64,000 nucleotides of DNA from Lytechinus pictus. Lineage: Eukaryota. The position numbers were made by a program, and so were the translations under genes. This document shows, piece after piece, positions 1 to 64,000 of this stretch. The DNA is taken from assembly GCF_037042905.1 (NCBI RefSeq), contig NC_087250.1, positions 19,532,001 to 19,596,000 on the forward strand. The letters run 5' to 3'. Position 1 is the first letter of the stretch. The number at the start of each line of letters is the position of its first letter. Under the pieces are notes generated by a model that was not told the origin of the DNA, ran no database searches, and saw only the letters and a list, made by a program, of their open reading frames with translations.

Positions 1-739
1 CCTTTAAAAAGAACTCGAATTTGTTGTGTACATTCTCTCTCTTTTGTGTGTTTTATCTTTGTGAAAATGATATACAGAAGTATAGGAAGCGAGAAAGAGA
101 TACAAGAGAGGGAGGGAGAGAGGGGGGGGGGGTGCAATGAGCAGTACCGAGAGTTCTGGGGAGGGGATGACGCAAATGCCGAGACAATCGGTGATTGAGA
201 TAAAGATCGAGCGGGGGGGGGGGGGGGGAGTTAGCACGGGCCAAGGTTATTGATTGTGAAAGAGCCGATATGACAGAGTCCATATTAAACAGGACACGTA
301 CGTACGATTAATTTTTCATATTGATTAACTTTTTTACTCCCATTCGATCATTATAGAACGCAAACATTCTTATTTCTGTCGGATTTCTTTTATTTAAAAC
401 ATCGTTTTACAATGTAGGACTGATGAATGAAATGCAAGACTACATAATGCCCATAAATATCCGAGCTATATTCGGCCCCCTTCCGCAAGGTTTTAGAAGG
501 GGAAAATATAATGAAGAAATATCCATATCCTTCTATATAATATGCATGGCTTTTTATAAACGGGATTGAATAATGACGAAAAATTGAGAAAGAGAGAAAA
601 GAACAAGGGGCAAGGGAATCAAAGAGAGATTGGGGGAGGATTATACATGTATTTTTTTGTAATACCCGCAATGCGAATGGAACGATCCATGGGGAGGGCG
701 TCCAAAGATTAAACAAAGACCTTTTTGGGGTCTGAAAAA

Positions 740-827
740 GCAAGACCATTTTCTCGCATTCGTCTCCTTCCGGTGCGTATCACGCAATTTTTTTTAGGGC
801 ACTTTCATCAAAATTTCCACGATTTGG
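740..827 (+). promoter_or_regulatory. Putative promoter and non-coding first exon of the zinc-finger gene
   Basis: CpG-richer segment, ETS-like CTTCCGGT near 766-773, strong donor GG|GTGAGT at 827/828. The next clear acceptor is TTCAG| at 4255/4256. Confidence 0.5.
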
Positions 828-2404
828 GTGAGTATTTTCAATTATTTTTCGGTACATCGTTTCAAGAATGTTTTAGTGATTGCTTAGTTGAATTGATGGT
901 GTTGTTTTTAGCCGTGATAAGTGTGTAATTTTGTGTTATACTTTTTTTGCGAGGCTTTATGACGCCCCGCGGCCCCCGCACGTTTATATTGATAACATAT
1001 TGCATGCATGCTGTATCTTAGACCTTCGTACACGTACACGAACGTGCATAGGGCACCGCGTGTATTGCAATTGCATGCATTCAATTCATACATAAAATTT
1101 AGGGCACTCGGCAATGGTATAAAGGCAAGGGGCTTGTGTGTGTCGTGTGTGTGCGTGTGTTATCGAATATATCCCAATGCTATGTAATAATACAGCGTCG
1201 TGTGCTAGTGTTTTGACATTGCGTGTGTGTGTGGGTTTTTTTCCTGGTTGACCCGATTAAAATATGTTGTTTTATACATTACCACAAGTATTTTGATGTG
1301 ACATTTTGCACATGGAGTGGTATGTGTATAAAATAACTTCCAGAATTGACATATTTGGTTGATTTTCTAGAACAAGGTCTGACTGAATTCTGTTTTCCAA
1401 AGACTAACTTTTAGTAACCCTGCATGGGGCCATCTTTCGCTTTTTAATTTGGGGCCAACCATGGCAAGGCATGAATCAATTTAGCTGCTGCAGTGCTGAT
1501 ATTGTAGAGGACCCCCCCCCCCCTTCTTGTCATTTCAATCAGTGAAACGAGGGAGTTCACCATCAGAAAATTGAAATTGATTCCTGGGTTTTGTGGGACT
1601 TGTTTTGACTTGTGTAATTTTAGCTTGTTTGACATTGGGGCCAGCATGGGCAGGGTAACTTGATCAGGGGGGGGGGGATGACATGCCTAATTTATTACCC
1701 TTTGCTTTGGCTTTGTGGGGTTAGCAGGGGTGGATCTTTGCAGGAATAATTTGACAAGCAAAAAAAAAAGTAGACTATATATGAATTATGATAAGTACTA
1801 CAAAATGGAAGTGACTTAATTTGTTCCAATTTAAAAAGCGTAAAAATAACCCCCCAATAAAAGTCCTCAATTCTAAATGGCAAATTTCCATTAAAAAAAA
1901 TATATTTTATGGCTCTCGAAGGGGGGGTCCATGGGACGGACACCCCCCCCCCCCCACCTGATCGCCAGTGGGTACTGTTTATATTTTTTTAAAATCTCAT
2001 CCATATTTTATTGTTCAAAATACATGTAGACATCAGAATTGGAATACTCCGAAAATTTGTTTTGCCCAATTGATTGTGGGCCCGGCAGGCACTGTGCAGC
2101 CAGATCAAAAAGGCTCTATCCCTTTTTCATTATGCAATCCCCCACCCCCCCCCCCCCGAGATCTCGGCCATGGGTCGCCTGATTGCCTCCAAATTTGCAA
2201 GGGTCAAGAATTATGTAATCTACAAAGTTTTATAGCTTAATTTACACAAATCTATTGTTATTAATTTATGCTAAATTTATGCAAAAATCAAAGATTTTTG
2301 TATTTTTCACTAAATGTCTTTCATAACGCCCTTATCAAATCCTGAAAGAAAAAAGATATAATAGGCATATAATGCCCCCCCCTCCCGGAGTATAAGGGTT
2401 AAGG

Positions 2405-3043
2405 TTAAAGGACAAGTCCAACTCAACCATTAGTTGATTTGAATAAAAAGAGAAAAATCCAACAAGCATACATGTAACACTGAAAATTTCATCAAAATCG
2501 GATGTACATTGTAAAATAAGAAAGTTATTGCATTTTAAAGTTTCGCTTAATTTTTATATGCACATCCTGGTCGGTATGCAAATGAGAAGACTGATGACGT
2601 CATCCACTCACTTTTTCTTTTGTATTTCATTATATGAAATATGTACCGGTATGAAATATTCTAATTTTCTCCTCATTGTCAAGTGAAACAAAGATTTCCT
2701 CCCTGAACACGTGGAATTAGCATTGTTTTAATACTATAATATGGTTCAGTAACTTCAGTCAAGTTGGTCCTTATTGTCAAATCTGTAAAAAATGTAATAT
2801 TGTATAATTCAAACAATAAAAAAAAAAGGAATAGTGAGTGATGGACATCATCGACCGTCTCTTGTCAATGAGATGTGCATATAACTGTTTTGTGAAAAAT
2901 AAGCGAAACTAGTTTAAAATGTCATAACTTTCTTAATTTACATCTGATTTTGATGAAATTTTTAGCGTTTTGCTAGTTTGATTTTTCTCTATGCATTCAA
3001 ATCATCATTTTTCTGGGGTGGACTTGACGGTCTTGACCTTTAA
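2405..3043. mobile_element. TTAA-flanked MITE (Kolobok/piggyBac-type), family A
   Basis: TTAAAGGACAAGTCCA...GGACTTG..ACCTTTAA; homologous copy at 39272-39878. Confidence 0.8.
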
Positions 3044-3234
3044 CTTTTATTGAAAAATTCCTCTCTTTTTTGTTTACTTTTTCCCTTTTTGCCATTATGA
3101 TTTATTACTAACAATTATCGTAATATGTTCTTTTATCCAAGAGCTTACAATATAAAGGGGATGTCACATACATGTAAAAAAATAAATAATGTAGAAAATT
3201 AATAGGTTTTAATTGCCTTTTTTTTAATATTTAG

Positions 3235-3550
3235 CACTAGCGTACCTACGGGGGGGGGGGGCAGAGGGGGCAGTCTGCCCCCCCTGACAAGCCACAACCC
3301 ATGCAAAGGACGTATCCCTGCCCCCCCTGACGAGCTTGAAGCTCTTTTTTTTTTTTTTGTCAATTTTTTTTTGGTATGAAATCCTTCATTTGAGATTGAA
3401 GACCTTTTTTTTTTTTTTTTTGCTGCTTGTCAAATTTATTCTGGTACGAAATCCTTCATCTGTGATTGAAGACCTTTTTTTTTTTTTGCTTGTCAAATTT
3501 TTTGGCAGACGGTTTTGCCCCCCCTGTGGAAAATCCTAGGTACGCCACTG
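3235..3550. mobile_element. hAT-like MITE
   Basis: CACTAGCGTACCTA...TAGGTACGCCACTG TIR; 8-bp TSD ATATTTAG/ATACTTAG. Confidence 0.75.
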
Positions 3551-4283
3551 ATACTTAGGCCTGTATACAGAAATCGAAAGAACATGAATGAGTAAGTTGC
3601 CAATTCGTCTCCTGCCAACTCGTCGACTCACCAAATGGTCTAATTTCACTTAGTCTTAATGCCATTCCATCCATCAACATTTGGTTTAACAGCAATTTGG
3701 TCCATTAACCATTTAGTACAATGGTCACTTCGTCTAATCACCATTTTGTCTATCACCATTTCGTCTTGTAACCGGTTCATTTTCATTCATTTTTCACAAT
3801 TGTACACTTAGTCCAATTAGACCAAATGGTATATGGATTTAATGGTTATTGGACCAACTGGAGCCTATTGCATAAAACTTTTTACCTGAGAAAACTCAGG
3901 TATTTTTTACTTGAGTTTTTGCCATGTGTTAAAGTCAATGGCAGAAATCAGACTAACCTTAGTTTTCAGTTTCTACCGGAGTTTTCTCGGGTAAAAAGTT
4001 TTATGCAACAGGCTGCTGGTTATAAGACGGAATGGCAGACTAAATGAAAGTAGACCATGTGTTGAGTGGACAAACTGGTGGTAGACCGATACTTAGACAA
4101 GTTTGCAATTGGATGAATTGGAAATAAACCCACCAATGGATGATGCTGGGCAAATTCCAGATACTGGTAAAACCAGTAATTTCAGATACAGTAAAACTTA
4201 TTTATTTTGACTTTTCATTGTTGACCTATCCTCTATTCCTTTTCATTCTATTCAGATGATGAAGGGTCAATGACCTACGAGCG

Positions 4284-4371
4284 ATGACAACATTGATTAC
4301 AGCTGAAAAGCTAGAATCAAAGCCAAGTGATGAAACTATTTTTTTAACCCAACCGGAAATTCAAACCAAAG
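4284..4371 (+). CDS. ZF gene coding exon 1 (MTTLITAEKLESKPSDETIFLTQPEIQTK)
   Basis: Acceptor at 4255, donor G|GTTAGT, phase 1 joins in frame to exon 5064. Confidence 0.65.
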
Positions 4372-7300
4372 GTTAGTGTGCCTTGATAATAAGCCATTTT
4401 ACAGGGGAAGTTTATTGTAAAAATAACATTAAAAATGAAATGGGTGAAGGTTTGAGGAAAATCCATTAAAGTTAAAAAAAAAGTAATTCAATTTTTTTTT
4501 GTGATGTCATATGCCAGTAGCTTTCCTTGTATTGTGAAGGAAAAGCAAAATTAATGAAATGTCATTTTCTCAAATAATTGAGAATGGTTCTTATTGACTT
4601 ACCAAGTACATCAACAGACAAATCATTTCACATCAGCTCCTGAAATAAAAACAAAATGTCATCGTGAACCATTAAAAGTTGGGAAATTCACACATTTTAT
4701 ATTGCGTAACATATGTGGCAGCTGCTGGTATATGACGTCACAAATGAAAATAAAAATAAAATTTGAATAACTTTCTTAATCTGATGGATTTTCCTCAAAC
4801 CTTCACCAAGGTCTTCCATCCTTAAAATAAGATTTTTAGATTTTATTCACTCTCGACCCCCTCTCGGGGATATGAGAGTACAACATATAAACAACATAAA
4901 ACAAACTATAGTAATGTGAAGAGATAAAGTGCTTTCCATCTTTAAAAAAAATGTGTATTGTTTTCTTAGATTGTAAAAAAGTCTTCAAAGTACTGATAAT
5001 AAAACGATTGCGTGCCATTTAATATCTTGTCACCATTCATATAATTTTTCTCCACCTCCCCAGAAGCTGAGCCCACTGTTCAACAGAATCCTAGCCCAAA
5101 TAAAGAGGAGATTTCGAAAGACAATTTCCCTCTACTGTCCTCAATAAAGGTTAAGTGTGGTGGCTGTGGAAAGGAGGCAGTGGTCCATGAGGACGACACG
5201 CCTTCGTATTTGACCGAATCCTACATCTGCGATATCTGCAAATCAAGAGCCCAGAAGAAGCTGCGCCTCCACCAACTCCTCAACGGCAAGGCGCCCTCTG
5301 AGGAACTAAAGCGGGTGGAACCGAAGCTGAAGCACCCGTGCCCGGACTGCGGTAAGGATTTCATCTCGCAGACCGATCTTAAAAGACACGCGAACATCCA
5401 TAGGGGATTGAAGCCGTTTTCTTGCGATACCTGCGGGAAGTCCTTCACGCAGACCTGTAGTCTGAAGCGCCACCTGTTGACGCACACCGACGTTAAACCA
5501 CACCATTGCGAGGTTTGTGGACTGAACTTCAAGGGCCATCTTGCCCGTCATATGAGAACCCATACGGGGGAGAAGCCATTCAAGTGCAAGATCTGCCGGA
5601 AAGGTTTTTACAAGAGTGAGCTTCTGAAGAAGCATCTGACGGAGCATATGAGAGACGGGAGTGTCACCTGTTCTAAAACACAGCTAGGTATTAGAGCTAG
5701 GGCTCATTGTTAGAGACTGTGCCTGCTTACATACATATCAGGGGCTGTTTCACAAAGAGTTAGATATGATTTAGAGTCGCACTTGAGTGCCGATGCGCAT
5801 TTATATGTGACACGCAATCTTATTGATTAATACGCATTAGTGCGCGTCCTCTTCGCATGATCTTACCAATGCCTTTTATAATGCATGCAACTAGGCATTT
5901 AAGTGCGACTCTAAGTCATACTCAACCCTATCTAGGCCGGGGGGGGGGGGGGCTTGGAGGCCCCCCCTCAACGATTCGCGCAATATCTTCGCCGTGCAAA
6001 ATTTTTTGACCACGCCGCTCAGTGACTTTTTACTTTCAAGTCTTGCGCAACTTTTGAGACCAATTTTACGTCACCCGGGTACGTGGTTCCAAAATTACGC
6101 AACATTATGTAAGTGCATGTCGGACCAAAAATTGCACAAAATGTAATTTTCAACTCAGTCTCAATTTGTTTAAATGTGAATAAGAAATTGTTAAACTTTA
6201 AATCTCAACACACACAAAATCTCACGGAGTTACCTCAAAATTTTCTCCTGCTGAGTGCAGCCTTTCTCAGCGATATGACCTGATTTGACGGAGGGTGATA
6301 CAAGCTTCCGAATGTCTATGACTCGATCATTGATCATTATGTTACCAAGGTCAAATCCGGTCACATCGCTGAGGGAGGCTCCTGTCAGAAGCTGAAAATT
6401 CTGAGATACAGTAACTCATGATTTTTGTGTGTTTTTAGATCAAAATTTTAACATTTTGTTATTTACCACCAATACAGATGAACTTATATGATTGTTTTGT
6501 TGTTCTTGTGTTTCCAGATGATATCGTTCAGAAGAACTTCAGCCATCAGCGAACCTGCTTGATCTGTGACAAGACTTACACCAGCCCCGGACACCTTGCC
6601 AGACACATGAAGCAACAACACAACAGTCAGAATGTCCTCAGGTGTGGTGTATGCACCGAGGTGTTCAGCGCCAAGGAAGCGCTGCAGGAACACCTTCAGG
6701 GCCACAGCAAGGAAGACCTGGCAGCAATCATCGCTGCCACATGTAAGATCATACACTTTGGGTGGTTTTATATTTGTGGTGTTATGTTTGTTTGGAGTAT
6801 TGCTGTAGTCAACGGGAATGGGGATAGATCCTGGGTTTTATTGAAATTATTTACTGGCAGATTTCCTTTTTATTGCAATAACTTGAGTACCATGAACCAT
6901 AGCAGATCTATTCAGGGAAGTTTCAATTTTAAATAATTAAGTGTTGTCATATTTTGCAGCCCTATTTATAACATCAATGGATTTTCTTGTTTGGTCACAT
7001 ATTGTTAAGATGAAAAGCAAGAGTTAACATACCATGGTACCCTTATGTCCAACTAAAAAAAAAAATAGTTACTTCATATAAAATGATTTGTAACTGATGG
7101 ATATTGTCTGGGGTAAAGCCTATATTAAGCTTTGGTTAGGAGTGACATGGCATTAAAGGCACATATGCTCAAGGGTTAAGTCTGAATTATATTTTATTCT
7201 GATATGTGCAATTCACTTTTTACTTTCTCTCTGTATTTTCAGTTGCCAACGCTACTGCATTGACCAACGGGATGCCTTCTGCTCCTGCTGATGAAGACGA

Positions 7301-10300
7301 GGCTGTTCCGGACGATGAAGAACCTCCGATAAAGGAGGAACCTTCCCCTGCAGCAAACACCCCAGATAATATGCTATCACAGGTAAGAGTAATTTTTCTT
7401 CTAACGGTGTTGATGATGATGATTATGAGGATGATGATGATGGTGATGATGATGAAGATGGTGGTGATGGCTATGATGATGATGATGATGATGATGAAGA
7501 TGATGATGGTGATAATGATAATGAAGATGAGGATTATAATGATGATGATGATGATGATGAAGAAGATGATGGTGATGATGAGGGTGATAGTGGTGATGAT
7601 GATGGTGATGGTAGTAATGATGATCACGATAATTGATGGCATTGAAAATGATGACTCTTCTTACTACATCTCACTTCACATATGTAGACAGAGGCTGCCA
7701 CTGTATCTTTGCTGTAGTGTTAATACCTCAGTCACATTTCGTCTACGGTGGCTGTATGGCAAGTTGAAACAGCCGTTATAACATTTTTTTATACCAGCCA
7801 CATATAGGCGGTTTGAATGAAAATGAATAAAATGGCTGTTTTCGACTTGCCGTACGGCCGCCGTTGGGGAAATGTGACTGAGGTATCAGCTATCTATTAT
7901 AAGCGATGGGTCTGATGCGGCGAAAGTGTAAAATATTTGTCTAGAGCACTCCTCGCATTTCCCCCTTCCTCTTTACTTGAGTCATTGTTTTCCTATCAAT
8001 AGATATCCATTGGTAGTTTGTACGAATAATCTGCAACAGAACAATCAGTTTAAAGAAAACAACAAGTAAACGACTGATTGAAGTCTCATTGTACAAGACA
8101 TATAACTCCTGTTTAGCATAACAGCAAAGTTATCACACCTCTGCCCAGATTACAGGCTAAACTTCACAATGAATTATTCTTATCATTTGCCATTACAGAG
8201 TTCAGTCCCAGAAGAACATGCTTGCCTTTAAGAACGTGTGTCCTTTGGGATCTGTTGCCATACATCTCACTTTACATGGAGAAAATAATCTTATCTGACT
8301 TTACAGAGTGCAGTCTCAGAAGAACATGCTTGCCTTGAAGATTTTGGTGACCTTTACGGATCTGTGGCCATGCCTGTTGCTGTACTAATTAAAACTCCAC
8401 ATGCAGGAAATAATCTTATCCTTGTCTGTCATTGCAGAGTGCAGTCCCAGAGGAACATGCTTGCCTTGATGATTGGGTGACCTGTGGGATCTGTGGCCAT
8501 GCCTGTTGCTGTACTAATTAAATCCCACATGGAGAAAATAATCTTATCCTTGTCTGTCATTGCAGAGTGCAGTCCCAGAGGAACATGCTTGCCTTGATGA
8601 TCGGGTGACCTGTGGGATCTGTGGCCATGCCTGTTGCTGTACTAATTAAAACTCCACATGCAGGAAATAATGTTATCCTTGTCTGTCATTGCAGAGTGCA
8701 GTCCCAGAGGAACATGCTTGCCTTGATGATCGGGTGACCTGTGGGATCTGTGGCCATGCCTGTTGCTGTACTAATTAAATCCCACATGGAGAAAATAATC
8801 TTATCCTTGTCTGTCATTGCAGAGTGCAGTCCCAGAGGAACATGCTTGCCTTGATGATCGGGTGACCTGTGGGATCTGTGGCCATGCCTGTTGCTGTACT
8901 AATTAAATCCCACATGGAGAAATTAATCTTATCCTTGTCTGTCATTGCAGAGTGCAGTCCCAGAGGAACATGCTTGCTTTGAAGATTTTGGTGACCTTTA
9001 CGGATCTGTGGCCATGCCTGTTGCTGTACTAATTAAATCCCACATGGAGAAATTAATCTTATCCTTGTCTGTCATTGCAGAGTGCAGTCCCAGAGGAACA
9101 TGCTTGCTTTGATGATCGGGTGACCTGTGGGATCTGTGGCCATGCCTGTTGCTGTACTAATTAAATCCCACATGGAGAAATTAATCTTATCCTTGTCTGT
9201 CATTGCAGAGTGCAGTCCCAGAGGAACATGCTTGCTTTGAAGATTTTGGTGACCTTTACGGATCTGTGGCCATGCCTGTTGCTGTACTAATTAAATCCCA
9301 CATGGAGAAATTAATCTTATCCTTGTCTGTCATTGCAGAGTGCAGTCCCAGAGGAACATGCTTGCCTTGATGATCGGGTGACCTGTGGGATCTGTGGCCA
9401 TGCCTGTTGCTGTACTAATTACATCCCACTTCACATGGTGAATCATGAAGAGACTATGATCCAATGCCGGTCATGTGGAATGGACTTTGCCCCAGCAGGC
9501 GTAAACAGAACATCTCAGGTGATGATAATTATAAACATCTTTTGGGCACTTGTATGGTGACACAACATTTGCTCCTGTGATAATTGCTATTGACCTAATT
9601 TTGTCTAAGATATAGGTTTAGGGTTGCAACAGGGTTTTATGTTAGGTTTTGGGTAAGGTTTAAGGTAGGGTTTAGTGTTTTAAGTCAGTTATTTGATTAG
9701 CATATAGAATTTATAGCCTAGTAATTGCCACTGGAGAAAACATCATGGAATCATTGGTGTAGCATAATCTATCTGGATACAATCTATTCCAAGGCAAACC
9801 ATTATGATTACACCAGCCTTCTAGTGCTTAGTGCTCTCAGGGAACTAATCCTGATAGGTACCCATTCGCCTTACCTGGTTAAAGTGCAGCACAATGTGGA
9901 TAAATTTCTGTACAGGGGCCTGTAACACAAAACTTAGCAATGATCGTAGAACATTTTTCTACGATTGCTTCCATTGACTACAATGTACAATCAATCGTGA
10001 AAATCAAGCGTACGATCAATTGCTAACCTTTGTGTTACGGGACCCTGGTCCCATTACACAAACTTTTAGAATCGATTGCTAAATTCAAACAACAACATTC
10101 ATTGGTTGATGATGTTTATGTTGTGCATTTTGATTGGCTAAAGCTATGTAGCAATTGATTCCAAACTCTTTCTGTCACAGGATACATGTCAGTTTCACTC
10201 TATCCAAGCTCTTAAATAGATCGTTAACAGGTGTTTGCGCAACATTTGAGCCTGTTCAGTGACTCCTTCCAAAATGCAGTCAATGGTTTTATGAATATCC

Positions 10301-13300
10301 ATCATTGTCTTGATGGTCAAATTTCATTCATGGCTCTACTCTGTTCATTATCCCCAGATCTGCAATGTGTGTAAACCGGAGCAGGCAGAAAGCGGTGCAG
10401 GAGCAGAACCCCAGAAGGAGGAAGCAGATGAAACAGACGTGCAAGACAATCTCCAGGACGATCTTCATGAATACGACGAGCTTGATAACGACGGCTCGGG
10501 AAAGAGATACCAATGTCTTCAGTGTGACAAGTCGTACAAGTTCCTGAAACACCTCAAAGAGCACGCCCGTGTCCACGCCGGTGGGTACCGACCGTACAAA
10601 TGCAATACCTGCGGCAAGTTCTTCTCTAAGAGATACCATCTGAATCGGCATCGACTGATCCACGCAAGAGTCGAAAGACAGCAGCAGGAGAACCAATCCG
10701 GCTCGCTCGGTGGAGTCGGTGCACCAAACCGGGGGAGAACCGGCAGGCCACCACTGAATACAGGGATGAGGGGTAGAATTGGGCGGCCACCAATGCATTC
10801 CACAGTGAAGGGGAGGATTGGGAGACCACCGTCGGATACCACAGTGAGGGGAAGAATTGGAAGGCCTCCTCTCTATTCAGGGATGAAGGGTAGAATTGGC
10901 AGACCTCCGCTGCATAGGGTGACTGAGGAGAGGGTTGATAGGCCGCCAGTGGAGACCACAGTGAAGGGGAGAATCGGCAGGCCTCCACTGCATAGTGTAA
11001 TTGAAGGGATTATCGACCGGCAGCCTTCGGAGACCCTGGAAAAGGCAACAGGTGGCAGGCTTCCAATGCATATCGTGGCGATCAAGCGGAAAGTCGGTAG
11101 CCCTCCGCTTTCGGAGAGCCTCCCAGAGCCGATCTTGGTCCAGCCAGCCGTTCCGGTCCAGGAGAACATGTATGCGATACCGAGACCACTGTCCAGGCAC
11201 ATGCCATTTGTGTGCTGCGCTTGTGGGAGAGGGTTTCCAAAGAGGGTTCCTTTGAAGCGTCATCTGTTGAATCACCTTCGGGAAGGTACCATCCCAAAGG
11301 ATCATCCGCAGCTCGGTAAGTTTGACTAAGTAATACACCACGGAATAATTTTCCTGGTATCGCATCGCAATATGCTCCACATTTTTTAAAGACTGGTACG
11401 CATTAAGTCTTTTGTATAGCATATTTTTACATAGGACTGTACATTACTTAGTTGAGGGCTTTTCTCTTATGACCAAAAATGCTATTCAAATTTGGAAGCA
11501 AAATTATTTCCTGCACCAATTTTGGCAATGGAGGGAGCCGATATTCAAACAAGAATTGTTAAAAGGAAGTCCTGGATATAAATCCTCATATCACATTCTG
11601 ATACCTATATTGAGATTTATCACTGGTGATTTTTCTCTGTTTACATCATAGAATCAGCCAATCAAAATGAATGATTTCAGGTGCTGTAAACTGTTATTGC
11701 AGATGTTATTCAATGGTATTCAGAATATAGTATTATTGATATCATTGTTTTCTTGTCTTTCTCAGATGAAATGAAGGTCAATTCCTACGTGAACGCAAAC
11801 GTAGGCGTTTCGCCGCAACTCCAGTCGTGTCCCGTATGTGGCAAGGTGTGTAAAGGGCTCCACCTCCAGCGCCACATGAAGATCCATTCAGATGACGAAA
11901 TCAAAAGGGCTAGAGACAGTAACCCAGGTGCGTCTCCGCAGCTCCAGAAGCAGCAGAGCAGTCCACAGCAGAGGGTGCCTATTGCAAATACTCATGCCGG
12001 AATTGTCTACATGAAAGGTAAAATAGAAACTACAGGGGTTCTATGATATTTGCTCCGGGGACAATTGCCCGAAATTTCACAAACAAACTGACTATATAAA
12101 TTCAACCCTGAATTTAGCATATCGCCATACCCTAAACCTAATCCGAAACCTAACAAAAAACACTACTGTATTGCATCCCTAACTCTAACCCTACATTTTA
12201 GACGAAATAAAGCCTTGAGCAATTGTCGTTGGAGCATATGTCCAGTGCCCCATACCATAGAGCTTAGCGGTAGATTGTGGGGCCTATCTTGACAATTGAA
12301 TGCATTGACTGTTGTGTGTGATCCATCGTCATAATCGGCCCATGATCGATTGCAAAGCTTTATGTTACATGGTCTTGGTTGTTCATACAATAACAGCTAA
12401 AATCAGTTTTACCCGAGAAGCAATCAATAGTAAGTTTGATCAAAATCAATTTGATGGATTCACAATACAGTGGGCCACCTATTGTTTGCAGCGGACAGGC
12501 CAATATTTGCATTGCCTTTTGGGAAAAAGTTGACATCTGTTTTGCGCTCTTGTGCATGCATGCGGTATGCTGCACTGGCCGACCCGATTTGGCCGGCTTG
12601 CATAAAAATTATGCTCTTTACCTGGGTCCAGGAGGTGGGAGAGAAATTTGCTGCATATTTATTGGCGAAATCTAGACCATTTTCGTTGAGCTCTTCCTCC
12701 GCTTTTGCCATATGGTTTACATTTATGAAGCATCACAGTCACATTACAGCACACAAGCATTGTGCGCTTGGGTTGCGGATGGAGGACGCACTGAATCAGG
12801 CAAGGAGGAGGGAGTGGACATGGGCAGTTGCTGTGAGTGTGAGGTGAATCTGGCCACCCCAGTTCACCGGGACAAACCGGAATTAAAACTTTGAATTGAT
12901 GATGATGTCATTATGAATATTGCCTAACTGGATATTAGACAAAGTGACCCGTATTCTGAAGTCAGGACCATGGTCTAAATCTGTGCTGAAATTATGGGAA
13001 ACCAAACATGTCAGAATCATGTTTACCTTGTATGCTACTCATGTTTACTTTGCTCTTCTAATACTTTTACTGGTGAAGACAACTGTCTTCTTTATCCTTC
13101 CCAGTATAGTTCAGAATGATTTGAGAGTCAAATGAGCTGATACATTTGACCTCTACTGCTTACAGATTTGTGTCACAGCTGGCTTTTCATAGTTTAAACA
13201 CAGTGGCTCGTATTCTGAACTCGGGTTTAAATTACCCTGGTTTAAAGTGCTGGTTTGAATATGGAGAGCCAATTGGGACACAAATCCCTAACAGTACACA

Positions 13301-16300
13301 TCCAATTTATTAACTCATATGACACCCAAATTGCCTGGGAATGATCATTAAAGTATTTTGATGTATTTTTCTTCATTATTTAAGCAAAAGGAAACAAATT
13401 AGTAAACATAAGAAATATACAATATAAACAATATTAGAATTTTAGGCTCCCCATAATTTTAGCACAGACTTAGACCATGGTCTAAGTTAAACCTGACTTC
13501 AGAATACAGGCCAGTGAAACCAGAGTTTAAATTAAACCTGACTTCAGAATACGGGCCAGTGTGTTTCTAGACCAAGTGGTTATACATACTGCAGTCATAC
13601 CTTTAATCAAAATTATATCTATTTCAGATGAAGCCCCCGAATCTCCTGATAGTGATGATTTCAATGAAGGAGACTTGGACCATTTTGGTAACGATGGTAA
13701 ATAGCCTTGATTCTTCTTTACTTTTTGCATTATTATAAAATAGTGATAGGAATCCTCATCAAATGATTGTTGAAAAATCTCTCGAAATGACAAATCAGTA
13801 ATGCTTATAAGTAAATTTGCTAATGACTGTTAATTGCAACTAGTTCCCTGGAGATGAGGATCAAATAATACAATCGCACATTACTATCTTATAAAACATG
13901 TTTTTCTTAACGTTTTTGCTTGGGCATACACTTGTTTTTGAAATAATACAAAAGAACTTGGCTATGCTTCGGGCATGTTGACAGTGTTCCAAATGTGCCT
14001 TGTATGTGTGATCCTTACTAATGCCCTCGACGATGTGTATTATTTTTTGTATTCTTCCAGATCCAATGCCAATGTCAATTGACAATATCCTGAATCTTGG
14101 TCAGCCGGAGCCTGAGGTTGTGAAGGAGCATGAATGTCTTGACGACCAGGTGAATTGTGGGATATGCGGACACAGCTGCTGCTGTGCAAACTACATAACG
14201 TTCCACATGGAGATTCACAATGAGGAATCTGACACATGCGGCAAGTGTGGGAAGGAATTGGGTGACCTTCCAGCCACTCGAGTTCAAGGTGGACGCATCT
14301 GCAGCATTTGCACTTCCCGCTCAAGGAAACAGATGCGCCTCCATCAGATTCTCCGCAACAAGGTCTTGCCTCCTGATTCGCCAGTCAGTGAATCGACGCC
14401 GCAGCGGTTGGAGTGTCCACAATGTCCAAAGAGCTTTGTGGATCGCCGGTCCTTCCGGGAGCATCTTCGCATCCATTCAGGCGAGAAGCGCTACCACTGC
14501 TCCTTCTGTGGAATGGCGTTCTCGCACAGCCGCAACTTCAAGCGTCACATCCAGAGGCACACTGGCGAGAAGCCCAACTGGTGCCATATCTGCAATAAGG
14601 GTATCTCAGGACACCTTGCCAGGCACATGCGGAGCCACTCTACAGAGAAGAGCTATGTCTGCAACATGTGTGGTAAGGGATTCAACCGCTCAGAACATCT
14701 CAAGAGGCACCTGAAGACACACCTTGGCACGAAAGAGGAGTACCAGTGCCATATCTGCGCAAAGAAGTTCATGCGAAAGGAGCACTTGAAGCGACATGTG
14801 AAGTCTCACATGGATGGTTCTCTTGGATCAGAGGGAGATGCTACATCTACTGAAGCAAGTCCAGGTAAGATGAAGCTACACCAACGTTCTTGTGTGACCA
14901 GGGTCGTGTAATGCAAAATACAGTGCTTAATTTTACGATTGATTTTCATGCTGATGGTACACTGTGTTTTTCTTTTGTGAAAAAGTGTCCTACGATCAAT
15001 CCTAAATCTGTGTGTTATTAGGCAATGGAGGTGGTTTCATGAAGGGACACTGTTGGCACCAAATTAAGTTTGAGATTAATTTCCATGGGACCTTGGTTAG
15101 TTGGATTGGGATATACTAAGTAGTTGATAATATATGGGTCATTTAATATAGGCTGTCAAGGTAGATTTCCTGTCAGAAACACATGGAGTTCTAAATTCTA
15201 AGAGGCAAGATATCAGTGACTTTGTATCTTTCGTTCGTTGACAAATGTCACAATATTTTGATTTTTTTATTTGTTTGTCAGAAGTTTGTCATATCCTGCA
15301 GCCCGATTACATGTATCTCAGTTTTTGGATGCACACGCATCAGAATATAATATACAATATAGGAAGCGCTAGTTGCTTTATGGATTATATACAGTATCAC
15401 CATTCCAATCCCCATTTCATACATTTAATCACAAGCAAGTTATCATCAAAAAGTTCTTTGTCAGTCTTTATCTACACCAAGGAAAACAATTAAAAAATGA
15501 CCAACAAAGGGCCATTGAAAATCATAGACGACAGCTTTGAACAAACTGGAGTCGTTTTTGTTTGTTTGACTGTATTTGGCATTACATAGCTTGTGATATT
15601 GATTGCTGTTTATATTTACCTTGTTCTTGATGTACAGTAAAACCTGTGCGTCCACCGGTGAATGATCAGCCCTACAAGGAACATCCCTGCACCTACGACG
15701 TTGCTGTGTGCGGTCTTTGTGGTGACGTCTGTTGTTGTGCCAACTACATTCCCTATCACATGGAAGTGCATGGAGAAAAGGCCGAAGACTACATCGATGG
15801 GCGTCTAGTCAAGAAAGAAGTCGCACCCATGCAATGTGGCAATGGAGGAAAGACAGTCAGGGAGCACTCCTGCACCTTCGATCCTGTCTCCTGTGGCCAC
15901 TGCGGAGAGGTTTGCTGCTGTGCAAACTACATACCCATACACATGGATCTTCATGGAGAGAAACCAACCGACTTTGCCAAAGACCAGATCCTCAAGAATG
16001 TCAGAGAAGAAGTCCAGATAAAGGTTGATGAACGGATACCAGAGGAAGCCCCTGAATCGCCTAAGGAACAATTGGAAGATCACCCGTGCTTGGGAGAAAA
16101 GGTTGTCTGTGGTATTAGTGGTGAGACATTCTGCTGTGCCAACTACATTGCGCTATACATGGTGAAGCACACCAAGCAGGCTGCAGAGACAAGAGGAGAG
16201 GATCATCCTGATGATATCCTTGAGAAAGCTCTTCATGCTTCTGAAATTATTGGCGATGTCAAACCACACCCTTGTACTCACGAAATAGTTAGTTGTGGGG

Positions 16301-19300
16301 TCTGTGGAGAGCCATGCTGTTGCCCAAATTACATTCCTTTCCATATGGAGCTGCACCGTGAAATCTTGGACCAGGAGACAGTCGTCCAAGAGGAGGTTGT
16401 GGGCGTTGCCGATGAAGTAATACCCATGAAAGAAGAAGCTCATGAAGCTGATACTACAGGTATGATTAGATACAGGTTACTTTGCCAAAGTGAAATCTTT
16501 TGGACCACAAACATTTGTTTGACTGGGAGAAATTTGACTTACAAGAAATATATATACTGGTGAGTAAAAAAAAAAATGACACCTCACAAATCCCCAATTT
16601 AAGGGAAAAGTATGTCATGCACACATAATTATTATATATGGCCTGAAAGAGTATGTTTTCCCAAATAATATGATACCATATTTATGTGGTATGTGTTAAT
16701 GCTTGGATGATCAGGAGGTATTCTTTGCAGTGATGTAAATTTTGATTTTTGCCAAAGTAAGGCATGACTGCAAAGAATGAATCTATATGTCTATGATGCC
16801 ATGATCCTACAACGGTTGCAATAACATGCATTTCAGAACACTTTTGCAATAATTTACATTATAATTGTTTGATAAACACTTTTTAGTATCAATTCTGAAA
16901 TCAATTTCATTAAAAAAGGGATTTGCAAACATATTTACTAACTCATGTAGGATTATGACGTCAATGGCATCTGGATTCATTCATTGCAGTCATGCCTTAC
17001 TTTGGCGCAAGTCAAAATTCACATCACTGCAAAGAATACCTAATGATTATCCAAGCGTTAACACATACCAAATGAATATGGTATCAAATTAATTGGGAGA
17101 AGATACTACAGCCATATATACCGTATTTTCCGGTATATAAACCGCGGCCGTGTATAAACCGCACCCCCAATTTTTGACTCTTGGAAAAAAAAAATTAAAA
17201 AAATTGAGGAAACCAGAAATAGTGAAATCTGTGTAATATTCTATATATTTGAAGGAATATCTTCATGCATTCTCCGTGATACTGAAGCAATAAAATATAC
17301 GAAAAGATATTATTTGTTCGATGCAAAGTGTTTTCACTTCGACAATTTTGACGCAATTATCTCGCTCATGCAATACACAGCGATAATGCCTGTACCGTAC
17401 CGGTACGTGGTGCTGAGTCTATGGGCAGCTGCCGGCTGCCCCGAGCTCTGCCTCTGGTACGTCCAAAGTGATTCGTCCTGATGTATGAATTTTGCATAAA
17501 TACTCATAAAACAGACTTATTACCTGTTGACGACGAATTGGGATTGTGTTTACTTAAGCAACTCAACACCATCACATGACCAAATAATTTGAGAACGGAC
17601 TGTTGGCCGAGCGAGACGAGCAGTCACGTCGGCTTTTAACTTTTTTTTTCTGAGCATACATGGAGGGAGCGCATGCGCGTTGCTCGTGAGTCGCCGCAGC
17701 CAGGGGGGGGGGGATGGGAAGGGACGATCGGGCATTGCATCTTGCATTGATATTAAGTTGTTTTTTTAAATGAGAAAAATGATGTGATGTGGATGTGGAT
17801 GAAATACAATTTTACAAAGTAACAAATACAAAGTTCTCCATTGCTGCAAAAGCAATCAATACCGGTAGATGGCGCTTCAACACGTACAGTCTTCAAGTTT
17901 AGTTAGCTGCACATTAGAAAGGCCTCGAGCAAGATTTGTTTCTTTCTGGGATTTTTCTTATTTTTGGTTTGGAAAAGCGATAGTAGGCAGCTTTAAAATT
18001 TAGTGCCCTACTGTTCAGTATTAGAGGTATGACATTAGCTGTCAATTACACTAGCAGATCGGTCAAACAGAAGAGGGTAAAATCTTAACTACGTCTACGG
18101 TACTGCGCGACGCTCCGCCTTCAGTTTCCCTGTCGCTAGGCTGCGGCGCGCCCAGCGCCGGCCAGCCATGCCAGCAGGCACTGGCAGGCGCTACCGAGGA
18201 GCGCTTACCGAACATGGATTGGCCGTCTCGCGAACACCACGACAAAAATCATTAAATTATGAAAAGAGAAAGACAGAGATGATGTAAAGTGAGTTTTATT
18301 TCATTCTTTTTACAAGTCCACGTTTCAAACATGTCACACATATGCTAAATTTTCATCAAGTCAATCAAGTTTCTGAGGTCGGATTTCTCTGTGTTCGTGT
18401 ATAAACCGCACCCCCCATTTTCGAGGTTTTCCCCGACAGAAAAAGGTGCGGTTAATACACCGGAAAATACGGTAATGATGCGTTCATGACAGATCTTTTT
18501 CCTTAAAATGGGGATTTGTGAGGTGTCATTTTTTTTTTACTCCCAAGGTATGAATTACATGTTTCGCTTAATCTGGTCTGAAAATACTGCTTGGACTTGG
18601 GAAATAAACACATGTTTACCCATATTAGGTCAAACCTTGTTCTATCGCTTGTAGAGACAATTGAAAACATACATTGTTTCAATTTTCTTGCCAAGTCATC
18701 CACGCAACATCGCGGAACTGCTTTTCATCACAAAAGATGGCTGCGTAACCTTGAAACGGGTGCCTGGTCTTAAAATTTGCATTGCCTTTGCCCTTTGGCT
18801 ATTTTTCAACAGAGAGAAGATTGACTTATTGAGATTTCTACTTTTTTTCATAATATCTGTAGGTGAGGTCCAAGATGTCCCAGCTACTGTTGCTGACGAA
18901 GCTGTTGAAGCCCCAGAGGGTGTTGAAGCACCAAGAGCAGTGACAGCATCAGAGACCGCCGAGGTTGTGAATAATGGTAGTGCACGTGCAGTGGTAGAAG
19001 AACATGCGGAAGAGTTTGACTGGGCCAGTGTCGCCAATTTCCTCCAGGGAATCCCTGAGCCAGGTATGTGGTGAGGGCGGTAGGGGGAATCCTATGAGAA
19101 ATGTTAGACTAGAAGCTTATTTTGCCTCCGCAAAATGAATCTGCCGGACTTTAACAAAACTCTAATATATGTTGTGTGATTTATATATAAAGACACTGGC
19201 AATGCTGTGGCTTGACTTACTTCTTTGAAAATGCTGACTTCCTTACCAATATCAGATATTAAATTTCTGAAATATCCTAGTTCACGTTGGCAGCTCTGCT

Positions 19301-22300
19301 CGCAACTCATTTCTGTTCCTTAGTCAGTGTAAGGCAGAAGTCATCCTGCTTTCTTCTACGGGATGTTTATTAACGTGTGAAACGGTAAATTGCCAATTCG
19401 TCTATTGCCAAATCATCCACTCACCATTTGGTGTACTTTCATTTAGTCTAATGCCATTCCGTCCATCAACATTTCATCTAACAACCATTTGGTCCAATCA
19501 TCAATTCATCTAATCACCATTTCTTCTCACACCCAGTCGGTCTAATATCCATTTCATTTTCATTTATTTTGCACAATTTACATTTACCGGTAGTCCAATT
19601 AGACCAAATGGTATATGGATTAAATGTCTATTGGACCAACTGGTTATTAGACAAAATGGTGAGTGGACAAATTGGCAATTAGACCGTGTGGATAGTTGAC
19701 AAACTGATAGTAGACCAAATGATAATAGACAAGTTGGCATTTGGATGAATTGGCATTAGACGAATTGGAAATTAACCTGTGAAATTAGTGAATAGAGTTT
19801 AATTCCAAAATTGTATGACTCTTGATGCCAGGCTGCTTCATTATGTGATGCAACTTGACATAAATATTTTAAGGGATACTCATACCTGCCAACCATTCCG
19901 ATTTTGGCGGAATTATACCGATTTTTTAGCCTCCATTCCGAATTCCGAATTTTTAAACCGAAATTCCGATTTTTGGGTCAATCAATATAGTGTTGAAATT
20001 ATTGAAACGGCTGTATGATGCGACTAACGCATAAGCGGCTGTAACATACGACTAACGCATAAACAACTGGAGCGCACGGCTAAGTGCTAAGTGCACAGTT
20101 CCATTGCAATTGCATGTGAAAATTACGAGCAGCGCGCGGCCGATATTAGCGTTGACTTCCGGAACAAAATGGCGGCTGACATCGGCTCGCGAAAGTGCCA
20201 GTTTTCAGTGAGGACACGTTTTCAAAATCCACGAACATCGGAAAAACCGTGAAAAATTCACTTTTTTAGACCCCTTGTTTCCTAACTACGATGTATAGAA
20301 TTAACGATGGTGATATTTTTGACGCGAAATATGGTGATTTAGTAAGAAAATTTCACTTTTTATTCGAGGTTTTGCCCTTTTCGCCGGATGATTTTGTATT
20401 GTGGAATGAGTTAGTGAATGAGTCGTGTTTTGGTGTCTAGAGTGTGTTGGTAATATCATTGATGAGTCTGCTGACCGGCTGCTTAAATTACCCGGCCGCT
20501 CGGCCGGCCGCGCCGTGCACATGGGGAGGCTCTGCTGCAGTTACTCAAGTTAGATCTATCCCTACGCAATGTTAAAATTGATCTGTACTTTATTTTTTCG
20601 AATAATTGTCAAATTTGTGAGAAAGAAAGGAAATTATCAACTTTCGAGTCAAGTTGAGCCATCGGAGCTGAACGCCAAATCTACTTGCTTCGCTTGCCTA
20701 AACTCCCGGCGCCCGAGTTGCTGCGCCTCAGCCTCCCAGTCTCACCGGCGCACCGCAAGTGCAGTGGTGGTTGCGGGTCGGGCGTATGCCGCCGTAAGCT
20801 TCGGCTCCGTTTTTGTCATGGCTGAAAATCTGCTTTCTTATGCCAACAAGCACTTATCTAATAAAGTTTATGATATAACCTTGTCCTCAGTCACTACTCC
20901 TGTGTGGTGAAATATAAACATGAATAAGATGACAATGTTTGGCTTATTTTGATGCATATGATAGACTTGATATAAATGATAAATAAATGTTAGATTTTTT
21001 TGCACTCAGTTTTTAATACAGTAGGCCAACTTGAATCTGAATTAATGATACAAAATATCCCTTGGCCCAAAACTCAATTGTATTCTTGAAATTATTTTTT
21101 TTCTGATTAAAAAGAGAATCTTTCCAGAAACTTTCCAACAATAGAGGGCATCACAATTTATTAAAAAATTAAATTATTCCTAAGTCTATATAGATTTCAA
21201 TGAAAACAAATCACACCTGAATGAAACTGGGTGTATTTTTTGTCACAAACGTGATATCTTCAAGACCTTTGTTTTAATGTTTAATTGACAAATGATATTA
21301 TATTACATATAAGTAGACTAACGTTACATGTAGGTCATCCTGTAGGTCATCCTGTGGTATGGTAAATAGGGTAAATTTGCTTTAAAAGGGGTAGAGAAAT
21401 GCTAATTTTACATGCAGAAAATGCAGAGTCCCTACCATGGGAGGGGGAAACCATCTCGCGTGCGACCCGTTCGGGGCCCTCGTGGCTTTGATACTGATTT
21501 TTTATTATCAAAGGTTGGCAGGTATGGATACTATGTTTTGAAAAGGACACTTGCGTTTGAGGTGGCGGGCCATGGGGGAAAGGGGGCGAAGACATGGCGA
21601 AGCAAGTGATGGAGGCAAGTAGGAATAATTGGTTGAGGGACGAGGTTGCACTGAATGGTCACACGTTTTCTGCGGGCTTTATTTCTTCTTATAAGACATA
21701 GGGTTAGGTTTGCAATAGGGTTTTATGTTAGGTTTAGGATAGGGTATGGTGGTCTATCCAGGGTTGAAGTTGGCCATTCCATTAATGTGTGGAATTTGCA
21801 GCGGAGCAATTGTCGCCGGAGCATATGTCATGGAACTGCACTGAATAGAGTAAAATAGAGGGAGGGGATGAGGGTGATTACTGTGAGATCGCTCTGATTT
21901 TCCTGTTTTTGCAGCAGCGAATTACAAAGTTCAACACATTTTTGTCTCACCTGCATAGCAGAGTGAGACTATAGGCGCCGCTTTTCCGACGGCGACGGCG
22001 GCGTCAACACCAAATCTTAACCTGAGGTTAAGTTTTTGAAATGACAGCATAACTTAGAAAGTATATGGACCTAGTTCATGAAACTTGGCCATAAGGTTAA
22101 TCAAGTATTACTGAACATCCTGCCTGAGTTTCATGTCACATGACCAAGGTCAAAGGTCATTTAGGGTCAATGAACTTAGACCATGTTGGGGGAATCAACA
22201 TCAAAATCTTAACCTAAGGTTAAGTTTTTGAAATGTCATCATAAATTAGAAAATATATGGACCTAGTTCATGAAACTTATACATAAGGTTAATCAAGTAT

Positions 22301-25300
22301 CACTGAACATCCTGCATGAGTTTCACGACACATGACCAAGGTCAAAGGTCATTTAGGGTCAATGAACTTTGGCCGAATTGGGGGTATCTGTTGAATTACC
22401 ATCATAACTTTGAAAGTTTATGGATCTGATTCATGAAACTTGGACATAATAGTAATCAAGTATTACTGAACATCCTGTGCAAGTTTCAGGTCACATAATC
22501 AAGGTCAAAGGTCATTTAGGGTCAATGAACTTTGGCCAAATTGGGGTATTTGTTGAATTACAGCCATAAATTTGAAAGTGTGTTGGTCTAGTTCATAAAA
22601 CTTGGACATAAGAGTAATCAAGTATCACTGAACATCCTGTGCGAGTTTCAGGTCACATGATCAAGGTCAAAGGTCATGTAAGGTCAAAGAACTTTGGCCA
22701 CGTTGGGGGTATTTGTTGAATTGCCATCATATCTCTATAAGTGTATTGGTCTAATTCATAAAACGTGGAAATACGAGTAACCAAGTATCACTGAACATCT
22801 TGTGCGAGTTATAGTAGTTTTCAAAATCAGCACTGCTGCTATATTGAATCGCGCGATGCAGGTGAGACGGCCAGAGGCATTCCACTTGTTTTTTTTTGTC
22901 TTTCCTTCTGTTTTTGCTTTCGTGAATTGATTTTGATAATTCTGTTTCTCTTTTTTTTCCATTTTCCATTTTCTGAATGGAAGCCTTCCCACTGATGTTA
23001 TTTATTTCTTATGTGTTTAATTTTGTTTCTTCATACTGTTCACATATTTTCTGAACAGTTAAAAGTGACATTCTTGAGTTTATTTCTTCTGTAGATCCAT
23101 TACCTGTTCCTCCGCCCATGGCCACCGTAACCAACGTTGAACCTTTGAACGGATCACCAGTGAAGGTGGAACCTTCCCAGGTTCAAGTCCAAGAGAGTCA
23201 GGTGGATGATCATATATGTCTTCAAGCTCAGGTGACCTGTGAAACCTGCGGCCATGTCCTGTGCTGCATCAACAACCTCATCCCTCACCTCGACACCCAC
23301 AAGGTCATGACCGTACAGTGTGAGGTGTGCCACCAGGAAGTAGAGATGACCAGGACTGCCACAGTAATGAAAGATGGCGTGAAGATCTACAAGTGCGGTG
23401 CCTGCGTGATGGGCCTGCCAACGATGCCATCAAGGTCCTCCAGACCTGCACAGGTAAGAGATTCCGAAGGAGGTCCCACACCGAGTAAGAATATCCCTTG
23501 TCCGCACTGCCCCAGGGTGTTGAAGTGCCGCAAGGATTACACCAGGCATATCAAGATCCATGCGGAAGTCAAGCCGTACAAGTGTGACATCTGCGGCAAG
23601 GAGTTCACAGCTATGGCCAACTTGAGGCGTCACCTGGATGCGCATGCTGGGGTGAAGGCGCATGAATGCACGATCTGCGGGCAGTTCTTCAGCGGACACA
23701 TGGCCCGTCATATGAGGACACACACCGGGGAGAAGAAATACAACTGCGAGATCTGTCCCAAGGGTTTCAATCGAATGGAGCATCTGAAGAGGCACCTGTG
23801 GCAACATCTCAAGGATGGCAATGCCCCAAGCGATCATAAACAGCTACGTGAGTAAGATTACCCAGGCTTCCATCTACCCCTTCCCACAATCCCTTGCCCT
23901 AGTAACTGTATCGAGCTTGAACTGTCTCAGAGTCTGTAGGTTTTGCATTCATGTAGCTTTAGTCCGCGTGTGCTTCACGGTGGTGTCTTTTGGTTTGGCA
24001 ACATAGTGACTTCTTGAGACCTGACGAAAAAGTTTGTGCATCTGTGTTGCTTTGGCTGGCATATGCTTCCAGGTGAAAACGTTATTGCAACAGTCACACC
24101 AACGAATCCGACTCCAAACTGACCGATGGTATTCCAATCAAAATAACGTAATATCTTTGATCGGTCTGTGTTGGTGTGACTGCGGTGTGACGCTCTATGT
24201 TGTTCAAGTTATTAGTTGAAGATTTTGCAGCATGGTGTTCTTCAAGGTAACATTGTGGGCCCTCTTTTACAAAGGTACAATTTAAGTCATGGCTTTGACC
24301 AGTGGTCCAACCAATGTTTGGTTGGCAGGTATGGTACAAAACTTGAATTGAAAATACATGCTTGCTCCATCATTAGCTTTTCTGTTTTTACAAAAGATTA
24401 TTTACAGATGTCTAGGAGTCATGATTGCAAATAATTTTTCTTGAAATCTGTAGAAACAGTTGTGACGACTGGCTTTCCCTACCCAAACCACAAACTTAAA
24501 AATCTTGTTTGAATAATTATACCCTTGTCAAGATGGGCCTCCATTGGCCTGTAGCACCAAGAAGTACGATGGGTTGTAAATGTGAAAGAACAAATCTGGT
24601 TGGTTCCTGGTCAATGGTTTGAACAAGATACACATGCAACAATGATTTTGATTGGTTAGTGTCATGTTGTGATTTGATGACATTTCTTTTGTGTTACAGG
24701 GTACCGTTCTGCCAGCCTGGTTGATGTTTGATACTAATACTCTAGATTTTATTGCACTAACTATTGTATTATTTTGCATGCTACTTTCTGTATTAAGCTT
24801 TTACTATTTGTCGTAACAGCCTCTTCATTGCTGATGTTTTTTACTTGACATAAAATGTGATATACCTGAACATACCATCAAACCCGTGAGACATTTTTAA
24901 AGAAGAAACTGGACAAATATTTGGACAAAAACACACTAAAATAAAATAGACAATGTGTTATAGTCGTCAATTTCTTTGAAGAAATTATGATTTAACATGA
25001 TTGTCCATAATTATCAATTATTATTGGAATGTATGAAGAGATTTTCATTTTCTATTACTAAAGCGGTTAATTAGTTTAATTTCTATCATGTATTTGAATG
25101 ATCATTCATTCATATTCTACGTTTTTCCTTTTTTTTTAATATGAGGTGACAAATCAGTGCCTTTGTTGATTTGTTTTTCAATCAGATAGTGCATTGGTCA
25201 ATGGATACTGATTGGTGTTAAAAAAACCTCTAAAAAATTCATGAATGGTCCCATTTCTGGAAATGTCTTTGAAATTTTTGCTATTTCTTGGCTGTCCGGA

Positions 25301-25778
25301 TCAGCAGGTATGACACACCTATGAAAAATAAGAAAGCTACTTCAGGGAAGTATTTCATTAAAGGACATGTTGGACGTAGAATCCCACGACAGTTACCGTA
25401 GTAACGTTGCATCTCAGCCAATCAAATTCAAAGCAAGTTGTCAGATGAAACATGTTGATGAAATGCTACTCTTGCCCAAGTTCAGTAATTGATTGATTGC
25501 CTATTTTCTTTTTCTTCTCAGTCGAACTAGGCGTAACAAGGGACAATGCCCAGCCAAGTGAAACCTCCCCGTCAAAGAGCAACTGGTGCGACATCTGTCA
25601 CAAGATCGTCCCCGGTCGTCTGGCCAGGCATAAGATGACTCACAGTGACGTGAAACCGTACCAGTGCACCCAGTGCGACAAGGCTTTCTACCGATCGGAA
25701 CATCTGAAGCGCCATCTGGAGGTTCACGCCAGGAAGGCGCAATTTACTGGGCTGCTGCCGACAGAGGCAACGGCATGA
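4284..25778 (+). CDS. Large multi-zinc-finger protein (about 1790 aa), 13 coding exons: 4284-4371, 5064-5687, 6518-6742, 7243-7382, 9339-9518, 10358-11315, 11766-12017, 13628-13696, 14061-14864, 15638-16459, 18863-19063, 23095-23847, 25522-25778
   Basis: All introns are GT-AG with matching phases. Summed exon length is 5373 nt (1790 codons plus TGA). About 21 C2H2 fingers with TGEKP-type linkers. The first coding exon and the 13696 donor (alternative 13687) are less certain. Confidence 0.85.
5064..5687 (+). CDS. ZF gene exon: C4 module plus 4 C2H2 fingers
   Basis: CCCCAG| acceptor, G|GTATTA donor; fingers CPDC, CDTC, CEVC, CKIC. Confidence 0.92.
6518..6742 (+). CDS. ZF gene exon: 2 C2H2 fingers
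   Basis: TTTCCAG| acceptor, T|GTAAGA donor; CLIC..H, CGVC..H. Confidence 0.88.
7243..7382 (+). CDS. ZF gene exon: acidic/proline linker
   Basis: TTTTCAG| acceptor, CAG|GTAAGA donor; PADEDEAVPDDEEPPIKEEP. Confidence 0.85.
7410..7640. repeat. Imperfect (ATG)n microsatellite
   Basis: Direct reading; intronic. Confidence 0.95.
8165..9440 (+). repeat. Tandem array of 10 copies (period about 128-131 bp, first 108 bp) of intron 3' end plus exon 5' part
   Basis: Acceptor-like CAG|AGT(G)CAGTC(C)CAGA with exon starts at 8199, 8307, 8438, 8566, 8695, 8823, 8951, 9081, 9209 and 9339. Confidence 0.95.
9339..9518 (+). CDS. ZF gene exon: atypical CCC finger plus first half of a C4 module
   Basis: The last and only open copy of the tandem array; CAG|GTGATG donor, phase 0. 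Confidence 0.85.
10358..11315 (+). CDS. ZF gene exon: 3 C2H2 fingers and GRIGRPP repeats
   Basis: CCCCAG| acceptor, G|GTAAGT donor; lies in ORF 10310-11329. Confidence 0.92.
11766..12017 (+). CDS. ZF gene exon: 1 C2H2-like finger
   Basis: CTCAG| acceptor, G|GTAAAA donor; CPVCGKVCKGLHLQRHMKIH. Confidence 0.85.
13628..13696 (+). CDS. ZF gene short acidic exon
   Basis: TTTCAG| acceptor; DEAPESPDSDDFNEGDLDHFGND; phase 1-1. Confidence 0.7.
14061..14864 (+). CDS. ZF gene exon: CCC finger, C4 module, 5 C2H2 fingers
   Basis: TTCCAG| acceptor, G|GTAAGA donor. Confidence 0.93.
15638..16459 (+). CDS. ZF gene exon: four atypical CCC fingers
   Basis: TACAG| acceptor, G|GTATGA donor; lies in ORF 15646-16563. 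Confidence 0.9.
16557..18548. mobile_element. Outer long-TIR MITE interrupted by a second element
   Basis: GAGTAAAAAAAAAAATGACACCTCACAAATCCCC is mirrored by GGGGATTTGTGAGGTGTCATTTTTTTTTTACTC. Confidence 0.75.
17121..18472. mobile_element. Tc1/mariner (pogo/Tc2-type) non-autonomous element, TA TSD
   Basis: TA|CCGTATTTTCCGGT...ACCGGAAAATACGG|TA; repeated TATAAACCGCA motifs. Confidence 0.85.
18863..19063 (+). CDS. ZF gene exon: acidic Ala/Val/Glu-rich linker ending EEFDWASVANFL
   Basis: TGTAG| acceptor, G|GTATGT donor, phase 1-1. Confidence 0.82.
19384..19777. mobile_element. MITE with GG termini and 8-bp TSD (Merlin-like); relatives at about 3590-4130 (interrupted by a MITE at about 3862-4015) and about 57513-57900
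   Basis: GGTAAATTGCCAATTCGTC / GACGAATTGGAAATTAACC; flanks TGTGAAAC/TGTGAAAT. Confidence 0.75.
19881..21526. mobile_element. Non-autonomous DNA transposon with 6-bp TSD (hAT-related)
   Basis: CATACCTGCCAACC / GGTTGGCAGGTATG TIR; GATACT on both sides. Confidence 0.85.
21939..22890 (+). mobile_element. Helentron-associated (HINE/DINE-1/Tsp-like) element with internal 163-191 bp tandem repeats; degenerate reverse copy at about 35775-36170
   Basis: Subterminal IR GTCTCACCTGC / GCAGGTGAGAC, T-rich insertion site, 3' ACTTGTT end, about 4.5 internal repeats containing GGTCAAAGGTCA. Confidence 0.8.
23095..23847 (+). CDS. ZF gene exon: CCC-like finger, C4 module, 4 C2H2 fingers
   Basis: TGTAG| acceptor, C|GTGAGT donor. 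Confidence 0.92.
25522..25778 (+). CDS. ZF gene terminal exon: 2 C2H2 fingers and stop
   Basis: TTCTCAG| acceptor, TGA at 25776-25778. Confidence 0.88.
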
Positions 25779-26524
25779 AACAAATTATTGTGATTTTATA
25801 AAGTTTGTTCCAGCAACATCTGCTTTAATAGAAAATATGCACATGAAGCCTAATATAATTAAAATTGAACAATCCAAGGTGGCACCTCGAGGTTCACGCC
25901 ATGAAAACGCAATTCTCATCAATGTTAGTTAGGCAGAAGGGTGTTACATGTAACTCTCACATGAACTGTACATTTCACTTTCCATCTTTTCTTTATTTAT
26001 TTTATAAAGCTGCACTAATTCATTCACATTTTACTTTATTTTCAAGTCAATTTGCTCATGCTCCATATATTTCTTCTTTCTTTCTTTCTTTTTTAATTAG
26101 TTTTCCATTGATTTCTGATGCTAAATCCCAAGCATGAATTGGTAGTATTTTACTGTCCTTTTTTTTTAATACTCCATCTTCTAATTAATGAACTTTGCCA
26201 TAATTGTATGATATTATTTTGCAATTCAGTGCCACACATATATATATACTACATGTAAGATATAACCACAAAAATCTGTTTGTTTGACCTTTTGACTTTA
26301 AAAAGGTGTAGTGTATAATATTGTTTTGTTTCTGATCTAAAAAATAATTTCTTTGACTTGCTTGGCAAATATTTAACATATGGAAGGTCAGCTAACCTGT
26401 ATTTCGTTATTATATACATTGTGTTCTTGCCATGAAACATGAGACGAATTTTATTTTGGTTGAATATGGATATTATTTGGTTGAATATGGATATTAAATT
26501 GATATTCAAGCCTTGCAAGGAACT

Positions 26525-27090
26525 AGTGTCCATGTTATTGTATGACTACTAAAGAATGGAACCCAGAGTTATGTTCCAATTCTTCTAAACATTTATATAA
26601 CTACTGTTAAAGCAGGACTTTTCACTTACTTTTGGTTGGAAATTAATTTTATCTGATTAAATTATTCAAGGTACCAGTGGCCATGCTATTGTATGACTGC
26701 TATAGAATGGAACCCAGATTTATGTTACAAATTTTTCTTAACAATCATATTACTAATGTTATAGGAGGACTCATAACTTGAATCTGGATATTATCTGACT
26801 ATATAGATATTCTTTTCACTTACTTTTGGTTGAAAATTGATATTATCTGATTAAATTATTCAAGGTACCAGTGGCCATGCTATAGTATGACTGCTATAGA
26901 ATGGAACCGAGATTTATGTTACAAATTTTTCTTAACAATCATATTACTAATGTTATAGCAGGACTCATAACTTGAATCTGGATAGTATCTGACTATATAG
27001 ATATTCAAGGAATCAGCGGCCGTTTTATCAAGGCTATTTAGAGTAGAACCCAGAAAAGGTACAATCTACATGTATGTTATAGCAGGAATC
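26525..27090. repeat. Degenerate tandem repeat, including a near-identical duplication of about 195 bp
   Basis: GTATGACT(A/G)CTA.AGAATGGAACC recurs; 26617-26811 resembles 26812-27005. Confidence 0.8.
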
Positions 27091-28749
27091 TTATTTGATT
27101 TGAAGAGCATTGAACCGGTATAAGCCAGTTCGTAGTTCCATTCTGCGCATGATCAGAGAAAGGTCATTTGTACTAAAGTGGCATGGTGGTTTAAAAGTTG
27201 ATGAGATAAGCACCAACTTTGGTGTCTTGATTATTCATATATTCTTTTCAATTGTGTTTTTCATTTGCATCCACAAAGAACAAAAATGCGTCCACGACTG
27301 GTATTTCACTGCAGTTTGCCAAGTACATTGTACAACATGCTATAATATGCATTCAAAGTAGAAATGCAACAAATACCTTCACGGAGTCTTCAATGGTGTG
27401 CTATTCTAGTCACCTGGTATAATTCAATTTCTTCATCCTGCTATGTAAGGCATGCATATGTTATATCCTGCTTTGAAATCTGCCTATCATAATGAAATAA
27501 ATGAAAGGTCATTTGACCAAAATTGTCCCTGATGTAACTACGAACTGGTCTATTACATTGCTATATCAGGATCCCGTTGCATTAAAGTCACTTTCATGAT
27601 AACTTTGCCATCCAATGGTAACTATTATATGACACCGAGATAGATCCTTGTGATTTGATTGGTTGTTTGATATCGTTCATTCAGCCCATTTTGCAATGAC
27701 GTCATCATTCAACCGTGCAATTTTGGATCCATACGATTTTGTCCATTGCACTCGCGCACCGAGACTGCAGCTCAACAATCAACAGACCAAACTCGCACTG
27801 CATGAGCATGTTTTGCATCAAAATTCATGAATTTCATATGAAAAAAATATCATTTTTAGGTGTCATATAAACCAAATAATGATTTTTTTTCATTCGTGCA
27901 ATGGACAGAATACTTCATTCGGTGAAAGATTGGATCATTTCATCTTTCACCTCATGAAGTATTCTATACATTGCACTCATAAACATTCATTATTTGTATA
28001 CCATGGTAACATGGCTCAACAGCCAATCAGAATCAAGGATTCCATTAAAGAAACCATATCATGGCAAAGTTACCATTATAGTTTCATGCAACAGGGCCCT
28101 GGTATATATTATGGGAATGAAGATATACCAGATATAGCATCTATTGAATATAATCATATCATATATCTATTGAATAAAATTGTATCATATCTATTCAATA
28201 AAATCATATCACAATAGTTATTTCACTTTCACTTTATAGACCACTGGGTCCCGTCTTACGTAGAGTTACGATTGATCCGATCAACCACAACTATGGAAAT
28301 CCAAGCAACGTCAACATATAAAATGCATGTTTGTTCAGCATGTAATCGACATATGTTGAATATTTGTACATTCATTGTTTTCTTGAACATTTTGTATGCT
28401 TCTCTTTGTTTACAAACGATATTGTGAAAATTTCCTGTACAAAAAAAGATGACATTGTTTGATTTCCATATAGTTGAGGTTGATTCGACCAATCATAACT
28501 CTTTGTAAGGTGGGGCCCTGGTGTTAATCCAAGCGGCAATCCTTTTGTTCGGGGGGGGGGGGGAACTATTGCTCCATCCCCCCACCACTTGAATAATATG
28601 ACATCATGTATCTACACCTATATTATAGATCATCCTCACAGGCAGTCATGTTTTAATATAGGACAAACAATATATACCTGTGCATCATACAAAGATAAAT
28701 CATTGTTTTTTTATGTTCTAATGCACAGGTTTCCTCATCTGTATTCCCT

Positions 28750-29060
28750 GGCCCGTATTCTGAAGTCAGGTTTAACTTAGACCATGGTCTAACTCTGTGC
28801 TAAAATTATGGGAAGCCAAAAGTGTCAACATTTTTATTAAGTTGTATGTTTCTTATGTTCACTGTGCTCTTTCCTGATGCATTGATGGTGAAGACAATCA
28901 TCTACTTATACTTCCTAGACAATAATAAATGATTTGAGAGCCAAATGAGCTGAAATATGATATCTTTACTGTTAGTGATTTATGTAGCAATTGGCTTTCC
29001 ATACTTAAACCACAACTTTAAACCTGAGTTTGAGTTAAACCCAACTTCAGAATACGGGCC
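28750..29060. mobile_element. GGCCCGTATTCTGAAG MITE (PIF/Harbinger-like); other copies at about 12945-13200, 13205-13557, 35243-35550 and 52995-53242
   Basis: TIR GGCCCGTATTCTGAAGT / ACTTCAGAATACGGGCC; multiple dispersed copies. Confidence 0.8.
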
Positions 29061-29194
29061 AATGTATCTACACCTATATTATAGATCATCCTCACAGGCA
29101 GTCATGTTTTAATATAGGACAAACAATATATACCTGTGCATCGTACAAAGATAAATCATTGTTTTTTATGTTCTAATGCATAGGCTTCCTCATC

Positions 29195-29667
29195 CAGACC
29201 TGCCAACCAGTACGTTTTAGCCGTATTTAGTACGTTTTTGCAACCAAAATACGGCAGTACGTTTTTTCTTTAAAAAATATGTTTTTTTTTTTTTTTACAA
29301 AATCGTAATGTATTGAGAAAAATCATCTCTATATGTCTCTATTTCATAAAACGTACACAAATATGGTCATTAGATCAATGTAATTTCAGGTAACTTGTTT
29401 TTTTTTCAATCATTTTGTAAAAACTAGGGTGAGATATATACACAAGTTTCAATGGTTTTTTTTTAATCTGCAAGAGCAGTGCACATTTTAGCTTGCATGC
29501 AGCTTGAGCGCCGTGATGGGCGAGTGTGCCAAGCATTTTATTATGAAATACACTTTTTTTGGGGAAAAATACAAAATATTTATCTCACATGGTAAAAATA
29601 CTGATTCTTTTGTCAAAATACTGATTTTGGGGGATAAGAATACTAAAAATACAACTTGGCAGCTCTG
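29195..29667. mobile_element. MITE with 6-bp TSD CTCATC
   Basis: CAGACCTGCCAA / TTGGCAGCTCTG; an empty-site copy lies at about 28734. Confidence 0.85.
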
Positions 29668-29951
29668 CTCATCTGTAGTCCCTCCAATGTGATATCATCT
29701 GAAACTACTCTATATCATGCATGTATTCAAATTATAACAAAGGAATTTATAACTGCAAACATGACATTACATTTGAAGTATTGTTATGTATCCAGAAAAA
29801 TAACAGGAGGAAGCGTAGGGTAACCTTTTTGCCACTTTTCTATCATTGTATTATTGTTTTGGTAGTGTTTGAAAAGTTGATTGCCAAACATCATGTCATA
29901 TATCAAGTACTGTAATATTCATGAGTTGTGTTTTATAAAGCTGTTTATATG

Positions 29952-30315
29952 CAGGGTTCCCACAGTCATGGAAAATCCTCGAAAAATTTGTGTTCATGGA
30001 AAGTCAGGGAATTTGGAAAATTTGTGAAAAGTCATGGAAAGGGGATTTTGGTCCTGGAAAAGTCATGGAATTGCATTTACCTCTTGGCTATGGCAGCTTT
30101 CCAGTTTGTCGTGTCTCTCAACTCTCATACTCTGTGATCATACTCTGCTATTATAATTGGTGTTCATGATTTCCATTTTCCCAGTTTTGTGACATCCCAA
30201 ATTCTCACGTAATTCTCACATAACTCACGTGACGACACAGGAAGTCATGGAAAGCAGCAATTTAGTCATGGAAAAGTTGTGGAATTCTTGTTTTCAAATT
30301 TCTGTGGGAACCCTG
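29952..30315. mobile_element. hAT-like MITE
   Basis: CAGGGTTCCCACAG / CTGTGGGAACCCTG TIR; repeated GTCATGGAA motifs. Confidence 0.75.
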
Positions 30316-31239
30316 TATATTATATCATGTAGCTCACACGTCTGGTCACCCTTTTTTCAGCGTAAAATGAGGGGCCCTTTTCACAAAACTTTTTATAACA
30401 AACTTGCAATAACAGTTTAAAGCTACTGAAATTCTTTGCTTTGATTGGCTGATAGTAAACTTGTTATAGACATTGCACATTTGTTACCATGACAAGTCTT
30501 TATGAAATGGAACCCTGATTCTCAATCTATTCCAATTCCTGTGAGCTATAGATAAAAATTGTCATTCCTAATAAGCATCTGCTGTTAATAGTAACGTCAT
30601 CCAATGGTAACTACCATGAAATCTTTGATTTTGATTGGCTATTGAGCCATTACCATGGAAGTTACCATTGAAAGGCAAATTTACCATGATAGTAACTTTT
30701 ATGCAACAGGCTTAGAATGGAAATTTCATTATTCATTACGTTAAGATAATATGATAAATAATTTGTAATTGTTTTCTGGGGTTGCCACACACTCAGCAGT
30801 CAAGCTTAGCTTATAGTGGCAACCCCTGCAACCTTCTAAAATCGATATGTTATAGAAAATGCAATATTGTTCAATGTTTTGCTTGTCAGTTAATTTATTA
30901 CTTGTATAATTTTATTTTCTTTGTTAATGTGTTTATGAAAAATGTTGCAGAAACCAATACATGAAATCAAAATTTCATGTAATTTTCAAAGTTTGACTAG
31001 GAAAAAAACGAATGTACATGCACTCCTAATTATGTTTCACAGACATTTTTTATATATCTCTAAGCACATGAAAAGTTTATCAGTTGTTTGTAAAGTCTTG
31101 ATTTATTTTCAAACAGATTTATGAAATGCCCCCCCCCCCTGTCCTTTCGTGCTAGATTATGGAGGGCGTAATTGATCGGTCATACAACTTTAATTGTATG
31201 TATTTTGACGAATGTGTACATATTTCAAAGTTGTTAATT

Positions 31240-31520
31240 GAATATTTCAAAGAGATCTGCTTAATGTTTCACATCTAAGACTTGGAAGATATTTCTTTTG
31301 GTATAATTTAATATTTCATTTCATATTTATGTCTCTACATGTATGTGTGGCCCAGTAGTGTCACATCAATAGAAAGGAAAAGTTATTGGATATATTTCAC
31401 AAAGATCTGTTTAATATTTCACATAAAAGTCTCGGAAGATATTTCTTTTTGTATGATATCATTCTGTATTTATGTCTCTATTAGGGACCCAGTAATGTCA
31501 CATCAATAGAAAGGAAAATA
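31240..31520. repeat. Tandem duplication of about 150 bp
   Basis: AGATCTG...GGAAGATATTTCTTTT...GTCACATCAATAGAAAGGAAAA occurs twice. Confidence 0.75.
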
Positions 31521-32199
31521 GTAGTTCAAGTTCATTTATCCAATATTCTTATTAGAATTACGATATTCAGTTACTCTCATTAGATACAAGTATTGAGCTG
31601 CATTTATGGATATCAACATGTATGAATTGTATCCAAAGTGAAGGAATTCATGGAAAAGGACAAAAACCAGTAAAAATTGAAAATTTGTTCATACAAAGAT
31701 TGAAAAGATTCTTGGAGGAGGAGGGAAGGCTGTGTCCTATTTTACAGCCATTCTCCATGAATATTGTACTCGGAATTGCCAAGTTACTTTTGAATATATA
31801 TAACTAGGAGCAAATTTGATTTCAATTAGTAATGATTATGTGAATATTGTGCTTAATTGTTGGTCGAGTTAAGGCATTAAAGAGGAGTTATTTCTGACAC
31901 TGGATTGACATTTGCAATTCTGTTCAGTTGATAAAGAGTAATTTGGGTGTGTATTTGTTGTGTGTGCGTGATTGAGAGCAGCAAGAGTTGTTATCATGAG
32001 ATAAATATTTCAGTCAGCATTTTTCTTCTTACAAAGGACTACTGACACTCACACCATGACATTAGTCTGCAGGTACAGACCCTGATTGAAACTTGATCAA
32101 CAAGTGCGTCTCCACGCAAAGACTAGCACATACAAAACTTGCTATTGGGCCTTCAGTACATAAGGCATGAGTAGGCTGCACATTCAGACCCTTAACTCG

Positions 32200-33082
32200 A
32201 GTGAAGGGTTTGCACAGTAGACTGATGACACTGACCCTGCCTTCCTTTCTTGAGCATCCTATTCACTCAGTCCAACCTTATTGCTTTCATTCTTCACCTT
32301 ATCTTATATTGTAATATTTTGTTATCCCTTCCCTCTCGTGCCATCCACTTCCAGATCCCATGCTATTTTAACAGGTTCATCATCTTCCCTCCTCAATACA
32401 TCCAGACATGCCAACCATTCCCTTTTTAAACTCAACCCAGGTGAGATGAATGGGTACCCGGTAGGAAGAAATTCCTTGAATGCTTTGAGCGCCTAGGCAG
32501 CCCAGCTAAAGCCGGGGTAATAATAATAGCAGGGCCCGCTGGGAGAACAGTTTTCGGAACTGAAGCGGCTTCCCTGGGTAAATATACCTGTATTATTATT
32601 ATTATTATTATTATTAGAGTATTTGTTACTTTTTTAAAATTTCTGATCATGGAATATGTATTATACACAGCGCTTGACACTAGCGCCGGTCCGACAGTCC
32701 CAGACCAGTAAAAATCACTGTCGGGCCAGTAACTTGTTGCATGAAAAGAACAAGTAAATTCTTGCCTACAAGCACGTGTTTAAAAGGGTGAATTATCAAA
32801 TTTTAAAGTAGATTCAATTCACATGTTTTTTCATCGGTCTCACTACAACAGGTTGGGGATTGTTACGTTGAGTCAAATTTTTAAAAATACTCTTCTTTTT
32901 TTTTAATCAAAAAATACTTTTTTTTTCTTTCTAAGAATACTTTTTTTGGTTGTAGAAGCGAGGTTGGCAGGTCTGCCCATCCATCTCAAACCAATTCTTG
33001 TACCACTTTTCTTTACCACTTCCACAACAGTTTCCTCCAAGCCCAACCTTACCATGAGCTGATTTGTGTTCTTTCTATCAGA
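32200..33082 (-). pseudogene. Degraded RTE-clade LINE ORF2 C-terminal fragment, split by SINE/MITE insertions
   Basis: The minus strand reads SDRKNTNQLMVRLGLEETVVEVVKKSG..GLRWMG (33080-32975) and DVLRREDDEPVKIAWDLEVDGTRGKG (about 32405-32325). Confidence 0.65.
32410..32615 (+). mobile_element. 5'-truncated SINE with (ATT)n tail
   Basis: CTCAACCCAGGTG...AATGGGTACC core typical of deuterostome tRNA-SINEs; ends in an (ATT)n run. Confidence 0.7.
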
Positions 33083-33089
33083 TAGGAGG

Positions 33090-34275
33090 TATAATGATTG
33101 AGAAGAGATGGGTCACCAAAGGAGAGGGAAATAGTGGTGAGAGGGGGACAGAGAGAGAAGAGAGGGTAGAATAGATGAAGAAAGGACATCCGGGGGGGGG
33201 GGGGGGGGGTTGCAGAGGGACAAGGAGAACGTAAAGAATAGAGTTTTGAGCATGGGAGAATAGAGATACATCTAATGCCGTGAGAATGGAAAGAAAGGTA
33301 AACGGAAATGGGAAGAGGAGAAAGATAACAAAACGAGAAGAGGAGAATGGGAAGAGGAGAAAGAATGAGAAGAGAAGAATGGGAAGAGAATACAGAATGG
33401 GGAAAGAATGAGAAGAGGGAAAGAATGGGAAGAGAGAATGAGAAAATTAGAAGAGTGAATGGGAAGAGGGGAAAGAATGAGAAGAGGGGAGGAAAATTTG
33501 GAAGAGGAGAGAGACAGAATGTAGAGACTGGAAGTAAAGAGAGAATATGAGGAGAGGAGAAAGATCATAATGGTGAGAGAGAGAGAATTATATGAGAGCA
33601 TGGAGAAAGGGAAATGGGATAAGGAGAGGTAAATAAAAGATATGGTCAAAGAGAAGGAGAATGTATTAAGTGAATACATTATATAGTGAATATTATTTGA
33701 GAAGAGACTGATCATAGAAAGGGATTTTTTGTGACTATCATCAGTCAGATCATTACCACCATCCGACATCACATCACCATCTCATCACCATAACCAGTAC
33801 CATCACCGGTACCATCATCACATCAGAATTACTATCACAATCACCACCATCCCCATATCATCACCTTCATAATCATCACCACCATCATCATCTTCATAAT
33901 CATCATCATCTTCATGATCACCATCATCTTCATAATCATCATCTTCATAATCATCATGACCATCATCATCTTCATCACCACCATCATTACGACCAACATC
34001 ACCACCATCATCATCACCACCACCATCATCACCACCATCGTAATCATCATCACCATCATCTTCATAATCATCGTGACCACCATCATCACCACCACCATTA
34101 CGATCACCATCACCACCATCATCATAACCATCATCACCACCATCATCATCACCATTATAACCATCATCATCATCACCATCATCTTCGATATCACTACTTT
34201 TGTCAAAGTCGCCATTGTCAACTTCATCCTCTTCCTCATAATAATTATCATAGTGTCATCAACAACAACATCATA
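33090..34275. repeat. GA-rich low-complexity tract followed by a (CAT/CAC)n microsatellite
   Basis: Direct reading. Confidence 0.9.
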
Positions 34276-34554
34276 GTCGATAATTCACTCCACATTAAGA
34301 AAAAAAAGGGAGGTGGACAGAAAAGTATAAAGTGACATTGATTTTTCTGCATCAGAATTTCAGATATTCCTTTTAATAATACAATGTAATTATTTTTTGC
34401 ATTGAATTTGACATGCATACAAATAGGTACTTCTGAATAAATACAGATTGAAGCTAGAAAATAAAGCACCAGTAATCCACACTAGTATTTACACAACATT
34501 TCTACAATAAAACAAACTAAGTTTGTAATCTCAAATACATGTGACAAAAACGCA

Positions 34555-35164
34555 TTAAAGGGATGGTCCAGGCTGGAGATATTTATATCTCAATAAATAG
34601 AACAAAATTCAAAAAGCAAAATGCTGAAAATTTGATCAAAATCGGGTAACAAATAACGAAGTTATTGAATTTTACAGATTTGCATTATTCCGGTGAAACA
34701 GTTCTAGGCATGTCTTCATGAATATTCATTAGGTGGGCTGATGATGTCATATCCCCACTTGTTCTTTTGTTTTTTATAATATGAAATTAGGTTTTTCAAA
34801 ATTTTCTACCAAGAACTAAAACAATTGGATTGACTCCTGATTAAGTGCATTAGTTATTTATTGCTGCAACTTATTTCATCAGAATGGAGACACATCAATT
34901 ACACATGTATGAAAAAATGAAACAATTATGATTTCATGTAATAACATAAGAAAAAGGAAAGTGGGGATGTGACATCATCAGCCCACCTTATGAATATTCA
35001 TGACGATGTGCATATAACTGTTTTCACAAAATATTGCTAAACTTAAAAATTTGATAACTTTGTTATTTGTTATCCGATTTCGATAAAATTTTCAGCATTT
35101 TGCTCTGTGAATTTTACTCTATTTATTCAGATATAAATATTTTCAGCCTAGACCATCCCTTTAA
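34555..35164. mobile_element. TTAA-flanked MITE, family B; reverse copy at about 50732-51331, partial copy at about 61385-61870
   Basis: TTAAAGGGATGGTC...GACCATCCCTTTAA. Confidence 0.85.
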
Positions 35165-36176
35165 CTTATATTTATATGCACCGTATAATACACACTCAAC
35201 TTCTATTTCTATACTGTGCAAATAAATTTCAAAAGCTAATTTGGCCGTATTCTGAAGTCAGGTTTAACTTAGTCCACGGTCTAACTCTGTGCTAAAATTA
35301 TGGGGAGCCAAAAACTCAAAATTCTGTTTACATTGTATATTTCATGTTTACTGTTTTGTTTCCATTTTGCTTTCATAATGAAGAAAAATACCTCGGTTAT
35401 CATTCCCAGCAGTTATGAATGATTTGAGTGTCATGTCAGTTAATAAATTGAAAGTGTACTAATAGAGATTTGTGCCCCAATTGGCTATCCATAGTTAAAC
35501 CGCAACTTTAAACCAGGGTGTAATTTAAACCCGAGTTCAGAATACGGGCCAATGAGATCAGCATCTTTTTTGTGGACCACTTCGCCCACATACGACAAAA
35601 TCTAGCAAAAAGCAGTCAACTAGTTATTGGTACACAATACCAATAAAAAGAAAGGACAGAGACTAGCACATACAAAGAATGAGATACTAGGATTGCAATC
35701 GTCATTGGTAACGAAGTGCATCAACTAATTCCTGTGATTTTGCCACCTGCACAGCTGCCAACCTTATAAAAGTAAACAAGTGGAAAAGTCTGTGGAATGC
35801 CTCTGGCAGTCTCTCCTGCTTTATGCGATTCAACATAGCAGCAGTGCTGACTTTGAAAACAGCTATTAAATAATTATTCACAAAAGAAAACACTCATATG
35901 ATAATAAAATACTATGTCCATTGATTGACCCAACATGACCTTTGACCATGATCATGTGACCTAAGACATGTGCAAAACAATCATTCATGTCTATGTTTCA
36001 TTAACTACATGTGTAGATCCATAAACTTTCTAAGTTATGATGCCAATTCAACAAATAAGTACCCCCAACACGGCCAAAGTTGATTGACCCTATAAAATGA
36101 CCTCTGATTTTGGTCGTGTGACCAGAAACAAGCACAAGGTATTCAGGGATACATGGTTACGAGACAAAAAGTACTA

Positions 36177-36928
36177 CCGTAAGTAACGGTCTATTAACCG
36201 CACCTTTTTCTCGGCGGGATAGAAGCAAAAGTCGGGGGTACAGTTTATCCATGGTGACGGGTCTGAGCCAGCCCTTCGTAACCCCTCCTGAACATGTAAG
36301 AAGTCTGCCAGTTCACAACACATCAAGTGGCCGGGCGTAGCCGCCCAGGGCATTGTCGTTTAGAGTGGTATGAGCCGCGGGTAATGAGAAGCGATTATTA
36401 CGATCTTATCAAATATTGTCCATAACAAACGCACCCACCTTCATGACACTAATTTCGACTTTATTCTCGGTTCAAAGCAGCGAAGTTCCAAGATTCATGC
36501 TAAGACATCGAATGCTAGACAAATTCTGAAAGTGATTGTGAGTTTGTGATGCAAGAAATGTGAATGTTTCTTCCTCCTACGCCGGGAAAGACACAGATCA
36601 TTATTTGATAAGATGTACTGGTAGTGGTACTGTATCGTAGTTTGCAATGTACAAGAACGGCAGTGCTGTGTGTGTGTGCACTGTGACTGTGAGTGTGTAA
36701 GTGGCCAATATTGTCGGGACCTTTCTTTCTTGCTAACATTTGTAGATGAATTGATCAAGAACAGCAGATTTCCGCATACCGGTAATCTCTTTGGATACCT
36801 TGAAATCTTTAACTTAGTTTTTGTTTCTTCGTACCTCAAATATAAATGTGAGTTTTTTTGTTTTTTTTTAGTCCAAAGTTGAGGGTGCGATTAATCCACA
36901 GGTGCGGTTTATAGTCCGTTACTTACGG
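36177..36928. mobile_element. Tc1/mariner-type non-autonomous element, TA TSD
   Basis: TA|CCGTAAGTAACGG...CCGTTACTTACGG|TA. Confidence 0.85.
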
Positions 36929-38149
36929 TATGTCCAGCACCTCAAAAGTCATAATTTTGAGATAAAAGTCATAATTTCATATATGCCATGCGGTACTATA
37001 AATTTCTTAGAAGAGGCAATACATAAATGGAACAGATGCACAATGCTCATAAATACCAAGTTTGCCAACCTTACAGGATGGTTGTCAGGTATATTTATCT
37101 AGGGTGCTACATGTACATTACATTTGTGACGCACTAGCTTGTTGCATAGTCAGGCAAGTAAATTTTACAACTGTGCAAAGTATTACCATGTGTGTATTAG
37201 ATGTGCACATGCATATTCTACCCCAAAAGCCTAATAATTAAGGTCAAAAGCATAATGGCATAATTTGGTATGAAAATTATGACCTGTTCTTAATAGTTGG
37301 AAGCTCTGCACAGGTGAAAAAGATTTCATGAATGAGATGACCATGTCCCCAAAGTAACAGATTCATCATCTTTCTTCTTTCCACACACGCCAATTTTAAG
37401 TTTAAATTTTTCGAGAAACAAATTGCTCCGAAATTTGGTCACTAGGCAACTAAAGAGAGTGTTATGTGTGGCTGCATCCGCAGTTTTGTAAGGGATTCAT
37501 ATCCCACTGATTTTGTACATAATACCTGTTGAAAGATTCCGCATTCGTAATACAAATATTTGACTTTCGGAGTGTATCCATCTTATGCACTAAATTCAGC
37601 CAACTAAATACATAAGTCTGCATTAATGTACAAAGGAATAATTTTAAACCCTGTTCAAACAGCCGTTAAATGCACAAATGTTTACCTATTTTGACTCCCG
37701 TTTAACCATATATAGATCTAGGGCCGGGGGGTGGGGGGGAACCTTCCCCTTAATTTGCTGAAATATCACATTTTATATTTTTATGTTCATGAAATGGCCA
37801 TCTATTTTCCATATTTCCTTGAAATTGTTTCTAGTAGGAAACTACCAAAATTGAAGATTTACCTCTTTCTTGACTCTGAAGATTGTTTTATGTTAAACTT
37901 AGCCAAGACCATGAAAGTCTACATATGGGACTACATGCAGACTTTCGTGGTGTTGACCGACAGACCGTGTAAAACAAAAACCGATTGAAACGGTCAACGA
38001 TCGTTTTCAATTGTTGTTTCACTCTTGCAGCATATCAACACACTAACTTTATTCATATTAAATAAGGAACCTTACATGAATACTCGTATCAATAGATTGT
38101 CACAAAACTTCAACATAACGGAATGTACTTGAAGAGACTCGTGTAAAAC

Positions 38150-38290
38150 ATCATGGTCCAGTGGTCCTGGATCTCGTCTTTGATACCGATGGGCCTAGGT
38201 TCAGATCCCAGCCATACCACTTATTTTGCGTCTGCAAGAATTCATCCTGCTTGTGCTGCACTCGATCCAGGGGAGCACTGGTACGTGGCA
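38150..38290 (+). mobile_element. Degenerate tRNA-derived SINE head
   Basis: A-box-like TGGTCCAGTGG and B-box-like GGTTCAGATCC, followed by a SINE core-like CTCGATCCAGG. Confidence 0.5.
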
Positions 38291-38523
38291 GGATCGAGTG
38301 GTTGCATGCCAGGAGTGAGTGCTGGAAGCTTGCCGCTCGAGCTAAAGCCGGGAAATGAATGATAGCCATTTCTGCAACTTTGGAAAGTTGATCAGATGAA
38401 GGCATGCTTGGTCCTTGGAATTATTTGGCTTGTGAATCACTTCGACTGTAAGTCGACATAAAACCAATCCTGTGAATTGGATGTGAAAGTCATGAGTCAA
38501 TGGGCGTGGCAGGTGGAGGGGTA

Positions 38524-38608
38524 TCATATATACCCTATCGGATCCAGCATTCCCTCCCAATTAGGCTTGCAGTAACAGCGGACTTGGTTGACAGAACCGG
38601 TATCATGG
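38524..38608 (-). CDS. Gene 2 terminal coding exon
   Basis: TTTTTAG| acceptor, phase fits, ends in TGA. Confidence 0.75.
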
Positions 38609-41600
38609 CTAAAAATGAACAAGAAAGTGATATTAATGGAAATATCATGTGAGGTGTGGTTGTGGTATGAAATAACTGTGATCTTTTGAATCTTAAAGTT
38701 TGTGGTGACATAAAGACATCATCATCGTCGTCAAACTATCATCATTGACTACGGTATCACAAATTATAAATCATCATAATCATTATCATCATCGAAACCA
38801 ATTTCATCAACACCTCCATCATCATCACCACCATCATCATCACCATCGTGATCATTATCATCGCCATCATTATCATCATCGTCATCATTATCATCACCAC
38901 CATCAATCATCATCATCTAATCATCATTATCATCAGTCATCACCACCAAAATCATCATCATTACCACCACCACCACTACCAACATCATCAACAGCAACAT
39001 CAATATCAACACCAACATCAATATCATCACCATCATCACCACCGCACTTCCTCTCCCTCCTCCTCCTCCCCATCATCACTGAACTCACCCAGCCATCGGT
39101 ACCGGTATATCACTGCAATGATACTGGAATGGATCCGGAACATAGTCAGACTCCATGGCAATACGAGCCTGCTCTAACTCATCCTCCATTTTCAGATGAT
39201 TTTCTTGAGGAAGCGCCCAGTAGTCGTTACTTTCAACGTCCATAGACTGCAAATATATATCAAAAATATTGTTAAAGGACAAGTCTACCCCAACAATAAC
39301 TTGATTTGAATAAAAAGAGAAAAATCCAACAAGCATAATGCTGAAAATTTCATCAAAATCGGATGTAAAATAAGAAAGTTATGACAATATAAAGTTTCAC
39401 TTCATTTCACAAAACAGTTATATGCACATCTCGGTTGGTATGCAAATGAGGGAACTGATGACATCACTCACTCACTATTTCTTTTGTATTTTATTATATG
39501 AAATATTTTTATTTTCTCTTCATTGTCATGTGAAACGAAGTTTCACTCCTCCCTGAACATGTGGAATTCCATTATTTTAACATTTTGTGGTTCAGGCAAG
39601 GAGGTCCTAATTGTCAAATTCATAAAAATTGAAATATTGTATAATTCAAACAATAAAAAACAAAAGAAATAGTGAGTGAGTGACATCATTGAATCTCTAA
39701 TTTGGATGTAACTGACTCGTTCAGAATATAACTATCTTGTGGAAAAATAACGAAACTTTAAAATGTCATAACTTTCTTATTTTACATCCGATTTTGATGA
39801 AATTTTCAGCATTGTGCTCGTCTGATTTTTCTATATTGATTCAAATCAACATTATTCTCAGGTGGACTTGACCTTTAACTTTGCAAAATAAATCATTTCA
39901 TAACAACTGCTTTTAAAATATTTCCCCAATTCAGTGGATTCACAACACAGTGCGCCACCTATCGGTTGCAACGGACAGGCCGGAATTCGAAATGCCTCAT
40001 GGGGAAAAGTCGGCATCGAAATCATTGCAATGGACGGTAAACACACACAAAGTCACATTACAGTACACAGGCACTGTGCGATGCCTGCAATGTCAACCCC
40101 GAAGTTAGTATTGGCATGTCCGTTGCAACCGATAGGTACATGTAGCGCACCGTATTGTGAATCCACCAAATTCAAGATTATGTGATCATTGGGCCATTTC
40201 ATGAACGTCTTCAGCTCTGACATGTAGTCTTTTTCTCCGACAGTTACCACAGTAACAAACAGAGGCCAGTGCTTCTTTGCCAATCAAGACCAAGGATTTC
40301 AGTCAGCGCTGCCAATTTTAAGTCAGTGCCGACAACTTTCATGAAATGCCCCCGGGACCCACTCTAGTCTGCAGACACAGACCCTGATTGAAACTTGTTC
40401 ATGAAGACCGCCTTGCTCATAAACGCTTTTCTAATCACCATTAGGTGGTCTTCACAAACAGGTATGAAAGCGTTATTTCAATTATGTAATTTTCAGTTAG
40501 CACTTACCTTCATATACTGGAGTTGTGATTGTAATTGATCTACCCTTGCTCGTAGACATGCCTGCCTCGCCTGTGCAAGCTCAGGAGTTCGGACTTGTTT
40601 CTATAAGAACAAGGAAACGTTGCCAAGGTCAACAAAGCTTTACAACATATAGGACCTGGGAAAACATTACAACGGGGCTTGGGACGATTTAGCCAATGAA
40701 ATGCTCAAAACAACCCTGGAAAATCCCTCTTCATTGCAATGTTAAAGCATATCCAGTATTGCAGATTTATGGAGTATTCATTAGGTTGTGAAAAGTTATG
40801 GCTATTTATGCAGCCCCATCATATTTCACCATATTTTAAATTTGATTTTCAAAGATTGCTGTATTATCTAATTCTGATGAATGATGCCCTGTCTGATTTA
40901 TATACTGTGTTATATTGTTTTTGTATCATGACCAAATGTGAAATACGTAAAATAGAATTAATCAATCAATCAAATGTAGCACCCTAAAAACAATATTTGT
41001 CATAATTCATTACATTGATCAATGTTACATAGTGAAGCGCAAACAATTGTTAAAATTAATCTTATGATCAAATGCCAGTGGTGAAATAATGAATAATTTC
41101 AAAAAGTCATTTTTTCTGTCATATGTGATGATTACATTTTAGTTAAATGGCTTTTAGATGTATTTAGGAATGGCAGTACATACAGCATAATCAGCATGAA
41201 TGGAACCATCTTATCTTCATCTTTCTAGGGGGTGTTGCAAGAAAATATTTGCGATCAATGGCAAATATTCTGTTGCAATTTTACAAATGATAGATCAACG
41301 TTAGTTATAAAATAAGCAAATCAGATTAACCCTAATTCTCCCGGGGGGGGGGCCATAATGGCCCCCCCCTCGACAATTTTCGCGATATATCCGCTGCGCA
41401 AAATTTTTTGACCTCGCCGCTCACTGACTTTTTACTTTCAAGTCTCACGCAAATTTTGAGACCAAATTTGTGACGCCCGGATACGCGGTTACGACATTAC
41501 GCAACATTATGTAAGTGCATGTCAGACCCAAAATTGCTCATAAACGTGATTTCATGTACAAATCCAATGCAAATTGTGTATTTAGCCAAAATTCATAAAT

Positions 41601-44600
41601 GTATCATTATTTCTACTTTTACTGATTGAATTTAATTAATTTTGCCTTGCTTATGATCAGAATTAAGTCTGGAACGATTTCCATTGAAAAAACAATAAAA
41701 AACAAAAAGTAAAAAAAACAAGGAAATACATAAGAAATTCATAAAACAATAAAATACATAAGAAATTGATTTCCAAACCGAAGTTTTTTTTAATTGCGAT
41801 TGTTAAGAATGCTACAAAGAATATTTTAACCAAAAATTAGCATTCTAGGAGCTTTATTTAGTGAATTAGAGCAAAAAGTATGATTTATGCATAAATTAGC
41901 ATAATTAATTCATATAAAATAAAATCTCATTATTTTGGAAAATTTTACCATACAGCCTTGTAGATTACATCGCACACAACCAGCATGCAAATTTTTGCGT
42001 CGCTCGAGCGATCAGCGGCCGAGATCTTAAGGGGGGGCCATAATGGCCCCCCCCCGGGAATGACAAGAATCAAAATACCCCGGGTGATTGAGGGTTAAAC
42101 TTCTTGTTTCAAGGAGCAGATTAACAATTAATCACTGATTTGCAATTAACTGCAAGACATATGATTGATTTAGGGACCAAAAATAAACTTGCGATTGATC
42201 GCAAGTTTCTTGCAACACCCATAAGTGTCTCCTGAAGGACAGAGGTCAGCATCAACTCACCTCTAACTGCTTCTGGATGTCATCTGGGGTCGGTGACCAG
42301 CGGTCAATCTCGACCCTTGGCAGTATCTGCAGTGCTTCCTCTTCCGTACCCCAGCCAAGTCTCTCCTCCCCGCCCCCTTGGCAAGGTCCACCCTCCCCCG
42401 TCGCCCCTCTGTCCGTATCAGCATTGTCCCCACCCTGGCATGACCGAACAACGGATGACCAACTCGCCAGACGGCCTTCCTGCCAGGAGATCCACTTGGG
42501 GGCGTCCTGCTTCTCTGGCTCTTCGTCCAGTCCCATGCGGTCGCTTTCGTGTTGGTGGAATGATGGTGGCATGTGAGGTACTTGGTGCGTCAACGGTTGG
42601 TTGGTGATGGCTGGGGACGGCATCTCTGGAAGGCAATCGTCGTCCATTGCAAGGTCCGTTGAAGGACATGCCTTTTTGGCTACTGGACAGAACTGTTAAA
42701 ATACAAACCACAAGATAAGTTCTGGGGCGGTATTCTGAAAACGTTCTTATCTTAATTTTGTTCTTATCTACGTCATGATCTCAAATTGGTATTCTGAAAA
42801 CGTTCTTATCTTTTTCTTATCTTTTTCTTATCTTGCTTTCATCCTATGCTGAGCGCGTAAATTTACTACTCGCGCATATAATACAAAAGCGCGCTAAAAA
42901 GATAAGAACAAAATGAAGATAAGTGGTATTCTGAAAACGTTCTTATCTTTTTTCTTTCTTATCTTTCACGATATTTAAGATAATATTTAAGATAGCTAGA
43001 GGGTAATCACATCTCACGATGTACGCGTTCTTTCTTGCTCAAAATCGATGGCCACTAGTAGTAACAAATACCCACAAGTATTCCTCCCACCCTTTCTTTA
43101 ATTTACCCTTTATTTTGCCCGTCTCTTCTTTTCTATCCCTTCTTTCTTTGCTTTTATTTATTTTCTATTTTTCTTCCTTTCTATCTGTCTGTCTTTCTTC
43201 TTTTCTTTCATTCTTCAATTATATATTTTGTTTTATTCTGTTTGAATCTTTCATTTTTTTTTCTTTTGCTTTGTTTCATTTATACTTCATCTTTCTTCCT
43301 TTTTATTTTCCCTTTTCGTTTTATCTCTTTCTTTTTTTCTTTACTGAGTCTTTATTACTGCTTTCCCCCTTTTCTCTTCCTTTCCTTTCCTTTCTTTTTC
43401 CTTTTTCTTTCTTTCTTCCTTCATTTATTTGTAATCTTTTTTTTTTCTTCCTTATTTTTTCTTTAATTCTTTCGTTTTATATATGCTTTTCATTTTTTTT
43501 TATCATTGATTTTATTTTTCTCCCTTTTTCTTTTTCTTCCTTCCCTTAATTCTTAATTTTTCTTTCTTAATTTTTTTTATTTCTGCTTTCTGACACTTTT
43601 TGTGTCTTTTTTTACTTTCTTTCTTTTTTTTCTTTATTTCGCTCATTTTTTGTTCGTTCTTCATTTACTATTTGTCTTTACTTTCTTTCTTCTCTCTGTC
43701 TTTCTTTTATTAACTTTTTCTTTATTCTTTCCATTGATGTTATTTTTCGTTTTCTTTTCCTAACTTTTTATTTTCCCTTTTCTTTTTTTGTTCTTTCTTT
43801 CTTTCTTTCTTTGAATTTAGCTTTGTTTCCTTTAGCTTTTTGTAGTCTTCATGTTTGCGTTAATTTTCCTTTCATTTTTTCTCTCTCATCTGTTTCATTT
43901 TCCTTTTTTTCTTCCTTCACTTTTTAAATTTTTATTCCCTTTTTCTCTCTTTCTTTCTTTTTTATCTTTCTAACTTTCTTTTATTCGTTTTTTTTCAAAC
44001 CTTTTTTCCTTTTCGGTTCCTTGTTACTTAATTTTTTTTTTTTAGTCTGACCTTTTTCTTTTTTGTTCCTTTTATAGATTCGTTCTTTTCTTTATTTTTT
44101 CTTTATTTTTTTCCCTTCACTTTATCATTGATAATTGTTCTATTTATTTCTTCTTTTATTCATTCTTTTTTCTTTTTGAGTTATTTTGCTTGCTTTCTTT
44201 TGTTTATTCTATTTTTTTTCATTTTTCTGCTTTGTTCCTTTCATCTTTTTTTTCTGCTTCATTCTGACCCTTTTCTGTCTTCTTACTTCAATACCTACTT
44301 ACTTTCTTTCTTCATATTTTATTCCTTATTCGTACCTGCTTTATTTACTTTTCTGTCTTTATTTTGTGCACGTGGACGTCTCAAAATAATAAAATCAGTC
44401 ATTGCGTACAAAATGCCTATTTCGCGCAATGCGCCAGAAACAGTGTACGCGCAGTGCCCATGATATTCTCTTCACATAAGGAACGCTTCTATTGGTTAAA
44501 CTGCCAATATAAAGCGCATTTTGATTGGTAATATCCTAAAAATGGGCGTGTTGAAGATAAGAAGGAGGCAGTCCTTACAGAGATAAGAACGCGTTAAGAA

Positions 44601-45796
44601 GATTTTCAGAATACCGATTTGCAATGATTTTAGCGTCTTCTTATCTCAGTGAGATACGATAAAAGATAAGAACAAAGATAAGAACGTTTTCAGAATACCA
44701 CCCCTGGTGTTCCAATAAGTAAATCAGTAATCAAACATTGAAGGTGTCTGAATCATGGCCGTAGGGGGTAGTGGGGCACTTGCCCCCCCCCCCCCCCAAA
44801 AAAAAAAAAAAATGAGTTGTCCCTCTTTCACTGAAATCTTCACAAAATTCACAAAAAGTGTTCAATAAGTCTTTCAATTTCACTTTTGAAAATGACAAGC
44901 TCGGTGGCTTTGCTCCCTTGCTTTGAGGTAAATTTTTCAAAATGTTATGTGTATAGACCCCCACCCCCCCCCCCCCCAGGAAGAAATTCTGATTATGGCC
45001 AAGGTCTGAATAAAATGATTGGGGTGGGGGCTGTTTGCAATAAATACTCACAACCAGCGATCATTTTGGGGCTATATGAGATACCCCAAATTTTTTTTTT
45101 TTTTTTTACATAATGGGATTGGAATAAGCCCCAATCAAACTTTCAAAATCAGAATATTGAATTCCCCAATTGGATAAATTACAATGTCAATTTGAAAAAA
45201 AAGATAAGATCTAAAATTCAGCTAATGTGATTACAAATAATTGAGAATCTCACTCGTAGGGACAGACAATTATTTATTTCCATTTAAATATCTAAAAGTA
45301 AAAATCTAATCTGAAAATCTTCTTGGTTCTTTGCATTTAATATCAAAATTCATTGAATTAACCTTTGAAAAAAAAATCATATTCTTGCTGCATGTACATT
45401 TTCCATGACAAAATAGAGCTTCCATTTAAGATCAAGTATGAAATAGAATTTAAGTTTTCAGAAATGGAAAAGACCATTTTTTTTTTCAAATTAAAAATCA
45501 CATCCCTAGATTGAATATACTGTCCTAGCTTAAATTTTGAGACCACTATATATGGAATAGTGACCGTGCTAAAAAAATGTTGGCATTTATTAAGGCCTGC
45601 TCTCTTCCGTCATTACATCAGTTCCAAGAAATTGTTATGTATTATTAAAGGGAGTAAATCCCTACTATACCTGATCATGTGGCTCCACATCATGGTTGAA
45701 ATTGGATTTCCTCTTGGTCCCATACATTCCAAACAACGTCTTGTTCATGGTCCAACTTGGGGGCACCCCTATCTGATCACACGATGAAACTTCCAT
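38524..45796 (-). CDS. Uncharacterised protein (about 297 aa), coding exons 45796-45671, 42692-42261, 40600-40508, 39246-39089, 38608-38524
   Basis: GT-AG introns with phases 0,0,0,2; 894 nt in total. Reads MEVSSCDQ...KRKSNF...FCPVAKKACP...LRARVDQLQSQLQYMK...VRCYCKPNWEGMLDPIGYI*. No family recognised. Confidence 0.78.
38715..39080. repeat. (CAT/CAC)n microsatellite in the last intron of gene 2
   Basis: Direct reading. Confidence 0.9.
39089..39246 (-). CDS. Gene 2 exon
   Basis: TTTGCAG| acceptor, GG|GTGAGT donor, phase 2. Confidence 0.8.
39272..39878. mobile_element. TTAA-flanked MITE, family A
   Basis: Long imperfect TIRs and TTAA ends; matches 2405-3043. Confidence 0.85.
40508..40600 (-). 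CDS. Gene 2 exon (KQVRTPELAQARQACLRARVDQLQSQLQYMK)
   Basis: TTCTTATAG| acceptor, AAG|GTAAGT donor, 93 nt. Confidence 0.8.
41330..42094. mobile_element. piggyBac-type MITE nested in a GGGTGTTGCAAGAAA MITE (about 41229-42220); fragments at about 2130-2402, 5922-6150 and 59368-59715
   Basis: TTAA|CCCT...AGGG|TTAA. Confidence 0.85.
42261..42692 (-). CDS. Gene 2 exon
   Basis: TTTTAACAG| acceptor, GAG|GTGAGT donor; GC-rich open frame. Confidence 0.82.
42725..44703. mobile_element. PIF/Harbinger-like non-autonomous element with a 1.3-kb pyrimidine/T-rich core
   Basis: GGGCGGTATTCTGAAAACGTTCTTATCTT / AAGATAAGAACGTTTTCAGAATACCACCC; CTG TSD. Confidence 0.85.
45671..45796 (-). CDS. Gene 2 first coding exon
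   Basis: ATG at 45796, 42 codons, CAG|GTATAG donor. Confidence 0.65.
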
Positions 45797-47378
45797 CGTT
45801 AGCACCAATCTTGATCAAATGAGTCAAAGAAAACACAAATTCATATTCTAGACAGGTTCAAATATTCAAATTGTCAGTTATTAAACTTTTTATTGATATT
45901 ATCAGAGAAAATTTCTTTGCATCATATATCGAGTGCAGAGCTTAGGCACCTCATGCTTTTGCCAAAAAGGCAAAAACTAAATTGAAATCTTCCAATATTT
46001 TTTCTTTCTCTAATTAAGAGATTTTGTGGGATACATTTTTACTCTCCACCAGAGGGCCTGTCAAAAACAGCACTCTACAAGTTTCTAGTGAATTAAAAAA
46101 AAAGACCCCTACTTTTAAAGGGAAGTTAACCTGAAGAAAAGTTTGTTGTAAAAATGTAAGAAAAAATACTAGTAATACAAAATATTGGTGAAGGTTTGAG
46201 AAAAATTAATCAGTCTTATACCCCTTTCATACTACCCTCTTCATTTTTCACCGGCAAACTTCTCCGCCTCGCATTCCTCACTTCCCCGGCGAAGAAAAAA
46301 TGTACCCTTTCGCACTGACATTTCTTCCCCGGCGAAAGTCAACGGGCGATTGCAGAACAAGCGAAAGAAAATTGTAAACGTTACTTCTTACCTATTACAA
46401 AAAGGTATCAAAAAAATTAATTACAACATATTTTGGAAGTATTACGATAAAAACAAACAATATCACCTTGTTTTTATATTTTAGCGCATTTTATACATGT
46501 AAAAAGTGCTTTTTAATAAATATTGTTAGTAAAAAAAAAATTATGTTCGAGGGTATCTACTTGGCCATATAGCATTCAGCTGAGCTTGCAAATATCGCGC
46601 GCGGAATCTCGGTACAGGGGACTTCGGGAGAGAAAAAATTTGACCTCTGACGTCATTAAAGAGGAGAAGTTCTCCGGTTTGCTTTCATACTGGCCTTTTC
46701 ACTGGCGAACTTTGCCGGTGAAACAGTTTCACCGGCGAAGTTCTCCACCTCTAGAGGTGGAGAAGTTCGCCGGCGAACTTTACACATCAAGTTTACAGAC
46801 TGTCCTCATGGTCGGATCTCTTTAATTGCAACCTGTGTCAAGTCAATGACGTCACCAGGGTCACACTTAAACTCACAAACACTACCGTGGCCCCGTGGGG
46901 TAGCACATGCAGCACAGTTCAGAGTATGCATTTGCAAAAAAAAAGACAAAAAAAAAAATTTGCAAAGGCAAGTCATACATGCCAAATTGAAAACAAAAAT
47001 CCCCCCCCCAAACAAAATGCATAATTGACATGTGACAAAACTAACAAAAAAATAATCAGCAAGTAAGGTGGCTATTGAATAAAAATAAACTGAAACCTAA
47101 ACGTGGTAAAACTAAAAGCAGATCTACAGCAGAGCCAAAGTACAGTTGACATGGAGGTTGGGAGTCTTCATCTCATCTGTAAATGACTACGCTACGTCTA
47201 CGAATAATCCAGAACTTTATAACGTTTGGCACCTTACTTGTTATGTTAGATCTACTTCTTAGGAAGCTGGCAGCCGTACTGTTAGGCGTATACTATAGCC
47301 TGGGTCTCCTTCCTGGCTTTAGCCTACTTTAGTACTTAGTCTTAGATCAAAAGCATGAAAAGCTTCGGTCTCTGTTAT

Positions 47379-47830
47379 CAGTAGAGGCGCACGGCCAATA
47401 TTGGAGACTGTCTCCAATGTGGGAGATTATCTCCAATATCAGAGACTTTTGTAAAGAATTTGGGTATCCAATTTCAGAGACGGTCTCCAGTTTTGGAGAC
47501 CAATTTCCTTTGTTTACATTTGCTGCAAAAGGATTACCTTGGCGGCAAATAAAAATGTGATAAGGAGATTCCTCATGAAAAATTACCCTTTTTCACCTTC
47601 TACTTTAAAAATTCACCGTCTACTTTTGTTTTGATAAAGATTTTTGTTGTCAATCACACACAAAACAAATGGGCTTCTGACCTCAGTGAGACAAAATTTT
47701 GGGTTGAAAAAATCATGCTTTTGTTGGTGTTGTTTCTTTTGTCCTTTTGCAAAGCAAGTCTCGAGTCCAATGTGGGAGATTGTCTCCCCTATTGGAGAGA
47801 GTCTCCCATATTGGCCGTGCGCCTCTACTG
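47379..47830. mobile_element. MITE with about 40-bp TIR and 5-bp TSD GTTAT
   Basis: CAGTAGAGGCGCACGGCCAATAT / ATATTGGCCGTGCGCCTCTACTG. Confidence 0.88.
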
Positions 47831-48533
47831 GTTATAATGGTTCTTTTTAAATATTTCTATGAAATAAAAAAGACAAAAAACGAAGAGTCCCGTCGACTAT
47901 CACCATCAGGTTTTTTTGTATACGTAATATTCGTTAACCGGCTTGGCCCTGGCGGCTGCACGATCGCAAACCGTCAGAATATGAGAAATGAAAAAAATTT
48001 AAATTGTTAAAAAAACTCTTCAAAACAGACGGCTGCCAGCTGTCTCAGTCTTAGACTTACTGTAGTCAGAAACAACAGATTTTTAAAAAATCTGCCATTT
48101 CATGCGTTTCTGAGTTCTTCTTCAGTTTAATTCAATTTAAAAAAAGTTATGTACGGTACCGCCACTACCGGTATTATTTTTCCGTATTTAATATAAATAG
48201 GCCTATCACAACGTGTGTCTAACTACGAAGAGGGGCCTGACTAATTCGGAGACAATAAATCTAAAGCTGAAGTTTATCATCAACTGATCGTACACAGAAA
48301 CGTGCTATCGCCGATTCACTTGCATGCATACGAAATCGCACGTGTCCTAAACGGATGCCGAGACTGGACCTCGAGATCACACTCCGCTCACACAAGATTC
48401 AAACAATGGAACGACCACCACAATTACACCAGAAAATAATACCTTTTCACAAGTAAAGTAAATCACTCATTTCGCTTATTTATTCCATCCATTCACCTCA
48501 TGATAAACATTGGTGTTTCATCTAAAAACATAC

Positions 48534-48720
48534 CTGAAATCTCGAATATGTCGGCTATTCCAGACTTCCTTTGTTGTGGTTTCAAAAACTTCCCAGACTG
48601 CGAGCGAGCGCCAAACATCAATCACTTAGAATTGACCAATCACGAGGGGTGTCTTATAAACAGCTGATTGTATTCCTTCAGTACCGCTCATCCGATTGGT
48701 CGGTAGTAGAAGGCGAGGAC
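48534..48720 (-). promoter_or_regulatory. Putative promoter and 5' UTR exon of gene 2
   Basis: CAG|GTATGT donor at 48534/48533 on the - strand; CCAAT boxes near 48637 and 48695; CpG-rich. Confidence 0.55.
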
Positions 48721-49659
48721 GGGCGCTCGACATCAAAGTCAAAGTAGAAGGGGGGGGGGGGATATTTTCTTTCCCCCAATGAAAAACTGAACGGGGACCT
48801 ACTATGACCCAGGCAGACCTATGTGATATTGTGATATGGGGGGGGGGGGGGGGGGGGGGGTAGGTTGGGTAAAATGAAAGGGGGCCGGAGGGTTTGAACC
48901 TTTGGTTTGAACACCTGTAACCCCCCCCCCCTCCGCGTACGCTACTACTGCATGTAGGTAGTGAAACGGGTATTTCTTTAAAAAAAAACTTTGAAGAATA
49001 AGGTGACCCACTTATCTTTTATTTTATTTTATTTTTTATATATTGGGGATCCAACTTCAATTACATAAAGGCCTATCAATTCCCCTACCTATTTTTGGGG
49101 AGAGGACACAAATGGATGACAACATTTACGGAGCACTAGCTGTTTGAAAAAGTGGATTTTGGCAATTAAATTGAACATACTTTTGTTGCCTTTTTGGTGC
49201 TTAATGATGAAAATGTGTAAGAAGTAATATTTTACGATGCCTATAATACTAAACTTGGAGATGACATTTTATGGACAGAATTGGCTCCCCAGTTTTGGTT
49301 ATTTGGCCAAAATTGCCACTTTGGGAAAGTCAGTGTTACGTACAGCGGTCATATTTCAATATTAAATTAATTTTGAGTGAAAACAATGCTTAATTAAATG
49401 ATTGCTATACATATGCCGGCTGTAAATTAAAAACAAATTAGAGGTATTTTCTCTTGCAGGTTGCTCTGATACTAACTTAGTGGCCTGTCATTTGCGATTT
49501 CAGAATACATACTTAATTTATGATGCACAGACGGCTCTTTTTTGAAAGGATATACCCTAATTGTAGAAAAACACCAAACATATAGTTAAATAAATATTTT
49601 TTTTTAGTATAAAAGCAAAACAGTGTTTCATCGAACTATGACAAATACATTTTATTTTC

Positions 49660-50010
49660 AGTCTTATATACAGTTGCGTCCAATAAATCGTCAATTGAAT
49701 CCTACAAATACTCCTTCTTCCCAAGGACAATCCGAATATGGAACCACCTGCCTGGCGAAGTTGTATACAAAACAGCTCGACCAGCATTCAAAGAGGCTGC
49801 GCTTCCCATTATTAGAAATCTGCAGCCTCCAACCGGATCTCTTGTTCTTTAAGATGTATCAGGTTTATACTTGCACATCGCACTCTCCTTTTATTGTAAA
49901 ATAGAGGTCTTTACTATGACACCAATCTTTCACGACATATTTATTGCAAAGTTCATTCCAGTTTAGCTTTTTGGAGCTGCAAGAGGAATTATCTCATCAA
50001 GTATCAAGTT
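49660..50010 (+). pseudogene. 3' fragment of a non-LTR retrotransposon (CR1/RTEX-like ORF2 tail)
   Basis: IESYKYSFFPRTIRIWNHLPGEVV motif followed by a 3' UTR and a short TCAAGTA repeat tail. Confidence 0.7.
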
Positions 50011-50127
50011 AGTATAACACTGTCAAATATTGCAATATGACATTCCTTTTGAAAGCATATAGGGATTTATATTAGGCCTATTAAAATTAATGTCACTTGA
50101 TGGATGCTGATTTTATTTAGAGCAGTA

Positions 50128-50366
50128 CACAGCCAAAACTGCGGTGTTAACCGGTGTACACAGAGGACCACACCATTTATTTTACACCGGTGTTAAATTG
50201 ACAGTGTTAGTTTAGCACAGATAGGTGTTATTGCAACACCTTTGGTTGTTACATGTACACTCTTTGGTGTTATATTCAATCTCTAGGGTGTAATTTTAAC
50301 ACCAGAGGGTGTGGTCCTCTATTAACACCCACTGGTGTCAGTTTTAACACCACAGTTTTTACAGTG
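50128..50366. mobile_element. CACTA/EnSpm-like MITE
   Basis: TA|CACAG...CAGTG|TA; repeated AACACC/GGTGTT subterminal motifs. Confidence 0.65.
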
Positions 50367-51486
50367 TAGGCCTACTGAGGCCATGGGGGAGGGGGGCTGA
50401 TCGAGTCTCGGATGGGGGCCGGGTGGGGGTATACTCCTACTAACAGATTGGTCATTTTAAAAGTTGACATGAAAAAATGATTCTACTCCATTAGCTCCTC
50501 CCCCTTCCCCACCCACCCTGTTCCGTGGTCCCTAAATTTTCTTTGAAAATATCCAACCAAGTTCTTGGTCAATGATCAGTTTTAGATTATTTTTCTTGTT
50601 GGTAATTATTTTTTGATATATTATATTAGATATGCGTATATAGGCAAACCCCACGTACATTGCAAAAACCAAGAGGGAATGATGTTTGGGTTTTTATACC
50701 AATACTTCCACTCATTTTTTTATTAAAATCCAAAGGGATGGTCCGGGCTGAAAATTTTGATATCTAAATAAATATAGTACAATTCACATAGCAAAATGCT
50801 GAAAATTTCATCAAAATCGGATAACAAAAAAACAAAGTTATTGAATTTTTATTTTCATCAATATATGAGAAAACAGTTATAGCCACATCGCATCATGCTA
50901 TTTATTAGGTGGGCTGATGATATCACATCCCCACTTTCCTTTTTCTTATGTTATTACATGAACAAACGCTTCATTTTTTTCATGCATGTGTAGGTGATGC
51001 GTCTCCATTATGATGAAATAAGTTGCGGCAGTAAATAACTAATGCACTCATCATTTGTCAATCCATTTGTTTTAGCTCTTGGTAGAAAAAATTTGAATAA
51101 ACCTAATTTAATATAATAAAACACAAAAGAACAAGTGGGGATATGACATCATCAGCCCAGCTAATGAATATTTATGAAGACATGCCTAGAACTATTTAAC
51201 CGGAATAATGCAATTCTTTAAAATTCAATATCTTTGTTGTTTGTTATCCGATTTTGATGAAATTGTCAGCATTTTGCTTTCTGAATTTTATTTTATTTAT
51301 TTAAATATTTCAGCCCGGAGTATTCGTTTAAGCATGGACCTACTACCATGGTTTAAGGGTATGGGATCGATGGACGATTATTTTTAAAATTACAAATTAC
51401 TTAATCTTTTATACTTCTTGTCAACGCATACATGTTTGAGCAGAATGAATTATTGGGACAAGCGAGCATTCTACCCCCCCTCTCTC

Positions 51487-51523
<37 letters not shown>

Positions 51524-51607
51524 AGAGGGCCCTTTGCATAACGTGTATTACAGCGCGTCATGTTCTATGTACACTTGTAAATAATTCAGCATCAACGCAA
51601 GACGTAG

Positions 51608-51647
<40 letters not shown>

Positions 51648-52288
51648 GCTTTAAGGGAAATAAGTTCACCCCCAAAAAGTTTATTGTAAAAATGACAGAA
51701 AAAAGTAACAAAAGTATTAAGGTTTGATGATAATTTATCAAAGTTTTCAAAAGTTATTAGAATTTTGTTTTATTCGATGACGTCATATCCAAGCAGCTTC
51801 CCATTTATCGAGAATTGAAAAAAAAAATCAAGTAAATGTCATTTCCTTAAAAAAAAATATACAAATATGTTTTATTGTGCATTCATTTATCACCCGGCAC
51901 TTACAGAAAAAAGTCATCATGAACCATTAGCAAATTGAAATTTATGGATGTTATATGATATGTAAATTATAAAGAATTTGTATTGCACAAATTTATTTCA
52001 AAAATAAGAAAGAAATTAAAGAAAGAAGAAAGAAAATGAGGTGAAAATTAAGCAGGGGAAAAAAAAGAAGAAAAGAAAAAAAAAAGGAAATAGGAAACAT
52101 ATAGAAAAAACAAAAGAGGGGAGAAAATATGAAAGAGTTGAGTACATAAATAGAGAAATAAAGAAAGGTAACGAAGTAGGCCTATGCAGATATAAAGAAA
52201 GATAGGAACTTCCGAAGAAGGAAGGAGTATATAGGAGCATATGGAACGCTGACCATGCTGACACGCTCCGCAGTCAAAACATAAAGTC

Positions 52289-52343
52289 ATGGATATCGGA
52301 GACGAAATTAAGAGAACGATTCTAGAAAAGCTTATGGAGTATG
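52289..52343 (+). CDS. C1orf131: C1orf131-like exon 1
   Basis: ATG ... TAT G|GTAAGA. Confidence 0.75.
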
Positions 52344-55300
52344 GTAAGAAAGCTAGAAAAAGAAATATGATAAGAAATAAAGTTGAATTCTTTGTCTTGA
52401 ATTTGGGATTTATGAAGAAACGGGACGATAATGAAATAGCGTTTCTTAGTCACGTGCCCCACGCATTGAAATTCACGTTAGGTAATTTGTACAAAATTAA
52501 ACCTCCTTTTTTAGCTTTGGTAATCCCCCAAAATATGGCTAACCCTATTCCTATTCATTACTAGATTATATGAATGTGTATTCGACTAAAACAGACTGAT
52601 ATGCTCAGCAAGAGATGGGCTTTGAAGTTTGAACAGGATTTGGTCATTGGTGTAATTTTTTTCTTACAGTTACAAAAAAAAACTGTCGATGGTGTCTGGA
52701 CATTCGTCAATAAAAAAAAAACCCACTATAAAGCAGTACAAGCCTTCCACAGCTTATGTTTTGTATAACAGCAACATACTTTGTAAAAGCAAAGGCAATA
52801 GCGGCAACGGCTGCCAAGGCCAAGATTATAGGGTAATTATAACTAATTAATGAGTGACTAATCTTTAATTTGCCCAAATACAAAATTGGTATGCATTTTT
52901 ATCTCAAAGTTTTTTTATAAAAAAGATTGATGATGGCTCAGAAATGCAGAAAAGGCTGTAGTTAGAAATATGAAAAAAATGGTGGCATTCAACCATGGCA
53001 AATTTTGTTCACATGGTATGTTACTTATGTTTACTGTGCAGCTGTGCCCTTTCCTAATTCTTTAATGGTGAAGACAATTATCTTCATGCTTCCCAGACAG
53101 TTGAGAATGATTTGAAAGTCAAATGAGTTGATACTTACCATGAACATCTCTTGTTAGAGATTTATGTCACGATTTGCTATCCATAGTTAAACCACAATAT
53201 TAGACCTGAGTTCAAATTAAACCCTAACTTCTGAATATGGGCATAAAAATCAAACTTTTCCTGATCCCTCATCAAATTAATAACAAATTGATATACAAGG
53301 TTTAAACAACCGAGCAACTGTCACTAGATATATACATTGTAAAAAAAGTATGTCCACTTCTTTAAAATATTTTAGGTGACAGCGTAGTTGAAGACCCACA
53401 GCCTGGTCCCCATACAACACAAAATGGAAGGAAAGCTTGCCATCACCGTGGGAACCAAAAAGGGGATTCGGTCTCCAAGAAAAAGGTTAAGAAGAAGAAG
53501 AAAAAGAAACAGGCCTTATCTGTGGATGCAAGTGTCATCAAATGTCGCAAAGAAAAGCAGAACTCTTTGAGAAGTTTTGAGGAAGAACTGAGATTGTTCA
53601 AGGCATCGCAGGAAGAGAAGGATTTAGAGGTGGAAGCGAATATTGAGCTTGACAGAAGGAAAGACTGTGATGGACAGAAGAAGAAGAGAAAACCACCAGA
53701 AGTGGTTGTATTTAATGATCCAACCAAGAAGAAAAAAGAGGTGGGTTTTTTTTTCTTTAGATATCCCTTACTCTTTGATTTTTGTTCTGGACAGGGAATC
53801 TACATGTAGTAACAAGGTATTTAGAAAATAAAGGGAGCTAGAAATAAAATGAGTATTTTCTCTTCCATACAAGCATGAGTTTTGACCTCAATTTGGTCTC
53901 AAAACTTGTATTGACACTTGACATGAAATGTTGGGCAAAAGGAAGGGAGTGACTCCCCACCTGACTTTCAATGATAATTATAATAATGATAATGAAAATG
54001 ATAAATTATGAAATAAATAATAATTGATAAATTGTGAATTATAAAGCACCAAATCCACCCTGTAGAGTGCTCCAGGTGCATAGAGAGAGAGAGAGGGAAA
54101 AAAGAAAGGTTTTGAGCAGATTTTTAGAAGACTCAAGTGTCTATTCCTGTGCCTATTGTGAATTATTATCCGAGGTTTTATCTTCTGCACAGAACTTGTC
54201 CAAGGTGCAGACTAGTGCAGGACCCAAGGGCAGAGAACTGAGTGAGGGAGAGGTGGACCTGGATCAAGCAAGACATGAGGTCTGGAAGTTTGGCATTAGC
54301 GGACTATCCTTCGAAGATAAAGAGAAGCAAGAAGCGGCTAAGGCTGTTCAACTAGGAGCAAAGGCAAGTTGTTAGGCACTCCCCAATTCATAGTCTGCAG
54401 AGGGGACTTAGCCCATATTCTCGACTGAGTCTGCAACTATAGCCTTTTCTTTTATCATGTTTAAACCGTTGACTACTGACTTATTTATTTCTTTAAAGAC
54501 TTTGTACTGGAATCGTGCTTGGTGCGTTGTGGTCTAGTGGTTCTGACTCTGGGCTGTTAAAAAACATTGCATCTCAAAAATTTTAGGGGAGCTAAGAACA
54601 TAGCTGTATTTAAGAATATTGTATGACAATAGTTGCAGCATCATGTTATTTGAAAGCAGTCTCCCATGTACATTTAATTCCCATAGAGAATTATTTTTAG
54701 GAAAAATGTTATTTTCATAACTATATATTTAGACTTTTTCTGATCTGTCAAAATTTGAAATTTTGGGATATGAGGCTTTGAAACAGCCAAGTGACCATAT
54801 GTATGACTAGTTGAGTTTTGGGATTTTTTTTTACCGATCTGAAAATGATGTTAGGGACAGTGGTGCTATTTTTGTCAATTGTTTTATTCCATCTTGCAGC
54901 CCCCGAAGAGAGCATTTGTGAATTACAAAGAGCTAATGGAAACCAAGCGACAGAAGAAGATTGAAGAGAAACAGCAAAGAGAAATTGTAAGTAGGGAAAA
55001 AGTGCCTTGACTAATCTGTGATGATAGAAAGAAATATGAATAAGTACACCTGAATAATAATACAAACAGGAAATTAGGTATAAAAGTAGCTATGAAATGA
55101 ACTTTAAGAAGCATGCATACATTATATGAAATAGATATGCTTCTTTATTAGAATAATCTGGGCTCCGTAACACAAAGGTTAGCGATTAATCACTAAATGA
55201 ACTGACCTATCAAGACATTCGTTGCATGCGCAGTTTGCTCAGTTGACTGACTAGGAACCAATCAGAATCGTTCTTTCAAATTAGCGATTAATCTCAAATC

Positions 55301-58300
55301 GTTGTGTTACGGAGCCCTGGTTTCTTTAGCTCCAATAGAAAGATTTTAGTTTTGGTTGTAGCATTGCACTTTTTCTCTCTTTTTTTTGGCAGGATCGACA
55401 GATGGGGATAAAAACATCAAAGAAGAAAGATGAAAAGATACAACTCCAGTAAGAAAAGCATTATTTTTATTGTTTTTAGTAATCCTAAATATTGAAGAGC
55501 TACATTAGTTAAAGCATGGAGCTATTACAGAAGGAGGACTGACTCTCTCGAACGCTTTGCCCCATGCGCGGCACCGCTAATCCCCTCACAGCAGGGTGGT
55601 CCATCACGGCACTTTCACACTTACAGGCGCAGGCCGCCCGTAAATCAGCTCTAAGTAAGATAGGAAAAGTTGATCGAATGCAATCTAAAATGCCGTCATT
55701 CGGACCCAATGGGTAATATTAATATAAATAAAATTTGCAGATCATATAATCAACGAAATATCATAAAAGTTAGGTCTAGAGCTATCTCTTCAAATGCGTC
55801 AATTCAGGTTTTTCCGAAACGGTCCGGAGCTGAGGCCTGTACTGTATGAATGAGCTGGGCGCACGAGCTCGGAGCTCAACCATCACACTCACCTTCAACT
55901 TACACAAATAGGAGTACGTGGGGCACCGGAAGATACTCGGCGATGCATCAATCGACATAGAAATGCCCCGTAGATTCGTCGTTATATTATCAAGGCCATT
56001 GTAATCACGCAAATGATCTTTGCTTACAAATTAAGCTCAAAGTATGCTTTTTCACCTTATTATAATTTCTAAAACATGTACGAGCAGGGAAAGATTTAAC
56101 TACGGAAGAAAGACAGACATACCTAAAATGACCAATCTCCAACTTCCTCCGTTTGTAATTTTGTTGAGTCAAATCGGATTGTGACGTATAATTTGGTATG
56201 TATGCAAAGGGGATCATCTCAGAAGTTCAACCATACATCAAAGACGTACATCAGAAATCCGTACAAAGCGATATGGATGTTGGAAGTACAGCAAGACGTG
56301 TTTCGATTTTGAAAAAAACTGAGCTCGAAGGGAAGTTATGTGGAAGAATGTCGTTTTTGGCGGTGCGTCGCAGGGACCTTCAAAAAAATCACTGACCTCA
56401 GATTTTACGAGCGGGCTTATCGTGTTACGTAAGCGGGCTCTTACTTTCGCCTAGCGGCTCGCCGATTGATGTTAGATATCGTTCCTTCGCCAGAGGGAAG
56501 CGATAACAAAGGATTAACAGAGGAATTGGAAGAAGGATCTCCTTCTGTAATAGCTCTATGGTTAAAGTTGATCTATCTTGTCATTTCCACGATGAACACT
56601 ATGATGCCTTGTGTTTTTATCTGCAGAAGTTTAAGACTTGAGAAATTGACCTAATGACACTTTAATGATGCGGCCAAACAACTTTTATAACAGGGCCCTG
56701 TTGCACAAAAGTTACCATTATGGTAACTTTGTCATGCAATGGTAACTTGCATGGAATCCTTGATTTTGATTGGCAGTTGATCAGCGTTACCATGGTAGTT
56801 ACCATTGCATGGCAAATTTACCATAATAGTTACTTATATGCAATGGAGACCAGCTCTCTATATCCCAAAATCACCAACAACATAAACGAAGTTGAATTTA
56901 GTGATGCAGAATTACTGTTGCGCTGGGGGGGAGGGAGGGGGAGGGATTCATAAAATAGAAGGAATATGGGAGGGCAGGAGAGATTCAAACATAAGTGCAT
57001 GATATTTTGTGAAAATAACATTAATGATGCTCTGTTTTTGTATAATGCTTGTCACATTATCATCTAATGTGATTTCCAAAGGTTCTCAAAGTGGGAAATT
57101 TCAGGCCAAAAATTTGGGATTTTGGGCCTTAAGCCCCAAATTAATGAATAATTTGAACAAGCCAGCGAAGAAAATACACAACGGCGACTTCGCTTCATGA
57201 TGGCACATATTGCTTGGTAATTTTCGACATGGAATGCGTTGGGGCGACCATCTTTTCTAAAGTTGCCCCAAGATCAGGCACTTACAATATTCAAGAAAAT
57301 TTTGAAAAATCAATATCCATATATGGCAGCGTAATGAATTTAGCTTTTATAGCATAATGTCCCTTGCGCCAGTGTAATCCTTAAAATGAAAGAAACCTCG
57401 CCCAAAATTCAGCACTAGACCCAATGTGGAAACAATAATCACCCCTTGAAATAAAAAATTCCTACCCTGGAGCAATCATTTTCTTCTGTTTCTTTGGATA
57501 TTATCAGACTCCAAATTGCCAATTCGTCTTTTGACATCTTGTCCACTCATCACATGGTCTACCTTCATTAAGTCTAATGCCATTCCATCCATCAACATTT
57601 CGTCTAACAACCATTTTGTCCAATGACCATTTGGTCCAATCATCACTACGCCTAATCTGCAGTTCGTCTCATAACCAGTTTGTCTCATATTCATTTTATT
57701 TTTCAATCATATCGCCCAATTAACACTTAGTCCAGTTAGACCAAATGGTATATGGACTAAATCGCTATTTGACCAACTGGTTATTAGAAGAAATGGTGAG
57801 TGGACGAATTGGCAAATAGTCCATGTGGATATTGAACGAACTAATGGTAGACCACATGATAGTAGACGAGTTGGTAACTTGACAAATTGTGATTAGACCA
57901 ATTGAAAATGAGCCCCAAAATGGGGGATCTGGAGCCCTGGTAATATGCTGATAAGTTGAACAAACATTATATGACACCTAGATAGATCCTTGGCATTTGA
58001 TTGGTTGTTTGATATCGACCATTCGGACCATTTAAAATGATGTCATCGACCGTGCAATTAGGATCCATTTATCGTGCAATTTTGGATCCATACGATTTTG
58101 TCCATTGCATGCGCGCATTGTACGCGACAACAGACCGAGCTCGCGCTACATGATCACATTTTGCATCGAAATTGATAAATTTCCTATGAAAAATAATCTA
58201 GTTTTACATGTAAGTGTTATATAAACCAAATAATGAATGTTCATTCGTGCAATGGACAGTATACTTCATTCGGTAAAAGATGAAATGAATGATCCATTCA

Positions 58301-58569
58301 ACTCGGCTATGCCTCGTTGAATGGATCATTTCATCTTTCACCTCATGAAGTATTCTGTCCATTGCACTCATAAACATTCATTATTTGTATATTATTTTCC
58401 TCTCTTCTCCTCTTGCAGGAACATAGGCTTCTGGACAGACAAGACGCAAAGGAAAGGTGTCTATGTGGATGGGCAACTTGGAAAATACAAGAGGGGTGTG
58501 CAGGTCTTCTCAAAGAGGGACATAGCAAAGATAAAAAGTCAGACAGGAAAAAGAAAAGGGAAGAGGTGA
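52289..58569 (+). CDS. C1orf131: C1orf131 / DUF4602-family homolog (SSU processome-associated factor), about 294 aa; exons 52289-52343, 53376-53740, 54193-54363, 54900-54986, 55393-55448, 58419-58569
   Basis: Motifs PEVVVF, DLDQARHEVWKFGISG, AVQLGAKPPKRAFVNYKEL and GQLGKYKRGVQVFSKRDI match the C1orf131 family as I recall it (ARLEVHRFGITG, LGAKPPK..YVNYK, GQVGKFKNG). 885 nt in frame. Confidence 0.88.
53376..53740 (+). CDS. C1orf131: C1orf131-like exon 2 (Lys-rich)
   Basis: TTTTAG| acceptor, GAG|GTGGGT donor. Confidence 0.85.
54193..54363 (+). CDS. C1orf131: C1orf131-like exon 3
   Basis: CACAG| acceptor, non-canonical AAG|GCAAGT donor. Confidence 0.88.
54900..54986 (+). CDS. C1orf131: C1orf131-like exon 4
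   Basis: TTGCAG| acceptor; PPKRAFVNYKELM; ATT|GTAAGT donor. Confidence 0.88.
55393..55448 (+). CDS. C1orf131: C1orf131-like exon 5
   Basis: GGCAG| acceptor, CA|GTAAGA donor, phase 2. Confidence 0.8.
57978..58391. mobile_element. Dispersed element with long terminal hairpin; second copy at about 27637-27999
   Basis: Shared AGATAGATCCTTG...CATTCATTATTTGTATA sequence. Confidence 0.7.
58419..58569 (+). CDS. C1orf131: C1orf131-like terminal exon
   Basis: TTGCAG| acceptor; GQLGKYKRGVQVFSKRDIAKIK; TGA. Confidence 0.88.
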
Positions 58570-60617
58570 CGTGGCTTGACACAAAAACTTAAAATCTTAT
58601 CTTTATCATGCCTTTAGTATGTAAAGGGCATACCTTATCACAAGAACATTAAATAATTATTAACTTTTATCATGACCTCAGTATATAAAGAGTGATTCAA
58701 CATTCACGGTGTATTTGGATTGCCAAATGGATATTGCTTGGACGAGACTACTGCAGGATTTGAGCTAGATGACATTGGATGTGCATTATCTACAATAGAC
58801 TTTGTTTTTACTTTTATTAATGTTTAATATGTTAAGCATTTTCTCTGGCAGAACAATTTTCATAATTGAAGTTGCTACTTGGGTAAAATATGGCAATAAT
58901 TATTAGTTTCCTCAAGTTTGAAGTCTCAACAGATTACAATCATGAGGAATTGAAGAAGAGTTAGGTGGCATCATCATTGCTTATCAAAAGGACTTTTTTT
59001 TATAAATCTATCATTTCATTTGAAAATGATTTGCTTGTGAAGATGAATTTAATTTTTGGATTCAGTTTTTACTGCATTTTGGAATGCAATATTTATTGAA
59101 CAAGGAAATACAGGACTTGATAATCACTCTGATGGATGTGTATTACACACAATAGACCCCAATGTTTTTAAACATATATTTCTATTATCCCATGTGATTT
59201 CTACCCAATTCTCTGTAATTTTTATCACCATTGTAATAATTCTTCTTTTATCATTTTATGTCTTTGTTTTTACAAGTCACAAGTTGTTTCCTGAGTAAAC
59301 AAATACGTGTATAATATCTCTTACATTCATGGTAATTTATTGTTCATATTGTTGTCAAATTCTCCTATTAACCTTATCTTAACTGGGCTATTTTGGACCA
59401 ACATATATGGGGGGGGGGGGGGGTCAATTTGTACGCACGTAGAGCCGGATGTAAACTCCAAGACTGTATAGTAAATTCTTTCAAACATTGATCGCTTATA
59501 TTTTTTTGTTATTTATACAAATAAGCGTATGAAATGTGCCCTAAATTTGGTTTGAACCACGTACCCAGGCGTCGCCAATTTGGTCTCAAAGGATGCGCAA
59601 GACTTGAAAGTAAAAAGTCAGCGAGTGGCGCAGTCAAAAAAATTTGCGCTGCGGCGTAGCGACAAAATTTGTGGAGGGGTGGGTCAAATTGACCCCCCCC
59701 TTTATTAAGGGTTAAAGGGTAAACCTGATTGGCCCTGTTTCAGAAATCTTGTCATCAAATTAAATTAGTGATCCATGATAATTTGCTATTGACCAATCAA
59801 ATTGCAGGCTTTCAATAGCTTATAACATCAGCTCGCAACTTACCATCGATTACAAGTATTATGAAACATGGCCTTGATATAAATTTCGTGTTGGCAGAAT
59901 CAAAAGATAAGAGGAACAATTACAGGGAAAGTTTACACCAACGATGAGCTGGGACTCGTTCTGTAATAACTTAAAAAAAAAAAAAAACCATACATGTTTG
60001 TCGGTCAAATCAAATTCAGGGTCCACAGGTCAAAGCTCACTATATTAATAAATTTCGGCATGAAAAAAAAAAAAAAAAAAATTGTCACCATATGAAGGTA
60101 TGACAATCCATTCAAGAATAACAGAGTTATGAATTTTATTTTTTTTAAAGTCACATGCAAGCAGCTCCCCCATGAATCATTATATAATATAGACTGGCTT
60201 TGAGGGGAACATCAAATATGTTGCCCGCAACAGAATCATATTGGCCCGAGCCTTTAGGCGAGGGCAATATGGTTCTTTTAAGGGCAATATATTTGATGTT
60301 TCCCGAAAGAAGAGCCAGTCAATATTGTTATTATTACCTAGAGCTGAATGATGTATAATTCAAGCTATAATTTGGAACAATTCATATGCCTCTTTGTCTA
60401 CCACCACTTCTAATGTCAGGTTATTCACGAACTTGCATGGTGCGCACATACGCGTAAAAATCTTGCACTTGGGGTCTGTGCAGCTTGGAAAATGTATGCA
60501 CTGGCCGTGCCGTGCATTATCTACAATCATTGGTTCCAACCAGATTTCGCAAATAGTGACCAAACACTAAAATTAGCGATCAAAATCGGCTCCTACTGCG
60601 CGGGCACACTAGCAGAA

Positions 60618-61051
60618 ATTGGCCATTTAAAAAATCACTAAAAGGGGGGAACTGCATCGGTCAAAAAAACGATGGAGTTATGAATTATTACAAGTTTCGA
60701 TTTATCTATCTGCTGAAATGCCTTGTATAAGTAATAATATAATATATTTTACATGAATTCCCATTTTCTGATAGAAAGTGCGGAGTAAAGATATCTGAAA
60801 TGGTGTGTCTGATGATATTCCCACCGCGCAGATATTAAAATCACTTTCAAGTTTTTGAGAAAGTGGTGTTTTGAAATTTTCCAAACAACATGTCTGTTTT
60901 ATCACAAATTCAAAACTTGTAATAATTCATAACTCCATCGTTCTTTGACCGATTTTTGTCAAGTCTTCAATATTTTTCTCTTATTTTCTTGTTTTATCAA
61001 AGCTTCATGTGGGTGCAGTTCCCCCTTTTAGTGATTTTTTAAATGGCCAAT
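60618..61051. mobile_element. Foldback/MITE with nested inverted repeats
   Basis: ATTGGCCATTTAAAAAATCACTAAAAGGGGG is mirrored near 61020-61051; an inner IR is also present. Confidence 0.7.
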
Positions 61052-63357
61052 CAAGTTCACTGTTGCTCACACATTTTAATTTTTTATCTTTCATACATGT
61101 ACATGTAGTTATCATATAACCACAGACAAAAAGACACACTTTTGAAAATAGTACATTTTACCTTTGTATTTTGTTTTATTATTCAACATTACAATTGAAA
61201 AAACTTTTTTTTTTCAAAAAATTATTAAATAACACTTTGTACACTATTTACAGGTAAAAAATTTCAGAGATTTTCATTCAAATTATTGGTAAAGAAATAT
61301 AAATCACATTGCCATAATTTTCATGTGTCTACTAAAAAATTGCTGAGAATAGTGGGTTCCTATAAGCAGTTATATTGAAAGTATAAGAGGTGTAACCCAG
61401 GCTGAAATAGTATGATTTGAACAGATAAAGAAAAATCAAACTAAACACTGAAAATTTTATCAAAATCGGACAAGGAATAACAAATTTAAAGCATTTTTAA
61501 GATGTTGCATTATCCTGGTGAAACAGTTCAAGGCATGTCTTCATGAATATTCAAGGAGCAAACTGATGATGTGATATCCCCACTTGTTCTTTTATATTTT
61601 TTATATGAAATCCGGTTTATTCAAATTTTTTCCTCCACGAACTAACACAAAGTGGATCAACATCTGATTTAATGCAGCTTATTTCATTGTAGGGGACACA
61701 TCTAATTCACACATGTACGAAAAAATGAAACAATTATGAATTCATGTTATAACATGAGAAAAAGGAATGTGGGGATGTGACATTAATCATCAGCCCACCT
61801 AATGAATATTCATGACGACGGGCATATAACTATTTTGACAAAATATTGCTAAATTTTAAAACTCAATAACATCACTTACATTTAGCAAAGATATAACTGC
61901 AGCCCCCCCCCCAAAGAAAAGTATAGGATGTGAATCTGAGGGCTGTTCTACAAAAAATTTGGAACATTACACAGGACTTAAAGTGATTGGCTAACATTGA
62001 ATTGACTTTAAAAAAATCTGAGCTGGAAGGTCACACTTGTCACCTGTGTCTGTGATATGTTACAAAAATGTAGCCCAGAAAAAAATCGCGTCCGAAAATC
62101 ATTATTTAGTGCTTCAAAAATTTAAATATAAAGTGACCGGAAACACCATCTTAATTTCATCCCATACACTTATGTGTTCTATTTAAGCATCTTCAAGACA
62201 CCTAATTACAAACTTGGGTTTTGCCTTGTATTTTTAGCTTTTCATTCTCAATAATGGTTGTTTTCAGAGTTTTTTAGTTCTAATACATGTACTTGTACAC
62301 ATGTTTCGTCTTGGTTTGAGAATTTTTTAAATCGGCTGCTCTCAAAGTTAAATTATACCTTTAATGATTAGAATATGGCAAGCTAGATGAATTCAAACTT
62401 TACATTAAAAAATGTTAATTTAGTAATAATTTCCAAGAATTTAAATCTTAAATCTCTTGACAACCACATTCTGTGTGATTAAGGAATGATTCGATTTGGA
62501 GAAGACATACATAATGCACACTTTGCATGTTCTGGGGCCCATCTCATAAAAAGACTTACAACTGTTGTATGGACAGGTCAGATAAGTCTGCGGAGTGCCT
62601 CTTATCTGAGCACACGTATCTGCACGATTCTAATAAAAGAAGATATGCAACGACCAGAAACATTACACCCGCAATACATAGACAGATATTATTTTAAAAA
62701 GCCGACTCAAAATGGTGGGAAAATATTGAATTTTCTAGCATTTCATGCGACCGCCTCAAAATACAGCTTTTTTTATCAAAAAGATCCCTGAATCGTGTTA
62801 AAAATGAATGGGTGTGCAGACATGGGGCCCCCCTTTTTTTTGTTCAGTCTGAAAGTGACTCGCCAAGGTTTTTTCCCAAGAAAATCATATATTTCAAGTT
62901 TTTAGGAGATATTTGGCACACTTACTCATAATAATGTAAGGAATATATCAACTAAATTATTTGTGGAATAAAGATAAATTCATGTTTAATCTCAAGTTAA
63001 ATTTTTAGGTGCGCAGACATGGAGCCCCCTGCATAACTTTGTCATGATACCAACTACCATGGTAACAGGGCTCAGCAGCCAATCAAAATCAAGGTTTCCA
63101 TTGTAGCTGCTATAATGGGAAAGCTAACATAGTTGTAACTCTTTTATGAAACTGGCCTCTGGTCTTAAGGATTGCCTCCATTTCCAGAGCCAATAATTAG
63201 TCTTTACGTACTTTGTTAACAGTCAGAGCGGAAATCCAGAAAGCGGCTTTTCATGACTAACACTTGAACTTCACCATAGACAAAACGATGGGGAATGGAG
63301 GAAATCCGCTATGAAAAGATGCAGCAGTGCTTTATAGTGGGATTTGACAAGGTATGG

Positions 63358-63836
63358 TAGTGGATCGAACTATTACCGAACATTTTCATGAATTCAATCA
63401 TATCAAACACACTATTCTCATAAAATTCACCAAGCTTTCACGATAAATACACAATTACCTACAAAATGTAAATATGTAAAAATCTTGCCGAAATCGTTTT
63501 TCTTTTTTAAAAATGATATTAGCTTCCAATCGGACCCCTCTTCGCATGTGAAATATTTTGGTCACCTAAAAAAGGTATCGTATTACCGAACGTGTGTTTT
63601 CTATGGGGAAAAGTTGAGAAAACAACAAAGTCACTGATGAGCTATTTTGAACATACTTTATTATTTTTAGAATAATAATACTTTGAAAATGTGTTTTTTA
63701 CCATTTTTATCATCTTTCTATTCAAGTTCCCTTTGGCAGGATGTTGCAAAGTTTTGAGCGTATGAAATTATTTTCTGACGCGTACGATGTGCGCATTCGG
63801 TAATACAAGGCCGGTCGGTAATACGATCACTCACTA
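63358..63836. mobile_element. MITE with imperfect TIRs
   Basis: TAGTGGATCG..TATTACCGA / TCGGTAATACGATC..CACTA. Confidence 0.55.
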
Positions 63837-64000
63837 TGCCTTAATCAATTACAAGTATGCCATCAAAACAATCAATTAACAAGAAAATTTCCTGCAACAC
63901 CCCCTAAGATATTCGCAAACCCGTTACATGAGGGAATACTTTCATTACATTGCACACGCACACAAATAAAATTTATCTTCATAACGTTACGAGGACGGAA

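Follow-up and report, generated by a model that had tools for sequence, protein, structure and literature searches.

Why does a single intron–exon boundary of a sea-urchin gene stand in ten tandem copies, and which of the ten acceptors does the message use? The boundary lies in a window of 64,000 nucleotides of Lytechinus pictus (NC_087250.1, 19,532,001 to 19,596,000 of the forward strand; all coordinates here are those of the window), in the gene LOC129263179, whose coding span (4284..25775, + strand) comprises 13 exons and encodes a 1790-residue multi-C2H2 zinc-finger protein. The array is most probably a minisatellite built from intron ends and exon starts, of the kind called 'mirage', which is likely neutral and removed with the intron, the last acceptor likely being selected via exon definition.

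Anatomy of the acceptor array

The exon upstream of the array (7243..7382, + strand) ends in the phase-0 donor CAG|GTAAGA and matches the RefSeq model XP_063956533.1 of L. pictus (P0003). Farther down the same intron, TRF on the window reports a repeat of period 128 with 9.0 copies, 93% matches and a score of 1953, far above chance, with a 258-bp dimer as the second period. Ten CAG|AG acceptors are counted in the assembled window sequence, with their first exon bases at 8199, 8307, 8438, 8566, 8695, 8823, 8951, 9081, 9209 and 9339. Each unit joins about 45 nt of intron end to about 84 nt of exon start; the units are 108–131 bp long, within the 10–160 bp reported for mirages, and the CAG is kept in all ten. 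The repeat period and the ten sites agree with a sequence-only reading of this DNA, which had described ten tandem acceptor/exon-start units of about 128 bp. Twenty-five of the 26 exon boundaries of the host gene are single in the window; the multiplied one is the 9339 acceptor, for which a window search finds nine further matches at no more than six mismatches in 30 nt.

All units lie on the + strand, and their divergence is graded: it is greatest at the 5′ end, and the copies at the 3′ end are nearly identical. Copy 1 (8154..8261, acceptor before 8199), likely the original acceptor position, is the most diverged, with 22 of its 84 head letters unlike those of copy 10. Copy 2 (8262..8392, acceptor before 8307) carries a +2 variant and a diverged tail, and differs at 8 of 84. 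Copies 3–6 (8393..8905, acceptors before 8438, 8566, 8695 and 8823) and copy 8 differ at only 1–2 head letters. Copies 7–9 (8906..9293, acceptors before 8951, 9081 and 9209) have the tail of copy 10; the +2 variant is present in copies 7 and 9, with 7 differing head letters each. The 44-nt intron tails of acceptors 7–10 are identical (0/44 differ), with the same branch-like motifs and 15 pyrimidines in 20. In the functional 3′ splice signal (9294..9338), YTNAY-like motifs are placed at −49, −25 and −20, followed by the pyrimidine tract (15/20) and the CAG. A Cys/His-rich 'CCC' module has six matches in the gene, the first of them in the functional exon, copy 10 (9339..9518, 180 nt, phase 0 at both ends). 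An alternation of two unit types, which had been claimed for the array, holds for the heads of copies 7–10, to which the A/B alternation is confined; before copies 3–6, it is the tails that alternate, between two other types. A degenerate (TGA)n microsatellite of 200 bp (7411–7610) occupies the same intron, 30 nt past the donor at 7382.

The host protein and its RefSeq models

The 13-exon model that uses copy 10 (1790 residues) equals P0003 exactly once a 58-residue insert is deleted from the latter. With a 60-residue query from the exon, two proteins were matched among three candidates; the matched clusters comprise L. variegatus XP_041467247.1 (P0001), L. pictus XP_063956533.1 (P0003) and S. 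purpuratus models. The insert of P0003 corresponds to copy 3, a copy of the +2 type and the polypyrimidine tract, all translated, and P0001 has a 35-residue doubling in which two heads are linked in frame by the polypyrimidine tract. A single head, homologous to the exon at 9339–9518, is found in all six S. purpuratus proteins checked. Both Lytechinus models likely hold array-derived inserts (58 and 35 residues) that lack read support.

Six C2H2 fingers are encoded upstream of the array. Pfam assigns no family to the exon 9339–9518 or to the four-module exon, and otherwise finds only C2H2-type families in P0003. A HMMER search with the four-module exon returned 0 hits among 1.84 billion representatives, a set evidently without even the known orthologs, and the look-alikes of the Cys/His-rich module in the ESM Atlas were weak and inconsistent, none of them convincing. 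This module, H-x-C...C-xx-C...CC-x-N-Y-I-xx-H-xxx-H, recurs at 9351–9440, 14128–14217 and within 15678–16355 (six matches), with a looser copy near 23210–23300, and is conserved in the S. purpuratus orthologs; it is possibly an undescribed sea-urchin zinc-binding module.

Other features of the protein were observed in passing. At 10731–11035, a degenerate 39-bp coding repeat gives six (R/K)GR(I/T)GRPP motifs, which we take to be AT-hook-like; the matching position in S. purpuratus is occupied by a shorter GRPP repeat unit. Four S. purpuratus proteins (P0002, P0005, P0006 and P0008) show a 7-residue internal duplication in the exon homologous to 9339–9518, near the end of the Lytechinus unit, which suggests a slippage-prone spot. 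A further L. pictus model, XP_054757073.1 (P0004), follows the host gene up to donor 7382 and ends in an exon at 58420–58545, 51 kb downstream; the switch probably marks a place where, on another haplotype, the annotation or the assembly broke at the array.

Reading frames of the upstream copies

Read from the phase-0 donor at 7382, copy 1 reaches a TAA after 10 codons and copies 3–6 and 8 reach one after 27 codons; copies 2, 7 and 9, with the +2 variant, run into a TGA in the following unit after 57, 53 and 53 codons, respectively (at 8478 for copy 2). Copy 10 alone stays open through to donor 9518. The earlier views that the nine upstream copies are dead ends, by a TAA in copies 1, 3–6 and 8 and by the +2 variant in copies 2, 7 and 9, and that only the most distal acceptor gives full-length protein, are both borne out by this frame reading. 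The nine premature stops are located 148–1287 nt upstream of the 9518 junction, as is expected of stops in poison exons. One TAA is common to copies 2–9 and hence probably goes back to a single inherited event. Each dead frame contains 3–16 stops before 9518, so that closure of the frame needs no single TAA. The notion that the TAA was selected as a poison was rejected as unsupported, given one shared change and frames that close without it. A recursive splice (ratchet) site is an AG|GT junction that regenerates a donor; this candidate was also rejected, as all ten junctions read CAG|AGT and none AG|GT.

Do these stops serve a purpose? It had been proposed that a regulated or copy-number-dependent share of transcripts enters the upstream copies, meets a premature stop and is degraded by NMD, which would tune the dosage of the zinc-finger protein. 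All nine upstream acceptors do lead to stops that lie 148 nt or more ahead of the next junction, and the unit is multi-copy in both species. According to the available text of PMC2812944, boundary repeats can give alternative splicing, so that a function is possible in principle. However, stops arise in any frame-shifted 128-nt unit and are thus no sign of design, and mirages elsewhere are reported, in the available parts of PMC3087553 and PMC3902484, without disturbance of splicing. Our literature search found no case of a function for a splice-boundary repeat of the mirage kind. If such a rheostat were true, it would give a function to a repeat class reported as silent, and a mirage would be a heritable dosage dial.

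Acceptor use in RNA

Acceptor use was judged from read depth on one unit and not from reads across the 7382 junction. RNA and DNA data were placed on 9292–10701, which holds a single unit, and reads of any copy pile up there. The RNA runs X22 and X23, two of the three listed raw RNA runs, are stranded, rRNA-depleted total RNA, to which two contig sets were added; about 6/100 of each run was read, which gives a low depth, and NMD was active in the samples. All covering reads of X22 and X23 differ from the window at 9464, 9467, 9468 and 9479; the runs therefore come from other animals, in which the array is an assumption.

In X22 and X23, respectively, the head bins have depths of 26.1 and 27.5 and of 28.4 and 26, the unique exon tail 26.1 and 19.7, and the downstream exon means of 22.3 and 29.8, and the unique intron 10091–10325 has a depth of zero. 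The intron-tail bin has a depth of 2.89 and 1.6, of which 1.67 and 1.81 come from the CAG shared with the end of the upstream exon. What is left as array-tail excess is about 1.2x (about 1–2 reads) in X22 and none in X23, against about 25x for the exon. RNA depth drops from about 26x to about 2x at the functional 3′ splice signal (9294..9338). The junction from 9518 to the next exon (10358..11315, + strand) is crossed by 17 and 18 raw reads and by one contig of organism B, a relative. The RNA-like contig of organism B (3388 nt, depth 22) contains a single head without any tail, covering 9336–9515 and continuing at 10355; its tail-bin value of 1.41 equals 22 × 3/47. In the intron that follows the functional exon, high-copy repeats at 9527–9667 and 9809–10090 collect reads by the thousand that originate elsewhere, both in the total RNA and in the DNA runs. 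They crowd the tables of letter differences, joints and loose ends, whose displayed part leaves out 308, 43 and 1058 entries, and no argument here uses a missing entry.

In the model used, a message that enters copy k and runs on carries 10 − k tails. If all ten acceptors were used equally, the tail-bin ratio would be 1.55–3.74, for an assumed 20- to 3-fold NMD; the observed ratio is 0.027. Equal use is therefore excluded even at 20-fold NMD, provided that the sampled animals carry the array. A two-read excess sets a 95% bound on the steady-state share of about 2% for a uniform leak and of about 12% if copy 9 alone leaks; at 10-fold decay, the corresponding bounds on flux are about 19% and about 57%. 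A dosage rheostat can point to the array-tail excess of X22, and a leak limited to copy 9 could conceal a large flux behind NMD. Nevertheless, the excess comes to some 1–2 reads in X22, is absent from X23 and may stem from unspliced RNA, and a uniform leak would stay at or below about 2% in steady-state share and about 19% in flux at 10-fold decay. The proposal of a poison-acceptor rheostat is unsupported in steady-state RNA, and we regard it as unlikely; that the array is a selected, copy-number-tunable sink, retained in two Lytechinus species, renewed from the functional exon and sending a stage-specific share of transcripts (mostly from copies 7–9) to NMD, is quite unlikely.

Could the copies yield in-frame extra exons, either as 39-nt micro-exons with a CGG|GTGACC donor or as the doubled and tripled heads of P0001 and P0003? 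The 39-nt units of copies 4, 5, 6 and 8 are open and in frame, both RefSeq models contain additional heads, and the pooled head/tail depth ratio is 1.18–1.19 (1.38 in X23 alone). Point depth goes from 32/30 at 9376 to 23/21 at 9431, inside the pooled range of 46–60 along the single-copy exon, and the head/tail excess allows minor extra heads. Threading along P0003, however, calls for three times the head depth and for a tail-bin ratio of 0.38, in contrast to the observed 1.19 and 0.098 (with the CAG overlap still included), and two of the P0003 joins, read directly, lack GT or AG at the matching places of the window. The organism B contig is one-headed. As for micro-exons, there is no depth step at 9377, the bin after the donor being as deep as the one before, the proposed donor matches 5 of 11 consensus letters compared with 8 for the true donor, and copy 3 has TGG, not CGG, at that place. 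Minor use of this donor is conceivable, and a low-count joint may lie among the 43 outside the displayed part of the table. On the whole, extra exons of either sort are very unlikely.

The other product suggested earlier was a truncated isoform: a stable protein of six C2H2 fingers that would arise from an upstream acceptor, for example by a message that ends inside the array. Six fingers do precede the array, and the shared part of P0004 ends exactly at donor 7382; but P0004 runs on into the exon at 58420 and not into the array, and a stable message would show clear depth over the array tails, where it is near zero. This isoform is thus unsupported in steady-state RNA, and its existence is extremely improbable. 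Taken together, these RNA data agree with nearly exclusive use of the last and real copy, copy 10.

The array in a related species

In DNA of organism B, the summed contig depth over 9292–9432 is 421/884/624, compared with 41–52 in unique bins, that is, 9–20 times single-copy depth; summed in this manner, it speaks for many copies and is not a copy number. The elevation is confined to the unit, and the unique bins include the next polypyrimidine tract. The single-copy contig begins at 9388. One contig, with a depth of 49 out of 554, has a 1-nt deletion at 9376. Organism B also lacks 3 nt at 10487, in keeping with a one-residue gap in P0001.

An assembly artefact, covering the whole array or the greater part of its copies, would be compatible with a copy number of ten taken from the L. 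pictus assembly alone. The copies, however, differ in a graded and structured way, by up to 22 of 84 letters, and a separate species presents both a doubled head in P0001 and multi-copy depth bounded by the unit; an artefact is hardly credible. The organism B contig shows eight differences from the window in total; the seven that are listed for the exon 9339–9518 all lie in its unique tail (9431–9518), leaving at most one in the repeated head (9339–9430). This skew may reflect splicing constraint, homogenisation or chance.

Origin of the array and choice of the last acceptor

The starting point would have been a tandem duplication that took in about 45 nt from the end of the intron and about 95 nt from the beginning of the exon, and slippage, unequal exchange or conversion may renew copies from the functional boundary. 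This boundary apparently serves as a terminal repeat from which the array is renewed, while the 5′ edge decays. Unequal crossover had been proposed before, and the mosaic make-up of the copies agrees with turnover through unequal exchange. Intron divergence between the window and organism B (11%, or 15/137, on one contig) predicts 4.8 changes per 44-letter tail, and tails 7–9 show none (P ~0.008, with a single contig as yardstick and three tails that are not independent). By this comparison, turnover of the array is apparently recent and follows the species split. Of the earlier suggestions, that of a neutral, recent minisatellite is the best supported, but the array is not simply recent, as copy 1 differs at 22 of 84 letters and the relative is multi-copy. 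Persistence in two species could reflect selection, which would argue against neutrality. Microhomology at the breakpoint, between the intron before copy 1 and the exon part at the unit end (score 24), was considered and dropped as not significant, 12 control intron ends scoring 14–25.

What, then, singles out copy 10? Acceptors 7–10 are identical over 44 intron letters, so the intron sequence cannot make the choice. Copy 10 is unique in its exon tail and in a donor at 180 nt that has 8 of 11 consensus letters, whereas internal GT sites reach 5, as scored by a crude letter count against the donor consensus. Entry at copy 9 would give an exon of 310 nt and entry at copy 1 one of 1320 nt. We infer that the last acceptor is chosen by exon definition: copy 10 would win by being the only one 180 nt from a usable donor, perhaps aided by enhancers in the unique exon tail, and NMD would remove any leak into the copies upstream, as noise and not as regulation. 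Both introns flanking the functional exon exceed 800 nt, and the available part of PMC9225289 states that the sites nearest across the exon are favoured where introns are long. For human 3′ sites, the same part describes an upstream preference that is reduced under exon definition and not reversed; exon definition alone may therefore not explain near-exclusive use of copy 10. The apparent use of the distal acceptor runs against first-come or nearest-across-intron rules, and the locus is a clean natural substrate for the study of 3′ splice-site choice: four acceptors share the same 44 intron letters, and the one that appears to win is the most distal.

Comparison with known systems

As far as the available text of PMC3087553 goes, mirages of amphioxus are tandem duplications of an intron 3′ end and an exon 5′ part in units of 10–160 bp, which keep their splice signals, splice normally, are unstable in length and evolve in concert with the boundary units excluded; the available part of PMC3902484 gives the same description for Adh, troponin C and PGBD5. 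Four of the five mirage features are found in the sea-urchin array, the fifth being length instability, and on this ground we place it among the mirages. Tandem units span an intron–exon boundary of the host gene; concerted evolution excludes the boundary unit (copies 3–6 and 8 differ at 1–2 of 84 letters and copy 1 at 22, and tails 7–10 are identical); and regular splicing is undisturbed, as judged from steady-state depth and the organism B contig, with the array assumed in X22 and X23. The amphioxus cases described in these excerpts (Adh3, the globins BflGb6 and BflGb9, troponin C and PGBD5) share the units of intron end and exon start; BflGb6 has 3–6 units of 150–160 bp with 81–100% identity. 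The present array differs from them in its echinoderm host, its signal in two species and its ten units. It brings a sea-urchin locus, on evidence from two species, into the mirage class, and our literature searches for sea-urchin mirages and splice-site minisatellites, with most subscription papers outside their coverage, returned no report of the locus.

Human genes offer two partial parallels. The CBS variant c.844_845ins68 duplicates the last 52 intron and first 16 exon bases, and the duplicated 3′ site is used with the upstream piece excised, as here (PMC7490669, in its available part; PMC2630376, likewise available in part, is a further source). Unlike the array, it has one extra copy and is a human polymorphism. 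The 37-bp VNTR in IVS7 of F7 is, according to the accessible portion of PMC1557585, an exon–intron boundary minisatellite whose identical pseudo-sites are silent though functional, and the site adjoining the true exon wins, as in the array; there, however, the donor is repeated and not the acceptor. The authors of that study invoke 5′-to-3′ scanning, which alone would choose the wrong acceptor in the sea-urchin array. Finally, in the Rogers model of intron gain, as presented in the available text of PMC3265369, an internal tandem duplication is followed by splicing out of the redundant part, as here; in the array, by contrast, an existing intron is lengthened with the same donor, and no new intron is formed.

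Follow-up and report, generated by a model that had tools for sequence, protein, structure and literature searches.

The window, a 64,000-nucleotide stretch of the Lytechinus pictus genome (NC_087250.1, forward strand), contains LOC129263179, a 13-exon gene that encodes a C2H2 protein of 1790 residues, and all seven copies of a variant, Cys-rich zinc finger lie within this one protein (Table 1). The model agrees exactly with RefSeq XP_063956533.1 in its first 371 and its last 1432 residues. In the region examined for transcription (9330-21900 only), the exons tested were covered by stranded RNA reads and contigs, and contig pieces joined exons 6-10 in one transcript; the exon joins rest on such pieces because the splice-joint tables were swamped by repeats (85% likeness). 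Among the sequencing runs listed as containing the sequence, none was on record as RNA.

Table 1. Features of the LOC129263179 locus (positions in the window)
Feature	Position	Strand	Remarks
LOC129263179 gene	4256..25778	+	AG/GT boundaries and open frame
Exons 1-5	4256-4371, 5064-5687, 6518-6742, 7243-7382, 9339-9518	+	
Exons 6-10	10358-11315, 11766-12017, 13628-13696, 14061-14864, 15638-16459	+	
Exons 11-13	18863-19063, 23095-23847, 25522-25778	+	
C4 module near N-terminus	5156..5287	+	without preceding variant finger; 47% identity to the 14237..14360 module
Tandem array, nine ~128-bp units	8199..9338	+	intronic, upstream of copy 1
Variant finger copy 1	9357..9446	+	exon 5; the C4 module behind it is divided between exons 5 and 6
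C4 module after copy 1	9465..10372	+	first Cys pair in exon 5, second at start of exon 6
Variant finger copy 2	14129..14218	+	exon 9; copy used for folding
C4 module after copy 2	14237..14360	+	CxxC-x17-CxxC and long helix
DNA-type C2H2 array	14414..14809	+	5 fingers, one shortened
Variant finger copy 3	15682..15771	+	exon 10, stand-alone, relic GEK linker
Variant finger copy 4	15865..15954	+	exon 10, stand-alone, relic GEKP linker
Variant finger copy 5	16081..16170	+	degenerate: C4>S, H17>Y; HxC and CC retained
Variant finger copy 6	16267..16356	+	exon 10, stand-alone
Variant finger copy 7	23211..23300	+	exon 12; most divergent paralogue
C4 module after copy 7	23319..23402	+	without RLHQ helix motif
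Other DNA-type C2H2 arrays/single fingers	5339-5647, 6556-6705, 10514-10663, 11213-11275, 23499-23807	+	
Further DNA-type C2H2 finger(s)	up to 25727	+	last exon

We number the variant finger from its first knuckle Cys (position 1), so that the residues of the N-terminal arm are H-9 and C-7. The original prediction of seven copies within 9339..23300 was correct, and each could be assigned coordinates on the forward strand. The proposed consensus, H-x-C-x6-C-x2-C-x3-C-C-C-x-N-Y-I-x2-H-x3-H, is exact in five of them; copies 5 and 7 deviate, with F and L, respectively, for the first C of the CCC triplet, and copy 7 reads N-N-L. The C-x2-C-x12-H-x3-H spacing, described as exact, is indeed so in six of the seven window copies (and in all seven of Strongylocentrotus purpuratus), and copy 5 is degenerate as described, having lost two C2H2 ligands while keeping HxC and CC. 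Likewise, basic DNA-contact residues are absent: the 21-residue core holds no Lys or Arg in six copies and one in copy 5, compared with one to seven in the 15 canonical fingers listed from the same protein. Helix positions -1, 2, 3 and 6 are C, N, Y and a hydrophobic residue in six copies (C, N, N and P in copy 7), and the net charge of the variant fingers ranges from 0 to -2. The pattern HxC-x6-C-x2-[CS]-x4-CC, observed seven times, was matched in none of 20,000 shuffles of the 1790-residue model, a comparison in which the copies do not count as seven independent events because they are paralogues. Scanning all six reading frames of the window with an HMM built from the seven revealed no eighth complete copy.

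The intronic tandem array upstream of copy 1, absent from the original prediction, consists of half-copies: each unit holds the exon-5 acceptor followed by the 5' half of copy 1. Five of the nine units end at a stop in the Tyr13 codon, three carry frameshifts and one stops early.

All seven copies are retained in the orthologues of L. variegatus and S. purpuratus, giving 21 sequences that amount to about seven paralogue lineages and not to 21 independent tests, since the three species are related. H-9, C-7, C1, C9, C10 and N12 are invariant in 21/21. The claim that HxC and CC are invariant, for which conservation in orthologues had been proposed as a check, thus holds for exactly these four extra Cys/His residues in every copy of the three species. 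The other C2H2 ligands are present in 19 (C4) or 20 (H17, H21) copies, and every exception is Lytechinus copy 5; this copy is intact in S. purpuratus, its C2H2 ligands having been lost only in Lytechinus. In the intact S. purpuratus set, whose seven paralogues share a mutual identity of only 30-80% (mean 56%), exactly eight Cys/His and one Asn are invariant, the former corresponding to HxC, CxxC, CC and HxxxH. Between Lytechinus and S. purpuratus, copy 5 differs at 14 of 26 other positions (the remaining copies differ at 3-8 of 26) and all four extra residues are the same. Assuming uniform rates, the chance of keeping all four is about (12/26)^4 = 0.045, an argument weakened by the fact that Cys and His are slow to change anyway.

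For comparison we used 775 background fingers, which lean towards the motif because they were drawn from motif-HMM matches: none of them combines C9 with C10, and a single one combines H-9 with C-7. The first Cys of the triplet (position 8: C in 16 copies, L in three, F in two) is, by alignment, the core Phe position, Phe being found there in 89% of the background fingers, and no ligand. This replacement bears on the possibility that the domain is a single-zinc C2H2 finger, its extra Cys and His acting as small hydrophobic or packing residues for folding or for a protein interface. Indeed, Cys replaces Phe at position 8 and so can serve packing here; moreover, the sample comprises only seven paralogue lineages, and the zinc-finger fold matches obtained with the structural model (see below) are single-zinc fingers that match mostly the core. 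The packing positions (8, 14, 18 and -2) vary among the 21 copies, however, whereas the four extra residues are constant and form a full tetrahedral set in alternating order. We therefore consider a single-zinc finger unlikely.

All carriers of the variant finger that we detected belong to two sea-urchin genera, the reach of the searches being weak. A homologue search with exon 10 among proteins of near length retained none of 320 candidates. The motif profile, run against longer proteins, retained five of 491 at E<=1, namely the L. variegatus and S. purpuratus clusters and three ordinary C2H2 arrays, and a profile of the C4 module retained three of 77 (the same two clusters and a close relative, P0143). 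An HMM search of 1.84 billion representatives gave 119 matches with the full motif in one, an exon-12 orthologue fragment (P0038); the full-length orthologues are missing from these 119 matches, so that proteins with the motif may go unseen behind their representatives and the test of the narrow range is a weak one. Neither viral contigs (0/49 pattern matches) nor metagenome contigs (0/26) yielded a relative, and the clusters returned by the ESM Atlas were unnamed or generic and scored below the recognition threshold. In Pfam, the exon-10 frame hit no family and none of the copies reached any cut-off; the Pfam and taxonomic-range search that had been suggested thus yielded no family and two genera, within the limited reach of these searches. 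A Siva match on copy 7 was below cut-off (E 0.038, 14.1 versus 26.2 bits), and TRAF-like and FYVE-like readings based on the patterns of those domains were dropped for want of a Pfam match on the copies. Literature searches by accession or LOC identifier and by topic found, as far as the listings show, no description of the domain or gene. Materna and colleagues (2006) are said to have drawn up a catalogue of S. purpuratus C2H2 proteins. Table S7 of 10.1101/2025.09.04.674178 covers extended C2H2 domains in 27 proteomes and could include this protein.

AlphaFold2 modelling of copy 2 with the seven-copy alignment gave a mean pLDDT of 80.3 (91 at residues 11-30 and 76 at residues 1-10, the HxC arm), from folding alignments that were shallow (7-8 rows) because they held the window copies only, without orthologue rows. 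A ββα C2H2 core is thereby predicted confidently, and an ordered N-terminal arm with moderate confidence. The model superimposes on C2H2 fingers to about 1 Å over 22-27 columns. None of 136 Foldseek matches reached E<=0.001, and the best VIA Z-score for the 45-residue model was 3.9, none being significant; the zinc-finger matches cover mostly the core, starting at residue 8-13. No zf-HIT, MYND or B-box entry is named among the VIA matches listed. One Foldseek match (E 4.3, 24 columns) is to SWR1 9b1d_D, which may be a HIT subunit. Kazal domains, a secreted disulfide fold, matched model residues 1-40 (VIA Z 2.6-3.5) and were rejected at 3-11% identity; these matches hint, at most, that the arm may fold back on the core. 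A complex prediction with two 85-residue chains (finger plus C4 module) and zinc, run without alignment, scored 0.00 with an uncertain fold and weighs neither for nor against a reading.

UBZ domains occupy the first two VIA ranks, with Pol eta 3wup at Z 3.9 (1.3 Å/31) and RAD18 5vf0 at Z 3.7 (1.3 Å/35), and position 19 is acidic in 16/21 copies compared with 1.4% of the 775 background fingers. Both observations would fit a UBZ-like ubiquitin-binding finger, whether it holds one metal or two; arranged in a string, the copies would then read ubiquitin chains on chromatin. Against it, the Z-scores tie with those of the unrelated Kazal domains (3.5), and the helix signature by which UBZ2 and UBZ3 are defined, D(-4)-A(0)-L(+3) (PMC4267625), has no equivalent, position 23 being Glu in 15/21 copies and Ala in 0/21. 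In addition, the last ligand is His (20/21), whereas UBZ4 (CCHC) has Cys. We give this possibility a slim chance.

The reading we favour, with somewhat better than even confidence, is that of a Krüppel-type finger that lacks DNA-reading residues, whose four extra Cys/His likely coordinate a second, cross-braced zinc and which likely serves as a protein-docking module. The four usual ligands, C1, C4, H17 and H21, would coordinate zinc B; H-9 and C-7 of the N-terminal arm, together with C9 and C10 at the strand/helix junction, would coordinate zinc A. C9 and C10 fall at helix -2 and -1, a place that DNA-binding fingers use for a base-reading residue, and position 8 (C, L or F) belongs to the hydrophobic core. 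A second zinc is likely in that the four half-sites alternate as in the cross-braced zf-HIT and MYND domains. The interleaved two-metal finger of the original prediction is the best reading and is partly supported, by the invariance of the four extra residues and by their order, which alternates with the C2H2 ligands; its second metal and topology are putative. Against it speaks that an adjacent Cys pair on one zinc is rarer than CxxC. An origin from a Krüppel finger is indicated by the relic linkers that follow the last His of copies 3 and 4, and in the PDB the sequences most similar to it belong to classical fingers, with ZNF268 at E 0.005.

If a second zinc is bound, it might lie between chains or copies, HxC of one finger and CC of another forming a zinc clasp by which the fingers dimerise or are strung together. 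Such a clasp would make use of two separated half-sites and of the several tandem stand-alone copies in exon 10, and isolated C2H2 fingers are known to self-associate, those with N-terminal extensions being able to dimerise (10.1101/2025.09.04.674178). However, the HxC arm is already ordered in the monomer model, and the six-residue spacer between C-7 and C1, fixed in 21/21 copies, fits an intramolecular loop, which makes the clasp decidedly improbable. As to function, the original prediction had offered protein interaction or metal/redox sensing. The former is plausible because the basic residues have been lost. In the latter, the factor would be switched by the CC/CCC cluster, through a disulfide between vicinal cysteines or as a labile metal site; three adjacent Cys occur in 16/21 copies, and neighbouring cysteines could make a His/Cys site weaker than a canonical one. 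Yet no result of this analysis suggests sensing, L or F can freely take the place of the third Cys, and a structural site is the simpler explanation for a constant set of four ligands, so that we find a sensor very hard to credit.

The C4 modules, which are absent from the original prediction, accompany three of the variant fingers: copies 1, 2 and 7 are each followed by a C4 module and then by a DNA-type array, while copies 3-6 form a stand-alone string. These three modules are predicted, from modelling of the one after copy 2, to be ZAD-like treble clefs. The model has a long helix at 65-83, and ZADs take five of the top eight VIA ranks (Grauzone 1pzw: Z 4.7, 1.7 Å over 45); five ZADs superimpose to 1.7-2.1 Å over 43-46 residues, with low Z-scores that tie with ClpX ZBD and CsfB, and zf-AD gave no Pfam match for the module. 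The order of the modules suggests that the whole protein may be a multi-array transcription or chromatin-architecture factor, in which the variant fingers would supply multivalent self- or cofactor contacts.

What is new is a finger variant that we could match to no family entry and to no paper; the cross-braced topology that it probably adopts is known. The statement that it belongs to no named family accordingly holds for Pfam, the PDB and the literature searched, the putative topology being of a known kind. If the two-zinc reading is true, this is a small, testable case of a Krüppel finger acquiring a HIT/MYND-like second site, with an unusual ligand set (HxC plus adjacent CC) and a natural control in the half-decayed copy 5. 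The variant finger and the minimal ZAD-like clef would make a candidate unannotated non-DNA-binding module in a C2H2 factor from a standard model organism of developmental biology, with a detected scope of one gene and two genera.

With classical Krüppel fingers (PF00096) the variant shares the C-x2-C-x12-H-x3-H spacing, hydrophobic positions 8 and 14, the predicted ββα fold and the relic GEK(P) linker. Unlike them, it lacks basic recognition residues and has CC at helix -2/-1, the upstream HxC and an acidic position 19, and no copy matched PF00096 at E<=10. B-box and ZZ domains, which likewise gave no Pfam match for any of the seven, have a third half-site of the CxxC type, where the variant has adjacent CC. 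With the UBZ domains of Pol eta (UBZ3), RAD18 (UBZ4) and FAAP20 (UBZ2) it shares an isolated, non-DNA-binding ββα finger (here predicted) and an acidic residue two after the first His; unlike them, it has the extra HxC/CC and neither the central Ala or D-A-L motif nor a last Cys ligand. The 'CGEx'-type dimerising C2H2 fingers of Diptera (IMZF) are also isolated, with a conserved N-terminal extension and an array-bearing host factor, but theirs is a CGEx β-strand upstream of the core, a second zinc being unmentioned in the available part of 10.1101/2025.09.04.674178; here the upstream segment is HxC-x6 in 21/21 copies and the letters CGE are the knuckle itself.

With zf-HIT (PF04438) and MYND the variant would share eight ligands in four alternating half-sites, as judged from its sequence. 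Unlike them, it has HxC and adjacent CC for CxxC and Cx3C, and its last pair is HH, not HC. A sub-threshold Pfam match to zf-HIT aligns copy-7 residues 12-26 with profile positions 12-26 without a gap (8.8 versus 24.7 bits, E 1.8); it arose in one of ten queries, with the 86-residue query and not the 45-residue one. We take its register, as a lead only, to align C9 with the Cys, and C10 with the Ser, of HIT site A. In ZNHIT3, C14 is a direct ligand of the zinc, to which S31 of the same site contributes indirectly (PMC9418376). The second site of cross-braced HIT/MYND fingers resembles a C2H2 finger (PMC4999995), and zf-HIT is CCCC-CCHC (HC-CC-CC-HH here), without a basic patch, protein-binding and described as binding RUVBL2 (PMC5460035). 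MYND has C4-C2HC spacing: the DEAF-1 domain has ligands C515, C518, C524, C528, H536 and C540, with 26 residues from its C3 to the last ligand in place of 21 here (PMC3555993). The likeness to zf-HIT/MYND is probably convergent, since the nearest sequences are Krüppel fingers.

With ZAD (zf-AD), the C4 module shares four Cys, the predicted treble clef, a long C-terminal helix and a position before C2H2 arrays. It differs in being internal and repeated four times, and in having only 14-21 residues between its Cys pairs in place of the full-length ZAD insert (α1 and β-sheet): 45 of its residues align over 2-74 of Grauzone, leaving about 28 Grauzone residues without counterpart. Tentatively, and with clearly less than even confidence, we propose that a Krüppel finger independently became a cross-braced two-zinc domain, with the HxC arm and CC at the old DNA-reading positions, in a C2H2-to-HIT-like transition. 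Together with the minimal ZAD-like clef, it would form a sea-urchin self-association effector cassette placed before DNA-binding arrays, a counterpart of insect ZAD or vertebrate SCAN/KRAB.

The copies of the variant finger all lie in the gene described here (see the table), and an HMM built from the seven found no further complete copy in the whole window. The full pattern of the original prediction holds exactly in five copies and inexactly in the other two; a reduced form occurs seven times in the 1790-residue protein, as against 0 times in 20,000 shuffles of it.

Variant fingers, C4 modules and shortened fingers (window positions unless model residues are stated)
Feature	Position	Strand	Exons	Remark
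Variant finger copy 1	9357-9446	+		six-frame scan
Variant finger copy 2	14129-14218	+		six-frame scan
Variant finger copy 3	15682-15771	+		six-frame scan
Variant finger copy 4	15865-15954	+		six-frame scan
Variant finger copy 5	16081-16170	+		six-frame scan
Variant finger copy 6	16267-16356	+		six-frame scan
Variant finger copy 7	23211-23300	+		six-frame scan
C4 module near N-terminus, stand-alone	5156-5287			no variant finger in front
C4 module after copy 1	9465-10372
C4 module after copy 2	14237-14360
C4 module after copy 7	23319-23402
Shortened fingers	model residues 178, 1020, 1646, 1728		2, 9, 12, 13	retained in orthologues
Similar shortened finger	near 11827

The host gene comprises 13 exons (4256-25778) with AG/GT ends and a 1790-residue frame devoid of internal stops. 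The first 371 and last 1432 residues of this model are identical to those of L. pictus XP_063956533.1 (LOC129263179, 'uncharacterized'), and the record differs only by additional pieces taken from a tandem array. The array, located at 8199-9338, consists of nine units of about 128 bp, each carrying the 5' half of copy 1 together with the splice acceptor of exon 5: five stop at the Tyr13 codon (TAA), three are frameshifted and one has an early stop. The unit junction has a six-base stretch in common with both exon and intron, which suggests that the units arose by microhomology-driven duplication. Pieces of such repeats are included in the RefSeq models of both Lytechinus species.

RNA read coverage was examined over the 9330-21900 part of the gene, where bins over coding exons have reads on one strand only in two RNA runs (0 versus 25.8 and 26.8 for 14370-14789; 0 versus 21.6-35 for 15630-16469). 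A contig from RNA run X1 links 10732-11314, 11765-12015, 14060-14861 and 15635-16154 with zero mismatches, leaving an unplaced gap of 70 bases that is consistent with exon 8 (69 bases); copies 2-4 therefore share one transcript. The other exon joins are based on splice signals and orthologue models. Within intron 11, stranded coverage about 18-43 deep (runs X22 and X23) extends over 19830-21510, which has no long forward-strand frame and could mark a non-coding exon or an alternative start or 3' end. At 53366-54375, frames with an acidic, Lys-rich segment probably belong to a neighbouring gene that is unrelated, as exons of it.

The orthologues of L. variegatus (XP_041467247.1, 92% identity) and S. 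purpuratus (XP_003723908.2, 62%) both contain seven copies. Near-identical S. purpuratus proteins are recorded from a 2.4-Mb and a 52.4-Mb contig and point to a haplotype duplicate or else to a recent copy of the gene; their automated names (Xfin, ZNF729) are uninformative. Across the 21 copies of the three species, H-9, C-7, C1, C9, C10 and N12 are invariant, while C4 is found in 19, H17 in 20 and H21 in 20, the exceptions all being Lytechinus copy 5. In S. purpuratus, where all seven paralogues are intact and 30-80% identical, the only invariant columns are the eight Cys/His and one Asn. Position 8, where 'CCC' starts, varies (C in 16 copies, L in three, F in two) and is Phe in 89% of 775 background C2H2 fingers, so that it reads as a core residue and not as a ligand. 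S. purpuratus has an intact copy 5; C4>S is common to both Lytechinus species, with H17>Y added in L. pictus and H21>Q in L. variegatus. The L. pictus copy differs from that of S. purpuratus at 14 of 26 other positions and retains HxC and CC. Its Ser is spanned by the X1 contig, which stops before the Tyr, so that the latter depends on the assembly.

Descent from a Krüppel finger is suggested by GEK(P), retained after the last His in copies 3 and 4, and by the PDB, in which the closest sequences are those of classical fingers. K and R are absent from the core of six of the seven copies, the core is neutral to acidic in charge, and an acidic residue occupies position 19 in 16 of 21 copies versus 1.4% of background fingers. 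The first finger of a Salpingoeca helianthica C2H2 array (proteins P0111/P0121) has H-9, C-7, V-2, C9 and Y13, but T10; this finger, one among the 775 of the background, has three of the four extra residues, and may be a chance likeness or an older form. A single ENA protein, P0064, carries at residues of about 270-302 a finger with an upstream HxC, a longer spacer, CC after the knuckle and 11 residues from second Cys to first His.

The variant finger is real and conserved, and has no family entry: none of the seven copies reached the Pfam cut-off, and searches of the openly accessible literature returned no description of it. The named carriers found belong to Lytechinus and Strongylocentrotus only. 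These searches depend on shared five-residue words or cluster representatives, and since the representative search missed known full-length orthologues, absence elsewhere is weakly tested.

A CxxC-x(14-21)-CxxC module begins six residues beyond each of copies 1, 2 and 7, a context overlooked in the original prediction. In an 85-residue model of finger plus module (mean pLDDT 75.2, pTM 0.40), the C4 module consists of a hairpin plus a helix of 19 residues. Five of the top eight VIA ranks go to ZAD domains (1.7 A over 45 and Z 4.7 for Grauzone), which score level with CsfB and the ClpX zinc-binding domain; the safe reading of the predicted structure is therefore a treble clef with a long helix. 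About 28 ZAD residues are missing and there is no zf-AD match; the module is therefore predicted to be a minimal, ZAD-like clef and not a ZAD. No Pfam family matched C4 modules at cut-off, and the relatives found were orthologues of the same gene only. Every C4 module stands ahead of ordinary basic C2H2 fingers, and the protein looks like serial cassette-plus-array units, exon 10 adding four stand-alone variant fingers in a row. Each main array has one shortened finger (C-x2-C-x9/10-H-x3-H, helix start G-[HR]-[LM]-A-R-H). Six GRPP repeats, mostly of 13-residue period, are encoded at 10740-10990 (11, mainly of 7-residue period, in S. purpuratus); they resemble AT-hook cores and may add minor-groove DNA binding.

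According to PMC7913770 and PMC12649048, ZADs have a treble-clef fold and form homodimers by way of their helices, and 10.1101/2025.09.04.674178 describes dimerisation of isolated fly C2H2 fingers with N-terminal extensions. The latter offer a functional analogy only. It is distinctly unlikely that the extra residues of the variant finger form a zinc clasp between chains.

AlphaFold2, given the seven-copy alignment, predicted the finger with a mean pLDDT of 80.3 (91 for the ββα core, 76 for the HxC-bearing residues 1-10). None of 136 Foldseek matches was significant at E<=0.001; they were mainly to C2H2 cores, at about 1 A. That each finger binds one zinc only is rather unlikely in our estimation. 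The best VIA matches, likewise short of significance and all tied, were the UBZ domains of Pol eta (Z 3.9) and RAD18 (3.7) and a Kazal domain (3.5), but the central Ala of the UBZ motif, as given in PMC4267625, is missing in all 21 copies, and UBZ-like ubiquitin binding appears very unlikely. The sensing role put forward in the original prediction found no support in this analysis, and we hold a sensor to be the least probable reading.

We favour, with some reserve, a second, cross-braced zinc site. On the simplest model C9 and C10, at helix positions -2 and -1, would join the HxC arm in completing it, on the side with which an ordinary finger faces DNA. The half-sites follow one another as HxC, CxxC, CC and HxxxH, an order that fits the cross-braced rule set out in PMC7614390 (ligands 1, 2, 5 and 6 on one zinc, 3, 4, 7 and 8 on the other). 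A weak Pfam alignment (E 1.8) pairs copy 7 with zf-HIT, residues 12-26 lying on profile positions 12-26. In the zf-HIT profile numbering, as we take it, C9 falls on the site-A Cys and C10 on the Ser that is S31 in ZNHIT3. In ZNHIT3, according to PMC9418376, C14 binds zinc and S31 is engaged indirectly at that zinc. PMC5460035 describes zf-HIT as cross-braced, protein-binding and devoid of a basic patch, and Kaur and Subramanian (PMC4999995) likened the second site of HIT/MYND fingers to a C2H2 finger. The variant finger derives from the C2H2 type and most likely functions in the manner of cross-braced HIT/MYND fingers while standing outside those families.
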